A stretch of DNA of 64,000 nt, from positions 12,585-76,584 of the IMG/VR virus record IMGVR_UViG_3300032305_001732. The stretch is one strand, 5' to 3'. This document shows positions 1 through 64,000 of the stretch, piece after piece (position 1 is the first letter of the stretch; every line of letters starts with the position of its first letter). The position numbers were made by a program, and so were the translations under genes. Source of the DNA: a virus. Taxonomy: Duplodnaviria > Caudoviricetes. The notes beneath the pieces are model-generated. The model saw only the letters and a list, made by a program, of their open reading frames with translations, was not told where the DNA came from and made no database searches.

Positions 1-1
1 C

Positions 2-247
2 CGCGAGGCTGCTCCCAAGAAGAAGCTCAAGCCGGCCGTCAAGCCGGTCTCGGAGCTGCCTTCTGAGTTCCCGAGCTTCGATGAGCAAATGGCAACTACC
101 GCCCGGCTCCGCGCCGAGTGGGACGCTGCCAGGGAAGCTCGCAAAGCTCACACTTGGGGAACGCCCGAGTATAAGGCTGCCAACGTGGTAGCTGAAGAGC
201 GCTGGGAAGTGCTCTCGAAAGCATACCGGATCCCCGTCCGGTACTAG
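2..247 (+). CDS. 3' end of a hypothetical protein (runs off the window start)
   Basis: Frame 2 is open from base 2 to TAG at 245-247 (REAAPKKKLKPAVKP...YRIPVRY). Codons mostly end in G/C, and a terminator follows immediately. Confidence 0.7.
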   Translation, partial: REAAPKKKLKPAVKPVSELPSEFPSFDEQMATTARLRAEWDAAREARKAHTWGTPEYKAANVVAEERWEVLSKAYRIPVRY

Positions 248-248
248 T

Positions 249-296
249 AAGAAAAGCGCACCTGGGGGAAACCCCGGCTCTGCGCTTTTCTTTTGC
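249..296. terminator. Rho-independent terminator, probably bidirectional
   Basis: AAGAAAAGCGCA (249-260) and TGCGCTTTTCTT (281-292) form a perfect inverted repeat around an inner GGGG-GAAA-CCCC hairpin. A T-run follows and an A-run precedes. Confidence 0.85.
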
Positions 297-355
297 TATC
301 AGAGCTTTATTCTCTGGGCTTCATATCTACAGGCCAATAAATTACAATCACACTA

Positions 356-619
356 TTGTCTCTTTTCGGAGTGCTTGTATTCATGCCAGATACACCACCA
401 GAAATACGAATTGCCAAAAGCGCCGGAGCGCCCTGGGTAAAGCGCTTCGGCCCGTCACCAGCGAAGCAGCCCCCTGGAGACCCTGCGACAGCCTCAGGGT
501 CTGTCCTGGCTGACGTGAACACTGTGGTGGGCTCGATTGGCCCCTTAGGAAATAACTACTCATGCCCAACACAATTCGGATTAAACGCACGACATCCAGT
601 AATCGCCCAGCGAGCTTAG
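356..619 (+). CDS. Hypothetical protein (doubtful; ATG at 383 possible)
   Basis: Only + strand ORF in the gap between the terminator and the next promoter; no recognisable motif. Confidence 0.3.
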   Translation: MSLFGVLVFMPDTPPEIRIAKSAGAPWVKRFGPSPAKQPPGDPATASGSVLADVNTVVGSIGPLGNNYSCPTQFGLNARHPVIAQRA

Positions 620-686
620 CCAATGCGGAGCTGGCGTTTATCGAGGCGGCGGGGATATAAAGCAATTCATAACGCCCCCTCGTGCT

Positions 687-695
687 TGCTATAAT
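687..695 (+). promoter_or_regulatory. Extended -10 promoter element (TGnTATAAT)
   Basis: TGCTATAAT is a perfect consensus match, 20 nt upstream of the ATG at 715, with an AAGAGGTG SD-like sequence between them. Confidence 0.65.
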
Positions 696-714
696 TCAAG
701 CAAGAGGTGCGGTT

Positions 715-1536
715 ATGCCCATAAATGACTTGCTTAAAGCGCTGGCAGTATTAAACAAATACCTGCCTAATACCAAAGAGCTAGTAGAAATACTTACAAG
801 CTCTGGTATTTCAAATGCGGTTATTCGGCTGCTTATGGCCCAGTCAGCTACGCCCAAGTACGCGATGGCTATGACCGCGTTTAGGCGCCCCGGGTATTTC
901 AGGGAAGTCTTGTTTACCCTGGCGAACAACACGGGCCTTGAAGACTACGTATTGCACTTTGGTCTCGAGCCAGTCACGCCGGAAGTGCTCGAGGTGGCTA
1001 GGTCTGTGCAATTCATGCCCACGGTTTTAACAATCAATTCGCATTCGCTGGGGGTGACTGAAAACCCCTATGAATTACTCAAGCGCGTATTTGAGACTAC
1101 AGACGTGCCGGGCGTGCTGTATTTAGAGGACGACGTGATACTGGCCCCAGATGCCGTACGGATGGCTACGTGGTATTTTGAGCATCCAGAGCGCAATAAC
1201 TACATGTGCTTGAACTTATACAACCCAGACAGCCAGGCCGATGCTGACCCCACAAGCCTAGTCGCGAGCCATAAATTTAACGCGTTGGCTATAGGAATTA
1301 CCAGGGAACAGTGGGAAAAGTACTTCAAAGACGGCTGGCACAAGGATCCGCAGGGCTGGGATTGGTCGATGATAGGGATTGCCAAGGACGTGCAGGTGTT
1401 AACTCCTGGCATTTCTCGGTCGCATCATATTGGCCGGGAATATGGGATGTATTACGACGCATCTAAGCATGACGCTATTTATTGCCCAAACCCTATGTGT
1501 ACGCAGCCCGCCTCAGAGTTTAGAATAGTGAACTAA
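715..1536 (+). CDS. GT-A fold glycosyltransferase (GnT-I/GT13-like)
   Basis: MTAFRRPGYF beta-strand start, LYLEDD metal-binding motif, and GWDWS and RSHHIG motifs typical of GnT-I-like enzymes. Confidence 0.7.
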   Translation: MPINDLLKALAVLNKYLPNTKELVEILTSSGISNAVIRLLMAQSATPKYAMAMTAFRRPGYFREVLFTLANNTGLEDYVLHFGLEPVTPEVLEVARSVQFMPTVLTINSHSLGVTENPYELLKRVFETTDVPGVLYLEDDVILAPDAVRMATWYFEHPERNNYMCLNLYNPDSQADADPTSLVASHKFNALAIGITREQWEKYFKDGWHKDPQGWDWSMIGIAKDVQVLTPGISRSHHIGREYGMYYDASKHDAIYCPNPMCTQPASEFRIVN

Positions 1537-1564
1537 GTTGTATTTGAAATCCAAGGGTTTAATC

Positions 1565-2518
1565 ATGACCACGCCGTATGAATTTGGGAAGTTTGCCGCT
1601 GAGCCAAAAGCTCTGCGGTTTCATGAGCCAGAATCTAGTGTTCCGCCTATAAACATGGCTAATGTAGAAGCCCGCGGTGATTATCATTCTTTCAAACACC
1701 GTAACAAATTTCCAACCAGTACTTTATTTTCAAGTTTGTTTGGGGCAGAGGGGCTCGACGCCAAAATTTTAAGCAGGCCAGTTTCCGCCGCACTTGGTCA
1801 CGTAGCGCCGATGCTGCCTATTCCTGGCGCTTCTTTAATTGGTCCTGCAACTGGCGCGGCTAGCGCTGTAACCAATACGCTGGACGACGTTAATAATTTA
1901 CGTTATCGGCAAAGCATTCAGAGTAGAGTTGATAAGTACAACGCAAATCCAGAGCGCGTCAAAGAAAAGCTGCCGGCTGCTAAAATGAAGGCAAGCCCAA
2001 CAATTCCAGCTAGCGCTGTAGATGCTGCTGCCAAATCTATTCCGAAATCTACAGCCCCTGCGAAAACTAGCCCCGCAAAAACCGAAGAGTCTAAATCCAC
2101 AGAGCCGTCTACTGTCTCCAAGGTTTTAAACGCCGTAGATCCGCGCAAGATGGACCCTAGATTGCTCGCTGCGCTTGGTATTGGCGGCGTTGGTCTTGGT
2201 GCTGGCGCGTATTACCTCAGCCGTAAGAAAAAGAAGAAGCCAGAAGACAACTCGGAGAAGCAATCAATGCTCAACGATTTAATGCAGTTCGGCGCCAAGG
2301 TTGCCCAGTCAACGTGCTCCCCGTGCGATATGCCTAACGGCCCCGCCAACAAGAAGCACATGACCGGCGCGAGCCCGGCTGTCACAGAAGCCGGCGAGCA
2401 CTCTGAGGAGTTTGGCACGCCTGAGGTCGCTGAGACAGAGCACAGCAACGCCAAGGCCAAGATGCCAGAAGAAGGCGCAAAGTCGGCGTATGCTTTTGGC
2501 TACATGCTGGGGCGCTAA
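1565..2518 (+). CDS. Putative internal virion polyprotein (glycine zipper + K-x-A motifs)
   Basis: Leader YEFGKFAAE; ALGIGGVGLGAGAYYL helix followed by RKKKKK; then EKQS, FGAKVA and a C-terminal AKSAYAFGY. Confidence 0.6.
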   Translation: MTTPYEFGKFAAEPKALRFHEPESSVPPINMANVEARGDYHSFKHRNKFPTSTLFSSLFGAEGLDAKILSRPVSAALGHVAPMLPIPGASLIGPATGAASAVTNTLDDVNNLRYRQSIQSRVDKYNANPERVKEKLPAAKMKASPTIPASAVDAAAKSIPKSTAPAKTSPAKTEESKSTEPSTVSKVLNAVDPRKMDPRLLAALGIGGVGLGAGAYYLSRKKKKKPEDNSEKQSMLNDLMQFGAKVAQSTCSPCDMPNGPANKKHMTGASPAVTEAGEHSEEFGTPEVAETEHSNAKAKMPEEGAKSAYAFGYMLGR

Positions 2519-2536
2519 ACATACGAGCATAGCCGC

Positions 2537-4264
2537 ATGTTTAACCTAGGCAGCTCTGACACGTGTGCGCGGCTCGGTGAAAGGATCGTGCGCTACGCCT
2601 ATTTGGGCGAAACGAAGATTTACACCTGCGGCCAGTGTGATCCGACGGGCACGACTGATCCGTATTTTTCTGCCGTGCTGTTTTTGGCGAATTTCAATGG
2701 GAACTATTTTAATTGTGCGTTGAATGACGCTACGCTGAGCCGCCGCAGTTGGGTCTCCCAGCCGCCTGTGCTTTCAAACACAGTGTATTACACCACGCCA
2801 GATGTGGAATATCCGGAAGAAGCTCTGCAGGGCAGTCTAGATTTCAACGGCAATGGACTGGCGTGGGCGAATTTGACGACTGCGCTAGGGCTTGAGTTCA
2901 CCGTTGAAGCGTGGGCATATCGTACGACGAATCTGAATTACTACAACGATCCGAATTTGATATTTTTCGCGCTGTTTGAGGGTACAGGCGACGCCGTGCA
3001 GTATCTCGCCGGACCTGCAGCGGTGGGTGTGCGAAATAACGTCTGGATATTGAACGGCGTCGGCACTGCTGCGTCCGCGCCAATTTCGACCTGGCAACAT
3101 GTGGCGCTTGTGGGTCGCGCGCGTTTAGACTCCACATCGGCTGGCGATCTCACGCTGTATATTGATGGCGTGGAGGCAGCAAAACAGCAATACCAAGCGA
3201 TTAAAGGAAATTATGGCGTAGCGACTCCTATCCAGCGCGTGACGCTTGGCTTCGGCAACGGCCCGGAGATTAGCGCCCCCTTTGTTTATTCATTTCCAGG
3301 CTACATGGACGATCTGCGCGTTACGAACCGCGCGCGGTATCTGTCAAATTTCACACCGCCGGTCAGTCCGATGCCGAATGATCAGACGCCTGCGATTTTG
3401 AGTTCCAGCAGCTCATCCAGCGCATCGGACCCGTATTTTAATAACGTCGAGGTCTTGTTGCACTGTGACGCCGATGCGCCGGCGATAGCTCGGATTAGGG
3501 ACTCGTCGCAGCACAATCGTACGATATATCTTGCTAACATCCTTTCGGTGATGATAAATACGCAGGCCAGCAATCAGAGCCCGATTGGACAGAATCAAAG
3601 TGCGTCCAGTCAGCGGGGTGTGTTAACCTCTGCGAGCCAAGCGTGGTCAGATTACTCTGGCGGTGCGTATATCCAGGCCGCGATTACGGGAAATAATCTC
3701 AGCGCGGGTAGCCGTGATTACACGCTTGAATTCTGGGCAAAGTTTTCTGGCGGCGGAACGATCATCAGTCCTGCCGTCGGGTTTGGTCTGGGCCAGAATC
3801 GACTATTTATACGGGATGCTCAAGAGCCGTGGGCCGGTTACGCTCAACGCATGACGATGCAGCTGCAGTACTTGTCTCCTACTGCTGGCGTTGGCATCGT
3901 TAATCGCTGGGCGCACGACGTCACGCCATACCGCAATACGTGGACACATTACGCGATTAGCCGCGCAAACGGGACGACGCGTGTATTTGTGAATGGCCAG
4001 CAGGTGACGCTGGGAATTGACAGCGCGACGCAGGAGCCGTGGAATCCGTTTTCCAGCACGGCGGCCTCGATCAACGACGGCGTTGATTTAAATTTTTCAT
4101 CGTCCCCGTATTTCACAAGTTACGGTAGCGACGCCATGGCTTTATTTGGCGTCGGCTATGACCAGATGGCCAACACCTATATTGACGAATTTCGCTATAC
4201 AGTAGGTGTGGGTAGATATACAACCGGTTTCACAGTCCCCACCGTACCGTACCCGAACTCATAA
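2537..4264 (+). CDS. Tail/virion surface protein with two LamG (ConA-like lectin) domains
   Basis: Two repeats starting DPYF... with FTVEAW / YTLEFW, W.H.A and Y(M/I)D(D/E).R..RY...FT.P motifs, joined by a poly-Ser linker. Confidence 0.75.
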   Translation: MFNLGSSDTCARLGERIVRYAYLGETKIYTCGQCDPTGTTDPYFSAVLFLANFNGNYFNCALNDATLSRRSWVSQPPVLSNTVYYTTPDVEYPEEALQGSLDFNGNGLAWANLTTALGLEFTVEAWAYRTTNLNYYNDPNLIFFALFEGTGDAVQYLAGPAAVGVRNNVWILNGVGTAASAPISTWQHVALVGRARLDSTSAGDLTLYIDGVEAAKQQYQAIKGNYGVATPIQRVTLGFGNGPEISAPFVYSFPGYMDDLRVTNRARYLSNFTPPVSPMPNDQTPAILSSSSSSSASDPYFNNVEVLLHCDADAPAIARIRDSSQHNRTIYLANILSVMINTQASNQSPIGQNQSASSQRGVLTSASQAWSDYSGGAYIQAAITGNNLSAGSRDYTLEFWAKFSGGGTIISPAVGFGLGQNRLFIRDAQEPWAGYAQRMTMQLQYLSPTAGVGIVNRWAHDVTPYRNTWTHYAISRANGTTRVFVNGQQVTLGIDSATQEPWNPFSSTAASINDGVDLNFSSSPYFTSYGSDAMALFGVGYDQMANTYIDEFRYTVGVGRYTTGFTVPTVPYPNS

Positions 4265-4322
4265 TTGGCGCTGTACGGTATACTGGTACCATAATTAAAC
4301 TTGGTATGCCCGGAACGTTACC

Positions 4323-5567
4323 ATGCCGCAGCCTACTACACCCAACCTGAGCGTCGACACCGCTAGCCAATTAGCGAAAGCAGAGCCGGGCATTACCAAT
4401 AAAGAGCCCGGATTTGCTAATACTTATGGCCCCGGCACGAGCTCTCCTGGCGGTATTCTTGCGGCTAGTCTTCCTGCCCTCGGGGTTGGCGGGCTGAGCT
4501 TGTTGATGATGTACAGGCGTTATCTGCAAGACCAGGAAGACCAGAAGAAGCAATTAAAACAGGCTGACTTTACATCCCAGCTACCAGGGCTCCATCCTAA
4601 AGACATGCTCTTGGGTGCAGCTTTGGGCGGAGGCGCTGGGTTGCTTTATGACACAGTCCGCGGCCAGCCAGCCGGCAAGCGCTTATCTACGACGCTTAAG
4701 CGCGTTCTTACTGGCGCGGGAGTCGGAGCTGTTGGGGCAAATGTCGCTGGTGACAGAGCTCGCAGGTATATAACAAACTCTGCGCTCCCTTTCGGCTATG
4801 ACCAAGAGGGTATGCTATCTCAGTTGGCCCCAAGATCAGTAAAGCACGTGTATGACGCGCTGATTGCTGATAAGCCTAGCTATGACCCCAAGGTTGTAGC
4901 GGGTTTAAAAGACAGTTTTAGCGGAGATGCAGCCGCCTTCGACACCGCTATTGCCGCGAGATATGAATTGGGCAGACGTGCTCTAGGCGTGCATACCAAT
5001 AACGCCATCAAAGATTTCTGGCAAAAAAACAAAGGCACTGCTGGCCCGGATTATTACTCAGTGAACGAGAAAAATCCTGCGTACTCTAAGAACGTATTGA
5101 ATCTATATCGCACTTCGGCACCAGACGGAGCGATGCCAAACGGGCGTGAAACCGTTAATTCTTACAATACATCTCCGGGCGCTTGGCGCATGTCCGACGC
5201 TCTGGGCGCGAACACGTTACTGGGCGAGCAGCAAGTCGTTGTAGACGCTAATGGCCAAGGTCGTGTGGTTGATCGCTATGACGTCACCCCTGCCAAGAAA
5301 GATACAGATAAGTTTGTAAATGCTGTTATGAGTGGTGACGTGCTTAGACCAGGCTGGCACAGAAAGCCCCTTAATGACGCCGGGGTCTACGACAAAGACA
5401 AGACGAATCAGACATGGCTCACGAGTCTATTGGGGCGCATGTTCTGGGATAAAGTGCTGACAGAAGAACATCCTTGGGTCAGTCAGCGTTTCCAATTTAC
5501 ACCCGACCAGACCACCGGCATGAGCAACCTTGAGTTCCTGCGCGAGTCTGGCAAACCTAGCACGTAG
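4323..5567 (+). CDS. Putative internal virion (ejection) protein with glycine zippers
   Basis: Three GxxxG helices (LGVGGL, LGAALGGGAG, TGAGVGAVGA); LKQA motif after the first; no Cys in 414 aa. Confidence 0.55.
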   Translation: MPQPTTPNLSVDTASQLAKAEPGITNKEPGFANTYGPGTSSPGGILAASLPALGVGGLSLLMMYRRYLQDQEDQKKQLKQADFTSQLPGLHPKDMLLGAALGGGAGLLYDTVRGQPAGKRLSTTLKRVLTGAGVGAVGANVAGDRARRYITNSALPFGYDQEGMLSQLAPRSVKHVYDALIADKPSYDPKVVAGLKDSFSGDAAAFDTAIAARYELGRRALGVHTNNAIKDFWQKNKGTAGPDYYSVNEKNPAYSKNVLNLYRTSAPDGAMPNGRETVNSYNTSPGAWRMSDALGANTLLGEQQVVVDANGQGRVVDRYDVTPAKKDTDKFVNAVMSGDVLRPGWHRKPLNDAGVYDKDKTNQTWLTSLLGRMFWDKVLTEEHPWVSQRFQFTPDQTTGMSNLEFLRESGKPST

Positions 5568-5607
5568 TTTAATTATGTTGTGACGCATTCTGTGCAAGGA
5601 GGCACCC

Positions 5608-6414
5608 ATGCATCCAGTTAACACCCTAAAAATCTATGCTATGGGGCTTCTGTTCCTACTGTTAATGTCAGGAACAGTTTTTGGCGGCACACGAGACCCC
5701 AATATTGCCGATCAGCATTATGTTGAGTACGGCAAGAAGTTTAAGTCAGTAGTTCGGATTCGCGCGGTGGGGAAAGAGGGGGAGAAGCATTACGCCTCGG
5801 CTGTATTAATCAAGCCGCATTGGGCGCTTACCGCGGGGCACATTCTGCATGGAACAACGGCGCCCTACATTCTGATGGACAACGATGCGCGCCAGATCCC
5901 ATTGCAGGCGGTAATTATTCACAAAGGTTTTAACGACGATCCAATTAAAGGTTTTCCTGATCTCGCCGTTGTGTATTCTGAGCAGGACTTCGGGCTAGAG
6001 TTCTACACGCCGCTCTACAAACAAAAGGACGAAGCGGGTAAAGTAGCAACGTTGGCCGGCTGTGGTTTGCATGGCACGTTTGAAACAGGTCACGCGTTCG
6101 CAGATGTCTTGCGGAGAGCCGGCAGTAACAAAATAGACCGTGTAAGCGACAGCGTATTATTCTGCACACCAAGTAAAAACGCGTCAGACGGCAAAACCTC
6201 TATGGAGTTTTTAATTGCCCCTGGTGATTCTGGCGGCGGGTTATTTATAGGCAACGAGCTGGCTGGAATTCATTCTTTTATTTCGCGGCCTGGTAGCGCG
6301 CCAAACAGCAAGTACGGCGAAGAATCTGGGCATACGCGTATCAGTTTGTATGCTGATTGGGTAGAATCACAGATCGCCGAGCACGAACTTAAATTAAAAG
6401 CAGTTGAGAAATAA
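5608..6414 (+). CDS. Trypsin-like (S1) serine protease with N-terminal signal/TM segment
   Basis: Catalytic triad motifs WALTAGH, PDLAVV and PGDSGGGL; hydrophobic N-terminus; GGAGG SD. Confidence 0.9.
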   Translation: MHPVNTLKIYAMGLLFLLLMSGTVFGGTRDPNIADQHYVEYGKKFKSVVRIRAVGKEGEKHYASAVLIKPHWALTAGHILHGTTAPYILMDNDARQIPLQAVIIHKGFNDDPIKGFPDLAVVYSEQDFGLEFYTPLYKQKDEAGKVATLAGCGLHGTFETGHAFADVLRRAGSNKIDRVSDSVLFCTPSKNASDGKTSMEFLIAPGDSGGGLFIGNELAGIHSFISRPGSAPNSKYGEESGHTRISLYADWVESQIAEHELKLKAVEK

Positions 6415-6416
6415 GC

Positions 6417-8300
6417 ATGGCTAACAAGAAGATCTCAGAGTTTGTTACTGCTGCGGCTGTCGGTTCAAGCGTTGTTCCTGTATCAAACGCTGCCGGTACA
6501 GTCACGAATAAAGTCACGCTGGAATCTATTGCAGCTCTTGGCGGTGGTGCTCCTGCTGACGGGACTGTAGCTACCGCAAAGCTGGCTAATAGCGCGGTGA
6601 CGTACGCTAAGCTGCAGAACGTCTCGGCTACAGATAGGTTACTCGGCCGGGCTACAACTGGCGCAGGAGTTGTTGAAGAAATTCCGTGCACTGTATTTGG
6701 CCGGTCGCTTTTAGCCGCCACTACAGCTGCCGCGGCAAAGACGACATTAGCTTTAGCTGCTGTGGCTACGTCTGGCGCTTACAGTGATTTAACTGGTGTG
6801 CCAGACCCGCTGTTAAAGACGGGCGGGACGATCACCGGTAATCTGTTTGTAAACGGCGCTGTTATTGGCGCTGGTGCCCGTTCCGCTTTTGCCGCTAATA
6901 ACGAACAGTACGCGCTTGGTGCCCGTTTCGCTCCAGCTGGCGGCGTTGTGTACTTCGGCGCCACGAATGCCACAACTACGCCGGACGTGGCTATCAGTAA
7001 TGCAGGTGGCGCGACATTGATGTTGCTGCAAACCGGCGGCAACGTAGGCATCGGCACAAATAGCCCTACTCAAAGATTAGACGTCAACGGCACCATTACA
7101 GCCACTAAAAGCATAGCGCCATTTGATGTAAGCGCCAGAAGCTACGTGCGTGAGTGGATTGAGCTGCCTAACTTTACGGGTTTGTTGTCTGCTAATAACA
7201 GCGCGTACTTCCGGCCTAATGATGGCGCTTATGGCGGTTGGAAATTCTCTGGCACTCGCAATGGCTGGGCTGGTATTGAGTTTAGCGAGAGCGGCACGTC
7301 TTTAATGCAGGATGCTACTGGCGAGACATCAGGTTTTCACCGAAATGGCTACGGCTGGCAGTTTTACTGGCAAAACGGAGAGCTGCGTTGTTTTAAAAAT
7401 CGTTACGGCGGCGGCACAAACGCCACGGTGCTCGACAGTGTCAATTATGGAAATTACGTATCGAGCGGCACAAACACAATGGGCGGTCGTTTAACGATCA
7501 CAAGCAATACACCGGTTGCGTATGCAGACGCTACCAGCAGCACAATTTATTACACGCCGCACACGTCAAATTATATTTCTCTTTATGACACGGTGGCTGC
7601 GCGTTGGGTGTTGTACCCGTTCACAGAAGTGAGTTTAAGCGTTGCCGCCCTTGCCGCTAACGTTAACTACGACGTGTTTATTCGCAGAAACGGTGCTAGT
7701 TTTGCGCTTGAGACGCTTGCTTGGACATCAGACACAGCTAGGACAGTAAACAGTTTAACTCTAACGGCTAGCCGGGCGTATGTGAGAACTAGTGATAACT
7801 CACAGCGCTATATTGGCACAATTCGTACGTCGGCTGCGGGCACTATAGCTGACACAGAGTCGTTGCGCTATGTGTGGAACATGGATAACCGCGTTAAACG
7901 TTTAGCGCACGCTGACAATAACGTGACGCACACATACGCTGGTGCAAATGCTACTTATAGACCTTGGCGTAATTTGTCGGCTACGTCTGCGCTCGGTTTG
8001 TCTCGTGTGCAGTTTATTACAGGTATGGCGGAAGATCTCGTGCGCTCAGACTGGTATGCCAATACTATGACATCTGGCGGCGCTGGACTTTCTCCGGCAT
8101 TGGATAGCCGTACAGCGCCTGTGGGCCTTCTTTACGCTGGCATCCCAGGCCCCACATCGCAGGTGCAGTTAGCCGCAGCAGCCACCGTTACATGGAATCC
8201 GTTGTTGGGGTATCATTTCGTCGAGATTCTGCAGGGCACACCTACTGGCGCCAGCGGCACATATTACAGCGTATCATTTAACGTAGAAATTTTTAGCTAG
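6417..8300 (+). CDS. Tail fibre protein
   Basis: N-terminal KKISE anchor motif, VTYAKLQNVSATDRLLGR and GNVGIGTNSPTQRLDVNG fibre motifs; rich in Thr, Ala and Gly. Confidence 0.8.
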   Translation: MANKKISEFVTAAAVGSSVVPVSNAAGTVTNKVTLESIAALGGGAPADGTVATAKLANSAVTYAKLQNVSATDRLLGRATTGAGVVEEIPCTVFGRSLLAATTAAAAKTTLALAAVATSGAYSDLTGVPDPLLKTGGTITGNLFVNGAVIGAGARSAFAANNEQYALGARFAPAGGVVYFGATNATTTPDVAISNAGGATLMLLQTGGNVGIGTNSPTQRLDVNGTITATKSIAPFDVSARSYVREWIELPNFTGLLSANNSAYFRPNDGAYGGWKFSGTRNGWAGIEFSESGTSLMQDATGETSGFHRNGYGWQFYWQNGELRCFKNRYGGGTNATVLDSVNYGNYVSSGTNTMGGRLTITSNTPVAYADATSSTIYYTPHTSNYISLYDTVAARWVLYPFTEVSLSVAALAANVNYDVFIRRNGASFALETLAWTSDTARTVNSLTLTASRAYVRTSDNSQRYIGTIRTSAAGTIADTESLRYVWNMDNRVKRLAHADNNVTHTYAGANATYRPWRNLSATSALGLSRVQFITGMAEDLVRSDWYANTMTSGGAGLSPALDSRTAPVGLLYAGIPGPTSQVQLAAAATVTWNPLLGYHFVEILQGTPTGASGTYYSVSFNVEIFS

Positions 8301-8322
8301 TACTTGATTGAAGGTTATCAAT

Positions 8323-9021
8323 ATGGCTGACGATATTGCGCTCGAACTTCCGCTTGATCCTGCCCCGCTGCCGCCGGAGGTAGATACGCCTACGATTGCC
8401 CCAGTTGAGTCGTCATCGTCCGCAGAGTTTGTTGACACCGCGACTGCCGATATTGCAAACGCGCCTGAAGTTGTGCCACTTGCTGGTGTCGTTGTTGCCG
8501 CACCTGTTGTTCCTGTGCCGACATTGCTGCCGCCGGTTGATCCAATACTTGCCGACGACATGCAAACGCTGCATGCCGCAATCCAGGCAATAACTCCAAT
8601 TACCGGTTTGTCTATCATTAATGACGTGCCCAGTGAGATTGGCTACATCACACCGCCGACGGCTGAGCAGGAAGTGCAAATTGCTGAAGTCATTAGCGGC
8701 TGGGATAACCTGCGGGCTAAAAATGCCCAGCTGCGTGAAATTGAAAATAACTGGCAAACAACTATTGCAGCCGGCTGGCCCACGCCGTATGGCTGGAAAC
8801 TGGGGCTTACTCCGCAGGATATCACGCTCCTTACCGGTGCTTTTATTTTGGCGAAAGAGGCCCAAACAATGGGCCTTGCGAGCTCTGGCGTGATTGTGGA
8901 CACGGACGGGCTTGCGCATGAGTTGTCTGTGGCTGATTTAACAGGGCTTATGCTGCAATATGGCCAGGCGCGTGCAGCTCTTTCTGCTGCCTATGCCGCG
9001 TCAAAGGCTGCTCTTGGTTAA
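8323..9021 (+). CDS. Tail fibre-associated (assembly/chaperone-like) protein
   Basis: Directly follows the fibre gene. Acidic Pro-rich N-terminus; C-terminal helical domain (I.D.DG..H.LSVADLTGLMLQYG) resembles DUF4376-type fibre accessory proteins. Confidence 0.5.
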   Translation: MADDIALELPLDPAPLPPEVDTPTIAPVESSSSAEFVDTATADIANAPEVVPLAGVVVAAPVVPVPTLLPPVDPILADDMQTLHAAIQAITPITGLSIINDVPSEIGYITPPTAEQEVQIAEVISGWDNLRAKNAQLREIENNWQTTIAAGWPTPYGWKLGLTPQDITLLTGAFILAKEAQTMGLASSGVIVDTDGLAHELSVADLTGLMLQYGQARAALSAAYAASKAALG

Positions 9022-9065
9022 AATAGCTTTACGGCAGTATTCCTGGCTATAAAGGCTATTGATTC

Positions 9066-11681
9066 ATGAGTGAGCCTGAAGACGACATCACAGACTTAGA
9101 CATTCAGGCGAGCGCTGCTGGGGCCGCGTGGGCGAAGCTGGCTGCTGAATTTAAGCCGGACTACACACCAGAGCAGCTTGAGAACTTGGGTGTATATGAC
9201 GCGTTGTATCGCGGCCAGGGCCCCAGATTAGCCAGCCTAGGCGAGTGGAAGCCTGAATGGGTGTCTGAGCACGACCCGAAAGGCTGGGCGCAGTGGTATA
9301 AGCGCTACACATCTGGCCGGCGTATTCCTGAAGAAGACGAACGACAAATTAAGCGCTGGGCTAGCTTTAAAGCCCGTCATGGCAGCTCTTTCACTAAGAA
9401 CCCGACACCCCGTAGAGGCTGGGCGCTACGTAATTGGGGAATTGACCCCGCCACGTTAGTCGAGCCCGCGGAGCAGCAGGGCGTCACCGAAATGCTGGAC
9501 GAGTATCAGCGCAAAGCTATGCAGAAGCATATTGCAGAGAAGCAATCCGCGCTGCTCCCTGAAGTAAACCTCCAGCCGCACCAAGAGCGCATTCAAGACA
9601 CAGCGCTTGAAGAAAACCCGCGCATGCTGGTGTATCACGGGCTTGGTTCTGGTAAATCTTTATCGGCTATTGCCGCTGCGGAAGCCGCTAAGCAGAAATA
9701 CAACGACGACTACGGAATCGTTGCCCCGGCCAGTCTGCGGGGTAACTTTCAGAAAGAAGTTGAGAAGTTTACCGAAGACAGCAAGCCAGAAATTCTTTCA
9801 TACACCGGGCTTGGTCTTGGCAAAGACTTTAAAAAGCAGCCCGACACCGTGATCATGGACGAGGCTCACAGACTTCGGAATCCTGGCGGGTCTGCTGCGC
9901 AAGCGGCTAAGACAGTGGCTGACAGGGCTAAGCGTGTGCTGCTCCTTACCGGCAGCCCCATCACGAATTCACCCAGCGACCTTGCAAACTTAATCTCAAT
10001 CGTCGCCAAGCAGAATATCACACCGAATGACTTTGAGAAGAAGTTCGTTGGGCAGAAGACAGTGCATCCCGGGATATTCAATTATCTTGCTGGCGTAAAG
10101 CCTGGTGTGCGCCCTGTAATCAAGAATGAGGGCGAGCTGCGCAAGCTTCTCGAGGGCCGCGTTGACTATCAGCCCAGTAAGACGCCTGAAGGCGTGAATG
10201 TTAACGAAGAGAAGATCCAAGTACCGTTAACAAGCGCGCAGCAGAAAATACAAAAAGCACTGCGTACGCAAATTCCGCCGAGCTTCCTCTGGAAGCTTGA
10301 TAAAGAGTTCCCGCTTAGCAAAGACGAACTGTCAAAGCTCAATAGCTTTCTGACGGGCTTGCGGCAGAACTCTGTGTCTACTCGGCCTTTCCGCCAAGAC
10401 TCGGACGCTATCTCTGCGTTTAATCAGTCAGGGAAGCTGCAGGAAGCGTACAAGCGGCTCAAGGAACTTATTGACTCGGACCCGCGCAAAAAAGCGATTA
10501 TCTACTCGAATCACATTGGTGCAGGTATTGAGCCGTATGCCGCCGCGCTTGATAAGAACAGAATACCCTATGGTGTATTCCATGGCGGTATTCCCACCCG
10601 CGTGCGGCAGCAGTCACTTAAAGACTACAACGAGGGCAAGCTCCGGGCGCTTTTAATTGGCCCGGCTGGCGCTGAAGGTTTGTCTACTAAGGGTACGAAC
10701 TTAATCCAGCTTTTAGACCCGCACTGGCACGAGTCACGAACACAGCAGGCGCGTGGCCGTGGGCTGCGCTTTGACAGCCACGATGACCTGCCGGAAGAGC
10801 TAAAGAACGTAGCTGTGCAGCGGTTTATCTCCAAGTCTGAAGAGCCTAGCTTCCTTGGTAAACTTATGGGTTATCGCCGCGAACGTACTGGAGACGAGAT
10901 CTTGGAACGCCTGTCAAACGAAAAAGAAGTATTTAACGAGCGTTTTCGTGATTTGCTCCGGGAGATTGGCTCACGTAACCACGACAAAACCGCATTTGAA
11001 TTAGGCCCGAAGCCTGAGCCCAAATTCGTGCAGGATGGTAAGTGGACACGTTTAGCCGGCACGCCGAAAGCTCCACCACAGGAAGCGCCAAAACCGCTGA
11101 GCCCTATGCCCGGGTCGCTGATGGCGAATAATGTCGAAATTAAACCGCGGCCGCAAATGGTGGCTGCTGGCATGCAGACACCTGAAGACCTTATCCGCAC
11201 AGGCGTTAAAAAGGTAACGGGTTACGACATACCAGCTTTAAGTTACTGCGGCCCGGGTAAAAATTTTGGGCAGGTGGCGTCGTTGGTAGGCATGGGCCAA
11301 GACATGTGGAACAACGGCTTTATGAAAAAGGTAAATGCGGATCTCTCGGCATTCGGCAAAGAAGCCGGTTTTCGCTGGTACAAGCGGTTCCCTGTAAACG
11401 ACAACGTAGCCGTGAACATGAGCCTTGGCGGGCCTTCTGTGACGTTTAAGAAGCTTATCCCTGGTACAAGCTTTACTTTGGGTAATAGAGCGCCTCGTTT
11501 ATATGTCGGAACGCCCGTACCGGGCGTAGCGTATCAGCAATACCTGTCGCCTAAAAAGCACAAAATCACGGCGGAAAAGGAATTTAAAGATTCGCCGGAG
11601 GATGAGAAAGACCAGCGCACGACATACGAGAAGATCCGAGACTTCTTGTTTGGCTCTGAGTATGGCCCCGACGCCGAGTAA
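9066..11681 (+). CDS. Multidomain protein: small N-terminal domain + SF2/SNF2-like helicase (poxvirus D6/D11-like) + C-terminal segments
   Basis: Motifs HGLGSGKS (I), DEAH (II), LLLTGSP (III), GAEGLSTKG (V) and QARGRGLRFDSH (VI). N-terminal GWAQWYKRY..GRR...D.RQIKRW domain. K-x-A/S sites at the domain joints. Confidence 0.85.
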   Translation: MSEPEDDITDLDIQASAAGAAWAKLAAEFKPDYTPEQLENLGVYDALYRGQGPRLASLGEWKPEWVSEHDPKGWAQWYKRYTSGRRIPEEDERQIKRWASFKARHGSSFTKNPTPRRGWALRNWGIDPATLVEPAEQQGVTEMLDEYQRKAMQKHIAEKQSALLPEVNLQPHQERIQDTALEENPRMLVYHGLGSGKSLSAIAAAEAAKQKYNDDYGIVAPASLRGNFQKEVEKFTEDSKPEILSYTGLGLGKDFKKQPDTVIMDEAHRLRNPGGSAAQAAKTVADRAKRVLLLTGSPITNSPSDLANLISIVAKQNITPNDFEKKFVGQKTVHPGIFNYLAGVKPGVRPVIKNEGELRKLLEGRVDYQPSKTPEGVNVNEEKIQVPLTSAQQKIQKALRTQIPPSFLWKLDKEFPLSKDELSKLNSFLTGLRQNSVSTRPFRQDSDAISAFNQSGKLQEAYKRLKELIDSDPRKKAIIYSNHIGAGIEPYAAALDKNRIPYGVFHGGIPTRVRQQSLKDYNEGKLRALLIGPAGAEGLSTKGTNLIQLLDPHWHESRTQQARGRGLRFDSHDDLPEELKNVAVQRFISKSEEPSFLGKLMGYRRERTGDEILERLSNEKEVFNERFRDLLREIGSRNHDKTAFELGPKPEPKFVQDGKWTRLAGTPKAPPQEAPKPLSPMPGSLMANNVEIKPRPQMVAAGMQTPEDLIRTGVKKVTGYDIPALSYCGPGKNFGQVASLVGMGQDMWNNGFMKKVNADLSAFGKEAGFRWYKRFPVNDNVAVNMSLGGPSVTFKKLIPGTSFTLGNRAPRLYVGTPVPGVAYQQYLSPKKHKITAEKEFKDSPEDEKDQRTTYEKIRDFLFGSEYGPDAE

Positions 11682-11736
11682 CCTGTATGCTTAGGTTGCG
11701 ATATAACCGGCAGGAGGCCACCCGAGGAGCCAAGGA

Positions 11737-12087
11737 ATGGCAGCCAATTTCACTAATTACCGGAAGCTCGTCTCTGTATTAAAAAAGCACGTCCCGCCGG
11801 CGTTTCCTATCTCTATTCGGCGTGTGCAGCTCCCCAAGCATATCGAAGGGCGTTGCTGGAAACACGGCAAGACGTTTATTATTGAGATCGACAAGTCTCT
11901 CGATCCGGCCCGCGCTATTGATGTGTTAATTCACGAGTGGGCGCATGCGCGAGCGTGGAATCACATGCTCGATGAGGCCCAAACGGATGAGGCTTTTAAT
12001 AAGCTCGCCCACGACGCTGCGTGGGGTGTAGCATATGCTGAGGTATACGCTAAATACGAGCAGAATTTCGCGCAGGCCGTACTATGA
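11737..12087 (+). CDS. HExxH zinc metallopeptidase-like protein (IrrE/SprT-like)
   Basis: EGRC...FIIEID...VLIHEWAHA. Confidence 0.65.
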   Translation: MAANFTNYRKLVSVLKKHVPPAFPISIRRVQLPKHIEGRCWKHGKTFIIEIDKSLDPARAIDVLIHEWAHARAWNHMLDEAQTDEAFNKLAHDAAWGVAYAEVYAKYEQNFAQAVL

Positions 12088-12332
12088 CCGAATTTAACTG
12101 GGCAACCGCCGCACTAATTTTTATAACGTACGTCCTGATTGATATCTTATACGCGTGGTACATTATCGCGGTCGGTAAGCGCCAGGAAATACAGGCGTCT
12201 GTGGCTAGTTCGCTGTTGTATAGTCTTTCGGCTTATGGCGTGATCACGTATTCCCGAAATATCACGTATATTGCTTTTTTGGCTGCCGGCGCATTTCTAG
12301 GCACGTACATTATCGTAAAGCTCAAGAAATGA
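12084..12332 (+). CDS. Small membrane protein
   Basis: Three hydrophobic segments; ATGA overlap with the upstream stop. Confidence 0.65.
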   Translation: MTEFNWATAALIFITYVLIDILYAWYIIAVGKRQEIQASVASSLLYSLSAYGVITYSRNITYIAFLAAGAFLGTYIIVKLKK

Positions 12333-12556
12333 GCCAGCCGTTATCCCGGGAGGTATTACTGGCACACGGCAGGTGTTGCGGCGGAAGATGCCAAAATTGC
12401 CCGTATATCCCCAGGCATATTGGCGGCAGTAAGCAGATTCAGCCAGTGTGTTTTGTGTGCCAAGGCGAACTGCAGGAAATACGCGGAAAACTGATCTGCA
12501 AAGAGTGCCACACGATTAACGAAACATGCTGTGACGGCGGGCAGTGCGCTACATAA
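12329..12556 (+). CDS. Small Cys-rich zinc-binding protein (DUF5522-like CCG..C..CPY + zinc ribbon)
   Basis: GRCCGGRCQNCPY followed by CFVC...CKEC...CCDG. Confidence 0.65.
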   Translation: MSQPLSREVLLAHGRCCGGRCQNCPYIPRHIGGSKQIQPVCFVCQGELQEIRGKLICKECHTINETCCDGGQCAT

Positions 12557-12689
12557 GCCGCATAGAAAATGGCTATTCTGTACAATAAAGCGACGGTATT
12601 CGGTCTTGTTTTTGCTGAATCCCCGTTGGCGGCTTGTTATTGATTTGATATGCTGAGACTACATTCCGCACATTATGGAGATTTACACT

Positions 12690-13256
12690 ATGTTCGTATC
12701 TGACGTCCAGGTATTGCGCCGGTTTACCAAGAAGCTCGCTTCGGTTGAGATGAAGGATCCGGCGGCTATGTCGGCGGCCGAGCGCACCGAATTCAACAAA
12801 ACCATGACGAAGCAGCAACCGCCCGATCTTACTGATAAGGTAAACATGGGCGCGCGCGCTGCCGGTTCTGCTGTATCCGGCGCCGCTAATAAGGGACTTG
12901 AGGGCATTACTGGCGCAGCTAAGTCGCTGTACAACAATGCCACGCCTACAAACCTTGGTTTGGCTGCAGCTGGCGCGGGATTAGGCGGCGGGGCCCTTTA
13001 CGGCCTTTCGCGCTTGCTGCAGTCCGATGAAGAAAAGAAGAAGAAAACGCCCATCATGGCTCCGGCTCTTGGGGCTGTAGGCGGCGCGGCCTTGTTGCCG
13101 ATCATTGCGGCTCTGATGTCTCGCGGTGAGGCGAAGCCGATTAACATGGACGGCTTTAATACTTCAAACGGTCCAGCAAATTATGCCGATGCTGTAGCCC
13201 ACGCGAGCGGCCCGGCGATGGTTGGCACACCGACCACGTCGACTTATCCTAAGTAA
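12690..13256 (+). CDS. Putative internal virion protein with glycine zippers
   Basis: GGAG SD; leader ending KKLAS; AAAGAGLGGGALYGL followed by EEKKKK; no Cys. Confidence 0.55.
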   Translation: MFVSDVQVLRRFTKKLASVEMKDPAAMSAAERTEFNKTMTKQQPPDLTDKVNMGARAAGSAVSGAANKGLEGITGAAKSLYNNATPTNLGLAAAGAGLGGGALYGLSRLLQSDEEKKKKTPIMAPALGAVGGAALLPIIAALMSRGEAKPINMDGFNTSNGPANYADAVAHASGPAMVGTPTTSTYPK

Positions 13257-13280
13257 TTACGCGTAGGCCACGTTATCCAT

Positions 13281-13559
13281 ATGATCTTCCGCAAACCAGC
13301 AAATGCTTTTTTAGCGTTGCTGGTTTGCGTTTTTTTAACGACCGCAATTGCTGATATCGTAATTGTGATCTATACTCGCGCGCTGGCTAACCGCGACGTC
13401 ACTCTTGCCGTTGCTATGGCTATGTCTATTTCCATGACCAAGGGCGTTAATATTTTGCTCCTTACAAGTCAATCGACAAATACACGTCGGTGGCTTGTGC
13501 AAATTGCGAGCGCGCTTGGTATGGGCTTCGGAACGTGGCTTGGGCTTTTGATATACTGA
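13281..13559 (+). CDS. Small membrane protein
   Basis: Three hydrophobic helices. Confidence 0.6.
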   Translation: MIFRKPANAFLALLVCVFLTTAIADIVIVIYTRALANRDVTLAVAMAMSISMTKGVNILLLTSQSTNTRRWLVQIASALGMGFGTWLGLLIY

Positions 13560-13581
13560 CACTGTCCTTACGAGGTGAACT

Positions 13582-14013
13582 GTGGCTGCGCCTGCTAAGA
13601 AGTTTGTCCTGAATGCTGAACAGCGCGTATACGTAGAGAAGTCTTGGGGTTACGAAGATTGGATTTGGAACGGGCGGTACTGCGGCAAAAAGTTGTTCAT
13701 TGAAAAAGGCAAAGAGTGCAGCTTTCATTATCATAAAGTCAAAGACGAGGTAATGTATCTCGAGCGCGGTAAGGTGCTGCTGACGTACGGCTGGGATTCA
13801 GACCCAGAGTTTGCGGCGCAGCTCACGCTCACTCCTGACATGGCTTTCCACATTCCTCCGGGCATGTGGCACCGTTTCAAGGGACTCGAGGAATCCATGC
13901 TTTTCGAGTTCAGCACCCACCACTCAGACAAGGACGTCGTGAGGTTGGGTGATAAAGAAGCCAAGGACGGCGCTGATGACGAAACAGACGAAGATAGCGA
14001 CGAAAATTCTTGA
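13582..14013 (+). CDS. Cupin-domain protein (mannose-6-phosphate isomerase / sugar isomerase-like)
   Basis: YCGKKL...SFHYHKVKDE and IPPGMWHRF cupin metal motifs; EFST.H.D.D. Confidence 0.8.
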   Translation: MAAPAKKFVLNAEQRVYVEKSWGYEDWIWNGRYCGKKLFIEKGKECSFHYHKVKDEVMYLERGKVLLTYGWDSDPEFAAQLTLTPDMAFHIPPGMWHRFKGLEESMLFEFSTHHSDKDVVRLGDKEAKDGADDETDEDSDENS

Positions 14014-16006
14014 GCGCGCTTACGCGCGCGAGTTAATTAAAGCAGCGGTCGGGCAGAATGACTTTGGCGTCGGGTCATATACGCCGCCGGGCCAGCCAAA
14101 GCCGATGAATTCGGGTATCACGCCCGCTGGCCGCGCATTAGCTGCTGCCCCGGCGGCTATCGGCAACGCAGTCGATGGCGCAGGTAGCGGTATATACGGC
14201 GGCTTTAATGCTGCCCTCGGCGCTCCGTTAAGCGGCATTGCTCGCGCTGGTCAGGGCATAGCGCACACTAATCACGTGCTCAATAATGACCCGCAGGCTC
14301 AAAATGCTTCAGCGGTCTGGGGTGCTGCAGCAAAGTCGCTTTGGTCAAACACAGTAGCCGGCGGTAAAGATTTACTCGAGGCTCCGTCACGCATGCTTGG
14401 CGCGCTTGACGGGCCCACGCATATGCAGACATTGCAAGCGCAGCAGGGCGCGCAGCTTAGTCCCGGCCAGCGGGATGTGTTTAATTTCGCTAATAATGCT
14501 GCGCAGAACGCTTCTACAGCTTTAGTTGCGGCTCCCGCATTTGGCGCTGTGGCAAAAGCTGTACCGCGGGCGGATAAAGCGCTGCAGTTGTACGCTTCTG
14601 GCGACGTCGCTCTCCGCAGCTTCGGCGTCGGCACGCCGGAGGTAAATCAAATTATAGCGAATACGATAGGCATGGGTAATCAGGCTCAAGCTGCAGAACC
14701 GCAAACCGCACCACAACCAGCGCCAGAGCCTACAGATGTTAACTATGATCAGCTGTCGACCGCTTTAAACAGCTTTCACCCTGAAATGCAAGACGCTGCC
14801 AACGAATTTGTGGCTGAGAATAACGCAGATCAAACAGAAGTAGCGCAAGATGCCGCTGCGACCCCAGCACAACAAGTTGCTGGTCCTGTTCCACCTCCGC
14901 CTACCGAACAGCCGGCGCCAGAACAGCAATCTGAAGCGGCTACGGATTACGCGGCTTTGACGCCTGCAAAGTGGTCGCTTCCTCCTAATGCCACCCCCGC
15001 GCAACAAAAAACAGTTGAGTACGCCACAAATACAATTAACGCTGCTCCGCCGCCTGTGCAGAAAGCTGTTAGTGATCTTGCAACTGATTCAACAAACGCA
15101 GAAGCAAAAGCGACTGTAGACGCCGCAGCTACTGAAAACATTGTGAGGTCCGTTACAGCGGATCCAGCTGCTACGGCAAACGGCGCTACAAATTTTGGCG
15201 AGCTTATTGGCGCCAAAATGGAGTGGTACAACAACCAAGACCCGCATACGCAGGGCTTGCTGGCGCTTGGGCTGTCTGCCGGCGTTATTGGACTTATTTC
15301 AGCTATTAATGGCGGCGGCTTGGGTAGTTTTCTTTCAATGGCGCTTGGTTTAGGCGGCGCTGGGCTTTTGGGCGCCGCAAGCGGCGCATTTGGCGAAGAC
15401 GGACAGCGCGCGATGGGGCAGGGCATGGCGTCAGTTGGGCGCATGATGGGGATGGATGTTCCTACGGATCCAGTACCTGTAGATCGGCTTGTGGGTGAAA
15501 ACGCTCCAGCGGCTATTCACGCTGACGTTATGAAATCTGCCCCGACCGACAAAGAAAAAATGCAGCTGCTCACTAACAAGACAATGCGAGACACTAAAGC
15601 GCAAAGCATACGCGCGGAACTGAAGCAACTAGACAGAGCAAAACAAATTGCGGGGATGCCGGAGCAAGCTGCAGTGCCTGTGCTTATGGCATTAGGTCAG
15701 GCGCAGGGCAAACCACTAACGACTGAAGTTGCTAAACAGGTTTATCGTAATGCTGTGCAAACCGCGCAAATGGCTAACGATAAAGACAGCCCTATGGGTA
15801 AGCAACTTGCTGAGGCGCAGCAGTTTTCTACAGATGCGGATAAATACGTAGCGCAGCAAGCTGGTAACTACATTGCACCATACGTAGCCCCTGCAGCGCC
15901 ATATGTGAATAAAGCTATACCTTATGTAAATCAAGCCTCGCAATATGCGGATCAAGCCTCGCAATTTCTTGCTCCATTTTTTCCCAAGGTGAATAATGCT
16001 AGATAA
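13976..16006 (+). CDS. Large Ala/Gln/Pro-rich putative internal virion (ejection) protein
   Basis: Leader ending LIKAA; a long Gly-rich hydrophobic segment (GLLALGLSAGVIG...LGLGGAGLLGAASG); no Cys in about 680 aa. Start codon uncertain. Confidence 0.55.
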   Translation: MTKQTKIATKILERAYARELIKAAVGQNDFGVGSYTPPGQPKPMNSGITPAGRALAAAPAAIGNAVDGAGSGIYGGFNAALGAPLSGIARAGQGIAHTNHVLNNDPQAQNASAVWGAAAKSLWSNTVAGGKDLLEAPSRMLGALDGPTHMQTLQAQQGAQLSPGQRDVFNFANNAAQNASTALVAAPAFGAVAKAVPRADKALQLYASGDVALRSFGVGTPEVNQIIANTIGMGNQAQAAEPQTAPQPAPEPTDVNYDQLSTALNSFHPEMQDAANEFVAENNADQTEVAQDAAATPAQQVAGPVPPPPTEQPAPEQQSEAATDYAALTPAKWSLPPNATPAQQKTVEYATNTINAAPPPVQKAVSDLATDSTNAEAKATVDAAATENIVRSVTADPAATANGATNFGELIGAKMEWYNNQDPHTQGLLALGLSAGVIGLISAINGGGLGSFLSMALGLGGAGLLGAASGAFGEDGQRAMGQGMASVGRMMGMDVPTDPVPVDRLVGENAPAAIHADVMKSAPTDKEKMQLLTNKTMRDTKAQSIRAELKQLDRAKQIAGMPEQAAVPVLMALGQAQGKPLTTEVAKQVYRNAVQTAQMANDKDSPMGKQLAEAQQFSTDADKYVAQQAGNYIAPYVAPAAPYVNKAIPYVNQASQYADQASQFLAPFFPKVNNAR

Positions 16007-16742
16007 AAAACTCGTAATAGACGTTATGCAAAAAGCCGCCCGATGCTGGGCGGGTTATGAGCCTGTGCCCGGCGCCAAGGCTTACAGCGAAGGCTCCTGC
16101 CGCCCGAAGGGCAGCAAGAAGACAAAGAAGGAAGTGATTCAAGGTAAAAATCACTCAGAGAAGAAAGCAGCGCAGCCGTATACGGGCCAGCACAGTGCTA
16201 CGCCGTTTGACGCTGCTCACGCGGCGGGCTTACTAGGCATGAAACCTAATGCAGATCCGCAGCAGGTCTATAACCGAATGATGCACAAATATCAATCTGG
16301 CGGTTTTAACCCGGCCCAGTTTTCAGAATTACGTGCAAAGTATCAAGGACTACCACCGTCGTTCACACCGCCTACTGGCGCTGTTGCTCCCGTCGCACCT
16401 AAACCAGTACAGGCGCCAGTCGCCGCCCGCCCGTCTCCGTGCGGCCCGGGTGGGTGCCCTGTGCCACGTCAGGTTAAACCGCCTGTTCCGCGCACGCCAA
16501 ACGGCACACCGCGGCTTGTTCCGGGCGTACCTCAACCGCGGCCCACAATGAATCAGATGCCGCCAAAAACGGCCAAAGTAGACTTTACGCAATTTGCGCC
16601 TAAAGCCGCACCGCCGGCAAAACCGGCTGTTGCGGCCGTGACCCGCAAACCGGAAGAGCCGGACACGCTCAAGCCCGAACCGCTTCCGCGTGTTGCTCCG
16701 ACTATTTCGCCGGTTGATTCCAAAGTTCCGCCGCTGAAGTAA
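15996..16742 (+). CDS. Pro-rich hypothetical virion protein with K-x-A-delimited segments
   Basis: QKAA, EKKAA and PKTA motifs; N-terminal CWAGYEPVPG...GSCRPK module. Confidence 0.55.
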   Translation: MLDKKLVIDVMQKAARCWAGYEPVPGAKAYSEGSCRPKGSKKTKKEVIQGKNHSEKKAAQPYTGQHSATPFDAAHAAGLLGMKPNADPQQVYNRMMHKYQSGGFNPAQFSELRAKYQGLPPSFTPPTGAVAPVAPKPVQAPVAARPSPCGPGGCPVPRQVKPPVPRTPNGTPRLVPGVPQPRPTMNQMPPKTAKVDFTQFAPKAAPPAKPAVAAVTRKPEEPDTLKPEPLPRVAPTISPVDSKVPPLK

Positions 16743-16762
16743 TTAAACAACAAGGATGTCAC

Positions 16763-17485
16763 ATGGCAAAACAGCCCAGCCGCACAGCGAACAAATCAGC
16801 ACGTCGACAGGAACGCAAACAAGCGCGCAAAGACAAACAGGACACGAACGTTTATTCGCCGGTAGAGTTTAAGCCTCGCACAGAATCGCAACGGCACGCC
16901 CTCGAGCTTGTCGCTGATAATGACATGAGTTTCCTTCTCGGATCTGCGGGTTCAGGCAAAACGTTTCTAGCTATGGCTTATGCAATTAATCAGGTGCTGA
17001 CTAAACAGGTAGATAAGATTGTTCTGACGCGGCCTATTGTCGAAGCCGGCGAGAAGCTTGGGTTTCTGCCGGGCACGTTTGGCGATAAGGTAAATCCGTA
17101 CATGCAGCCCCTTTACGACACCATGGAGGTGTTGTTGGGTAAGCAAGGAGCTAAGCGCGAGATTATCAATAAAGCTGTGGTGCTTGCGCCGCTATGTTAT
17201 ATGCGCGGGCGTACATTTAATGATTCAATCTGTATTTTTGACGAGGCGCAAAATGCCACGTACACGCAGCTTAAATTGTTTCTGACGCGTTTTGGGCAAA
17301 ATACGAAGGTTATCGTTACGGGTGATCCAGACCAGAGCGATCTCGTGACAGGCCGCCGAGAAGATTGCGCTTTGACCGAGGTCGTGGACAGGCTTAAAGG
17401 CACGGCGGGTATTGGTATGTATAAGTTTACCCATGCTGACGTCGTGCGCCATCCGCTAGTAGCTGCTGTGTTGCGCAAGCTGTAA
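16763..17485 (+). CDS. phoH: PhoH family ATPase
   Basis: GSAGSGKT, LTRPIVEAGEKLGFLPG, YMRGRT, DEAQN, GDPDQSD and VVRHPLV motifs. Confidence 0.95.
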   Translation: MAKQPSRTANKSARRQERKQARKDKQDTNVYSPVEFKPRTESQRHALELVADNDMSFLLGSAGSGKTFLAMAYAINQVLTKQVDKIVLTRPIVEAGEKLGFLPGTFGDKVNPYMQPLYDTMEVLLGKQGAKREIINKAVVLAPLCYMRGRTFNDSICIFDEAQNATYTQLKLFLTRFGQNTKVIVTGDPDQSDLVTGRREDCALTEVVDRLKGTAGIGMYKFTHADVVRHPLVAAVLRKL

Positions 17486-17493
17486 AAACAGAC

Positions 17494-17522
17494 TTGCCCA
17501 AGTTTTGCGTGTGACTTATAGT
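17494..17522 (+). promoter_or_regulatory. Sigma70-like promoter
   Basis: TTGCCC, 17 nt spacer, TATAGT, upstream of the AGGAG SD and ATG at 17546. Confidence 0.5.
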
Positions 17523-17545
17523 GGCTCCAACACTTAGGAGCTATT

Positions 17546-17992
17546 ATGCAATTACACGAAATCGTCACGCTGCTTAATGAAGACCTAAAAAACGAGTGGA
17601 AGCATATGCAGTTTTATCTGCATCATGCTAGCGCTATTACGGGCCTGCACGCGCACGAGTACAAAGAGTTTTTACTCGAACAAGCGGCCAGTGAGATGAA
17701 GCATGTACAGCAGTTTTCTGACATGCTGTTTGGTCTCGGTATAACCCCTACTACCGAAATAAACGAGTTTTCAAAACTCACAAGCGCCAAGTTAATACTT
17801 GAGAGCGCTGCTGCTATGGAAGAAGACGTCGTTAAAAATTACGTCCAGCGTATTGCGCAGCTGTCTACGCTAACGTTCCACTCTTCTGCAGAGGCGGCCG
17901 ACGCAAAATGGATCGAGATTTTTCTTGAGGAACAGGTCAAAGACAGCCGCGAAGATCTTGATCATTTAATGCGAATTCTCGCGGGGTTGTAA
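17546..17992 (+). CDS. Ferritin-like (bacterioferritin/Dps-like) di-iron protein
   Basis: LKNEW..MQFY, EQAASEMKHVQQF, AMEED and EEQVKDS.EDL ferroxidase-type motifs. Confidence 0.8.
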   Translation: MQLHEIVTLLNEDLKNEWKHMQFYLHHASAITGLHAHEYKEFLLEQAASEMKHVQQFSDMLFGLGITPTTEINEFSKLTSAKLILESAAAMEEDVVKNYVQRIAQLSTLTFHSSAEAADAKWIEIFLEEQVKDSREDLDHLMRILAGL

Positions 17993-17996
17993 TTCT

Positions 17997-18083
17997 GGAC
18001 AGGTGGCAGAGCGGTTGAATGCACTGGTCTTGAAAACCGGCGAGCCCTGACGGGCTCCGGGGGTTCGAATCCCTCCCTGTCCG
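17997..18083 (+). tRNA. trnS: tRNA-Ser (anticodon UGA); CCA not encoded
   Basis: Acceptor stem GGACAGG/CCTGTCC, D-loop with GG, anticodon arm CTGGT-CT TGA AA-ACCGG, long variable arm (GAGCCC/GGGCTC) and T-arm GGGGG-TTCGAAT-CCCTC. Confidence 0.95.
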
Positions 18084-18126
18084 TTAATCTTGCGCGTTTC
18101 TGCGTCTCGTTTATACTTGCGATTTA

Positions 18127-20328
18127 TTGCCCCATACTTATCTGGTGCCAGCTATGCGAACCAAAGATTTAGGCGAATTTTTTTACACGACGTCTCTCAC
18201 GCAGTACGACGTATTGAAGTATTACGTCAACAAGATGTTCACGCCGGCTATGGACGTAGTGGCGTTGCTGCAGCTTATTGCGACGTACAAGCCTAAAACG
18301 TTTTTAGAGATCGGCACAAATCAAGGGCAGACCACACAAATTATCGCAGATAATTTTCCTAATATGCAGATCGTCACGTGCGATCCCGGCGATCAGCTGA
18401 CAGAGGAACAACGCAACGAGCACCAAATAGGTGAGCATTTACCACAGTGGGCAATCGGTGAGCGAGTAGCTGGCTATCCGAATGTGAAAATTATTAAAAA
18501 GTCGTTTGCTGATATCGATTGGGCTGGGCAAACCTTTGATTTTATTTTCATTGACGGCGACCATTCTTACGAAGCTGCGCTGCAAGATAGCTTGTTAGCC
18601 GCTAAGCTTGTAAATCATCCTGGCGTGCTGGCGTGGCACGATGTGGATAACGGCGCAGTTCCTGGCGTAAAAAAAGCGCTTGATGAGCTGACTGAATTAG
18701 CTCCGATTATTCACATTGAAAAATCAATGGTGGGGTATCGCGCTACTTGCCGGAGCACCGACTCGAAACGAGTTTTTACTCAGTTGCACAGAGACGGCGC
18801 TTGGGGTTCTGGCTGCGGCCCGGGCGCAACCTTAGATTTCTGCCAGCCGCTGATTAATTTTTTAGCGCCGCACTTTGAAGAACGGAACGTCAAGACACTA
18901 TGCGATTTAGGCTGCGGCGATTTTCAGTGGCAACCCGCGCTAGTAGCTAGTACCGGGGTTAAATACATTGGTTTAGATTGCATTGACGCACTAATAGAGC
19001 AGAACAGCGCGAAATATCTCCGGCCGGCGTACGAGTTTCGCTCTGTAGACTTTGCCGCAACCCCTGCAGCGCAATTACCAGAAGCAGATGTTTACCTTAT
19101 CAAAGACGTTTTGCAGCACTGGACGTCTGACGACGTAAATCAGTTTTTAGTGGAGCTGCTCATCGCGCGCCCATCGGCTGAAGTGCTTGTCATTAACTGC
19201 GTCAACCAAGAAAACGATAAACGCGACATTCAAACCGGCCAGTTTGAGCCGCTCAACAAAGCACACTATCCGCTAAATGCATTTAATGTCGAGGAGCTGT
19301 TTTCGTTTCACAGCAAAGTTGTTTACAGGATCAGTCCGCTTAAATCAAACGCGCCAATGCCGACTAGTGCGCCGGTTAAATTAAGTGCTGCACCGGTTGT
19401 GCTACCCGAGTTTTCTGCAGCTTTGATGCAGCCTGCCAATGTTGCTGCGTATCGGCCGCTTGTCGAATCTACATCTGCGCAGTGGTTTGCTGATGCTGCG
19501 TCCGCAGCTGCGCTAGTGCCAAAACCCAGCGATATGCGGGGGCGCGGCATTGTTATCTGTGCGGGCAATAATTATCTGCCTGCGGCGTGGGTGAATATCA
19601 AGATGCTGCGATATTTTCACTGCGACTTGCCAGTGGAGATTTGGCATCTTGGTCCAGAAGAAATTCCGGCCCGCGTGCGCCCGGGTTTCGAGGCGCTAGG
19701 CGCCACGTTTATAGACGGCCGCGAAATCCAAAAGACGTTTCCGCATCAACGGCTAAACGGCTGGGAACTTAAAGCTTACGCGCTGCTGCACACAAAGTTT
19801 GCTGAGGTAATGCTTCTTGATGCGGATAACATACCGCTTAAAAATGTCACACGTTTGTTTGATGAGATGTTTTACAAGCAACACGGCGCGTTGTTCTGGC
19901 CGGATCGCGGAACGTGGCCGCCGCATGCCAAGATTTGGGAGTTGACCGGCGTACCGTACAGACCCGAGTGTGAGTTTGAAACCGGGCAGATGGTTGTGGA
20001 TCGGTCACGCTGCTGGCCAGCTGTTGTGATGACTAATTGGATTAATGAAGAGAGCGTCTATTGGTATACGAAGATTCACGGTGACAAAGACACGTTCCGG
20101 CTAGGCTGGCGCGGCACTGGCACACAATACAACGCTATTCCGCACTCGTCGCTGGCGCCGTGGCCATTCTTTTATCAGAAAGACATTACCGGAGACGTGT
20201 TGTTCCAGCACGGCTGCAAATGGGCGGGCAGGCCAGAATCCTGCGAGTTGCAACAACAGTTTACGCCGGAATTTGTGCCGTATTATCCGCAGTGCGTTGG
20301 CTACATCGAAGAGTATTCCAAACTGTAA
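18127..20328 (+). CDS. Fusion: class I SAM methyltransferase (Methyltransf_24-like) + second SAM methyltransferase + GT71 (MNN-type) mannosyltransferase-like domain
   Basis: FLEIGT..G and FIFIDGDHSY; WGSGCGPG, LCDLGCGD and IKDVLQHW; GRGIVICAG, VMLLDADN, LFWPD, ETGQMVVD and HGDKDTFRLGW. Start uncertain. Confidence 0.8.
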   Translation: MPHTYLVPAMRTKDLGEFFYTTSLTQYDVLKYYVNKMFTPAMDVVALLQLIATYKPKTFLEIGTNQGQTTQIIADNFPNMQIVTCDPGDQLTEEQRNEHQIGEHLPQWAIGERVAGYPNVKIIKKSFADIDWAGQTFDFIFIDGDHSYEAALQDSLLAAKLVNHPGVLAWHDVDNGAVPGVKKALDELTELAPIIHIEKSMVGYRATCRSTDSKRVFTQLHRDGAWGSGCGPGATLDFCQPLINFLAPHFEERNVKTLCDLGCGDFQWQPALVASTGVKYIGLDCIDALIEQNSAKYLRPAYEFRSVDFAATPAAQLPEADVYLIKDVLQHWTSDDVNQFLVELLIARPSAEVLVINCVNQENDKRDIQTGQFEPLNKAHYPLNAFNVEELFSFHSKVVYRISPLKSNAPMPTSAPVKLSAAPVVLPEFSAALMQPANVAAYRPLVESTSAQWFADAASAAALVPKPSDMRGRGIVICAGNNYLPAAWVNIKMLRYFHCDLPVEIWHLGPEEIPARVRPGFEALGATFIDGREIQKTFPHQRLNGWELKAYALLHTKFAEVMLLDADNIPLKNVTRLFDEMFYKQHGALFWPDRGTWPPHAKIWELTGVPYRPECEFETGQMVVDRSRCWPAVVMTNWINEESVYWYTKIHGDKDTFRLGWRGTGTQYNAIPHSSLAPWPFFYQKDITGDVLFQHGCKWAGRPESCELQQQFTPEFVPYYPQCVGYIEEYSKL

Positions 20329-20343
20329 CGTGTAAGGTGCTAC

Positions 20344-21321
20344 ATGCCACAGAAGTTTATTTTGCGTAATCATCAAAGCCCCGGCGATTTGGTAATGATG
20401 CTGTACGCATTGACTAGTCTGCACGAAACGTATCCCGGCGAGTACATCACAGATGTAAACGTGACGGTGCGCGACTTGTTTGTTGAAAATCCGTTGATTA
20501 CGCAGCTAAACGAAAAAGACCCTGATGTGCGGGTAATTAAAATGGAATACCCGCAAATCAATGAGAGTAACAGCCGACCGTACCGCTTCTCTACAGCTTT
20601 CACGGCATACCTAGCCGATCAAATTGGTAGGCCTATTCAGCCCGCTAATTTTGCAGGGGTTATTCCGCTTAGCGCTAGCGAAAAAGGCTGGTACTCGGCA
20701 ATGCACGAGGTGCTGCAACGCGACGTGCCGTACTGGGTTTTAAACGCCGGGCATAAATCTGACTTCACCGCTAAGACTTGGTCATTTGCGCGGTATCAAG
20801 AATTAGTAGACGCTTTGCCAGATGTGCAGTTTGTACAGGTTGGTGCTAAAGAGCACATACATCCAGAACTGCGCGGCCCTAATTTAACACGTATGGTAGG
20901 AAAGACAGATACGCGGCAATTAATCCGGCTAGTTTACAACTCGTTTGGTGTAATTTCTGGCGTGAGCTTTCCGATGCACTTAGCTTATGCCGTACCCGCG
21001 CACCCTAGGTTTAGACGTGAAAGCCGCGCAAATATTACTATTGCCGGCGGCCGGGAACCGTCGCATTGGGAGCAGGGTCCGGATCATCATTATTTACACA
21101 CCAGCGGTATGCTTAGTTGCTGCTCTAAAGGTGGTTGCTGGAAGAGCCGCGTAGTGGCCATGGATGACAACGACGAAAAAAACAACAGCCTATGCGAAGC
21201 GCCGATGATGATGGAAGACGGGCAGTGGGTGCCAAAATGTATGGTGATGATTGAAGTCGACGACGTTGTAAAGCTTGTACGCCGGTATATGGATAACCTG
21301 GACTACTCGCCTAAGTCGTGA
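20344..21321 (+). CDS. GT9-like (ADP-heptose:LPS heptosyltransferase family) glycosyltransferase
   Basis: N-terminal SPGDLVMM, K.WSFARYQELV, FVQVGA, GKTD.RQLIRLVY and SFPMHLAYA motifs. Confidence 0.75.
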   Translation: MPQKFILRNHQSPGDLVMMLYALTSLHETYPGEYITDVNVTVRDLFVENPLITQLNEKDPDVRVIKMEYPQINESNSRPYRFSTAFTAYLADQIGRPIQPANFAGVIPLSASEKGWYSAMHEVLQRDVPYWVLNAGHKSDFTAKTWSFARYQELVDALPDVQFVQVGAKEHIHPELRGPNLTRMVGKTDTRQLIRLVYNSFGVISGVSFPMHLAYAVPAHPRFRRESRANITIAGGREPSHWEQGPDHHYLHTSGMLSCCSKGGCWKSRVVAMDDNDEKNNSLCEAPMMMEDGQWVPKCMVMIEVDDVVKLVRRYMDNLDYSPKS

Positions 21322-21328
21322 TGGCTGG

Positions 21329-21781
21329 ATGCTGCCACATCGCAAAACCGTAATGGCGCTAGACTTCGATCGCACGTTTACGAGCGATGTCGCGTTCTGG
21401 CGCATGTTCATAACTATTGCGGTGCAGCGCGGGCATACGGTTATATGTGTAACTGGCCGAACTGATTGCCCACGCAATCATGCAGAAGTCGCCGCGGTGT
21501 TCGGCCAGCCTTATTTTCAGCTTCTTGGCGGTTGCATCTTTTGCAGCCATTCGCCGAAGCGCGCGATTGTCGAAGCGCGCGGTTACGCAATTGATATTTG
21601 GATAGACGACATGCCTGAGGGCATCGGCGCACGCGACCCGGCTGAGTTTAAAGCTCTCGAGGCCAAATTCCCTGTGTGCGAAACATTGCCAATATTTAAC
21701 AACGCAGATATTTCGCCTACTGAGATGTGGGTACCAAACGCCCCACTATTTTCAAAAAAACCCAGAATTACTGTAAATTAA
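21329..21781 (+). CDS. HAD-superfamily phosphatase-like protein
   Basis: ALDFDRTF (motif I), ICVTGR (motif II), PKR (motif III) and DIWIDD (motif IV). Confidence 0.65.
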   Translation: MLPHRKTVMALDFDRTFTSDVAFWRMFITIAVQRGHTVICVTGRTDCPRNHAEVAAVFGQPYFQLLGGCIFCSHSPKRAIVEARGYAIDIWIDDMPEGIGARDPAEFKALEAKFPVCETLPIFNNADISPTEMWVPNAPLFSKKPRITVN

Positions 21782-21790
21782 TAGGGTACG

Positions 21791-21837
21791 CCGGGACGGA
21801 TCTCGGCTAAGTCTGACGCACTGAACGGATTCAGTGT
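21791..21837 (+). promoter_or_regulatory. Two hairpins with identical CGGA loops abutting the endonuclease start codon
   Basis: CCGGGA-CGGA-TCTCGG (21791-21806) and GCACTGAA-CGGA-TTCAGTGT (21818-21837); the ATG is at 21838. Confidence 0.5.
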
Positions 21838-22539
21838 ATGCAGAAGCGTTGGTACTACTGTTACGTTATCGTATACCCGTCGCTTGGGTATAAGTTCTAC
21901 TACGGCTCGCGCATAACAAAAAATGCGCCCGAGGCCGACCATGATTACTTCGGGTCGTCCGTTACTTTTAGTCACTACAACGACACAGAGCATGCCGAGT
22001 ATCAGGCTGACGCTTTAAAAATTATTCTCTGGGCCGCGCACCTGCCAAAAGCCAAGAAACACGCACTGGCTCTCGGCGCGCTTGAGGCGGCTAATATTCG
22101 TGCCGCGCTAGATAACCGCGAGCATCTCGGGCCGGATATTTGCTTAAACCGTAATTACGGCGGGCGTATTGTATTGACGCCAGCTGAGTACAAAGCAGCT
22201 GCTGAAAAATCGCGGCAGGCTGGTTCTGGGTTTGCAGGTATGTCTAAAAAAATGCACAAAAAATGGGCTACGCTTGGCGGTCAATTGTCTAAGCTGCATG
22301 GCAAAGGCGTGCACGGACTTAGCCAAGAAGAGCGCCGCCGCAATTCAGTTCTAGGTGCGGGTGTTATAAAGGACAAGTACGCAAAAGATTACACGTTTTG
22401 CGACCCAAACGGCGAGCTTGTAGCAATTAGAAATTTGAAAGCATTTTGCCGCGAGCATAATTTAAATCCTGGGCATATGCGCAGCGTAAATTGCGGCAGA
22501 ATTAAATCACACAAAGGATGGCGCAAGCCCGCAGAATGA
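21838..22539 (+). mobile_element. Free-standing GIY-YIG/Seg-like homing endonuclease with C-terminal NUMOD-type DNA-binding repeat
   Basis: YCYVIVY...FYYGSR...YFGSS (degenerate GIY-YIG); CLNRNYGG; C-terminal NLKAFCREHNLN...HKGW. Confidence 0.6.
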
Positions 22540-22865
22540 ACGAATACATAATTAATGGCGTAGCTATTGGTTTATTGGTTGGCTACATTGTCGGACGTTT
22601 AGACTTTTTGGTCTTTTTGACTAAGTGCTCGGAGCGCTCTGTAGCAGCATCGCAGGCGTCCGTTATAAATAAACCGCGTAGTTTCTTTGATCAGCCAGAA
22701 GAGAAAGCAAAACCTGCTTTAGACATAGACACGCGCAAGTTTGTAAATCCGGTTAAAACGGATGATTTGACCAAGGCCGCCGACACTAGTCTTGGCAAAA
22801 CGACTGTGGCGCACGATGATATTCAGGCATCGGTATCAAAGCTCGCACAGCTCAAAGGAAAATAA
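22536..22865 (+). CDS. Single-pass membrane protein
   Basis: N-terminal TM segment (IINGVAIGLLVGYIVG), ATGA overlap with the upstream gene, and directly upstream of the actin-like gene. Confidence 0.65.
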   Translation: MNEYIINGVAIGLLVGYIVGRLDFLVFLTKCSERSVAASQASVINKPRSFFDQPEEKAKPALDIDTRKFVNPVKTDDLTKAADTSLGKTTVAHDDIQASVSKLAQLKGK

Positions 22866-22866
22866 C

Positions 22867-23871
22867 ATGGCCAAAGGTTTAGACGTCGGTACCTCATTTG
22901 TCGTACTTGCGCAGGACGGGGCTGAAGGTAATGTGCAGTACAAGGACTTCCGTGACGCGTTTTACGTCATTAAGCCGACAACTCCCGTCGCCACGAAGAT
23001 GATTGAAAAAGGACTGCAGGGCAAAATCTTCGTCAAAGACGCTGACGGCAGTTTTATTCTGCTAGGCCAGGACGCTATCGAAAAAGCTGTGGAGCGCAAT
23101 GATTCTGCTAAGCGCCCTATGTACCGCGGCGTAGTTAGCCCGAAGGAAAAAGACGCTAAACGTATTTTGGCCTATATCTTGAAAGAAGTAGCCGGAACTG
23201 CTGCTGAGCCGGGCGAGAAGCTTGTTTTCTGTATCCCTGCGCAGCCCGTCGATCAAGAGGACGAAGACTTTGACGTCGGTTATCACGAAGACGTTGTAAA
23301 GCTTGTGCTATCCGAAGTTGGTTACGCAGCTAGGGCAATTAACGAAGCAGAAGCGCTGTGTTACTCAGAGTTTGAGAACGACGATTACACGGGTATTGCG
23401 TTGTCTTGGGGCGCTGGCATGGTAAATTGCTGCGTCATGCTTAATGGCGAACCAACTGTTATGTTCTCGACCACCAAATCCGGCGACTGGGTTGATCGAA
23501 TGTCAGCCGTCGCTGTAAATGTTCCTGATAGCGTAGTGCAGGCTGAAAAAGAGCATGGCGTATTTAAAGTCGGCGAGCCCAACGACAATCCGACTTTGGC
23601 AGCCGTGGCGTCATATTATGAGCGCTTAGTAGACTACACGGCTAAACAGCTTACACACGCACTGACTGGTCATAAGTTACTGCCGCAATTTAAACACCCG
23701 CTGCCGGTTGCTGTTGCTGGCGGTACAAGCAAAGCTGACGGTTTTGTTGCCGCTTTTTCCGCTAAACTACAAGAGAGTGGTTTTCCGCTCGCCATTAAAG
23801 AGGTCCGCCACGCTGCTGACCCACTCCACGCTGTAGCCCGCGGCTGTCTAATCGCAGCCAAGATTTTATAA
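22867..23871 (+). CDS. Actin/Hsp70-fold ATPase (MreB/FtsA/ParM-like)
   Basis: Phosphate 1 GLDVGT, connect 1 INEAEA, phosphate 2 SWGAGMVN and adenosine motif VAGGTS; also RPMYRGV and CIPAQP. Confidence 0.8.
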   Translation: MAKGLDVGTSFVVLAQDGAEGNVQYKDFRDAFYVIKPTTPVATKMIEKGLQGKIFVKDADGSFILLGQDAIEKAVERNDSAKRPMYRGVVSPKEKDAKRILAYILKEVAGTAAEPGEKLVFCIPAQPVDQEDEDFDVGYHEDVVKLVLSEVGYAARAINEAEALCYSEFENDDYTGIALSWGAGMVNCCVMLNGEPTVMFSTTKSGDWVDRMSAVAVNVPDSVVQAEKEHGVFKVGEPNDNPTLAAVASYYERLVDYTAKQLTHALTGHKLLPQFKHPLPVAVAGGTSKADGFVAAFSAKLQESGFPLAIKEVRHAADPLHAVARGCLIAAKIL

Positions 23872-23895
23872 CCGTTTCGGGTTACGTATACGCGC

Positions 23896-23904
23896 TGTTA
23901 AAAT
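23896..23904 (+). promoter_or_regulatory. Extended -10 promoter element (TGnTAAAAT)
   Basis: TGTTAAAAT lies about 6 nt upstream of the 5' strand of the closing stem of the structured RNA candidate. Confidence 0.55.
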
Positions 23905-23908
23905 GAGT

Positions 23909-24130
23909 TTGTCGTAAGTTAGTCGTGGTGGCCGGCTGGTTAGCGTTAGGGTGTTAAGCAGGGATGTGAGACGCCCTAATAGGAATCCGTGGTCAGGCTG
24001 CGGCCGCGCTCACGGTTGGTGGAGCAATGAATGCCGCACGAGGTTGAGTTTACACCTTAGAAAGTCATTGCTTTGCCCCGGTTCGCCGGGGTTCGGTCCT
24101 GTGGAAGGGGATCACAGGGGCTTACGACAA
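23909..24130 (+). ncRNA. Candidate novel structured RNA (about 220 nt), family unknown
   Basis: Perfect 10 bp terminal stem TTGTCGTAAG/CTTACGACAA enclosing five internal stems, one with a UUCG loop. There is a promoter upstream and a T5 run downstream, and no convincing ORF. Confidence 0.6.
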
Positions 24131-24153
24131 CCTTTTTAACAGAGAGTCAAAAC

Positions 24154-24513
24154 ATGGTAGACGAATATATGCATTCGTTAACTGTGTTTTTAAGTGCGTT
24201 CGGCGTCTCGGCCTTCGCTGGTCTTGCTACGCTATTACGGTTTTCGCGCAGGCAGGTATCAAAGATTTCAGTTTTTAGCGCTATGTTAAACGCCGGCTTT
24301 TTAGGGCTGGCTATTGCTTTAATTTGGTATCAGAATTATCGAAAAGCCGAAAACATTCACGGATTAATAGGTATTTGTGTTCTTGCCGGAATGGGTGGTT
24401 CCACGCTGACCGATTTGTTAATATCTCTATTAGCAGGAGCCGGCATAAAAGTCATCATTACCCACGAACGCGACGACCACGGGAGGCCAGACGATGACAC
24501 AGGAAATTCGTAA
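24154..24513 (+). CDS. Holin-like membrane protein (3 TM)
   Basis: Three TM segments with a charged C-terminal tail. Confidence 0.5.
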   Translation: MVDEYMHSLTVFLSAFGVSAFAGLATLLRFSRRQVSKISVFSAMLNAGFLGLAIALIWYQNYRKAENIHGLIGICVLAGMGGSTLTDLLISLLAGAGIKVIITHERDDHGRPDDDTGNS

Positions 24514-24649
24514 AGACCTGAGCGTAGCGGCAATTATGGCGACAATGGTGTGCGCCGCTTTATTGCTTATTTCGGCTAGGGCAGCTGCGGAACACGGCGC
24601 ACCAGAAACGTCGGCTAAAAACCCTGAAATTTCCGCCCTTCCGCGCTAA
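24494..24649 (+). CDS. Small (51 aa) membrane-anchored protein, not in the ORF track
   Basis: GGGAGG SD, ATG at 24494, MTQEIRKDLSVAAIMATMVCAALLLISARAAAE..., TAA at 24647-24649. Confidence 0.55.
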   Translation: MTQEIRKDLSVAAIMATMVCAALLLISARAAAEHGAPETSAKNPEISALPR

Positions 24650-24669
24650 TACTGCACACAGGGCCGAAC

Positions 24670-26067
24670 ATGGACGGATTGTCTGTTTTATACCAGTCGA
24701 CGCATTCGGCGCCGTTGTACAACATCGGTAACGCGTATGGCTGGCTAGCTAAATCGTCTAAAACAGCTAGCGCTGAATACCATCTATCCGGCCGGCTTTA
24801 TTTAGCTAAAAGCGGCTGGCTTCTTTTATCTGTGCCAAATGCTCTCGTCCGTGGCGTATTTGACGCTATGTCACATGCCGGCGCTGAGCTGCCGCTTGCT
24901 GGCACTATGAATGTGCCCAACGTAGATAAAGAGCTTTTAAACGCGCATATCTCGGTTATGACGGCCGATGACGTAGAAGCTATTGGCGCTAACAAGATCA
25001 ACGAGCGTGGGCATTCTTTTAAGTACGCGTTAGGCCACGTCAAAGAGCTTACGCCCGGCAACATTGACGGGGTTAGCAAAATTTGGGCTATTCAGATCGC
25101 GAGCCCAGAGCTGTCGGCCTTGCGCAAAAGCTATGGGTTGTCTGCGTTGCCTAAAGACGAGCCATTCCACATTACTGTAGCTGTGCGCCGTAAGAACGTG
25201 CTGCGCGAGAACGACGTTAGCAAGTTTGATACAGCTTCTGGCCGCGGGGAGCTAAAAGCGGCCGCAGACGCCGAAACTACGTATGAGTGCAATTGCGCTG
25301 GCCACTGCACCTGCCCGCCTAACTGCGTGTGCAAGAAATCCTGCTGCAAACCATCTAAAACAGCCGCCGACCTTATTCCTGGCGGCGCGGCGGACAACGT
25401 ACCCGACAGTAAGTTCCCTAAAAAAGATTTAGCTTTAGGAGTCAAAGATGAGCGAGAACATACAAGCAATGATCAAATCGCCAAAGAAATTGCCAAAGAT
25501 CATTTGCAAGAAGACCCCTCCTACTACGAAAAAGAAAAGCTGAAATCTGTAGGCAAAACACCGCAAATTATCTTACAACTACGTGCTGCAAAAGAGCATT
25601 CAGATAACAAGCGGTATGACCAGAAAAACCACATTTTGCGGCAATTAATATCAGCCGCTCCGCAGGATTGGGTTGTCGATGATCCGAAACCTTACCATAT
25701 GGGCATCACCCACGCCCCGACTAAATTTAAATTTCACGCTGATCCGAAGATAATTCCGCCTGTTGTGCCGGTAAGCAAAGCCGCGTCGAATAACCCGTAT
25801 ATTGCGCAACTATTTGCTACCCCGCCTAGTATGACTCCCGGCAATACTACTTGGCAGAATGTTGTGCAGCATTTGCGCAATGTTAAGACACGCGGAGATC
25901 GTCAGGCGTTTGCAGAACAGAACACGCAAGGTTTATTGGCAGAACTCGACCCTGAATACAAGAAGAAATTGCACGCGCAGATTGCCAGCAAGAATTATCC
26001 GCGGCCCGATTTTTTAACTAGGATGATTCAACAACACGGAGACAGCGCGTTGAACGCTGTGTCGTGA
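24670..26067 (+). CDS. Modular protein: 2H phosphoesterase + 8-Cys peptide + DUF5661-like domain + further segments
   Basis: HISV (24946) and HITV (25168) paired H-x-S/T motifs; CNCAGHCTCPPNCVCKKSCC; EREHTSN..IAKEIAKDHL.EDPSYY. Modules are separated by SKTA, LKAA, SKTA and SKAA. Confidence 0.7.
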   Translation: MDGLSVLYQSTHSAPLYNIGNAYGWLAKSSKTASAEYHLSGRLYLAKSGWLLLSVPNALVRGVFDAMSHAGAELPLAGTMNVPNVDKELLNAHISVMTADDVEAIGANKINERGHSFKYALGHVKELTPGNIDGVSKIWAIQIASPELSALRKSYGLSALPKDEPFHITVAVRRKNVLRENDVSKFDTASGRGELKAAADAETTYECNCAGHCTCPPNCVCKKSCCKPSKTAADLIPGGAADNVPDSKFPKKDLALGVKDEREHTSNDQIAKEIAKDHLQEDPSYYEKEKLKSVGKTPQIILQLRAAKEHSDNKRYDQKNHILRQLISAAPQDWVVDDPKPYHMGITHAPTKFKFHADPKIIPPVVPVSKAASNNPYIAQLFATPPSMTPGNTTWQNVVQHLRNVKTRGDRQAFAEQNTQGLLAELDPEYKKKLHAQIASKNYPRPDFLTRMIQQHGDSALNAVS

Positions 26068-26068
26068 T

Positions 26069-26380
26069 ATGGCAGGCCCGATTATTACGAAAATCAAATC
26101 GTGGCTGTTTCCAGAAAAGCCAAAACCGGTCGAGCCTACGGCTGTTCCGGCGCAAACCCCGCCCGCACCGCCGGTTGTCGAGCCGAGTAATTTACAGTTT
26201 CTTAACTATATTCGCGCTTTAATGATTTTGCGCGATACGCCGCTTAAAAAACTACGAGAAGAGTTTTTTAAGCTGCCCCTTGATCGCTTGACTTGGTTTG
26301 CTGGTTGCTTAATTTGGCTTTATATGTCGTATGCTTTTTTGCGGTGGTTTATTCTGCGTGTGGTGCTTGGTCAGTTCTAG
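26069..26380 (+). CDS. Hypothetical membrane protein
   Basis: Pro-rich N-terminus and C-terminal hydrophobic helix. Confidence 0.55.
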   Translation: MAGPIITKIKSWLFPEKPKPVEPTAVPAQTPPAPPVVEPSNLQFLNYIRALMILRDTPLKKLREEFFKLPLDRLTWFAGCLIWLYMSYAFLRWFILRVVLGQF

Positions 26381-26404
26381 CAGCCAATTTTGTACAATAA
26401 AAGC

Positions 26405-27421
26405 ATGACAGCAATTTCTTCTAAGACTGCCCTTGCAGAGTGGCAGCAGGTGCCGGCTCGAGTCGCCAGGCTTTTGCCGATGGCGGCTGCGTTGCGTCAT
26501 GCCCACGATAAAGCAGCCGCAGCAACAGGGCTATTGCAGCTGGCCGCTGTCAGCTGGGAGCCGGAAACCGCAAAGGTATTTGTTCATACAGCGCACCCGC
26601 AAACTGAGTACACGAAAAAAGCGTACTCGGACAAATTAGACGGCGAAGTGACATTTTTAACTACAGCGCCATCGACCGAGGCTGTTGTAGTCAAACTTGC
26701 TGAAACGTGGTTCCCGCAGATCGGGGAAGCTTGGCACGGCGCAAATAAAATGGTTGGCGGGCCTACGCCGCTATCAAATGCTATCGTGTCTGGATTAGCG
26801 CTCGGCGGCCTTGGCTATGGCGCAGGCGCACTAGTTGAGAATCTGTTCCCAGAGCGTTACATAGAGCGCGGCCAATTGCGTAAACCGCTTGCCGCGTTAG
26901 GTGGTTTAGGTGGCTTAGGTATTGGCGCAATGAATGCCGACGCGTTGGCGAAAATACCCGAGCTGAATAAAAATTTTTGGCAGGCGTGGTTAATCAACAC
27001 GGATAAAACAAAAATACCGGAACCAGTTAAAGCTGCTAATTTTGCTTTGCACTCAAACATTCGCGCGCCGATAATCAAGGTTGATGCCTTTAATCGCGCT
27101 GTGTGGTCTGATGCTAGCCGCGGCTTTGACCAAACTGGGATTGTTGGCGATGGTGGATTCACAGCGCCGCGAGTCGCCGCCGCTACTACAGGAATTGTTT
27201 CCGGCATAGCGGCACAATCGCGGTCGTCAATTATCAGCCCGGCTCACGTTATAACAGGTTTAGCGTCCGCGGGCGTCGGGTTGGCCACTGCTAGCCTTGC
27301 CGGTAGAACTCTTGGCGCGTTGGCTGGATTAACGCCAAGCGCACAAGAAAAAATACAAGATCTTGGGTTGTGGGGCGGGATGTTGAATGCTGTAATCCCG
27401 CCACTCTTTAGCGGACGTTAA
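26405..27421 (+). CDS. Putative internal virion protein with glycine zippers
   Basis: SKTA, VKLA and VKAA motifs; GLALGGLGYGAG, ALGGLGGLGIG and GVGLATASLAG helices; no Cys. Confidence 0.55.
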   Translation: MTAISSKTALAEWQQVPARVARLLPMAAALRHAHDKAAAATGLLQLAAVSWEPETAKVFVHTAHPQTEYTKKAYSDKLDGEVTFLTTAPSTEAVVVKLAETWFPQIGEAWHGANKMVGGPTPLSNAIVSGLALGGLGYGAGALVENLFPERYIERGQLRKPLAALGGLGGLGIGAMNADALAKIPELNKNFWQAWLINTDKTKIPEPVKAANFALHSNIRAPIIKVDAFNRAVWSDASRGFDQTGIVGDGGFTAPRVAAATTGIVSGIAAQSRSSIISPAHVITGLASAGVGLATASLAGRTLGALAGLTPSAQEKIQDLGLWGGMLNAVIPPLFSGR

Positions 27422-27483
27422 ATTTTTGCTTGTGGCGCATACGCAATTTGGCACAATAGGTAGATTCTTATAAGGAGCAATTT

Positions 27484-27885
27484 ATGGCAAAACTTTCAAC
27501 TGATCGCGTTGCGGCGATGACCGAGGCTTTAAACGCGCTGCCGGTAGAAGAAGTGCGTATGTTAGAGTCTGCTGACAACGCAGTCAGCGGGCAGTGGATT
27601 ACGCCAGAGTTTCTTTCGCTTCTCGCTACTGTGGCTGTTAATCTTGTCACTGCGGCAACCGTGGTTGGCTGGATTGACGCTACGCAAGCGCAAGAACTGG
27701 CAAAAGCCGTGTCAGCGATTATTGCCGCTGTGAGCGTTATTAGCGTTAACGGGCTTGTCGTGTGGAAGTATCTGGCTGGCCGTAACGAATTACAATCGCA
27801 AAAAATTCAGGCGCAATACCGCTACTTAGAGGTTGTCGCGTCTGAGCGTATTCAATGGGCGGCTAAACCAGCCTCACGCCGATGA
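27484..27885 (+). CDS. Holin-like two-TM membrane protein
   Basis: AAGGAG SD; two TM segments (after W.TPEF); basic C-terminus. Confidence 0.5.
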   Translation: MAKLSTDRVAAMTEALNALPVEEVRMLESADNAVSGQWITPEFLSLLATVAVNLVTAATVVGWIDATQAQELAKAVSAIIAAVSVISVNGLVVWKYLAGRNELQSQKIQAQYRYLEVVASERIQWAAKPASRR

Positions 27886-28289
27886 CTGAACAAGAACTGC
27901 ACAATCGGATCGAGTCGAGCCAGGCGCTACGGCGGGCAAAGGAGACGTTGTCTAACGAAGTCTCTTTTCGCGCTGGTCCGTCGGCTCGATTCGATCCGAT
28001 TACAATAATCATGATTATCTCGGTTATCGTGCAAGTACTTGCGTACTGCCGCAGTCGAAGAACATCAGATTTAATAATTGCCGATATCAAGAATGCGCGG
28101 GCGTTACCGCGGTGGCGTACGCGTAGATTACGCCAAAAACTAAATAAGCTGTGGGACGAATATTGCAATGGCGAAGAGGAGTGCGACGATAACGCATTTT
28201 TATCCTCAACGCTAGACTTTGCCGAAACAGCAACTGACGAGGAAATACACGAAGTTATGGCCCTCGCCGCCGAACAGCACAATACTTAA
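27882..28289 (+). CDS. Hypothetical single-TM protein
   Basis: FDPITIIMIISVIVQVLAYC hydrophobic segment; ATGA coupling to the upstream gene. Confidence 0.6.
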   Translation: MTEQELHNRIESSQALRRAKETLSNEVSFRAGPSARFDPITIIMIISVIVQVLAYCRSRRTSDLIIADIKNARALPRWRTRRLRQKLNKLWDEYCNGEEECDDNAFLSSTLDFAETATDEEIHEVMALAAEQHNT

Positions 28290-28305
28290 ACGCAGGGAGG
28301 CGTTT

Positions 28306-29115
28306 GTGGCAAAAAAATCAAAAGACAAAAACATTCTGTCGACGCAAGAAATTCTGCGTAAACTTCATGCTTACGGGTATTTTGGTAAGCAGCCATGGAC
28401 TACGACGAAGAAAACAAGCGGTAAAGCTCTAGAAGCCGCCGTACGCGAGTACCAGAAGTTTAATGGCTTAGAGCCCACTGGTGTCGTGGGCACGCGTACC
28501 GCGCATACTCTTGGGCATTATCGTTGCGGCTTGCCTGATTTTAATCTGACGTCTGGCGACAGCCCATGTAAGTGGCCGCACGCCAATATTACGTATTACT
28601 CTGAGCTGCAACTCCCCGGCGTGAGCGCTGAACAAGTGCAGCTTGCGTATGACACTGCGTTTGCTCAATGGGCTGCAGTATGTGATATCAATCCTGTACG
28701 AGTCGACTCGGCTGGTAAAGCTAATATTTACGCGCGTTCTGGTAAGGGAAAATCCGTCAATCTCGATGATCGCGGCGGTACGTTAGCGTGGAGTGAGTTA
28801 CCGTGCGGCGTTACGGAACAAATGCAGCTTGACCAAATGTACGACGAAGCGGAAGATTGGTCTTTTGACATGGCTGTTGCCGTTATTTGTCACGAGCTCG
28901 GCCACGCATTGGGGTTGGCGCATCTTAGTCGCGGTAATTTAATGGCGCCTTACTACAACCCAAATGTGCGCGCTCCGCAAAAAGGCGATATTGAGGAGAT
29001 GGTGGCGCTTTACGGTAAACGTAAAAAGGCTGCGCAAACAGCCCAAAGCGGCATTCAAGTTGCGGGTACAATTATGTTGAACGGGCAGCCCTACATGCTA
29101 GTTCCACAATTCTGA
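28306..29115 (+). CDS. Matrixin (M10A, MMP-like) metalloprotease with PGBD-like prodomain and cysteine switch
   Basis: GGGAGG SD + GTG start; AVREYQKFNGL..TG.VG helical domain; RCGLPD (28522-28539); KW...ITY; HELGHALGLAH; Met-turn LMAPYY. Confidence 0.85.
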   Translation: MAKKSKDKNILSTQEILRKLHAYGYFGKQPWTTTKKTSGKALEAAVREYQKFNGLEPTGVVGTRTAHTLGHYRCGLPDFNLTSGDSPCKWPHANITYYSELQLPGVSAEQVQLAYDTAFAQWAAVCDINPVRVDSAGKANIYARSGKGKSVNLDDRGGTLAWSELPCGVTEQMQLDQMYDEAEDWSFDMAVAVICHELGHALGLAHLSRGNLMAPYYNPNVRAPQKGDIEEMVALYGKRKKAAQTAQSGIQVAGTIMLNGQPYMLVPQF

Positions 29116-29163
29116 CATTCTGATATACTGACGCCACACGACAAATTTGACATGGAGGTCTTT

Positions 29164-29469
29164 ATGACGACGTTTCAGTTAGCCGCTATCGGCTTATTCT
29201 TAGTCGCTCTGGTAATTAACTACGGGCGGCAGATTCGGAGCGCGCTGCAGACATTGGTCAGCCGCTTTTATTTCCCTCCGGCTGCGCAGGCTGTTCCGGC
29301 CGTGGTTCCGGTAGCGCCGCCTGCCGTGCAGCCGTCTACTGCTTATACTGTTAACGATTTAGTTACAGTCACAGCGCTCCGTGACCGCCTCGCCGCCATT
29401 GGCTGCGTCGAGGGTGTTGACGCCTGCAAAATGCTTATTCGTATCATGATCGAGTTCAAGTTATCCTGA
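29164..29469 (+). CDS. Hypothetical membrane-anchored protein
   Basis: GGAGG SD; N-terminal TM segment. Confidence 0.6.
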   Translation: MTTFQLAAIGLFLVALVINYGRQIRSALQTLVSRFYFPPAAQAVPAVVPVAPPAVQPSTAYTVNDLVTVTALRDRLAAIGCVEGVDACKMLIRIMIEFKLS

Positions 29470-29478
29470 GGGTGACGT

Positions 29479-29907
29479 ATGAAAAATTTTGTATGGCTCG
29501 CTGCCGCGCTATTGATTTTGTCTTTTGTGTACCCAAACGGCCCGACGCTTCCAGTCACGCCGGCTGTAGCGCCAGACGGTCCCACTGACTCCGCGTTGCT
29601 CAAAATACTTGCGGCAGCGTCGCCTGCGGAAAAGGCACGTGTTCGCGATGTTTACACAGCACTTTGCGCTGTGCTGACTCGTGACGCAGGTAAGCGTCTC
29701 ACAACGACAGAGCAGTGGGCTGAACTGCATGCTCGTACGTTGCAATTAGCCATCGACACTCCGGGCAAATATCCGGGACTCGACGAAGCAATTGAAACAG
29801 TTTTTAAGACAACTGTTGGAACGGACGACGTGTTGCCTGGCAACGAAGATACCCGCAAAAAGCTTATTTCTGCTTGCGAAATTATTTCTAACACAGCGAG
29901 TCGTTAA
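29479..29907 (+). CDS. Hypothetical secreted/membrane-anchored protein
   Basis: Signal-peptide-like N-terminus followed by a Pro-rich linker. Confidence 0.6.
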   Translation: MKNFVWLAAALLILSFVYPNGPTLPVTPAVAPDGPTDSALLKILAAASPAEKARVRDVYTALCAVLTRDAGKRLTTTEQWAELHARTLQLAIDTPGKYPGLDEAIETVFKTTVGTDDVLPGNEDTRKKLISACEIISNTASR

Positions 29908-30369
29908 ATGTCTGCGCCGGTTGCGTTACTTATTTTTTTGTGCGCTGTTGTCGTGTTGATGTTGTTTGCGAAGTTGGTTGACGAGTTGCGTGTTCGTCGC
30001 ATTCGTCAGCCGCAATTTTTTTACGAACAGCAAGGAGACGATCCTATGACTGATTCCTTAACCTATACTATTGTGGCTGCGCCCGTTGTAGACGGCGACG
30101 TGGTTGAGCGGTTGCTTACGATTGTTGTGAATGGCGAAGACCAGGGCACGGCAGCGTTCCCTGCGACCGCTACAGAGCTTAGCGCGTTTACAGTTCCGCA
30201 GGACGCTAACGTAGTTTTGACGCTCGTTGATGTTGACGACGCCGGTAACAAGTCTGCCCCCGCTGTTGTTGAGTTTGTTGCGGCTGATACGCTGCCGCCA
30301 GCTCAGCCGGGCGCAATCACTGTTACGCTAGTGGGCGAGAAGACAAATTCGCCGTCTGACGAAGTCTGA
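29908..30369 (+). CDS. Ig/Fn3-like beta protein; alternative start at 30046
   Basis: N-terminal TM; internal AAGGAG SD before the in-frame ATG at 30046; VDVDDAGNKSAP...DTLPPAQP motif typical of Fn3-like ends. Confidence 0.55.
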   Translation: MSAPVALLIFLCAVVVLMLFAKLVDELRVRRIRQPQFFYEQQGDDPMTDSLTYTIVAAPVVDGDVVERLLTIVVNGEDQGTAAFPATATELSAFTVPQDANVVLTLVDVDDAGNKSAPAVVEFVAADTLPPAQPGAITVTLVGEKTNSPSDEV

Positions 30370-30386
30370 CATTTAAGGGAGCTGCC

Positions 30387-31412
30387 ATGGCTGATACTGA
30401 ATTTTCTTTCGAAAACGTATATGACGTCGTAGAGTCTTATGAAAAGGGCTTTATTGGCGCAGTATGCGACCCAGTGGCAACAGAAAAACTGCAGGCTGAT
30501 ATTGCGGCAGCCGGCGGTTTGCCACAGGGAGCTATGGCGTGCTCTGCTTATGGCTTAGAGGACTCCGGGAAGGGCAAGCTTAGTCTGCCCTTCCTGGAGA
30601 TCCTCAAGCTTTATCCGGACTCGTTACCGGGAGGCGCGCAGGGCCGTGGAGACTGTGTTTCATGGTCTACGCGAAACGCTGGCTTAACAACCATGTGTTG
30701 TGACATAACGAGTGGTACCCCAGACGAGGCAAGCGGTAAGTTGGAAGGCGCTCCCGAGGTTAGCGACACTGCTCGCCTCGCAGGCGTCCTCAGCACCGAA
30801 GCGATTTACAATTGGCGCCGTCACGGAGGCGACGGCTGGTCATGCTCAGAAGCAGCTTGCGTTGTGCTTAAAGACAGTGGGCTGTGGCTGCGCAAAAAGT
30901 ATGAAGAAATTGACGTTGATTTTACTGCATACAGCTCTCGTAACGCTGGCATCTACGGATCTAAAACTCCGCCGGATTCGTGGCGTAAGATCGGCGCTGA
31001 TCATTTAATTAGAACAGCCACAGTTCTCGACACATACGAGCAGCTCCGCGACATGCTCGCCAACGGTTATGGTGTGAGTAGCTGCGGTGGTGAAGGCTTC
31101 TCATCTGTCCGTGATTTAAATGGTGTAAGTAACCGATCGGGCTCTTGGGCCCATGCGCTCGCTTATATCGCAGTTGACGACCGCCCAGAAATTATTAACA
31201 TTTACGGCGAGCCATTAATAGCGGTCCAAAACAGCTGGGGAAATTGGAATGACGGTGGCCGCCGAATATTCGGTACGTTTGTCGATATTCCAGTTGGCTC
31301 GTTTTGGGCTCGCTGGTCTGACATTAAAAATCGCGACATGATCGCGTTGTCTGGTGTAAACGGGTGGCCGCCTAAGAAGCTAAAGAGCTACGGCGCGCGT
31401 GGGAACATTTAA
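30387..31412 (+). CDS. Papain-like (C1) cysteine peptidase
   Basis: QGRGDCVSW (oxyanion Gln and catalytic Cys), WAHAL (His) and VQNSWG (Asn). Confidence 0.85.
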   Translation: MADTEFSFENVYDVVESYEKGFIGAVCDPVATEKLQADIAAAGGLPQGAMACSAYGLEDSGKGKLSLPFLEILKLYPDSLPGGAQGRGDCVSWSTRNAGLTTMCCDITSGTPDEASGKLEGAPEVSDTARLAGVLSTEAIYNWRRHGGDGWSCSEAACVVLKDSGLWLRKKYEEIDVDFTAYSSRNAGIYGSKTPPDSWRKIGADHLIRTATVLDTYEQLRDMLANGYGVSSCGGEGFSSVRDLNGVSNRSGSWAHALAYIAVDDRPEIINIYGEPLIAVQNSWGNWNDGGRRIFGTFVDIPVGSFWARWSDIKNRDMIALSGVNGWPPKKLKSYGARGNI

Positions 31413-31421
31413 GGAATAATC

Positions 31422-31805
31422 ATGTCTAAGTTAATGCTCGGGGTGTTTGCGCTCACATGGTTTGGGATGTTTTATGCCGCTACACCCAGACAAGACTATA
31501 TCGGCGTGGTGTCGGCAGAGGCTGCTTATGCTTCTTTACTTCCTCGCACGACGCCGGTAAATCCGCCCAAACCGATTGATCCGAACTGCAAGACGTGTAA
31601 AGGCGCCGGGAAAGTTCCGTCGGGTGACGGACAGGGTTGGACAAAGTGCCCGACGTGCCAGCCAATGAGCACGCCGAAACCCGTACTGAAACAAACTGTT
31701 CCGCCTGGGCAGGGGTTTCCTCCGCGCAGCGTAACTCCGCCGCTTAGCGGCAATTGCCCTGACGGGAAGTGCCCGATCAGGGTTTACCAGATGATCCAGA
31801 GCTAA
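31422..31805 (+). CDS. Exported protein with DnaJ-type zinc finger
   Basis: Signal-like N-terminus; CKTCKGAG...CPTC; CPDGKCP. Confidence 0.6.
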   Translation: MSKLMLGVFALTWFGMFYAATPRQDYIGVVSAEAAYASLLPRTTPVNPPKPIDPNCKTCKGAGKVPSGDGQGWTKCPTCQPMSTPKPVLKQTVPPGQGFPPRSVTPPLSGNCPDGKCPIRVYQMIQS

Positions 31806-31811
31806 AAAATC

Positions 31812-32312
31812 ATGGCAGATCGCAAGGATGTGGTCGGTAAGTGTTACACATACCGCGGATTAAAGTTTTACGCGCAAAATGGATTTGTATGTTTACATGA
31901 CGAGTCCACGGGCGAGTTTTATGTCTTAACTCGCCGCGAGTTCCTAGACCGCGCCGCCGCGCTAGGCGAAGAAGCCAAACGCCTGCGGACCATGATGGCG
32001 GAAAATCCAGACCGCAAATGGATGGCGCAGGACCGTCTGGATCTGCAGGACGGCGTCGAGTTAATGATCGCCGCGGCTAAGGAAGCCAAAGAACAAGGCG
32101 ACCGCACCGACCCGAAAGTTGACGCGTGGTTTATGCGGCACCGCCCGCATCGTAAAAGCGTGCTGTCAATGGCGGGCGGTTCCAACTTCACATCGAAGAC
32201 GCCGGGCGCGCTTCCGCTTGGCCAAGATACAGGCCGTCATGTTAAACCTGACTTTTCAGTTTCTCCGGGGCAATCTGGTAAAAAGAAGCTTATCCTCCCC
32301 GGAGAGTTTTAA
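31812..32312 (+). CDS. Hypothetical protein
   Basis: Uninterrupted ORF in operon spacing; no recognised motif. Confidence 0.6.
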   Translation: MADRKDVVGKCYTYRGLKFYAQNGFVCLHDESTGEFYVLTRREFLDRAAALGEEAKRLRTMMAENPDRKWMAQDRLDLQDGVELMIAAAKEAKEQGDRTDPKVDAWFMRHRPHRKSVLSMAGGSNFTSKTPGALPLGQDTGRHVKPDFSVSPGQSGKKKLILPGEF

Positions 32313-32723
32313 ATGGATATTACACCGCAAGAAGCGTTTAAGCTCGGGTTTTTAGCTCGATGCGCTGAAGAGCAACTTACCGGTAAAGCGCTAGACGCGC
32401 GGCTTGAAAAAGTCGCTGAGTTTAACAAGGGTGCGTTTCTTGGCGGCTTGGCTAAGTGGTCTCCAGTAGATCTAGGCGGGCTAGCAAGCAGCGGCTTACA
32501 GAATACTGTTGCCGGACTGACAGCGCTTTATTCTACGCCGTTTGCTGCGTCAATCCTTGGCGGCGGGGCGCTTGGATACGGTACGGCAAAGATGGTTGAA
32601 CCGCCTGTTCACGACGACGAAATTAAAGCGCAAGAAATTGCCGACACGTACAAGCTTTATGCTGAGAAGGCTAGGGCGCGTAAAAAGATGCGTAAATACC
32701 GTATGGGAAATAGCACGCTGTGA
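32313..32723 (+). CDS. Putative internal virion protein (glycine zipper)
   Basis: Leader EAFKLGF...EKVA; ILGGGALGYG helix; basic C-terminus. Confidence 0.55.
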   Translation: MDITPQEAFKLGFLARCAEEQLTGKALDARLEKVAEFNKGAFLGGLAKWSPVDLGGLASSGLQNTVAGLTALYSTPFAASILGGGALGYGTAKMVEPPVHDDEIKAQEIADTYKLYAEKARARKKMRKYRMGNSTL

Positions 32724-33073
32724 GCATTAAAAAATACTACAGTGATCATGGCGGTCCGGCTCACGGCAACGACAGATTGCACTGGCCGGGTACTATGGAC
32801 GGCTACCCTGTACGCGGACAGGGATTACCGCCGGATCTAAAAAAGGAAGAGCTAGAAAATCTTGACCTGCAGCTAGATTTCAAGAGCAAGATGTTTGAGC
32901 TTTGGGATCCGCAGCAAAAGGCTGAGTTTGACGACGTAAACGATAAAATAGTCAACGGCTGGTATCTATTACAGCGTCGCAACGACAACTGGGACGACAC
33001 CAACAAGCATTTTCGCGTCTGGCTCGAGTGGGCGCAGGTTTACGGAATGCTGCCGCCAAAGGCTAAGCCATGA
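32720..33073 (+). CDS. Hypothetical protein
   Basis: GTG start overlapping the upstream stop; ORF fits the operon. Confidence 0.6.
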   Translation: MSIKKYYSDHGGPAHGNDRLHWPGTMDGYPVRGQGLPPDLKKEELENLDLQLDFKSKMFELWDPQQKAEFDDVNDKIVNGWYLLQRRNDNWDDTNKHFRVWLEWAQVYGMLPPKAKP

Positions 33074-34062
33074 ACAAAAACGAAAAACAAGCAGACTGGC
33101 TGGACACATTAGGCACTACCGGCGGCGCTGTAACTTCAGCGCTGGCTAAAGCGCCGGGGCAGCTGTGGGATGCTGGCGCACAGGCCGCTAAAAACTTCTA
33201 CCGGCACGGTACGACTGTTGTAACCCCCGCGGTACAAAAAGCTTACGAGGCCGCGCAAAAAGCGAAAGCAACTGCAGCGAGCCAGAAAGCGCAGAGCGAC
33301 GCGCAAAATAAAATTACTACGGATAACGCAGCGGCGAAGCAGCACGGTAGTGACATATTGACTTATGGCCTCGGTGGTCTTGGTGCTGGCATTGTATTAA
33401 CGCGCCTGCATCACCTGCTGTCTGGCGCGAATAAGCAGCAGCCCAAATACACGAAATTTGGGCCTGGGCCGCAGGGCGTCGAAGACGACGAAAAGATTGC
33501 CAACGATGATTGGTACACAAAAATCGTTAGCGCGCCCGGCCATCTTATCCAGAATTTTAGCGATCCTGCTAATAGGGACGCCGCAAAAGCTGTACTTATG
33601 CTAGGCGGCACAATGGGCGGATTATACGGCGGCTACTCAATTATGTCGCAGTTGGCCGAGAAGAAACGCAAAGAAGAGCTTCAAGCGCGCGTAGAAGACG
33701 CAAAAAAAGAATATCAGCGCGCGCTTACAGGCCGCAAAGTTGCTGAGGATCTAGACACAGCATTTGCGCGTATTAGCAAACAAGCGGAAAACGGCAAATC
33801 CGAAATTGTTCGCGATACTGCATTGTGGCTGGCTGACACTGCTTTTGAGCCCATTCGCAGGAGTGGCGCCATGCCGTTATATGCTAGTGCTGTTGCAGGC
33901 TCTGGCTTACTGTCTGGCAAGCTGATGTATGACTGGGCTCGCGCGCGTAGTAAAGACAAGGCTCTAGCTGAGGCGCGCAAAGCCCGCGCCAGAATCGGCG
34001 GCGCTGCTCCTATCTACATTGATCCTGAGCAGTTAGCTGCAGTAAAACGCGTCGCTGACTGA
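33070..34062 (+). CDS. Putative internal virion polyprotein with three to four K-x-A-delimited glycine-zipper repeats
   Basis: EKQA, EKIA, RKVA and SKQA each precede or follow a G-rich helix plus basic stretch; no Cys. Confidence 0.6.
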   Translation: MNKNEKQADWLDTLGTTGGAVTSALAKAPGQLWDAGAQAAKNFYRHGTTVVTPAVQKAYEAAQKAKATAASQKAQSDAQNKITTDNAAAKQHGSDILTYGLGGLGAGIVLTRLHHLLSGANKQQPKYTKFGPGPQGVEDDEKIANDDWYTKIVSAPGHLIQNFSDPANRDAAKAVLMLGGTMGGLYGGYSIMSQLAEKKRKEELQARVEDAKKEYQRALTGRKVAEDLDTAFARISKQAENGKSEIVRDTALWLADTAFEPIRRSGAMPLYASAVAGSGLLSGKLMYDWARARSKDKALAEARKARARIGGAAPIYIDPEQLAAVKRVAD

Positions 34063-34087
34063 TTTGAGCTGTATATGAGCAGAGACC

Positions 34088-37000
34088 ATGCCAGACTTAA
34101 ATCCGTCCAATTCTATTCTCGGACCCACTACGCGCGAGTTCGGTGACGTTCAGTCACTGCGCAGCGGTATTTTTAATCAAGCGCAGCAGTCGGCGTTGCA
34201 AGTAGCGCCGTTTGAGCCTGGCGCTATTCGTACAGGCATTTTTAATGGCGTGCTGCAGCAAGCACAGAATATCAAGCCAATACAAAATGATCTTTATACG
34301 CTCAGCCTGCAAGACGTGAATTACGAAGGCCCCGAGAACTTTACAAAAAAAGATCACAAGCAGGCAGTGCTGTCACACGGCAGTCTGGCGCGTAAATTGC
34401 GTGGTACTTGGACGTTGACTGACAACGCGAGCGGCGAAGCAATATCGCAACGGCGCGCAACGATTGCGAATGTGCCCTATCTAACGCACGCCGGCACGTT
34501 TGTGAACAATGGCGTCGAGTACACGCTGGCCCACCAGATGCGTTTACGCCCAGGTGTGTATACGCGTGAAAAAGACAACGGCGAGCTGGAAGCGCATGTA
34601 AACGTCCTTCCAGGCAAAGGCCGCATGCATCGTTACTTTCTTGACCCGAAGACCGGCGTATTCAAGATTAATATCGGCCAGGCGCAGATTCCGCTTATGC
34701 CCATGCTTAAAGCAATGGGTGTTCCAGAGCAGGAAATTCGCAAGGCGTGGGGTAATGAATTAACCGCCGTAAACATGGAGAAGGGCGATGCAGGAACTCT
34801 GGACAAACTGTATAACCGGCTGGTTTATAAACCCGTTGCCGACCTTGATCCCGCTGGTAAGCAAAAAGCTATTGCGGAAGAATTCAGCAAGATGGAGCTG
34901 GACCCGGAAGTCACTAAAAGGACGCTCGGCGCGCCGATTAAAAACCTAACGCCAGACGCAGTGCTCGCAATCACTAAAAAGCTTATAGCAGTTAATCGTA
35001 AAGAAACTGATCCAGATGACCGCGACAGCATGGCATTCCAGCAAGTATTCGGCCCTGAAGACCTTATTGCCGAGCGCTTCACAAAAGACCGGAATACGCT
35101 GCGGCAATTGCTATGGAAAGCTACGGCAAAAAAGACATTAGATCACGTACCGACTGGCGTATTTAACAAAGCTATTACGGCTGCGCTTGTCGGCAGCGGG
35201 TTAGGCTCGAGTCTTGAAGAAATTAACCCTGCTGAAATCTTCGACCACCAGGCTCGAGTTACGCGGCTAGGCGAGGGCGGTATTGGTAGTCTCGATGCCG
35301 TGCCGGTTGAAAGCCGAAGCGTGCAGCCTAGTCACTTCGGATTTGTGGATTATCTCCGCACTCCTGAATCTGGCAAAGTTGGCGTTGATATGCGTTTTGC
35401 TCGCGGGGCGCTTAAGGGCGCTGACGGAAAGATTTACACGCAGGTAAAAAACCTACAGACGGGCGAGACCGAATATAAATCTCCACAGGACATTGCCGAT
35501 GCGCCGCTGGCGTTTCCCGGCGAAGATACGTCCGATCTGCCGACAGTCGCCGCTATTGTTAATGGCAAAATGAAATACGTACCGCGTGAGCAGGTGCAGT
35601 ACATGCTTCCCCACATGGACGCGTCTTTCTCTTCGCTGTCTAACATGGTGCCACTCAAATCCATGATGAAGGGCCATCGCGTCATCATGGGTAGCCGTAT
35701 GTTCACGCAAGCATTACCGCTCGTTGGCGCTGAGGCGCCTTTTATTCAATCGGGCGTCCACGGTACACCAGACCGATCGTACGAAGATGAGATGGGCAAG
35801 CACATGGGCGCAATCCATGCAGACGGCCCGGCCCAAGTTGTATCTGTAACGCCTGACGAGATCGTTCTTCGCGATAAGGACGGCAACAAACGTTCCGTCG
35901 ATCTTTACAACGATGCACCATTTAATCGTAAAACATTCTGGACGCAAACACCGACAGTTCAGCCTGGTGATACGGTAAAGCCGGGACAGTTACTGGCAAC
36001 GTCTAATTTTACTGACAAGCAAGGCACTGCTGCGCTTGGGTTAAATATGCGCGTAGGCTATCTGCCGTTTAAAGGCTACGTGTATGACGACGCTGTGGTT
36101 GTTTCGGAATCTGCGGCAAAGCGCCTGACGTCTGAGCATATGTATCAGCACGAAGCAGAAGCCGACGACAACAATCATATAGACAAGCGTAAGTTCGTTA
36201 GTTTGTTTCCGCAGGAATATGATCGCAAGACGCTAGACAACTTTGACGATAACGGCGTGGTTAAAAAGGGTACGACTGTTAAATACGGCGACCCGCTTAT
36301 TCTTGTCAGCAAAGCTAATGAAACAACATACGGGCAGGTATATCGCGGCAAGTCGGCTAACTTCGCAAACGACTCCGTGACCTGGAATCACCATTCGCCG
36401 GGTATAGTTACAGACGTGTCGCCGACTAAAAAAGGTTACAGCGTTGTAGTTAAAAATCAGGCCCAGATGGAAGTAGGCGATAAGCTTACAGGTCGCTTCG
36501 GCGATAAGGGCGTCGTGGCAGCTGTTATTCCTGACGATCAAATGCCGAAAGACACACAGGATCGTCCGCTTGAGGTTCTGGTGAGTCCGCTTGGTTTGGC
36601 TAGTCGTATTAATCCTTCGCAGCTTGTAGAAGCCGCGCTAGGTAAAGTTGCAGAGCGGACTGGTCAGCCTTACAAGATTCAAGACTTCGATAGTGCGCGG
36701 GATCTCGTGCAATTTGCAAAAGACGAATTGCGCAAAAACAACATGAACGATCTTGAGAGCGTCACAGACCCAGAAACTGGTCGCAAGATTAAAGACGTGC
36801 TTGTAGGCAATCGTTTCTTTATGAAATTGCACCATACAGCTGAGGCCAAAGCACAGGGGCGATCGACCGGCGGCTACACGGCTGAAGGCGCGCCGGCAAA
36901 GGGTGGTGAAACAGGCTCTAAGCGAATCGGCACACTCGATCTTGGCGCTTTATTATCTCACGGCGCTGGGCAGGTTATTCGGGACGCGAAGATGGTGCGC

Positions 37001-38539
37001 GGGCAGGCTAATCCTGAGTACTGGTCGCAATTCATGGCTGGCTATTCTGCGCCGTTACCTAAGATACCGCAGGTGTACCACAAGTTTGTTGAGCAGTTGC
37101 GCGGTGCTGGTATTAACACAGTACGCGAAGGTACTAAAACAAACATAATGGCGCTAACCAATAAGGACATTGACGAGCTTGCCGGCGATCGCGAGATTCA
37201 AAATGCAGAGACTGTTGATTGGAAATCTGGCATGCGTCCAAAGACGGGCGGACTGTTTGACGAGAAGTTAACAGGCGGCCACAACGGTAATCGCTGGTCT
37301 AAGATCACGTTGCACGAGCCTATGCCGAATCCTGTGATGGAAGAGCCTATTCGGCGTGTGCTTGGGCTTACAGAAAATAAATTCCGTAGTGTGCTGGCAG
37401 GGAAAGAGCAGTTGGGCGATAAAACTGGCCCGTCGGCTATTAAAGACGCGCTAAGCCGCATAGACCTACCGAAGGCTATGGAGCAGGCGCGCCAAGATAT
37501 TCATTCTGGGCGTAAAATGGCCCGTGATGCTGCTGTTCGCCGGTTAGCATTCTTAAAAAGTGCAGAAAAGACTGGTGTACATCCGGAAAATTGGATGCTG
37601 GACAAGATGCCGGTGATCCCGCCGGCGTTTAGACCCGTGTCGACGATGGGGCAAAAGAAGATGCCGCTCGTTGCTGACGCTAATTATCTCTATAAAGAGC
37701 TTCTAGACGCTAACGGAGCGCTAAAAGACTCGTCCGGCGTGTTGTCAGACACTGGCGACGAGCGTTTAGGGTTATACGACGCCATGAAAGGCGTTACAGG
37801 CCTCGGCGACCCAACACAATCAAAGAATGTAGAGCGCCGAGTACGTGGTTTTCTGTCGCAGATCTTTGGAAATTCGCCAAAATACGGCACAGTGCAGCGA
37901 AAACTGCTTAGCAGCACTGTAGACCTAGTCGGCCGCGCTGTTATTACGCCTAATCCCGACCTAGACATGGATCAGGTGGCGCTTCCGGAAGAAAAAGCCT
38001 GGGAAATATACAAGCCGTTTATTGTACGCGGCCTTGTGCGGCGTGGTTTGCCTCGTATGGAAGCTATCAACGCATTTGACGGCAAGAGTAAAGAAGCGCT
38101 AAGCGAACTTCAGACGCAAATGAACTCGCGGCCAATTATTATCAATCGCGCGCCCGTTTTACATCGTTATGGTATGATGGCCTTTTATCCAAGGCTGACA
38201 AAAAACAAAGTTATGGAGGTTAGTCCGCTTGTAACCAAGGGTTTCGGCGCCGACTTCGACGGTGACGCGATGCAATATCACGTCCCAAGCACGGATGACG
38301 CTGCCAAAGAAGCTGTTGCGAAGATGCTGCCAAGTAAAAACTTGTTTGCGGCTTCTACATTCAAAGCGCACTACACTCCAGTAGCGGAATATCAGTCAGG
38401 GCTGTATGTTGCTTCTAATAGAATCAACAAACAAGCGCAGCCGAAGGTATTTAGAAGTAAACAAGACGCAATTGCGGCATATCGACGTGGCGACATTGAG
38501 GTTGACACGCCAGTACATATCGTAGAGAGCGACGATTAA
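34088..38539 (+). CDS. rpoB: Multisubunit RNA polymerase: beta fused to the N-terminal/catalytic half of beta'
   Basis: beta motifs RVTRLGEGG, TPES, GDKLTGRFGDKG, PLGLASRIN and MKLHH..KAQGRSTG; then beta' motifs GGLFDEK, PVIPPAFRP, KLLSSTVDLVGRAVI, INRAPVLHR and the catalytic GADFDGD (38246-38266). Confidence 0.93.
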   Translation: MPDLNPSNSILGPTTREFGDVQSLRSGIFNQAQQSALQVAPFEPGAIRTGIFNGVLQQAQNIKPIQNDLYTLSLQDVNYEGPENFTKKDHKQAVLSHGSLARKLRGTWTLTDNASGEAISQRRATIANVPYLTHAGTFVNNGVEYTLAHQMRLRPGVYTREKDNGELEAHVNVLPGKGRMHRYFLDPKTGVFKINIGQAQIPLMPMLKAMGVPEQEIRKAWGNELTAVNMEKGDAGTLDKLYNRLVYKPVADLDPAGKQKAIAEEFSKMELDPEVTKRTLGAPIKNLTPDAVLAITKKLIAVNRKETDPDDRDSMAFQQVFGPEDLIAERFTKDRNTLRQLLWKATAKKTLDHVPTGVFNKAITAALVGSGLGSSLEEINPAEIFDHQARVTRLGEGGIGSLDAVPVESRSVQPSHFGFVDYLRTPESGKVGVDMRFARGALKGADGKIYTQVKNLQTGETEYKSPQDIADAPLAFPGEDTSDLPTVAAIVNGKMKYVPREQVQYMLPHMDASFSSLSNMVPLKSMMKGHRVIMGSRMFTQALPLVGAEAPFIQSGVHGTPDRSYEDEMGKHMGAIHADGPAQVVSVTPDEIVLRDKDGNKRSVDLYNDAPFNRKTFWTQTPTVQPGDTVKPGQLLATSNFTDKQGTAALGLNMRVGYLPFKGYVYDDAVVVSESAAKRLTSEHMYQHEAEADDNNHIDKRKFVSLFPQEYDRKTLDNFDDNGVVKKGTTVKYGDPLILVSKANETTYGQVYRGKSANFANDSVTWNHHSPGIVTDVSPTKKGYSVVVKNQAQMEVGDKLTGRFGDKGVVAAVIPDDQMPKDTQDRPLEVLVSPLGLASRINPSQLVEAALGKVAERTGQPYKIQDFDSARDLVQFAKDELRKNNMNDLESVTDPETGRKIKDVLVGNRFFMKLHHTAEAKAQGRSTGGYTAEGAPAKGGETGSKRIGTLDLGALLSHGAGQVIRDAKMVRGQANPEYWSQFMAGYSAPLPKIPQVYHKFVEQLRGAGINTVREGTKTNIMALTNKDIDELAGDREIQNAETVDWKSGMRPKTGGLFDEKLTGGHNGNRWSKITLHEPMPNPVMEEPIRRVLGLTENKFRSVLAGKEQLGDKTGPSAIKDALSRIDLPKAMEQARQDIHSGRKMARDAAVRRLAFLKSAEKTGVHPENWMLDKMPVIPPAFRPVSTMGQKKMPLVADANYLYKELLDANGALKDSSGVLSDTGDERLGLYDAMKGVTGLGDPTQSKNVERRVRGFLSQIFGNSPKYGTVQRKLLSSTVDLVGRAVITPNPDLDMDQVALPEEKAWEIYKPFIVRGLVRRGLPRMEAINAFDGKSKEALSELQTQMNSRPIIINRAPVLHRYGMMAFYPRLTKNKVMEVSPLVTKGFGADFDGDAMQYHVPSTDDAAKEAVAKMLPSKNLFAASTFKAHYTPVAEYQSGLYVASNRINKQAQPKVFRSKQDAIAAYRRGDIEVDTPVHIVESDD

Positions 38540-38551
38540 ACAGGGAGGTTT

Positions 38552-39274
38552 GTGATGGCTATTGTTAATGCAGAGCTGCTTCGTTTAGCCAAGCAGCGGT
38601 TCACTAAAGCCGCTGTTGTAATGCCGGGCATGGACCCAGCCGCTGGCGGTGCGCCCCCCGCTGACCCGGCCGCTATGGGCGCCCCTCCCGCCGACCCGGC
38701 TGCTATGGGCGGCGCTCCGGCGCCAATGCCGGCTATGGATCCAAACGCCATGGCGGCGCAAGCTGCCCCGCCAATGCCTCCAGCCGGTGGTCCACCCGCA
38801 GCCGCGCCGCAGCAAAAGCTTAAGCCGGAACAAATGATGCAGATGATCGACTATCGTCTGTATAACATGCAACAGCAATTAACTGCGATCATGAATGCCT
38901 TGGGCGTAAAACTTCCGCCCGAGGCAATTGTGCTGCCCCCCGGATCGACCTCCGCGCCCGCGCCAGAAACGGCGCTCCCCGGCGGTCCCGGCGCTCCGGC
39001 AGCCCCTGCGGCAGCTCCTGCTGCTGGTGGCGATCCCGCCGCCGCGCAGCTGCCGCAGGACGTATACGCGGGGCCCGATCCTACGCAGAACGGCGGCGCG
39101 GTGTCGCCGATCGCGCCAGCAAAGGCCGCGTGGTGGCAGCAACCAGAGCCGGCGAAGGCTGCTTCTTATATTGGCGATCCGGTGCCGGCGACTGAAGAAG
39201 TTCCGGCTGACTTACAGGTTTCAGCAAACGCCACGAGCTTTTTGCTGAGGAGCCTGTCGCAAAATGCGCGTTAA
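38552..39274 (+). CDS. Pro/Ala-rich low-complexity protein with a short central helical domain
   Basis: DPAA(G/M)GAPPA repeats at about 38633-38720; LKPEQMMQMIDYRLYNMQQQL core; TKAA and two AKAA motifs; no Cys. Confidence 0.6.
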   Translation: MMAIVNAELLRLAKQRFTKAAVVMPGMDPAAGGAPPADPAAMGAPPADPAAMGGAPAPMPAMDPNAMAAQAAPPMPPAGGPPAAAPQQKLKPEQMMQMIDYRLYNMQQQLTAIMNALGVKLPPEAIVLPPGSTSAPAPETALPGGPGAPAAPAAAPAAGGDPAAAQLPQDVYAGPDPTQNGGAVSPIAPAKAAWWQQPEPAKAASYIGDPVPATEEVPADLQVSANATSFLLRSLSQNAR

Positions 39275-39506
39275 AACGCAACATTTCCTGCAGCCAGCTA
39301 TTGCTGACGCGCATAGCGTGATAGTTGAAAACGCTGCAGGTCAGCCGATATTCATAGCCATTGAAGGCGATGGCGGCAGTGTAATTGCTGCACAAGCCGG
39401 CGACCCGGACTTTGCCGGAATGCTTAAAATGCTTGGCGTAGAGAAAACGACAATGGTTTACAATATGAAACCAAAGTCGATCGAGGAAATGAAGGCGCTG
39501 TTTTAA
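39264..39506 (+). CDS. Small hypothetical protein between the RNAP genes
   Basis: 80 aa ORF coupled to both neighbours. Confidence 0.6.
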   Translation: MRVKTQHFLQPAIADAHSVIVENAAGQPIFIAIEGDGGSVIAAQAGDPDFAGMLKMLGVEKTTMVYNMKPKSIEEMKALF

Positions 39507-39507
39507 T

Positions 39508-41367
39508 ATGCTGAAAACAACGCTCGGCCAACTTTTGATTAACAACGCGCTTCCGCAAGACCTGCGGGACCATAACCGCGTTTTAAACAAAAAGAACATG
39601 ATCGCGTTGGCTACCGAGATAGCGCAAAAATATCCTGACAAGTACCGCGAAATAACAAAGCGATTACAGGACATCGGCAACGAGACGTCCTACACGACTA
39701 ACGGCTTGTCTGTAGGCCTAGACGCTATTCGCCCGGCTGTGTCTGCAATTAAAAAGCAGCACGAGGTTAGGCAGCAGTTGCGTGGAATTCTCGCCGACCG
39801 CACGCTGGATGACAAAACACGCAATATGCGCATTCTCGAGATGACGTCGAAGGCGCAGCGCGAGCTTGTAGACTCTGTGTACAAAGACGCAGAGGAGCAA
39901 GACAATCCCTTATTCCACCAAGTATCAGGCGGGGTTAAAGGCAATAAGTTTCAGTTAAACAGCATCATTGGCGCTGACCTGCAATACGTCGATCACAAAA
40001 ACGAGCCAATTCCAATTCCGGTAATGCGCGGCTACAGCCAGGGTCTGCGACCTGTTGAATATTTCGCTGGCGCGTTCGGCACACGAAAAGGGCTAATTGA
40101 CTTAAAGACAGCTACGTCCGACGCAGGTTTCTTTGCCAAGCAACTTGCGCAGATGAACCACAGACTGCTCGTGACGGCTGACGACGACGAGATCGCTGAT
40201 GACACGCGCGGGTTTCCGTCTGATGTTGATGACGTAGATAACGAAGGCGCATTGTTAGCTAGAGGCGTCGGACCGTATAAGCGCAACACGACACTAACGC
40301 CGAAGATACTAAAAGATCTTAAATCGCTAGGTATTAAAGACATTCTTGTACGCAGCCCGACTGTTGGCGGTCCGGAAGACGGCGGCGTATACGCTAAAGA
40401 CGTAGGCTATCGCGAGAAGAATAGACTACCGCCGACTGGCGATTATGTCGGTATCGCGGCAGCTCAGGCGCTTGCGGAACCTGTTACGCAGTCGCAGATT
40501 AGCTCAAAGCATTCTGGCGGCGTCGGTGGCGCTGGCGCTATTTCTGGTTTTAAGGCGCTCAACGCGCTCGTGCAGGTGCCAGAGAAATACCCAAATGGTG
40601 CTACGCATTCATCTATTGACGGCGCAGTGCAAGAAATCCGGCCGGCCGCGCAGGGTGGCAGTTATGTAGTAATTAACGGCCAAGACCATTACGTACCTAC
40701 TGGCGTGGCAGTGACAGTCAAACGTGGCGACAATGTTGAAGCCGGTGACGTTGTATCTGAGGGTATGCCAAGTCCAAAAGAAATAGTCGCGCACAAAGGC
40801 ATTGGCGAAGGTCGTCGATATTTTGTGCAGGCTATGAAGCAAGTTATGGGCAACAGCGGCATTACAGCGCATCGCCGTAATATTGAGCTGCTTTCGCGCG
40901 GGCTTATTAATCACGTACGCATGACAGACGAATACGGTGATTATTTACCTGACGACGTAGTGCCGTACTCAATGATTGAACGTAACTGGCAGCCGCGTGC
41001 AGGAAGCGTCCGCGCAGCGCCAAAAAGCCTGCAAGGACATTACCTCGAAAAACCGACTCTGCATTATTCTGTTGGAACAAAAATCGGTAAATCTGTCGTA
41101 GACAATTTAAACAAATACGGCATTACAGACGTCGAAGCGCATAAAGAGCCGCCGCCGTTTGAACCAGAGATGGTGCGCGGCATGGCTAATATCTCGAAAG
41201 ATCCTGACTGGATGACTCGCATGCTCGGGTCATATCAGCAGAAAAGTTTACTGCAAGCCACACACCGCGGCGGCGTTAGCGATACGGCAGGTACTAGTTT
41301 TGTACCGACGCTTGCCCGCGGAGAAACATTTGGTTTAGGCGGCGCGACAAGTGGCTGGAAACCGTAA
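39508..41367 (+). CDS. rpoC: RNA polymerase beta' C-terminal half
   Basis: Bridge helix GTRKGLIDLKTATSDAGFFAKQL; trigger loop AAQALAEPVTQSQISSKHSGG; VKRGDNVEAGDVVSEG; HRRNIELL. Confidence 0.9.
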   Translation: MLKTTLGQLLINNALPQDLRDHNRVLNKKNMIALATEIAQKYPDKYREITKRLQDIGNETSYTTNGLSVGLDAIRPAVSAIKKQHEVRQQLRGILADRTLDDKTRNMRILEMTSKAQRELVDSVYKDAEEQDNPLFHQVSGGVKGNKFQLNSIIGADLQYVDHKNEPIPIPVMRGYSQGLRPVEYFAGAFGTRKGLIDLKTATSDAGFFAKQLAQMNHRLLVTADDDEIADDTRGFPSDVDDVDNEGALLARGVGPYKRNTTLTPKILKDLKSLGIKDILVRSPTVGGPEDGGVYAKDVGYREKNRLPPTGDYVGIAAAQALAEPVTQSQISSKHSGGVGGAGAISGFKALNALVQVPEKYPNGATHSSIDGAVQEIRPAAQGGSYVVINGQDHYVPTGVAVTVKRGDNVEAGDVVSEGMPSPKEIVAHKGIGEGRRYFVQAMKQVMGNSGITAHRRNIELLSRGLINHVRMTDEYGDYLPDDVVPYSMIERNWQPRAGSVRAAPKSLQGHYLEKPTLHYSVGTKIGKSVVDNLNKYGITDVEAHKEPPPFEPEMVRGMANISKDPDWMTRMLGSYQQKSLLQATHRGGVSDTAGTSFVPTLARGETFGLGGATSGWKP

Positions 41368-41454
41368 TTTTCAATAAGAGTGGATTATTCAGCTAAATCC
41401 AGGTAAATTAAACATACCGAACGATTAAGTCGAATAAGCCGCATGGAGGTGGCC

Positions 41455-43848
41455 GTGGGTACGAATTACAGCAAAAATGTTTCCAATAAGCTCACTGCAA
41501 TGAGTAACTACGCCCGTAAAGGCGTAAAACTCGCAGCCCTCGGCGGCAAAGGTGATGACGTCCCGTTTGAGCAGGCGTTTAGCAATTTAGCTCACGCGTA
41601 TCTGCAAGACAAAGCTCCGGGTCTCATGGATCACGAGGTAGGCTTTCAGCTCCTCGACCGCAACGCCGAAAACACAAAGGCGGTCGGCGTGTTTGCATTT
41701 AAGGTTGGGTCATTGTGGCTTTACGCGCCGATGTTCTTTTTAAACGGCGACCTAAAGGGCCACGAGCTCCTGTATTTAAAGAATCAGGATATGTTCGTGC
41801 CGCTTAAGGAAAACTGGATTAACTACCTCGTTAATCGTAAGCCGAGCATTTTAGGCCAAAACATCGACCGCAATTTATCGCAATTCGGCCAACGACAGCC
41901 TGACTTCACGCAGATGAGCCGCTCGCCGTCAAAGTTTGGCTCCGCCCAACCTACGCTCAAGGAAATGATTTCAGACGTTCTTCCGGCATTTGCCAAGAGC
42001 GCCACAATGAATACTTCCCGCGTTTTTGAGGACATGGGCAAGAAGCTCAACCTCGCGCAGTTCCTTAAAGAAGCCGAGCTGACAACGATTGACTTTCTTG
42101 TAAAGTCTTGCCAGTACGCCCCGCAGTTAGCCACTGCGCTCGAGGAATTCCACGGTCTCGACATTATTAAAGATGCTATTGCCGCCGCCACAGCTCGCGG
42201 TACTGAGACAAAGATCGCCAGCGTGTTGTCTGAGTCGCCCAAAACGCCTGCAGCTGAGAAGAGCCTGAAGATTATCGACGGCGTTACGATGCAAACAAAG
42301 CTGCCGCCTGAAGCCACAGAAGAAGATCAAGAAAAACTTCTGCAAGACGGCCTGCTTATCCTCGACCAGCGCGACAGCGATAACGTTTCAATTCCGTACA
42401 ACATCCAGGTGGAAAAGAAGCTGTACAACCCCACCGAAAGCGGACTGTACGAGATTCTGGTCAAGCCGGGCAATACCGAGCGCTGCTATGTTGCCGTGTA
42501 TCCGCAAGGCTCTGCCAAGCGCGAAAAAATGGTGACGGTTGTGCGCGTTGACGGTAAGCCTGATTGGTTAAATACACGCGCTAATAACGTATGGGCTTTA
42601 ACCCGCATAGAGGGCGAAGAGTTCGACACGTGGTTCGACAAGCTGCCCGAAGCCACTAGTGTTCCGGGTAAATCTGCGCGTTACATGGCTATCAGCAAGC
42701 GCGGCGATACGACTGTGCCTTTCCGAGTGTTGCGCGAGTATGGCGACAGCGGTAAAGACTCCACAGTGTACGAAGTGCACATGGAAGATCACTGCCATCA
42801 CCGCATGCCAGGTGATATCTCTGGTTGCTGCTATACAGACCCGCTGAATTACGATAAATATCGTGACGGCGTGCGCATTCATTTAAACGGTAAAAAAGGC
42901 ACAAGCTTACGTTCCAGCATGGGCGATATTTTTGTGCCGGAAGGTTTTAAGCTGCTCAAGGTCAGCAAGGGCGAAGACGATACAGATTCGTCGGAAGGCC
43001 AGGATAGTTGCGCCTGCGGCGAGAGCGAGACGCCGCCGCTCATGCCGGGCACGCTGCTTGATGCTCAATTAGAGCTTATGGGTAAAACTGCCGCACTTAT
43101 TGTGCGGCACACGGGTACGGATGTCATTGTTAATGACGTTCGGCAAGGCTCTGAGAAGAGCGCGTTAATTCACCTCGTTGGCAGCCACGGCTTGCGGGAG
43201 GGCGCTGCCCGTGAAATTATTAAGAAGGCCTCAGCAAAGGGCATGTTTGAATGCCGCGTTAAATACGCTGATCCATATGGGGCGCCAATGATGGTTAACG
43301 ACGCGCCAGGGTCGCCGTCTATGCCAGAGCCGACAATGGGCGGCGAAACTGTTCTTAATACACGCGTGCCGACACAGCTCGGTATTGATATCGGCGTGCC
43401 AGTTCCGGGCATGAGCGCTATGCGTACAGACAGGTCAGTTTACAACCCGAACCCTGACTTTGATTCGACGCCGATGAGTCGCATGCAAGACAAAGATTTG
43501 CAGAGCGTACTTGACGCGGCTAGTTCAGGACAGCGCGAAGTATTTGATACAGCCATGATCGGCAGCATGCTTCGCGCTGTGCGCGACGATTCGCTTGTTG
43601 ATCGCTACATGGGCGAACTGACAAAGGGTCTTGATAAGCTCGGCCGCATTCTGTTTATGTTCTACTGGCACGGTGATCGCTTCGCTGAGCGTTACGGCAA
43701 GTCAGATATGCCGGAATTGGAAGATTCGCTGCGCAACGCTTTTGAAATGCTCGGCGACGTAATTCTCTTCCTGAAGCAGAAGACTATCGAGCCGTATCCT
43801 GATACTGCGGCGCAAGACGTGGATCTTGGCGCTGTTGCAAATTCTTAA
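41455..43848 (+). CDS. Large hypothetical (probably head-associated) protein
   Basis: GGAGG SD + GTG start; leader ending VKLAA; internal AKSA and VKYA; no family recognised. Confidence 0.6.
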   Translation: MGTNYSKNVSNKLTAMSNYARKGVKLAALGGKGDDVPFEQAFSNLAHAYLQDKAPGLMDHEVGFQLLDRNAENTKAVGVFAFKVGSLWLYAPMFFLNGDLKGHELLYLKNQDMFVPLKENWINYLVNRKPSILGQNIDRNLSQFGQRQPDFTQMSRSPSKFGSAQPTLKEMISDVLPAFAKSATMNTSRVFEDMGKKLNLAQFLKEAELTTIDFLVKSCQYAPQLATALEEFHGLDIIKDAIAAATARGTETKIASVLSESPKTPAAEKSLKIIDGVTMQTKLPPEATEEDQEKLLQDGLLILDQRDSDNVSIPYNIQVEKKLYNPTESGLYEILVKPGNTERCYVAVYPQGSAKREKMVTVVRVDGKPDWLNTRANNVWALTRIEGEEFDTWFDKLPEATSVPGKSARYMAISKRGDTTVPFRVLREYGDSGKDSTVYEVHMEDHCHHRMPGDISGCCYTDPLNYDKYRDGVRIHLNGKKGTSLRSSMGDIFVPEGFKLLKVSKGEDDTDSSEGQDSCACGESETPPLMPGTLLDAQLELMGKTAALIVRHTGTDVIVNDVRQGSEKSALIHLVGSHGLREGAAREIIKKASAKGMFECRVKYADPYGAPMMVNDAPGSPSMPEPTMGGETVLNTRVPTQLGIDIGVPVPGMSAMRTDRSVYNPNPDFDSTPMSRMQDKDLQSVLDAASSGQREVFDTAMIGSMLRAVRDDSLVDRYMGELTKGLDKLGRILFMFYWHGDRFAERYGKSDMPELEDSLRNAFEMLGDVILFLKQKTIEPYPDTAAQDVDLGAVANS

Positions 43849-43858
43849 TAGGTGAAAA

Positions 43859-44278
43859 ATGGCTAGCACTATTTGGTCAGGCACTACCACATTTACAGCA
43901 ACGAGCGGCACCGAAACAACTGTGCCCGTAAAAATGCCGCATCGCGGTATTCTTCGCGGCTACGCGCTTGTGCAAACAAGTGGCGCTGACAACAAGTTTG
44001 ACGCTGATCTTTATTCCAGCAATCGAGAGACTGCGCCGAACTCAGCCCTACCGTCCGAGGCTTTTCATGTTTTGAGCCTGGCCGATTTTGCTGACGTTGT
44101 GTCTGACCCTGATGTGGTAGCAATTGCTGAAAACAGCAATGTTAACGTCGCGTATTTAAATCGAGACGGCAGCCCGACATTACCGCAGCGGTTTCTGTAT
44201 CTGCGGATTAAACCTAACGGCACCGGCGCAAAGAATTTTGTACTTACTGTCACCGTCGAAACGCCGATGTTGCGTTAA
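43859..44278 (+). CDS. Hypothetical beta-sandwich virion protein (paralog of 48212-48607)
   Basis: Shares RGILRGY.L.QT.G, LY.SN.ET.PNS.LP.E.F.VLS, PQR.LYL.I.P.G.G.K.F and VETP with its paralog. Confidence 0.65.
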   Translation: MASTIWSGTTTFTATSGTETTVPVKMPHRGILRGYALVQTSGADNKFDADLYSSNRETAPNSALPSEAFHVLSLADFADVVSDPDVVAIAENSNVNVAYLNRDGSPTLPQRFLYLRIKPNGTGAKNFVLTVTVETPMLR

Positions 44279-44297
44279 ATATCTACGGAGTAATACC

Positions 44298-46217
44298 ATG
44301 CCTGATATCACACGCGTATTCCGGGCGCTGCATTTTCCACGCCGCCGCCGCGAAGTTGTGAGTTCGACAAATCTGACGCCGACCAATGTGCAGCCAGGTG
44401 AGCTGCTGTACGACGAAACGGCAAACAAACTTTATGCCGGCCGCGCAGACGCAACGGCTGTGCAAGTTGGCGGCGGGAATGTGGTTACTGCCGCCACAGT
44501 CTCGGCGTTCCCTGCAACTGGTGCTACCGGCGTGATTTATTTGGCAACGGATACTTCACGGACGTACCAATGGCAGGGCGCATACATGGAGGTGGGTGGC
44601 GGCCCATTGCAGGGCTCGACGGATTCCGTCACCGAGGGCGCGACCAACCTTTACTACACGAACACGCGTGCCGCAGCAGCGGCACCCGTGCAGAGCGTTG
44701 CTGGCAGAACAGGAACGATCACGATCTCGTCTTCTGACGTGAGCGGATTAGTGTCGATTGCCACCAGCGGCAGTGCGAGCGACCTGTCGGCTGGCACGGT
44801 TCCTACCACAAGACTTCCCATTGCCACCGACACGACTGCGGGAGCGATCAAGGTCGGCACGGGCCTGGCGATCGCGAATGGCGTGCTTTCATCGGCTGGG
44901 GACCTCACGCTGCGTGCGTTGTTCACGCCCCCTGCACCGACCGGCCTCACCGTGACCCGCGGCAACGCTTCGGCAACACTGTCATGGTCGGCGCCGACAG
45001 TACTAGCTCAAACTCCAATTACAGACTACACAGAGCAATACAGCACCAACAATGGCGCAACTTGGACGACGTTTACTCAGGCGGCGTCTACTGCGACAAG
45101 TGCTACTATCACGGGGTTGACCAACGGTACGTCTTATGTGTTTCGCGTGGCGGCGGTTAACGGCGTTGGTACTGGTGATTATACAGCAGCGAGTAATGCG
45201 ATTAGGCCGGGGGTAGCCTCGGCACCTACGGGGCTGACTGCCAACCCGGGTAACACCCAGATTGCTCTTGCGTGGACTGCGCCGTCGAACACTGGCGCGT
45301 CTTCCATCACTGGCTACACGGTGGAATATACTCCGTCAGGTGGTGCTGCTCAGACTGTATCTACAGGTAGCGCTAGCACAAGCTACACGCTGACTGGGCT
45401 GATAAACGGAACCGCGTATACCGTGCGAGTGGCGGCAGTAACTGCGGTTGGCACTGGGGATTACACGGCAGCAAGCAGCAGTGTTACTCCTAACTCTGCT
45501 GTCGCCACTGGTGGAACTGTTACTACAAGCGGCGGATTCAAGTGGCATACCTTTAACAGCGGCGGCACGCTAACCATTTCTGCCGGTGATCTTTCTAACG
45601 TCGAAGTGCTTGTCGTAGGTTCTGGCGGCGGTGGAAGCCAAGTTTTCGCCGGCGGCGGCGGCGGTGGTGGTGGTGTGCTTTATCAGCTTAATCAAACCAT
45701 TCCCGTAGGCACATACGCCGTGACAGTCGCCCCGCAAGCCCCTGTTAGGACGAGCGGGACTTCGTCGTCCATCGGTTCGCTTTATGTTGCTACTGGTGGT
45801 CGCAGCGGCAGCAGCGACACGTCAGGCTACGCTGCCGACGGAGGCGCATCTGGTTTCCCGACAACAACGTCAAATAGCGCTGGAAACAGTGGCGGCGGTG
45901 CTTATAGAAATTGGGACGAGCGAGTTGGCGGTGGTGGCGGCGGCGGGGCCGGCGGAGCGGGACAAGCGGGGCAAACTGGCAGTTGCGCTGTTGGTGGAAA
46001 CGGTTTAACAGTTTTTGGGGTTCTTTACGGGCGCGGGGGCAACGGAACAACAAACAACGGTGACCAAAATTCTGCAAACTTCGGGTGCAGTGCAGTAGAA
46101 AACGGCCCTGCAAACTCGGGTCAGGGCGGTAGCGGTGGTAATGCTATATATCTTAATACTGGAAGAATTGGCACTGGCGGCTCTGGCGTAGTTATCATTA
46201 GATACCCCGCAACATGA
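44298..46217 (+). CDS. Fibre/spike protein with two fibronectin type III domains and a C-terminal glycine-rich domain
   Basis: PGELLYD...KLYAG N-terminal motif; two (S/T)AP.GL...L.W.AP...ITDY/ITGY...GL.NGT.Y..RVAAV repeats; GGGGGGGG and GGSGVVIIRY glycine-rich domain motifs. Confidence 0.8.
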   Translation: MPDITRVFRALHFPRRRREVVSSTNLTPTNVQPGELLYDETANKLYAGRADATAVQVGGGNVVTAATVSAFPATGATGVIYLATDTSRTYQWQGAYMEVGGGPLQGSTDSVTEGATNLYYTNTRAAAAAPVQSVAGRTGTITISSSDVSGLVSIATSGSASDLSAGTVPTTRLPIATDTTAGAIKVGTGLAIANGVLSSAGDLTLRALFTPPAPTGLTVTRGNASATLSWSAPTVLAQTPITDYTEQYSTNNGATWTTFTQAASTATSATITGLTNGTSYVFRVAAVNGVGTGDYTAASNAIRPGVASAPTGLTANPGNTQIALAWTAPSNTGASSITGYTVEYTPSGGAAQTVSTGSASTSYTLTGLINGTAYTVRVAAVTAVGTGDYTAASSSVTPNSAVATGGTVTTSGGFKWHTFNSGGTLTISAGDLSNVEVLVVGSGGGGSQVFAGGGGGGGGVLYQLNQTIPVGTYAVTVAPQAPVRTSGTSSSIGSLYVATGGRSGSSDTSGYAADGGASGFPTTTSNSAGNSGGGAYRNWDERVGGGGGGGAGGAGQAGQTGSCAVGGNGLTVFGVLYGRGGNGTTNNGDQNSANFGCSAVENGPANSGQGGSGGNAIYLNTGRIGTGGSGVVIIRYPAT

Positions 46218-46696
46218 AGACTTTTTACAGATTACCTAACGGACAAAGCTTTGCTTTTGTAGCGAGAGCAGGCTCGACGGCACTTGGTTGCGGTGTTCAG
46301 TCTGTCTACGGCAACTGGCATGGAGATCATTGTTGCGACGAAGAGCTTCCGCGCAATTGCGTGGTTGTGGTTCGGGAGCCGGTAACAAGGTTTCGTTCGC
46401 TACTCTGGGCGATGAACACAACTGCCGACGAGGCAATTTCTAGAATGCAGGAGTCGCCGCGATTTCCGTGTGGGCGCGGATTCGCGCAACACTTTCGCCC
46501 AGTTTCGACCTTAGTTCAGAGCGATAGCCGAGTGTTTCGTTTCTTTGATCCAGAAATCTGGACGGCCCTAATTATTCCGCCATACAACGAAATCGTAAGC
46601 AAGTCGTCGCACCATCCCGACCTCACGACAGAGCAAGAAGAGAAGGTTCGCGACATATACGCAGACGACATTGCATTGTGGGAGTCGCTGTCATGA
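46214..46696 (+). CDS. Sulfotransferase family 2-like protein (degenerate)
   Basis: FVARAGSTAL (5'PSB-like), VVREPVTRFRS (3'PB-like), QHFRP and IYADD.ALW. Confidence 0.5.
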   Translation: MKTFYRLPNGQSFAFVARAGSTALGCGVQSVYGNWHGDHCCDEELPRNCVVVVREPVTRFRSLLWAMNTTADEAISRMQESPRFPCGRGFAQHFRPVSTLVQSDSRVFRFFDPEIWTALIIPPYNEIVSKSSHHPDLTTEQEEKVRDIYADDIALWESLS

Positions 46697-46794
46697 CCCT
46701 CTACTATGCCCTTACTGACGAAACAACCATTTTTCTCTTGTGCGCCATCATGCAAACGCTATGCCTCTGCTACCTCGTCTGGAGGTCGCCGTGA
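46693..46794 (+). CDS. 33 aa hydrophobic peptide, not in the ORF track
   Basis: ATGA coupling; MTLYYALTDETTIFLLCAIMQTLCLCYLVWRSP. Confidence 0.35.
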   Translation: MTLYYALTDETTIFLLCAIMQTLCLCYLVWRSP

Positions 46795-46825
46795 AACACG
46801 TAAGGAGCCATTAAGGTAATAACTT

Positions 46826-47089
46826 ATGCCTATTTCATTTCCAGCTTCGCCCACAGTGGGGCAAACGAGTACGCAAAACGGTCGGACCTATACGTGGTCT
46901 GGCTATGCGTGGGAACTAGTCACTGCGAGTAACGCCGGCAGCGGTGGGGCAAACAACTACGTAGAAAGCGACATTACCGGGCTTACCGGCGGGACAGTTC
47001 TTACAAACATTGTTAAAATTACCCAAGCCGGCTATAACGCGCTGTCGACTAAAGATCCGGCAACCGTGTACTACATTGTTTCCGGGTAA
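46826..47089 (+). CDS. Short fibre-type protein
   Basis: ISFPASPTVGQ...NGRTYTWSGYAW N-terminal motif and ITQAGYNALSTKDPATVYYI C-terminal motif, both typical of phage fibres. Confidence 0.65.
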   Translation: MPISFPASPTVGQTSTQNGRTYTWSGYAWELVTASNAGSGGANNYVESDITGLTGGTVLTNIVKITQAGYNALSTKDPATVYYIVSG

Positions 47090-47094
47090 TTGTT

Positions 47095-48171
47095 ATGCCA
47101 ATAGTAGACAGCAATACATACATAAGCAGCACCAACATTACGTCTATCAAAATAGGCGATGAGGTTGTCGAGCGCGTTTTTGTGGGCGAAAATTTAGTTT
47201 TTTGTCGTGGCGATGCGTGTTGTTCTGAGGCAACGGCCCCCGTCAAAATGACTGGCTGGGTTGTTGGTGAGCGTACGCTAACACCTATTGGCTATGCTCC
47301 TTATGGGCGTGAGACTTATTTATACGGCGACGAGGCTGTCCGTTATGAGACGGGCGTATGGCTTTATACAAACACGACATATGGTGAACTTGCTAGAGCG
47401 TATAGTTATGCCGCGCGGCCTTGGTTAGTAAATTGGCCGGCTCCATTTACAGCGGAGCAGGTTTGCGCGCCGTGTGTTTCTGGCTGCACAGATAACACCG
47501 CTACGAACTACAACCCCAACGCAACATGCGACGACGGGTCATGCGTTCAATGCGTCTACGGCTGCACCGATTCAAACGCCGACAATTACAACCAACTAGC
47601 AACTTGCGATGACTTTTCGTGCGACGGCGATTTTGGCTCGTCGGGTTTTAAGTGGATGAGAATGCTTAGCGTAGATTCCACCACGGCTTTTGGAATTGGA
47701 CAAAATAACATAACAGTATCAATTACCCAAAGTGTTGGCGGTATGTTCTCGCACGCTAACGGCGCCGTCGGCGGCACAGTTTTCCCAGAAGAATACGGCG
47801 TGCCTATTAGCGGGAATCAAATTGGAAACACGCAGGCCGGAGTATTTACTGCCGTGTTTAGCGAACCCGTCACAGACGCCTTAGTAGCTTTTGCCAGCGT
47901 TGGTCAAGGCGGCACGCCGGTTCAAGTACAAGTGCGTGATGAGAATGGCGCGCCCAAGCCGTTTACACCGATTTGGGCGTTAGACGGCGCAACGACATAT
48001 CAAAACATGACGGGTGTCGGGCCAAATTTCCAGTACACGGAATTTATTGGCGAAGAAGGCTATAACATTATTCGAATTGACGGCACAATGAGCAGTGTGA
48101 CTTTTAACTACACAGTTAGTGAAAATTACTGCACAATCTGTTTTGGTTTTGTTGATCAAAACACGCCGTGA
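47095..48171 (+). CDS. Surface/fibre protein with GCTD...NY...A.CDD.SC repeats
   Basis: IKIGDE.VERVFVGENLV N-terminal motif; two tandem GCTDxxAxNYxxxAxCDDxSC repeats; beta-rich C-terminal domain. Confidence 0.65.
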   Translation: MPIVDSNTYISSTNITSIKIGDEVVERVFVGENLVFCRGDACCSEATAPVKMTGWVVGERTLTPIGYAPYGRETYLYGDEAVRYETGVWLYTNTTYGELARAYSYAARPWLVNWPAPFTAEQVCAPCVSGCTDNTATNYNPNATCDDGSCVQCVYGCTDSNADNYNQLATCDDFSCDGDFGSSGFKWMRMLSVDSTTAFGIGQNNITVSITQSVGGMFSHANGAVGGTVFPEEYGVPISGNQIGNTQAGVFTAVFSEPVTDALVAFASVGQGGTPVQVQVRDENGAPKPFTPIWALDGATTYQNMTGVGPNFQYTEFIGEEGYNIIRIDGTMSSVTFNYTVSENYCTICFGFVDQNTP

Positions 48172-48211
48172 TCACAACAGAAATGTTTATTGCCGCGGGA
48201 AAAACTTAACT

Positions 48212-48607
48212 ATGGCCGGCAAAATTTGGACCGCTGCCCAGACTTTTTCAGCTGAAAGCGGGAAAGAGTCCGTTATTACGCTGAAAGCGCCCTACCGCGG
48301 AATTCTACGCGGCTATCGGTTAGCGCAGACTAATGGCCTGCTTCGGGGCGCTGCTGCATCGTTGTATACAAGCAACCAAGAAACAGAGCCCAACAGCACA
48401 TTACCAGCTGAGAAGTTTCGTGTTCTAAGCGTTGAACTGGCGGTCGGCGCAGCAAAAATCGAAAATCACTTTTCGCGTATATCGTACGCCAACTCCGACG
48501 GTACTGAAGAAGCGCCGCAACGACTGCTGTATCTAAAAATTATGCCTTACGGTAGCGGGCCAAAATCGTTTACATTTTCGGCTACTGTAGAAACGCCGAT
48601 TACTTAA
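48212..48607 (+). CDS. Paralog of 43859-44278
   Basis: See the paralog alignment above; ATG at 48212. Confidence 0.65.
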   Translation: MAGKIWTAAQTFSAESGKESVITLKAPYRGILRGYRLAQTNGLLRGAAASLYTSNQETEPNSTLPAEKFRVLSVELAVGAAKIENHFSRISYANSDGTEEAPQRLLYLKIMPYGSGPKSFTFSATVETPIT

Positions 48608-48854
48608 AACTCCACAGCGCGCCAATAACTGTACCGACACAAAAATTAATGCCGCCTAATACTGGTAACAGATAGGACAACGTACGCGCAGTCTCGTAGC
48701 CAAATTCCACATCGTGCGCCATTAATTGCGCGTACGGCGAATTAGCTAAAACGTAAAACTCGGTCAGCGGCATGGATACGGTCATCCAAGCAAACACAAA
48801 TCCGCAAAGCAACGCGCGAACAACCCCTATAGCGCAAAGCAAAATTAGTCGCAT
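48600..48854 (-). CDS. Two-TM membrane protein; the only credible minus-strand gene
   Basis: GGAG SD on the minus strand (complement of ctcc at about 48860); fills the gap between converging and diverging neighbours. Confidence 0.55.
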   Translation of the reverse strand: MRLILLCAIGVVRALLCGFVFAWMTVSMPLTEFYVLANSPYAQLMAHDVEFGYETARTLSYLLPVLGGINFCVGTVIGALWSFK

Positions 48855-48943
48855 AATTACTCCAAGTTAAAGGTGTGAGTAATTCCTTGCTCGTGATTAT
48901 ACTGCTATTACGCTAACAACACACTAATATTTAATACCGGCTA

Positions 48944-49873
48944 ATGCTGCAAGCTTTAAAAGACAATCCACTGCGCGCCCCTAATTGGCGCTGGCTGCGT
49001 GCCGTCGAGGTAGATGCCGCAGGGCCGAGGCCGTCCAAGCGGCGTGATGGCGAAGCCGGTTTTCCGTGGATTCGCCGCGCTATTCGTTTAAAACGCCGTC
49101 ACGCATTAAACGCTAATCGCCCTAATGCTTTATACGCATTGGCGCAGGCTGATTCAGAGCTATTCTGGGCGCACTCTATCTGGGCTAACGAAAAAGCTCC
49201 TACACGCTGGGCTATCGAGGCCCGCATCCTAGCCGGCGAGGCGGATGCCGACATTGCGAAGAAGATCGGCTGTTCTCCAGATATTATCACCGCATACGAA
49301 TCTGTATTTTTTAATGTTCGGGAAAAGCTAGACCACAGCGAGTACATTGTAAACGTGGTTATGGCTGATGCTGTAGCTCGCGGACTTTCAGAGCGACAGT
49401 ACGATCTTCTGTGGAAGATGTTTGGCTATCAGGGCGGTTCATTAGTTTTAGACGCCATGATTAGCAAATTCACGATTATGCGGCGGCCGGAAAAAGCTGA
49501 AGATGTTTCGGCGTTTTTCCAAGAATCCGCTATTAATTCGATGCGCCACAAGGCTGCCGTCGCTGCGCTTACGGTGCCGATCAACTCGCATACGCAATTG
49601 TTACTGCTCGATGCTTATGTAAAATATGTGGAAATCGAGCGCACCACGGAAAATACCAGTAAAGCCAACACAAATATCGTGCAGAATATCGGCGCTATGT
49701 TGACTGCGCTGCCGTTTAAAGTTGGTACAAAACTGGATTCCGAGGGTGATAAAATGGTACCCTTTGATAATGGCGCAGCCGAATTACGTGGTGACGAATT
49801 AATGATTGTGTCATCGGGCGGCAAGATCCGTAACCAGCCGACCATCGAAAATTTACGTTTTCCTGGAGAATAA
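48944..49873 (+). CDS. Hypothetical protein (head module)
   Basis: Long ORF at the start of the head operon; no family recognised. Confidence 0.65.
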   Translation: MLQALKDNPLRAPNWRWLRAVEVDAAGPRPSKRRDGEAGFPWIRRAIRLKRRHALNANRPNALYALAQADSELFWAHSIWANEKAPTRWAIEARILAGEADADIAKKIGCSPDIITAYESVFFNVREKLDHSEYIVNVVMADAVARGLSERQYDLLWKMFGYQGGSLVLDAMISKFTIMRRPEKAEDVSAFFQESAINSMRHKAAVAALTVPINSHTQLLLLDAYVKYVEIERTTENTSKANTNIVQNIGAMLTALPFKVGTKLDSEGDKMVPFDNGAAELRGDELMIVSSGGKIRNQPTIENLRFPGE

Positions 49874-49876
49874 CGC

Positions 49877-51199
49877 ATGCGGCAATTAAGCAAAGAAGCC
49901 GAGGCGAACCTTTTAGCGGCCATTGAAAAAGCCGCCACACAGGTTAATGCCGGCAAGATGCCAAACGAGGCGATCGTTAAGATTGCCAAAGAGCAGGATA
50001 TGCCGGCCGGGCAAGTCCGGCTGATGGTGCACGCATATAACACCGGCCGAACGACTACTACCCGCGAAAAGGGTGCGTCAACGTCTGAGAAGGCAGCTGA
50101 TTTCCAATTAGCTGACGTAGACGCCATCCTTGACACGCTTTATCCGAAAGCTGTTAAAACGGCTGCGGAAATTACTCGCGGCGAAGTGGTTTCAACTGAA
50201 TACGCCGTTTCCCCCACTAGCTTTTTAGCTCGGCGGGTAGCGGGTATGCAGAAGACCGCAACAGCCATGCCCGAAAAGACATGGATTCCGCCGCCCCGTG
50301 ACGAGCATGCCGCAGTTATGCGCAGCTACAGCGAGAAGCAGGCTGCCAAACGAGTTGAAGAAGAGCTGCGTCGCGAGTCGACTATGGCGTATGGCAAAGC
50401 TGCAAATGCTATGGAGCAGCTACACGAGTATTTCCGGCGTCCTGGCAACATGGCGTTTAAAGACGCTGTGCGCGAAACTGAATTACGTTACGGCGTAGAT
50501 GCTGTAAATGTTTTAAAGAAGGTTGCCGCTGTTTATCCGCATCTGGAAAAGCAGGCTGGTACAAGCAAGCGCCACTTCGGCACCTGCGACGCGTGTGACC
50601 TTGCGCAGAACGTACTTACCGCTGTGGAAAGTTATAACGACGCAAAGGGCCGGCTTGCGCCACCAAAGACTGCCGCCGTTAAAGCGCCTGAGCCCGAGGT
50701 TGTAACAGGCTCAATTCTGTACAACCCGCTCGAGGAGTCACTCGACCTAAAAAAAGCTAATGCGTTATCCCCAATTCCAATGGGCCCTGTAGGGATGACG
50801 CAATATCTTGGGCAGCATATGTCTACGGGAATGAACAGCTATATCAAAGAGCCGGACAAGATGCTCAATGACACGCTGAAGGATATCACTGACCCAGATC
50901 ATGAACGTAAGCTTCGTAATATCCGCGCCCAAAGCGTAGTTACGGATCTTATGACAAATGACCCGGTTATCTCTGGGCATGATCCGCGTGAAGTAGCTAA
51001 TGCGTTTAACGAGCTGGCTGAAGTAGCGCCCAGCTTTATGGACTCAACTGCGACGGTGCAGGCTTTACTGCGCAAACGACTCGAGGCCGGCCAGCTCGCC
51101 GATTTCGATATCAAGCAATTGCTCGATATGGAAAAGGTCAAAGCGGAAAAGCAAAAGAACATTGTCGACGCCCGCAGCAGCGAAATGGGCATGATCTAA
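49877..51199 (+). CDS. Helical head-associated protein with K-x-A-delimited segments
   Basis: SKEA, VKTAA, QKTA, PKTAA and LKKA motifs. Confidence 0.6.
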   Translation: MRQLSKEAEANLLAAIEKAATQVNAGKMPNEAIVKIAKEQDMPAGQVRLMVHAYNTGRTTTTREKGASTSEKAADFQLADVDAILDTLYPKAVKTAAEITRGEVVSTEYAVSPTSFLARRVAGMQKTATAMPEKTWIPPPRDEHAAVMRSYSEKQAAKRVEEELRRESTMAYGKAANAMEQLHEYFRRPGNMAFKDAVRETELRYGVDAVNVLKKVAAVYPHLEKQAGTSKRHFGTCDACDLAQNVLTAVESYNDAKGRLAPPKTAAVKAPEPEVVTGSILYNPLEESLDLKKANALSPIPMGPVGMTQYLGQHMSTGMNSYIKEPDKMLNDTLKDITDPDHERKLRNIRAQSVVTDLMTNDPVISGHDPREVANAFNELAEVAPSFMDSTATVQALLRKRLEAGQLADFDIKQLLDMEKVKAEKQKNIVDARSSEMGMI

Positions 51200-51209
51200 G
51201 GACTACAAA

Positions 51210-52475
51210 ATGGACTCAAACGCCGTAGACAAATTTGCTGGATTGTTTGCCAAATGCGCGGCAGCGGGTGATCGGGAACCGCTGCGTAAAGAAGCTGCGG
51301 CGCAATCATTGGTAAAAGAAGCGATTACAGCTACGCAACTTTTAATGCCGTTAGGCGGTGCGGCTCTCGGCGGCGCTGCGGGTTATTTAGGTACGGATAA
51401 TGAAAAGCGAAAATTGCGTAATGCTTTATACGGCGCGTTAACTGGCGGCGTGGCAGGCACTGGCGCGCAGCTGGCTTCCCCGATGATCAAAGACATCTTA
51501 TCGCGTTTTTCGGGCGGTGGTGCGCCCGCTGCTGCAGCTCAAGGCGGCGGGCAGTTTAGCGTTGCGCCAGAACAGCCGGCGGCAAAAGCAACTGGCGCGG
51601 CCACCCCCGCAGCCGTCACAGTGCCGTCATCGCCCGCTCCCACCGCCGCGGAAACAGCCAAGCGAGAAGCTGCTGATGCCGTCAACGCTGCGCCAAACGA
51701 CGCCGGAATGCCGGGCGCCCCGATGAATAACGCGCGATACGTTAACGACGCGTCCGGCGCAATTCTCGGCGGCGTAGCCGTAGATCGCGTTGGTGCGCGT
51801 TTCGCGCCCGGTAGGCTCAGCGGCCGTTATCATGAGCTCAATCGGCTAGCGCTCAAAAACCAAACGGTTAACAACCTGCTGTACGCAATGGGCGATAAAA
51901 GTAAGCCTGCGACTGATTTCTTAAAACCGCCGCAAAAATTTCGCTCGACGGCTGACAAGCCGCGCATGACGCCTGTTGAAGCACAAGCAGCGGCTAAGGC
52001 GTGGCGACAAAAGCAGGACGCTATCGAGTACATTCGCCGTACGGGGTCGATTGGTAATACTGAAGCTCAGCGCCGCGCTATTTTACCGGTATTAGAGGAA
52101 TCTATGCGAACGCAAGCGCCTAAACCGCAAGGCGCGAAAGGCAAACCAAACGCCGACCTGTCGAACGTTCGAACACAGCTTGACAATAAAAAAGACGTGT
52201 TTGTAGGGCGGCCGTCTTTGAAAGGCTGGCGAGGTCTTAGAGCCGGAGCTGGCGGTGTAGCCGGTTTGCTTGCAGCGGATACGGCGCACGCAAAAACACA
52301 AAACGCCCTCGCTGCTAAGCTTCAACAAAATCCTAACTACGGCCTAGGCGATCTTGGTAAAGATATTTACGGCACGGGCCGCGATTTGGTCCAGCAGCCT
52401 GCAGCGTTTGGGAAGGGGTTAGGCGCGGGTCTGTACGACCACTATCTGCGCGGGTTCGTAGAAAATAAAAAATAA
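51210..52475 (+). CDS. Putative internal virion protein with glycine zippers
   Basis: Leader with DKFA, AKCA, RKEA and VKEA; GGAALGGAAGY...KRKLR...GALTGGVAG; single Cys, within the leader. Confidence 0.55.
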   Translation: MDSNAVDKFAGLFAKCAAAGDREPLRKEAAAQSLVKEAITATQLLMPLGGAALGGAAGYLGTDNEKRKLRNALYGALTGGVAGTGAQLASPMIKDILSRFSGGGAPAAAAQGGGQFSVAPEQPAAKATGAATPAAVTVPSSPAPTAAETAKREAADAVNAAPNDAGMPGAPMNNARYVNDASGAILGGVAVDRVGARFAPGRLSGRYHELNRLALKNQTVNNLLYAMGDKSKPATDFLKPPQKFRSTADKPRMTPVEAQAAAKAWRQKQDAIEYIRRTGSIGNTEAQRRAILPVLEESMRTQAPKPQGAKGKPNADLSNVRTQLDNKKDVFVGRPSLKGWRGLRAGAGGVAGLLAADTAHAKTQNALAAKLQQNPNYGLGDLGKDIYGTGRDLVQQPAAFGKGLGAGLYDHYLRGFVENKK

Positions 52476-52506
52476 CCGGCTGTTTGCACTCACTAAGGAA
52501 ACACCC

Positions 52507-53985
52507 ATGAGCATGATCAAAGTCATTCAGCCGCAGTCGCAAGACTTCAGCGCGCCGGTTGCTTCATTGATTAAAGTTTCCAGCCGCGGCATTATCGGCA
52601 ATGACAAAATTGATCTCGTAAAACGAGCGGGTGCGGAATTCGTCAATACGCTGCAGAACATTAAGTTCGCAAAAGACGAAGTGCCTGTGCACATGATCGC
52701 TATCGGCGCCACAGAAGATTACGGCCCTAATCGTAACGGTGACGGCTTCAAGCGCGCATGCTGTGAGCAATATCACGACACATTTGTTAAGCACGCCCGT
52801 TTCTACCGCGACCATCTCAACAAGAACCCAGCTAAGAGCTACGGCCTTGTAAAAGCATCTGCCTACCACGAGCCAATGCGGCGAATTGAACTTGTAGCTG
52901 CGCTCAACGGCACAAAAGAAGCCGCAGAACGTAACGGCGGGCTGCTTGCGGATAAAGAGCTTGAGAAACTTGCCAGAGGTGACGATATTGGCGTCTCGAT
53001 GGCCTGCACTATTCCTTTTGACGTATGTAGTCATTGCGGTAACAAAGCCCGCACACGCGCTGAGTATTGCGACGACACATCTAGCGGCGGCCACTGCAAA
53101 GCTGGCGGATTAAAACACAATCTTGGTAAGTGCGCATTTGACGGCAGTGTACTTCATGCCGATAACCCGAATCCGCGCTTCTTTGATATCTCTCACGTAT
53201 TTCGCCCTGCTGACCGTATCGCCTACATCTCCGGCGATTTGAGCAAGGCGGCTAGCGCTGGTGTAGTCTCCGGCGCTGAGCTTGCCGAGCAGATGGGCCT
53301 TAGCGCGCCGTCTGGTCTTGGCATTGATAATGGCATAAGTCCAGCAGTCAGAGCACAAGCAATCGCTCTCGAGAAGTTGGCGCAAGCTGAAGCCATTAGC
53401 GTAAATGAGCGTAACTGGATTCGCGCGGCATTAGCTGATTCCGCCGCAGTTCAGCCGGCGTTAAGCCACGACGAGCTAGGCAACATCAAACTTGCCGAAG
53501 CTGTTTATGCGCTTACAGATGCCGGCGTTATCTTGTCACTTAAAGACTTTTTAACGCTCACTGTTAAGTCAGCAAACACCGCGCTTGTGCAGTCAGTGTC
53601 AAACGCACTGCCTGGCGTATTTTCAAAACTGGCTGAGGAGCAAGATTTGCTTTCAACTTTAGAGCAAAATCCTTATAATCCTGCTTATACGGCAAATCAC
53701 CGCACGCTTTTGTGGGCGGAGAAGCTTGCTGCAACAAGAAGCGCGTTACCTCACGATGTTGAAAAGCGCGCTTATTTGGCGGCAATTCGCACAGCCGAAC
53801 AAACTGAAGATCCCGCGTCGCACTTTAACATGAACAAAACTGCATCGACTAATAATCCTGCAGCTACTAGCCTTGCGCGACATTACGCTCTGTATAAAAT
53901 CGCAGCTTTTGCTGGTTTCATGAAAAAATATGACGAAGATGGGTTGACAGCACCGTATTGTGTTATGCAGAATTATGTAATGTAA
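52507..53985 (+). CDS. Prohead (maturation) protease, HK97/herpes-like fold with zinc-ribbon insertion
   Basis: NRNGDGF, FYRDHLNK (His), GVSMAC (Ser), CSHCG...YC...HC, and FFDISHVFRPADRIA; located upstream of the scaffold and capsid genes. Confidence 0.75.
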   Translation: MSMIKVIQPQSQDFSAPVASLIKVSSRGIIGNDKIDLVKRAGAEFVNTLQNIKFAKDEVPVHMIAIGATEDYGPNRNGDGFKRACCEQYHDTFVKHARFYRDHLNKNPAKSYGLVKASAYHEPMRRIELVAALNGTKEAAERNGGLLADKELEKLARGDDIGVSMACTIPFDVCSHCGNKARTRAEYCDDTSSGGHCKAGGLKHNLGKCAFDGSVLHADNPNPRFFDISHVFRPADRIAYISGDLSKAASAGVVSGAELAEQMGLSAPSGLGIDNGISPAVRAQAIALEKLAQAEAISVNERNWIRAALADSAAVQPALSHDELGNIKLAEAVYALTDAGVILSLKDFLTLTVKSANTALVQSVSNALPGVFSKLAEEQDLLSTLEQNPYNPAYTANHRTLLWAEKLAATRSALPHDVEKRAYLAAIRTAEQTEDPASHFNMNKTASTNNPAATSLARHYALYKIAAFAGFMKKYDEDGLTAPYCVMQNYVM

Positions 53986-54024
53986 CAAACGCTGGCATGA
54001 TGCCGGCGCAACAAGGAGATAACT

Positions 54025-55347
54025 ATGGCACGGACGCCTCGCTCGCTGTTTGCGCAACTTAACGCGCTTGCTGAAGAAATTTCGCAGAATGCTGAAAAGG
54101 TTGCCGCTGCAAAGTCGGCTTCGCCCGTTCCCGCTGATCCGGGCGGTTACCAGGGCGCTTCAGCGCACCCCAGCACAAGTGTTGATAACAACGTGCAGAA
54201 GGCCACGACTGGCTCGCGCGCCGCTGAGTACGAAGCTGACGTTAAGAAGCAGCAGGGCGCTCTGGCCGTTGATAACACAGCCGAGATGTCACAGGAAGGT
54301 CGTCAGGACGACGTTCAGCTGAACATCGGCGTTAACGTTGCCGCGACTGGCGAAGATCCGGCTGCTGAGAAGGATTACAAGGGCACGAAGGACGACCCGG
54401 GTACCTCGCATCCCGCCAAGGCCACTGACGGCGAGAAGTACAGCGCAGTCACTTTCAAGGAAGCTCACGTTAAGTGCAGCAACCTTGGTAACGAGATCCT
54501 CGCTGACCTTATCAATTTTGGTGACCAGGCGATCGCTGGCAAGCAAGCCGGCGAGATGCCCGACTTCATCAAGAAGAAGATCGACGAAAAAAAAGACAAG
54601 TCCGACGGCGAGTCCAAAGGCGAGCTTAAAGGCGACCAGCACAAGCTGGACGTAGACGGCGACGGCAAGATCGAGGGTTCGGACCTTTCGTCGCTCCGTA
54701 ACGGTAAAGAAGCCGCTTTTAGCGCCGGTTACGAGCTGGCCGCTGCGCTTGGTTTAGACAAGCAAGCTGCCGAAGCTAGCGTACGTGACGTTTGCGCCAA
54801 TACGCTCCGCGAGGCTGACGAGATGGCTGACCTGTTCGTTGGCTTCTACAGCGCGAAGACCGCTGGCGCCGACCCGACCGAAGAAGCTGCCGAAGGCGAA
54901 GACCACAGTGCTCCGGCTGACGGCGAGTCAGGCGAAGCTGCCCTTGGCGGCGAAGAGATGATGGGCGGCGAGGCTGCGCCCGGCGTTGAAGAAATGATGG
55001 GCGGCGCTCCTGCGGCCGGCGTCGAGCCGTCGGAACAGGAAGCACTGCAGGAGCTGGCAATGGCTCTTCAAGAGCTTGGCATTTCACCTGAAGAGCTTCT
55101 GGCTGGCCTAACAGGCGGCGGCGAGATGGGCGGCATGGGTGGCGGAGCCGAAGCTGCTGCTGCGCCGATGGCCGACCCGATGGCCGCTCCGAAAATGGCG
55201 GCGGCGGCTGAACTCAAGACGATCGGCGCTGCTGTGTCGGAGTTCAAGCGTTCCGGCAACTTCGAGATCAAAGAGGCGCGCACCAAGCGGTCGCGTCAAC
55301 TGCGTGACATTATGAAGGCTCACGTGCGCGAGCTCACAAGTCGTTGA
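54025..55347 (+). CDS. Scaffold / prohead core protein
   Basis: Acidic, Ala-rich and low-complexity; lies between the protease and capsid genes; many K-x-A sites; EF-hand-like DVDGDGKIEGSD loop. Confidence 0.6.
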   Translation: MARTPRSLFAQLNALAEEISQNAEKVAAAKSASPVPADPGGYQGASAHPSTSVDNNVQKATTGSRAAEYEADVKKQQGALAVDNTAEMSQEGRQDDVQLNIGVNVAATGEDPAAEKDYKGTKDDPGTSHPAKATDGEKYSAVTFKEAHVKCSNLGNEILADLINFGDQAIAGKQAGEMPDFIKKKIDEKKDKSDGESKGELKGDQHKLDVDGDGKIEGSDLSSLRNGKEAAFSAGYELAAALGLDKQAAEASVRDVCANTLREADEMADLFVGFYSAKTAGADPTEEAAEGEDHSAPADGESGEAALGGEEMMGGEAAPGVEEMMGGAPAAGVEPSEQEALQELAMALQELGISPEELLAGLTGGGEMGGMGGGAEAAAAPMADPMAAPKMAAAAELKTIGAAVSEFKRSGNFEIKEARTKRSRQLRDIMKAHVRELTSR

Positions 55348-55366
55348 TATTTAAACGGAGGTTTCC

Positions 55367-55792
55367 ATGTCCGATAAGAATGTTTTAGCGCAGAAGGTCA
55401 TCGACTACATCGGATTTTCCGACGTAGCGATGAGCAAAGCTGCAGAAGTTATTAAGACCCGCGACGAGCAGCAGGCTAAGGTTGCCGCGCTGATTCCGGA
55501 AGCGGTGAAGGCTTGCGCGGAGAACGAGCGCATCGAGTCGCACCAGAAAGAAGCTCTGGCGGCTGCGCTGCAAGACCCGGTACGTGCGATGGAGCTGATT
55601 GTTAAATTAGCCTCCCACCGCAACGCCGCCGAGCTGTCTCGTATCGGCACGCCGACGACTACGCAGAAGTCTGCTAGCTATGATCCGAATAACAGCGTCA
55701 CAAGCTCTTACGTGGGCGCTCGTGACGGAAAGCTCAGGGCTTCTGACATTAAGTTGTTCACTGGCCTTGGTTTGAATCCGCCCACAACCTGA
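55367..55792 (+). CDS. Head-associated helical protein
   Basis: GGAGG SD; located in the head operon; QKSA motif. Confidence 0.6.
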   Translation: MSDKNVLAQKVIDYIGFSDVAMSKAAEVIKTRDEQQAKVAALIPEAVKACAENERIESHQKEALAAALQDPVRAMELIVKLASHRNAAELSRIGTPTTTQKSASYDPNNSVTSSYVGARDGKLRASDIKLFTGLGLNPPTT

Positions 55793-55840
55793 GTACGTAG
55801 ATACCACAAGTTCCCTTAAATAAGACACGGAGGTCTTAAT

Positions 55841-56398
55841 ATGTCAGCTCCCGATCTTCCCTTCGAACATGCCATTGATATCAAAAAGGGCTGGTTCGAC
55901 ATGGCGTCGCTCGACTACTCAGCCAAGCTGGGCACCGTCGGCTACACCCTTCCGCGTGGTCGCGTTGTGCATCTTGAGCACGTAAACGGTAAGGAAGTTT
56001 TCCTGCCCGGCGTGCGCAAGACGGACGTGGCTATTTTCCTGCTTAACGGCGCCAACGATGCCGACGTTTCAAACGACGGCACGACCGCTTCGGGCAAATT
56101 TGTGCAGCAGGCGATCTCGCCGAGCGGCAAGATGTCCGGCGTGGTAGCCACAGGCGGTTACGAAATCGACTCGACTGAGTTCGACTCGAGCCGTTCTTAC
56201 GTCGCTGGTGATCTGTTAACTGCCCCGACCGGCGCGCTGCTTGCGAATGCCGCCACCGGTGGCGTGTTAACAAACGCTAGCGTTGTACAGTTTGTCGCGC
56301 CGGTGGTCGGCGTGGTGTCCAGTGGTAAGCACGTAAACCATAACGGCGTCAGCACGTTGTCGTTCTGGAGCGTGTGGCTCCCCGGCTCCGCCAGCTGA
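55841..56398 (+). CDS. Head decoration / capsid cement protein
   Basis: GGAGG SD; immediately upstream of the MCP; small beta-rich Gly/Val protein (YVAGDLLT, VVGVV). Confidence 0.55.
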   Translation: MSAPDLPFEHAIDIKKGWFDMASLDYSAKLGTVGYTLPRGRVVHLEHVNGKEVFLPGVRKTDVAIFLLNGANDADVSNDGTTASGKFVQQAISPSGKMSGVVATGGYEIDSTEFDSSRSYVAGDLLTAPTGALLANAATGGVLTNASVVQFVAPVVGVVSSGKHVNHNGVSTLSFWSVWLPGSAS

Positions 56399-56443
56399 AA
56401 CTAGTTCTTAACTCACCTATACGGGAACACGGAGGTTCCAAAA

Positions 56444-57370
56444 ATGCCTACACAGCAAGAAATCCAACTGCTCAACGAAACACTGTTTGAGCAGCTCGAT
56501 ACCCCCGGCATGCAGAAGCAGGCCGTTGATGCAGTAAATGACTTCACGCGCACAAAGATGCGTGAAGACGGTTTCTACCGTCGGATTATGCCCCCGCTGA
56601 CTATCACCAACGACGAGCTCGACCGTCAGGTTGACACTGACAAGCCCGTCAAGGTTGTGGACAAGGAGCCTGATTCGCCGGCCGCCGTGTCGATCCCCTT
56701 CGCCACGCTGCCTGTTAACTTTTACATCCGTGGCCCGCGTTACCGCGTCATGTTTGACCGGATCGTGTCGCCTCGCGCTGTGAAGGACGTCGACGAACTG
56801 CGGACCTACGTCATGGACATTCGACAGGTTCTGTCGGACAACATGATTAAGGACATGCTCGCCGAAGAGGACGGAAAGTTCATGGCCGCGATCAACGCTG
56901 TGCTCCCGACCGCGGGCGCCCCGGCTGTTGGCTCGGGCGAAGTTCAATACGAGGAGATCTACGGTGGTATCACCCGCGAGACGCTGGTTGATGCCCTCAA
57001 GATCATGCCGCGTACGGCTTCGCACTTCGAGGTTGAGACTTGCCTCGTGAATAACCTCACGATCAAGGAGCTCCTCAAGTTCGGTCGCGACGAAATGGGT
57101 GGTGACTTCTCGCAAGACATCATCAAGAACGGCTGGGCGGAAACCAATTTCCTCAACTGCCGCTGGATTGTCACGATCAAGACCGGCCTTGTCCCGACGG
57201 ACAGCCTGTTCATGTTCGCGTCGCCGAAGTTTATCGGAAAGAACTACGAGCTCGAGCCCACCACGATGTACATCCGTCGTGAGGCTTACATGCTCGAGTA
57301 CTTTGCGTACGAGACGACTGGCGGCTCGTTCGGTCACACGAACGGTCTGGCTCGCGTTGATTTCAAGTGA
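56444..57370 (+). CDS. Major capsid protein (HK97 fold)
   Basis: GGAGG SD, strongly biased codons, and position after protease, scaffold and decoration genes; RTKMREDGFYRRIMP...DKEPDSPA and KDVDELRTY...EEDGKF pattern; MQKQA leader. Confidence 0.75.
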   Translation: MPTQQEIQLLNETLFEQLDTPGMQKQAVDAVNDFTRTKMREDGFYRRIMPPLTITNDELDRQVDTDKPVKVVDKEPDSPAAVSIPFATLPVNFYIRGPRYRVMFDRIVSPRAVKDVDELRTYVMDIRQVLSDNMIKDMLAEEDGKFMAAINAVLPTAGAPAVGSGEVQYEEIYGGITRETLVDALKIMPRTASHFEVETCLVNNLTIKELLKFGRDEMGGDFSQDIIKNGWAETNFLNCRWIVTIKTGLVPTDSLFMFASPKFIGKNYELEPTTMYIRREAYMLEYFAYETTGGSFGHTNGLARVDFK

Positions 57371-57394
57371 TTTAACCATTAAGGAGCACAGACC

Positions 57395-57778
57395 ATGGAC
57401 CAGGTAAAGCAGGCGGCTGAGCAGGGTTATGCCACGTTAGTGGCGGAGCTTGCCGCGCCGTACTTTTTCGAGAAGCTTTCGGCGCACGGTATTTCGCCGC
57501 GCTCTGAGGACGAGGCCGCAGAAATGTGGACCGCAGCCCAAAAGCTTCATGTGCTCTATACGGCGGAGCAGCAAAAGGCTGCAGCCGTGCAGACCTCCAA
57601 ACTCGCGAGCGCCAACGCACAGCTTGATGCTGCGCTTGTCGCCGCGGGCTTGGCGGGTTCTGAAAAAGTTGCAGCGTTCAACCAAGCTGCCGAGGTAGCC
57701 GCCCAGCACGCCAACATCGCCGACGCGGTGTTAAAGCTGCAGGCTGCCGCGGCTATTGCTCTGCAGAATGCGGGCTAA
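57395..57778 (+). CDS. Head-associated Ala-rich protein
   Basis: AAGGAG SD; VKQA, QKAA, SKLA and EKVA motifs. Confidence 0.6.
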   Translation: MDQVKQAAEQGYATLVAELAAPYFFEKLSAHGISPRSEDEAAEMWTAAQKLHVLYTAEQQKAAAVQTSKLASANAQLDAALVAAGLAGSEKVAAFNQAAEVAAQHANIADAVLKLQAAAAIALQNAG

Positions 57779-57796
57779 TTTCAACTAGGAGCTAAT

Positions 57797-58162
57797 ATGC
57801 CAAATACGACAACTGATCTCTATACGACTGTAAAGAACGTTTCTGGGGTAACTCAGACGTTCGGTTTTCTTGGTAAGCACGGCAAGCGACTTGATAACAA
57901 CGAGACCTATTCGGTTCGTGGGGATCTTGTCGGTGCTCTCGGCGCAGAACGCAGCACACGGCGTTTTGCTGCTCTTGAGCGAGCGCTGAATGCCGGCGCA
58001 CTGGACATTGTGAAGTCTCCGTCGGTGTACCTGCTTAGCGAAACGGGTGGCATCACCCGCGAACTCGGCATGGCGTCGACTAAGGAGCTTGGCACAACTG
58101 TTCCGTCGTTCGACGGCGGTGGTGACTTCACCGAAGGCGATCTTAACGCCAACGACGCTTGA
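57797..58162 (+). CDS. Hypothetical virion protein
   Basis: AGGAG SD; last gene before the head-operon terminator. Confidence 0.6.
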   Translation: MPNTTTDLYTTVKNVSGVTQTFGFLGKHGKRLDNNETYSVRGDLVGALGAERSTRRFAALERALNAGALDIVKSPSVYLLSETGGITRELGMASTKELGTTVPSFDGGGDFTEGDLNANDA

Positions 58163-58193
58163 GTTTAATTATCGCGATTAGTCGTGATAAGAT

Positions 58194-58227
58194 AAGGGCT
58201 GGCCTTCGGGCCGGCCCTTTGTCTTTT
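58194..58227 (+). terminator. Rho-independent terminator ending the capsid operon
   Basis: AAGGGCTGGCC-TTCG-GGCCGGCCCTT with a C(UUCG)G loop, then TGTCTTTT. Confidence 0.85.
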
Positions 58228-58243
58228 ATATAGCGAGCTAAAC

Positions 58244-59245
58244 ATGGTTGTAATTGCTACGCCTAATCCCGCGCCCGAAACACCGTGCTGCGCGAATACG
58301 AATACGCCGGCTGAGTCGCTACCGAATCCTGTACCGTTCGCGGGACAGAACGTGGTCAGCGCACCTATTTCTAAAGTAAACGGCGCGCCAATTCTTTCCA
58401 GAATGCGCGCTGTGTCGATAAGCCAAGGACAAGCTGCAACTGTAGAGTGGCAGTTGCACGATAAAGAGGGCGCGCCTATTAATCTATCCGCCGCTAATTT
58501 AGGGCAAACAGGAAATCCGCTGCGGCTTGTTTTCCGCATGAAGGAACAAATACGGCTTGGCGAGTGGCAGATTCCGGCCGAGTTGCCTGTGACAGTTGTT
58601 GAAGCGGCGACAGGTAAAGTATCTGTGGCGCTTACGCCTGCTTCAGTGGCGTTGCCTGGCGTTTTTTACGCGGAGATAGCACTTGTAAATACCGCCGCAG
58701 GCAGCCCGGCTTATGACGCCGTTGTATTTTCAAACTTATTCTCTTTGATTATCTCACGCAGCACGTTTAGTACGGCTGTTACTGGCGGGCCACCTACTAT
58801 GGCAGAGATTCGCCTGCATTTACGCGACTCTAGCCCCCAGGAAAGCTTTCTACTCGATAGCCTGATGTTTGACGACGCAGAAATTGCGCTGGCTATTGCG
58901 CGCCCTGTGCAATACTGGAACGAGATCCCGCCGCCTATCGGCGTATTTGATACAAACACGTTTCCATTCAGGTATCACTGGCTCGAAGGTATCTGCGCGA
59001 ATTTATTTTTTATGGTGGCTGAGCAGTTTAGACGCAATCAATTAAGCTACTCTGCTGCGGGCGTATCTTTAGACGACCAGAACAAAGAGCCGAACTACGA
59101 ACGTGCCGGGCAGATGCGCTGGGACGCGTACCGTACATGGGTGCGGGCCAAAAAGGCTGAAATTAACCTAGAAGGCGCGTACGGCGAGATCGGGTCACTG
59201 TACCAATACGGAGTCTACTCGTCTGGTATTCGTTCTCGTTATTGA
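58244..59245 (+). CDS. Neck / head-tail adaptor protein with N-terminal BppU-like beta domain
   Basis: Position after the MCP; VVEAATGKVSVALTP...G.FYAEI beta domain; EIRLHLRD and SYSAAGVSLD adaptor-like C-terminus. Confidence 0.55.
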   Translation: MVVIATPNPAPETPCCANTNTPAESLPNPVPFAGQNVVSAPISKVNGAPILSRMRAVSISQGQAATVEWQLHDKEGAPINLSAANLGQTGNPLRLVFRMKEQIRLGEWQIPAELPVTVVEAATGKVSVALTPASVALPGVFYAEIALVNTAAGSPAYDAVVFSNLFSLIISRSTFSTAVTGGPPTMAEIRLHLRDSSPQESFLLDSLMFDDAEIALAIARPVQYWNEIPPPIGVFDTNTFPFRYHWLEGICANLFFMVAEQFRRNQLSYSAAGVSLDDQNKEPNYERAGQMRWDAYRTWVRAKKAEINLEGAYGEIGSLYQYGVYSSGIRSRY

Positions 59246-59267
59246 TAGCTAAAAATCGAGAATACCT

Positions 59268-60482
59268 ATGTCATTACAAAAAACATACCCGTTCCGCCGC
59301 GTTTCCGTAGATCACATACTCTACGGACCCACGCGCGTGTGGTGGCAGCTAGAGCCGGAATTTAATGATCCGGGCCCGTATACGTTTCAATTACAGGTTG
59401 GCGGCACAGGTTTACAAGAAGCTGACGACTGGCAATCAATTGGCGCGCCGATAATTAACGGCTATACAGCCATTGATAATAAACGGCATGCTGCTGGTAC
59501 TGTAATAGACGCACATTATCGCGTCACGCTTACAACAGCCAACGGCGTGTACGTATCGCAGAATTCGCCAAGCACAGGCGAATTGGATGAGCGAGACTGG
59601 ACGTTATCGCGCGAGATTATTCGAAAAGAGCGACTCCGCCACCGCAAGGTAGCTATTAGCGGTTACCTAATTAAAGCGTTTAGATACGGTCCGCCCTGCC
59701 CGCGCTGCCGTGACCCGCTAACACAAGAATCATCTGATATCGATTGTCCAGTTTGCTATGGCACTGGCTGGGAAAATGGTTATCACCCGCCGCTCCCGTT
59801 ACAGTGCTGGGATTTAAGCCCACAGGTAATCGAGGAAAACCTAGATATTAACTTACGGGGAACTACACGCGAGAACGCTTTAGTTACTGCGCGCGTAATT
59901 GGATTTCCCGCGCTGAATTACCGAGATATCTGGGTAAATGGTACAAGCGACGAGCGGTGGACTTTGCGTTCTGTAAAGGTAGCCGCTGCTGTTCGTGGGG
60001 TTCCGCTTGTTTACGAAGTGCAAATGGAGCTAATCCCGCTTAGCGACGTTTCGTACAACATTCCGCTGGCTTCGGCTGAAACAGGGCCGCCAACATCACT
60101 CCCTACTGCTGGATCCGGCTGCGAAACTGTGTCATATAATTACGCCGGTTTAGACCTGCGTTATTTAACAGCCGCTGCGACGCCAATTGCCGGCGCGCGC
60201 GTTTACGCATTTAAAAAAGCGGATTATGACCGCGGTTTTCCAGACCACCCACCGCGACAACTAGCGGTTGCCGGCACCGAAACAAACGCAACAGGTGCTT
60301 GGGTGCGCGATCTGCGCTTGGATCCAGGTGCGTATGTATTGCTGTACGAAAAAGCTAATGAATTCGGCCCAGACACAAAAACTATAACTGTTGTTGAGTC
60401 TGTTCCTGCCCCCGGGTCTTCTGCTACATCGTCCTCGTCGGCTAGGGCTATCCGCCGCGTAGATACTTTCTGGGATATCTAA
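59268..60482 (+). CDS. Head closure / neck protein with zinc finger
   Basis: CPRC...CPVCYGTGW..GY motif of large-myovirus neck proteins; C-terminal transthyretin-like domain. Confidence 0.55.
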   Translation: MSLQKTYPFRRVSVDHILYGPTRVWWQLEPEFNDPGPYTFQLQVGGTGLQEADDWQSIGAPIINGYTAIDNKRHAAGTVIDAHYRVTLTTANGVYVSQNSPSTGELDERDWTLSREIIRKERLRHRKVAISGYLIKAFRYGPPCPRCRDPLTQESSDIDCPVCYGTGWENGYHPPLPLQCWDLSPQVIEENLDINLRGTTRENALVTARVIGFPALNYRDIWVNGTSDERWTLRSVKVAAAVRGVPLVYEVQMELIPLSDVSYNIPLASAETGPPTSLPTAGSGCETVSYNYAGLDLRYLTAAATPIAGARVYAFKKADYDRGFPDHPPRQLAVAGTETNATGAWVRDLRLDPGAYVLLYEKANEFGPDTKTITVVESVPAPGSSATSSSSARAIRRVDTFWDI

Positions 60483-60563
60483 TGCTTTTACCCGTTATAA
60501 CGCTCAAAAAAAAGTTTGATCCGACTCCGGCTAGTAAATTGACGCCGCAAATTTCTCTGCGGT

Positions 60564-61298
60564 GTGAGCTACCTAAATCAGACTCGCTACGAAAGCATCT
60601 TACACATGTCGCACAACGACCACAGTGATGACTGCCCGATAGATCCAGCGCCTGAAAACCGCGTGCAGAAGGTAAGCGCGTTGTGTTCATATGGCACACG
60701 CCCGCACGTAATGACAGGTCTTTTACGGCAGCTTCTTATTCAGCATTTCGTAGACCCCAATAACATCGACGAGCCGAAACTACGTCAAAAGTTTCTTGAG
60801 GTTGGCGGCTGGAAACAAAACGAAAACGGCCTAAATGACGGCGGTATTTTGATCGAAAGTATTACGCGCTGGCTCCCAAATGACGAAGATAAACGACCTG
60901 CAGTTTTAATTAAACGCAATGACTGGTCGTGGCAAAGAGTCGGTATTGGCGATAAAGCAGGCAGCGACTATACGGTCGGTTCCACAAATTACCTTGGTTT
61001 GTGGGAGGGCAGTCATACGTTATACTGTTTATCGTTAACTGGCTTAGAAACAGAGCTGCTAGCAATTGAAGTTGTTAAATTTTTGCAGCATTTCGGGCCG
61101 TGGATTCGCGATCAGATGGACCTTAAACGGTTCATGATTACGCAAGTTGGTGGAGTAGGAGAGGTTAAAGAGGTGGTGCAGGGGTATGCCGTTCCTGTCA
61201 CCGTGTCATATGTTGCCGAGGAGTCTTGGTCGCTCCAGCCGTATGCGCCGCGATTAAAGCGGATTGTCTTAAAGGCGTCGGAATTATTCACTTGCTAA
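60564..61298 (+). CDS. Tail completion / terminator-like protein (start uncertain; ATG at 60606 possible)
   Basis: Immediately upstream of the sheath; RPAVLIKR motif. Confidence 0.5.
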   Translation: MSYLNQTRYESILHMSHNDHSDDCPIDPAPENRVQKVSALCSYGTRPHVMTGLLRQLLIQHFVDPNNIDEPKLRQKFLEVGGWKQNENGLNDGGILIESITRWLPNDEDKRPAVLIKRNDWSWQRVGIGDKAGSDYTVGSTNYLGLWEGSHTLYCLSLTGLETELLAIEVVKFLQHFGPWIRDQMDLKRFMITQVGGVGEVKEVVQGYAVPVTVSYVAEESWSLQPYAPRLKRIVLKASELFTC

Positions 61299-61397
61299 AA
61301 TAACGCTGAGCAGGGTGTTTATTTTACATTTCTTGTTTTCTATACTGGTAATTAACGACCAACCGAACACAGCTACACGCTACGGAGAGCTTTAACT

Positions 61398-64000
61398 ATG
61401 GCTTACGTCAAACCGCAAGTTCTTGTTTTTCAAGAATTCACGATTGTCCCGACAGAGATCACTGAGCCGCTTCGCGCGCATATCTCGGGCCCGAACGCCA
61501 TGCTTCACCGGTACGGCGTAGCCGCCGAAAAAGCGCTCTGCCGCATTGGTACATACAACGCGAACAGCGATACTTGCTACACGTGGCCAGAACGCACTCC
61601 AGGCGGCGTTGTTGACGCGCCTTACGTCAAGCTGTTTGTAGATGACGCGTTACTTAAATATTACGAGCAGCTTATTGGCGACGCGCGCACTGTAACAAAA
61701 GCTGTGCTAGCCCGGACTAATTGGATCGAGTCTGTTGCCGGTACAGGCCCAGGCGCCAGCGCGGTGTATTACAAATCGAACGGCGCCACGCGTGCTCGTA
61801 GCGCCGCCTTCAAAGACCGCGACGTTAAAATCGGCGACGTTGTGTATCTGCGCTCAGCCGACGCTCAGTGCGTTGAAACAACTCTGTGGACAGAGGTTGC
61901 TGGTTTTGCTAGCGAAATGATTGCATCGACTATTGCTAATGCCGTGGTCGACGAAAGAAATGCAGACCCGCTGACTGCTTCTACAGCGTTTGCCAAAGTC
62001 GGCGCTGTGACGAACGCAGTAGATATTCTTTCGGCAAATGCGCTTTACAGCGGCGTTAAAGACGGCGTGCTGCGTGAAATTTACACGCTAGAAGTTATCG
62101 AGAATCCCGTGCCGGGTTGTACAAACGCTGTTATTCGTGTTCGCTCAAACAGCAAGCTTGACGACGTGGCGGCAGTAAATCCAGGTAACTTCGGCGACGA
62201 CGTGCCGATCGGAACACGCGGCCTCACAGTAAAATTTACGCGCGGTACAACTACTGACACGTTTATTGTTGGGCAGAAGTGGACAGTGACTGTTCAGCAG
62301 ACTTTCGTGCCGGCTATCGCCGTTTCGAGCAATGGTAGTAGCACCGCTCCGACTACTTACGGCGGCGATGTAAACGATACTTATATCATCGAGTGCGTGG
62401 TTGGTGGAGACATCGACGGCACACCTAACTATCCGCAGGTTGTTGTGCGCACGGCTAAGGGCCGCGATCACATGGGTCCGTTTAAAGTAGACGTATCAGG
62501 TAGCACTGCAAGCAGCTTCTTCTCGATTGGCTCGCAGGGTGTTGCTGTAGCGTTCACCAAAGCAGACGGCGCGTCTGTTCCGCAGTTGTGCAAGGGCGAC
62601 AAGTGGTATATCGGCGTGACGGCCGCAGTGGCCGGCGCTGCTAACAAACTTATCCTTCGCCACGATCTACCGTCGGCAATGCGCGGTTCTGAGGCGCAAC
62701 CTGCGCTGCTCGATATTCGTCTTTACATCAAGTCTGATATCGAGGTTTCACGTAACCGCCTCAGCGCGCCGCCAGCTGTTAACTACGAGCTTGAAGAGAC
62801 ACAAATTTGCGTTAAAGCCGGCGCTACAGCTTACCACCCTGAGTGGAAAGCGTCTGGTGTGCAGCTGCCGCTGCCGATTACTGCCGGCACAATGTATGTT
62901 GAGTACCGCGAGTGGTTATCTGATCTGTGCGACGAGGTTAACGGCATGAGCTCGGTCGGCGAGCTTGACGCTATTCCCGGTCAGCTCGATCCGGACAACC
63001 CGCTGAAATGGGGCGTTTACAAAGCGCTCAGCAACAGCAACGGTACAGTTGTGAAGTACACAGCTGTGGCCGATCCGCGCAATCTCGACAAGTGGCAAGA
63101 TGTTATCGAGCGTCTCGTGGGTCGCGACGATCTCTATAATCTTGTCCCGCTCACGTTTGATAAGCGCGTGCATGACCTGTACGCCGCTTACATCGTTGAC
63201 GAGTCAAACGAGATTGCTAACAACTGGAAGGCCGGTTTCTTCGGCATTCCTAGCCGCTCGAGCCGACTCGTCATTGGCGCCGGCGCAGAAATTGCTGGCG
63301 TAGCTGGTCGTTTAATCGCTGGTCCTGTACTCGCCACTGTTTCTGATAACAGCCAGGCCACAGGCGAGCAATACACGCGGCTACAAGTTGTTGGTACTAG
63401 CTATTTTATTACAAACAATGTGCAGCCCGGCGACATTGTGCGCTACGGCTACGCAGTAGACGGATTTGGCGTTGAGACTTATCGCGAATACGTTGTAGAT
63501 CAGGTGCTGTCGGAGAACGCGCTGGTTCTGTACTCAGGTACCGATACAGCTATCACTGTTCCCGAGCGCATCGAGATTTGGCACAACATGGCCCGGTCTG
63601 AAATGGCAACTGACATTGCACGCCGCGCCGGTGTGCTGTCGAATCGTCGCGTATGCGCCGTGTGGCCTGATCAGGTAGGTTCGGCCGGCACGCTGCAGCC
63701 TGGTTTCTTCCTTGCTGCCGCTCTTGCCGGTCTTGCGTCGGGCGTTGTTCCGCACCAGGGTCTGACACAGGTAGAGGTTGCCGGGTTTGACGACTACAGT
63801 CGTTCATACAAGCTGTTTAACGAAACACAGCTTAATGAGATGGCTGAAGCCGGCACCTGGATTGTTACTCAAGCTCGTGATGGTACGCCATACACTCGGC
63901 ACGCCGTCACGACTGACAACCTCGACCTGAACCGCCGAGAAGAAATGATTCGCCGCAACGTGGACTCGATGTCGTACCTGTTCCTGCGCCGCCTCCGTCC
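61398..64000 (+). CDS. Tail sheath protein (runs off the window end; absent from the ORF track)
   Basis: GGAG SD, ATG at 61398 (MAYVKPQVLVFQEF...), and a frame I read as open to base 64000. LAAALAGLASG..PHQGLT, AEAGTWIV and RHAVTTD...EEMIRRNVD are sheath core motifs. Confidence 0.8.
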   Translation, partial: MAYVKPQVLVFQEFTIVPTEITEPLRAHISGPNAMLHRYGVAAEKALCRIGTYNANSDTCYTWPERTPGGVVDAPYVKLFVDDALLKYYEQLIGDARTVTKAVLARTNWIESVAGTGPGASAVYYKSNGATRARSAAFKDRDVKIGDVVYLRSADAQCVETTLWTEVAGFASEMIASTIANAVVDERNADPLTASTAFAKVGAVTNAVDILSANALYSGVKDGVLREIYTLEVIENPVPGCTNAVIRVRSNSKLDDVAAVNPGNFGDDVPIGTRGLTVKFTRGTTTDTFIVGQKWTVTVQQTFVPAIAVSSNGSSTAPTTYGGDVNDTYIIECVVGGDIDGTPNYPQVVVRTAKGRDHMGPFKVDVSGSTASSFFSIGSQGVAVAFTKADGASVPQLCKGDKWYIGVTAAVAGAANKLILRHDLPSAMRGSEAQPALLDIRLYIKSDIEVSRNRLSAPPAVNYELEETQICVKAGATAYHPEWKASGVQLPLPITAGTMYVEYREWLSDLCDEVNGMSSVGELDAIPGQLDPDNPLKWGVYKALSNSNGTVVKYTAVADPRNLDKWQDVIERLVGRDDLYNLVPLTFDKRVHDLYAAYIVDESNEIANNWKAGFFGIPSRSSRLVIGAGAEIAGVAGRLIAGPVLATVSDNSQATGEQYTRLQVVGTSYFITNNVQPGDIVRYGYAVDGFGVETYREYVVDQVLSENALVLYSGTDTAITVPERIEIWHNMARSEMATDIARRAGVLSNRRVCAVWPDQVGSAGTLQPGFFLAAALAGLASGVVPHQGLTQVEVAGFDDYSRSYKLFNETQLNEMAEAGTWIVTQARDGTPYTRHAVTTDNLDLNRREEMIRRNVDSMSYLFLRRLR

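Follow-up and report, generated by a model that had tools for sequence, protein, structure and literature searches.

What does it mean when a phage encodes a bacterial-type, multisubunit RNA polymerase (RNAP) without a single cysteine? The question is raised by a 64,000-nt stretch of DNA (the window; positions 12,585–76,584) from the Caudoviricetes record IMGVR_UViG_3300032305_001732. An earlier note, made from the letters alone, had taken the missing Cys as the signature of an enzyme packaged in the virion and injected into the host. We compared the locus with bacterial RNAP, with its homologs in other phages, and with known virion RNAPs.

Architecture of the RNAP

The window encodes what is predicted to be a catalytically complete bacterial-type RNAP in two chains, beta/beta'-N and beta'-C. 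In the large ORF (34088-38539, 1483 aa), the whole of beta runs on into the N-terminal half of beta'; the small ORF (39508-41367, 619 aa) supplies the C-terminal half. Pfam matches to beta and beta' domains bore out the note's reading of a two-barrel enzyme of bacterial type. The beta part (residues 1-1016; 34088..37135, + strand) matched Rpb2_2, Rpb2_3, and Rpb2_6 (E 3e-51), aligned across Salmonella RpoB 54-1336, and carried GRFGDKG at residue 802, the counterpart of the host (Salmonella) GRHGNKG (basic active-site motif GRxGxKG). The N-terminal half of beta' (37136..38539, + strand; Rpb1_1 and Rpb1_2, E 2e-23) was fused in frame to the C-terminus of beta and its alignment spanned RpoC 160-540. 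The junction reads ...GAGINTVREG/TKTN...GLFDEKLTGGHNGNRW, and the Zn-ribbon loop is absent there. The catalytic Mg-binding DFDGD (residues 1389-1393; 38252..38266, + strand) was part of the motif GADFDGD at 1387-1393. The small subunit (39508..41367, + strand) matched Rpb1_5 (E 8e-23), the region of the bridge helix and trigger loop, with an alignment spanning RpoC 697-1286.

Identity to Salmonella RpoB/RpoC was ~25-30% across most of beta and beta', and every catalytic motif was kept. The fusion runs head-to-tail, with the beta C-terminus joined to the beta' N-terminus, but the break in the phage beta' follows the catalytic domain. Natural beta-beta' fusions occur, for example in Helicobacter, and in cyanobacteria beta' is split as rpoC1/rpoC2. 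No alpha or omega subunit was recognized for the phage RNAP. The large subunit has no N-terminal extension beyond bacterial beta, since residues 60-217 aligned to host beta 54-220, and its first K-x-A (residue 91) lies within a conserved motif. The RNAP subunits showed neither an N-terminal leader nor a protease site, and no capsid-targeting signal was found. A literature search returned no published description of the fused architecture or its Cys-free state.

Loss of cysteine and zinc sites

Both subunits lacked Cys as the note had stated (0 in 2102 aa), and its expectation of about 20 was fair, given 7 + 15 = 22 Cys in host beta and beta'. The two small ORFs between the subunits (38552-39274, 240 aa; 39264-39506, 80 aa) were Cys-free too, again as noted, and so were the two ORFs immediately upstream (32720-33073, 117 aa; 33070-34062, 330 aa; all four on the + strand). 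These six adjacent genes encode 2869 aa with 0 Cys, and the mean over all window ORFs was 1.0%. At a frequency of 1%, a complete lack of Cys would have a probability of 7e-10 in the two subunits and of 3e-13 in the whole six-gene block. The absence was at the codon level, because TGT/TGC was missing in the coding frame yet frequent in both other frames (large gene, 0/64/65; small gene, 0/24/24; coding frame first). Sulfur economy was rejected as a cause since Met was not depleted in the RNAP (2.95% vs 2.43% elsewhere). Cys content across the window ORFs was bimodal; 17 ORFs, each 100 aa or longer and together 6385 aa, had a single Cys between them.

Alignment to Salmonella RpoB/RpoC confirmed the three motif replacements that the note had named: GRVCPIETPE became GFVDYLRTPE (C559 to D421), QCGLP became QVALP (C366 to V1297), and PLVCAAYNADFDGD became PLVTKGFGADFDGD (C454 to T1383). 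All 22 host Cys positions were either substituted or deleted in the phage enzyme. The loop C70-C88 of the beta' zinc ribbon (host C70/72/85/88) was deleted at the fusion junction, and at the former second zinc site of beta' (40186..40401, + strand) host C814/C888/C895/C898 were replaced by D/G/Y/D. Judged from these alignments, the loss of both beta' zinc sites is a departure from the cellular enzymes and not from the RNAP fold.

Counting Cys in homologs, a check that the note had proposed, revealed a conserved Cys-free state instead of normal levels. There were 0 Cys in 110/120 large-subunit homologs (71-97% identity) and in 115/120 small-subunit homologs, the remaining five of which carry LAGLIDADG inteins. 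The Cys of exceptional homologs sat inside inteins, with Cys as the first residue and Ser at the +1 extein position. In 150 cluster representatives at 42-60% identity, Cys made up 0.13% of aligned residues and 1.9% of residues in insertions. The trait appears to be under selection, because homologs keep 0 Cys with exceptions only within inteins. The six-gene block as a whole stayed Cys-free in 15 relatives, and the genes on its flanks keep 6-14 Cys. Among the homologs compared, Cys-free RNAP is the rule across hundreds of relatives, down to 42% identity. The RNAP comes from a large clade of uncultured phages with genomes of roughly 200 kb.

The gene block and its nearest cultured relative

A nucleotide search against cultured phages gave no match. 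The nearest cultured relative was Salmonella phage Arash (OQ632216; PMC10585845), a myovirus whose RNAP consists of gp206 and gp216. Its architecture is the same, with beta fused to beta'-N (1525 aa) and a separate beta'-C (606 aa), and alignments were full length (31.7% identity to gp206 over residues 64-1478 and 24.6% to gp216 over 5-611). Vibrio phages D69, D148, and D181 grouped with Arash as the closest systems and share this architecture. The large subunit in the Arash/D69 group is almost Cys-free (1-2 Cys). The small subunit differs, as Arash gp216 and its D69 counterpart keep exactly the equivalents of C814/C888/C895/C898 as their sole Cys.

The window was collinear with Arash gp206-gp235 over 34-61 kb, a span that includes capsid and tail genes, and homologs of gp218, gp222, gp233, gp234, and gp235 follow the RNAP in the same order as in Arash. 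By gene order, the RNAP genes are at the head of a structural, predicted late module syntenic with that of Arash. Local differences were nonetheless evident: the portal gene lies directly upstream in Arash, where the window has two Cys-free ORFs, and nine genes separate the subunits in Arash, compared with two Cys-free ORFs here. Both phages encode an SNF2 helicase, but it adjoins the RNAP in Arash (gp217) and lies ~25 kb upstream in the window. The window helicase (9066..11681, + strand; 871 aa; Pfam SNF2-rel_dom and Helicase_C) has 1 Cys (residue 728), is 32% identical to the Arash virion helicase gp217, and is a probable partner of the RNAP. PHROGs and Pfam searches of ~40 window ORFs yielded a methyltransferase, this helicase, tail-fiber-like and lectin-like domains, and little else; portal, capsid, and protease genes were not located among them. 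Promoter and terminator sites in 27-45 kb were no more common than in shuffled sequence.

The note had the RNAP encoded among internal head proteins; the small ORFs around the subunits had no family matches in Pfam or PHROGs, and no result marked them as head proteins of that kind. The block opens with the Trp-rich 117-aa ORF, which is conserved in 14 relatives (63-87% identity, 0-1 Cys) and had no match to either database. The 330-aa ORF is Gly-rich with moderately hydrophobic segments and was Cys-free in 13 relatives; a role as a membrane-active ejection protein would be speculation, and a transmembrane scan of the Cys-free block, this ORF included, gave no strict segment. Between the subunits, the 240-aa ORF is Pro/Ala/Met-rich and of low complexity (47-74% identity and 0-1 Cys in 15 relatives), and the 80-aa ORF had 0 Cys in 14 relatives as well. 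The downstream edge of the block is formed by an 801-aa protein (41443..43848, + strand) with weak similarity to the Arash structural protein gp218 and 8 conserved Cys. Atlas look-alike searches with the 801-aa and 330-aa proteins gave no usable match, and AlphaFold2 models built on shallow alignments were unusable (pLDDT 37 for the 801-aa protein and 42 for the 117-aa ORF).

Neither the window nor the 76.6-kb record that contains it yielded a sigma-70-family factor. In two relatives (G001, G002), a protein of 269-281 aa matched Sigma70_r3 (37 bits, exceeding the cut-off) and r4. This sigma-70-like protein is Cys-free and lies ~38 kb downstream of the RNAP, beyond the end of the present contig. 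Pfam searches detected no second RNAP set in Arash, in D69, or among three partial records of the clade; they would miss very diverged phiKZ-like subunits and covered ~70% of the clade genome. The complete Arash and D69 genomes have one beta and one beta'-C each.

Virion proteomics of Arash is the only experimental foothold. The two RNAP subunits rank first and fifth in the mass spectrometry (MS) data, gp206 with 128 unique peptides and 3516 spectra and gp216 with 40 and 1210 (PMC10585845). The helicase gp217 (38 unique peptides) and the sigma factor gp10 were also in Arash virions (PMC10585845). The list of 116 proteins called virion-associated is permissive, as it includes ribonucleotide reductase, ligase, and primase, the latter two with 2 unique peptides each; the virion preparation mentions no CsCl step, and its authors themselves allow for carry-over (PMC10585845). 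In Arash, Cys made up 0.27% of well-supported virion proteins vs 1.53% in the early/metabolic region. Support for packaging of the window enzyme is indirect, as packaging was measured in a distant cultured relative (31% identity).

Proposed packaging and ejection, and competing explanations

Three forms of virion RNAP have been described: the single-subunit enzyme of N4, the fragmented sigma-less enzyme of phiKZ, and exotic fusions (P23-45, crAss-like phages). The N4 enzyme does lack Cys, as the note had stated (gp50, 0 in 3500 aa), and passage through the periplasm, the cause that it gave, is a published hypothesis (PMC11445570). Cys is also absent from N4 gp51 and gp52, and from the coat protein gp56 and gp57. 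Cys suppression characterizes the Schitoviridae ejection operon, where complete suppression is specific to ejected proteins (PMC11445570). As in the window, the enzyme of the Schitoviridae ejection operon (N4 gp50-52, DEV gp71-73) is encoded in a virion gene block with adjacent Cys-free partners, the pattern is family-wide, and early transcription after ejection is proposed. The N4 vRNAP is otherwise different, without homology to the window enzyme: it is a 3500-aa single-subunit T7-like enzyme from a podovirus and part of the ejectosome. Pfam found only Rpb1/Rpb2 domains in the window enzyme and no T7-like polymerase domain, so that the likeness to N4 is functional and does not extend to family membership. 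The sharp, conserved boundaries of the six-gene block resemble the Schitoviridae pattern, which is correlative and, judging by phiKZ, not universal.

The phiKZ-like/AR9-like virion RNAP (phiKZ gp80/gp149/gp178/gp180) is multisubunit and of beta/beta' type like that of the window. Each particle packages about 10 copies of it, which transcribe early genes once injected (PMC10612078), and an SNF2-type helicase is linked to the RNAP genes (PMC7824862). However, phiKZ RNAP is highly diverged, comprises four or five polypeptides, uses no sigma factor, and is accompanied by a second, non-virion set. The window enzyme instead had a fused beta/beta'-N, strong Pfam matches to bacterial domains, and zero Cys, with a single set per record and a sigma-like gene in relatives, and does not fall in the phiKZ type. 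The phiKZ virion RNAP contains 16 Cys in 2614 aa (0.61%), and its non-virion RNAP 1.26%. Zero Cys is not required for packaging, because phiKZ virion RNAP and the Arash and D69 enzymes keep Cys. To call Cys absence a signature of packaging, as the note had done, was an overstatement given the 16 Cys of phiKZ and the four-Cys zinc site of Arash. Cys was at a normal 1.4% in beta' homologs encoded beside replication genes (Rhizobium phage RHph_Y65, Vibrio phage Va2), a specificity control that, with the Arash proteome, the shared structural module, and the clade-wide Cys-free state, lends packaging its indirect support.

We favor, with some confidence, a packaged RNAP that is ejected with the DNA for early transcription and that has lost its Cys and zinc sites for that route. 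The enzyme would be synthesized late and loaded into the capsid; the four small Cys-free proteins of the block may accompany it, as may a phage sigma factor and the SNF2 helicase. Entering a new host together with the DNA, it would transcribe the first phage genes without host RNAP. A packaged protein would spend long periods outside the reducing cytoplasm and would then have to cross tail and envelope, probably as an unfolded chain. Selection probably stripped out all free thiols and the two beta' zinc sites for this reason, avoiding disulfides and a dependence on bound zinc. Many window proteins are Cys-poor, and the trait may mark virion proteins generally rather than ejected ones.

More tentatively, and with somewhat less than even confidence, we suggest that beta/beta'-N, beta'-C, sigma, and SNF2 helicase make up a sigma-dependent, zinc-free, and Cys-free bacterial-type machine that is packaged and ejected as the clade's only RNAP. 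If so, it would be a virion RNAP distinct from the three known forms, with host-like beta/beta' and probable use of sigma. The Cys rule published for Schitoviridae would also reach an enzyme and a lineage of phages unrelated to them, which adds weight to predicting from sequence alone what metagenomic phages package or eject. In that case Cys suppression could point out the 'ejectome' in uncultured phages, the four small ORFs here among it. That a cellular-type RNAP may dispense with both conserved zinc sites and any Cys bears on RNAP folding and assembly.

It is unlikely that the enzyme is an ordinary intracellular (non-virion) RNAP, produced in the infected cell from genes that the host transcribes and serving middle or late transcription. 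Cys and zinc sites would then have been lost through some other pressure, such as oxidative or thiol-reactive stress within that cell, zinc scarcity, or escape from a host factor aimed at Cys or zinc sites. Such a reading gains from the very inclusive Arash MS list, which may hold abundant carry-over proteins, from phiKZ, where packaging needs no zero Cys, and from the lack of a capsid-targeting leader on the RNAP subunits. Against it, the genes lie in a structural module collinear with Arash, unlike the replication-side, Cys-normal beta' of RHph_Y65 and Va2, and the Arash subunits have peptide counts like those of true structural proteins (128 and 40 unique peptides, vs 2 each for ligase and primase). 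Cys level also follows virion status in Arash, and a pressure specific to the enzyme leaves four unrelated Cys-free neighbors with sharp boundaries unexplained.

Rather improbable, too, is a packaged RNAP that lost Cys through general oxidizing exposure outside the cell and not through the periplasm, for which functional ejection would be optional. Arash virion proteins are Cys-poor as a class (0.27%), N4 gp56 and gp57 lack Cys as well, the Cys distribution in the window is bimodal, and zinc-ligated Cys is tolerated in Arash and D69, all of which fit such exposure. Even at the virion-class rate of ~0.2-0.3%, however, 2869 aa would seldom lack Cys altogether (P about 3e-3 at 0.2%). The putative structural 801-aa neighbor keeps 8 conserved Cys, so the constraint does not reach every virion protein, and complete suppression in Schitoviridae is specific to ejected proteins (PMC11445570). 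Chance or nucleotide bias has nothing in its favor beyond the generally low Cys frequency of proteins and is refuted by P of about 7e-10 to 3e-13, by TGY codons that are frequent only outside the coding frame, and by a Cys-free state conserved in hundreds of homologs to 42% identity.

Architecture of the RNA polymerase

The source record of the window is 76.6 kb long and 37% complete by CheckV, which corresponds to a phage genome of ~200 kb, and contigs of 200–208 kb carry close homologues of the RNA polymerase (RNAP) large subunit. This subunit (34088–38539, 1483 aa) contained the Pfam domains Rpb2_2, Rpb2_3, and Rpb2_6 (E 3e-51) and, downstream of these, Rpb1_1 and Rpb1_2, while the small subunit (39508–41367, 619 aa) contained Rpb1_5. 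The large chain therefore joins the complete beta subunit to the N-terminal half of beta', and the rest of beta' makes up the small chain. Both aligned to Salmonella RpoB/RpoC at 25–30% identity across beta 54–1336 and beta' 160–540 and 697–1286. The fusion is direct and head-to-tail, running from the beta C-terminal motif (GAGINTVREG vs SLGINIELEDE in the host) to the beta' N-terminus (GLFDEKLTGG vs GLFCARIFGP), with the zinc-ribbon loop (host C70–C88) excised from the fused chain. GRFGDKG and GADFDGD were both unbroken in the large subunit and, judged by these intact motifs, the enzyme looks active. The Pfam domains bear out its earlier identification as a bacterial-type two-barrel RNAP.

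The nearest cultured phages were Salmonella phage Arash and Vibrio phages D69, D148, and D181 (large subunit 31–32% identity over 95%), all with the same fused-plus-split RNAP layout. Beta and beta'-C each occurred as a single copy in Arash and in D69, and three partial records from the clade of uncultured relatives, jointly ~70% of a genome, held one of each. We found no description in the literature of a fused beta/beta'-N architecture or of a cysteine (Cys)-free multisubunit RNAP.

Cysteine loss and its conservation

Neither subunit contained a Cys, compared with 7 in beta and 15 in beta' of Salmonella. The 240- and 80-aa ORFs between them were also Cys-free, confirming the earlier note, and the observation extends to the 117- and 330-aa ORFs just upstream, giving 2869 consecutive residues without Cys (32720–41367). 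Cys averaged 1.0% over all window ORFs, and at 1% the chance of finding none would be 7e-10 in the subunit pair and 3e-13 across the six-gene block. TGT/TGC triplets numbered 0 in frame vs 64 and 65 out of frame in the large gene, and 0/24/24 in the small gene, so the absence acts at the protein level. Met was not depleted in the RNAP. All the replacements of bacterial Cys quoted earlier were confirmed (C559 to D, C366 to V, C454 to T), and the second zinc site (host C814/C888/C895/C898) reads D/G/Y/D.

Cys content across the whole window was bimodal, with a single Cys across 17 ORFs that are 100 aa or longer (together 6385 aa) and an average of 1.33% in the other 40. A Cys-normal stretch at 18–32 kb includes a DNA methyltransferase (18127–20328), and a small 75-aa ORF at 12329–12556 is Cys-rich (11 Cys, 14.7%) among otherwise Cys-poor neighbors.

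The trait was conserved among homologues. Among the closest 120 large-subunit homologues (71–97% identity), 110 had none and six had one; the remaining four had 5–15 Cys and were 150–345 aa longer. Small-subunit homologues lacked Cys in 115/120 cases, the other five being ~1000-aa forms with a LAGLIDADG insertion. In 150 cluster representatives of the large subunit at 42–60% identity, Cys made up 0.13% of query-aligned residues vs 1.9% of insertions, and nearly all intein-free representatives had none (exceptions include P0182 with 4 and P0221 with 7). The edges of the block are sharp and conserved: across 15 IMG/VR relatives all six genes had 0–1 Cys, while flanking genes had 8 (w30387), 6 (w31422), 8–10 (w41443), and 14 (w47095). 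The four small Cys-free ORFs were conserved among relatives but had no assignable function: Pfam and PHROG searches gave no family, and no strict transmembrane segment was found. In two relatives (L007 and L008, 14440–15130), the stretch separating the large RNAP gene from the counterpart of the 240-aa ORF is ~690 bases longer, probably because of an inserted gene.

The Cys of the four Cys-bearing large-subunit homologues sit in insertions, each starting with Cys exactly at the break. Those in P0012, P0059, and P0115 end in GN followed by Ser (DYLRTPE/CYD...FWCGN/SGKVGVDM, slashes marking breaks), which are the sequence marks of inteins with Ser, not Cys, as +1 nucleophile; the P0035 insertion ends differently. 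The checked RTPE/SG junctions thus imply that the spliced protein stays Cys-free. Pfam Intein_splicing and LAGLIDADG domains were confirmed in one cluster representative. RNAP genes of the clade were heavily intein-invaded, with 1–5 insertions of at least 100 aa in 121/150 cluster representatives, a set skewed towards the longest members of clusters, and proteins reaching 3350 aa. Hot spots were RTPE/SG (residue 428), ~800, ~840, ~1260, and around DFDGD (1390–1400). Sources were P0012, P0035, P0059, P0115, and P0121–P0270 for the large subunit and P0288–P0290, P0312, and P0380 for the small subunit.

Proposed virion packaging

Virion mass spectrometry of Arash detected the RNAP large subunit Gp206 above all other proteins (128 unique peptides, 3516 spectra), along with the small subunit Gp216 (40, 1210), the helicase Gp217 (38, 1148), Gp218 (36, 1149), portal (32, 877), capsid protein (30, 1333), and sigma Gp10 (PMC10585845). 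By our own rough arithmetic, Gp206, Gp216, Gp217, and Gp218 were alike per residue (~1.9–2.4 spectra/aa). The 116 proteins called virion-associated include ribonucleotide reductase, ligase, and primase, although ligase and primase were each detected by just 2 unique peptides. Carry-over is considered possible by the authors, whose text makes no mention of CsCl (PMC10585845). The window encodes a gp217 homologue, an SNF2 helicase (9066–11681, 871 aa, 1 Cys, 32% identity), and homologues of gp218, gp222, gp233, gp234, and gp235 follow the RNAP in Arash order, so the RNAP genes head a collinear structural module. Arash virion content, synteny, and conserved Cys loss are several independent, indirect lines that make the earlier reading of a packaged and ejected enzyme plausible for the window clade.

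The Cys-free N4 virion RNAP invoked as precedent held up (0 Cys in the 3500 aa of gp50, and none in gp51 or gp52). Cys is suppressed throughout the Schitoviridae ejection operon, for which the periplasm-passage hypothesis is cited, as documented in a paper on phage DEV (PMC11445570). Arash proteins detected by 15 or more unique peptides had 0.27% Cys vs 1.53% in its early/metabolic region. Beta' homologues that neighbor DNA polymerase genes in Rhizobium phage RHph_Y65 and Vibrio phage Va2 had 1.4%, and the phiKZ non-virion RNAP, with what we take to be its subunits, had 1.26%. Against universal Cys loss, the phiKZ virion RNAP (Gp80/149/178/180; PMC10612078) had 16 Cys in 2614 aa (0.61%). Arash gp216 and D69 264 each contain only four Cys, and these coincide exactly with the second zinc site and its CxxC, so a relative with packaging evidence keeps one zinc site and the window clade has gone further in its loss. 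Given these exceptions, zero Cys is a good but not a necessary indicator of packaging, and may mark exposure outside the cytoplasm generally rather than periplasmic transit specifically.

The gp218-like 801-aa protein (41443–43848), which adjoins the Cys-free block, has invariant clustered Cys (PCCYTDP, GSCGCGES) that could form a metal or disulfide site; its Arash counterpart is the opposite, with 1 Cys. A K-x-A tripeptide lies 19–31 residues from the N-terminus in 9066–11681 (the helicase, AKLA/AEF), 13949–16006, 38552–39274, and 41443–43848 (other contexts IKAA/VGQ, TKAA/VVM, and VKLA/ALGG), positions that fit a putative prohead-protease leader. No K-x-A-type leader was found in the RNAP subunits themselves.

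Sigma factors

No sigma domain was found anywhere in the 76.6-kb record. Two relatives, G001 and G002, encode a Cys-free 269–281-aa protein that matches Sigma70_r3 (37 bits, exceeding the cut-off) and r4, without a Pfam region 2 match, ~38 kb downstream of the RNAP; the equivalent point falls just past the end of the window's contig. These sigma-70-like genes (G002, C1:16688–17497 (-), = L029:1189–1998; G001, C1:48972–49817 (-), = L030:1473–2318) were 67% identical. Of the two sigma factors encoded by Arash, gp10, which was detected in virions, is Cys-free. Together these genes suggest that the window RNAP is probably sigma-dependent, unlike the phiKZ-type RNAP, which is not (PMC7824862).
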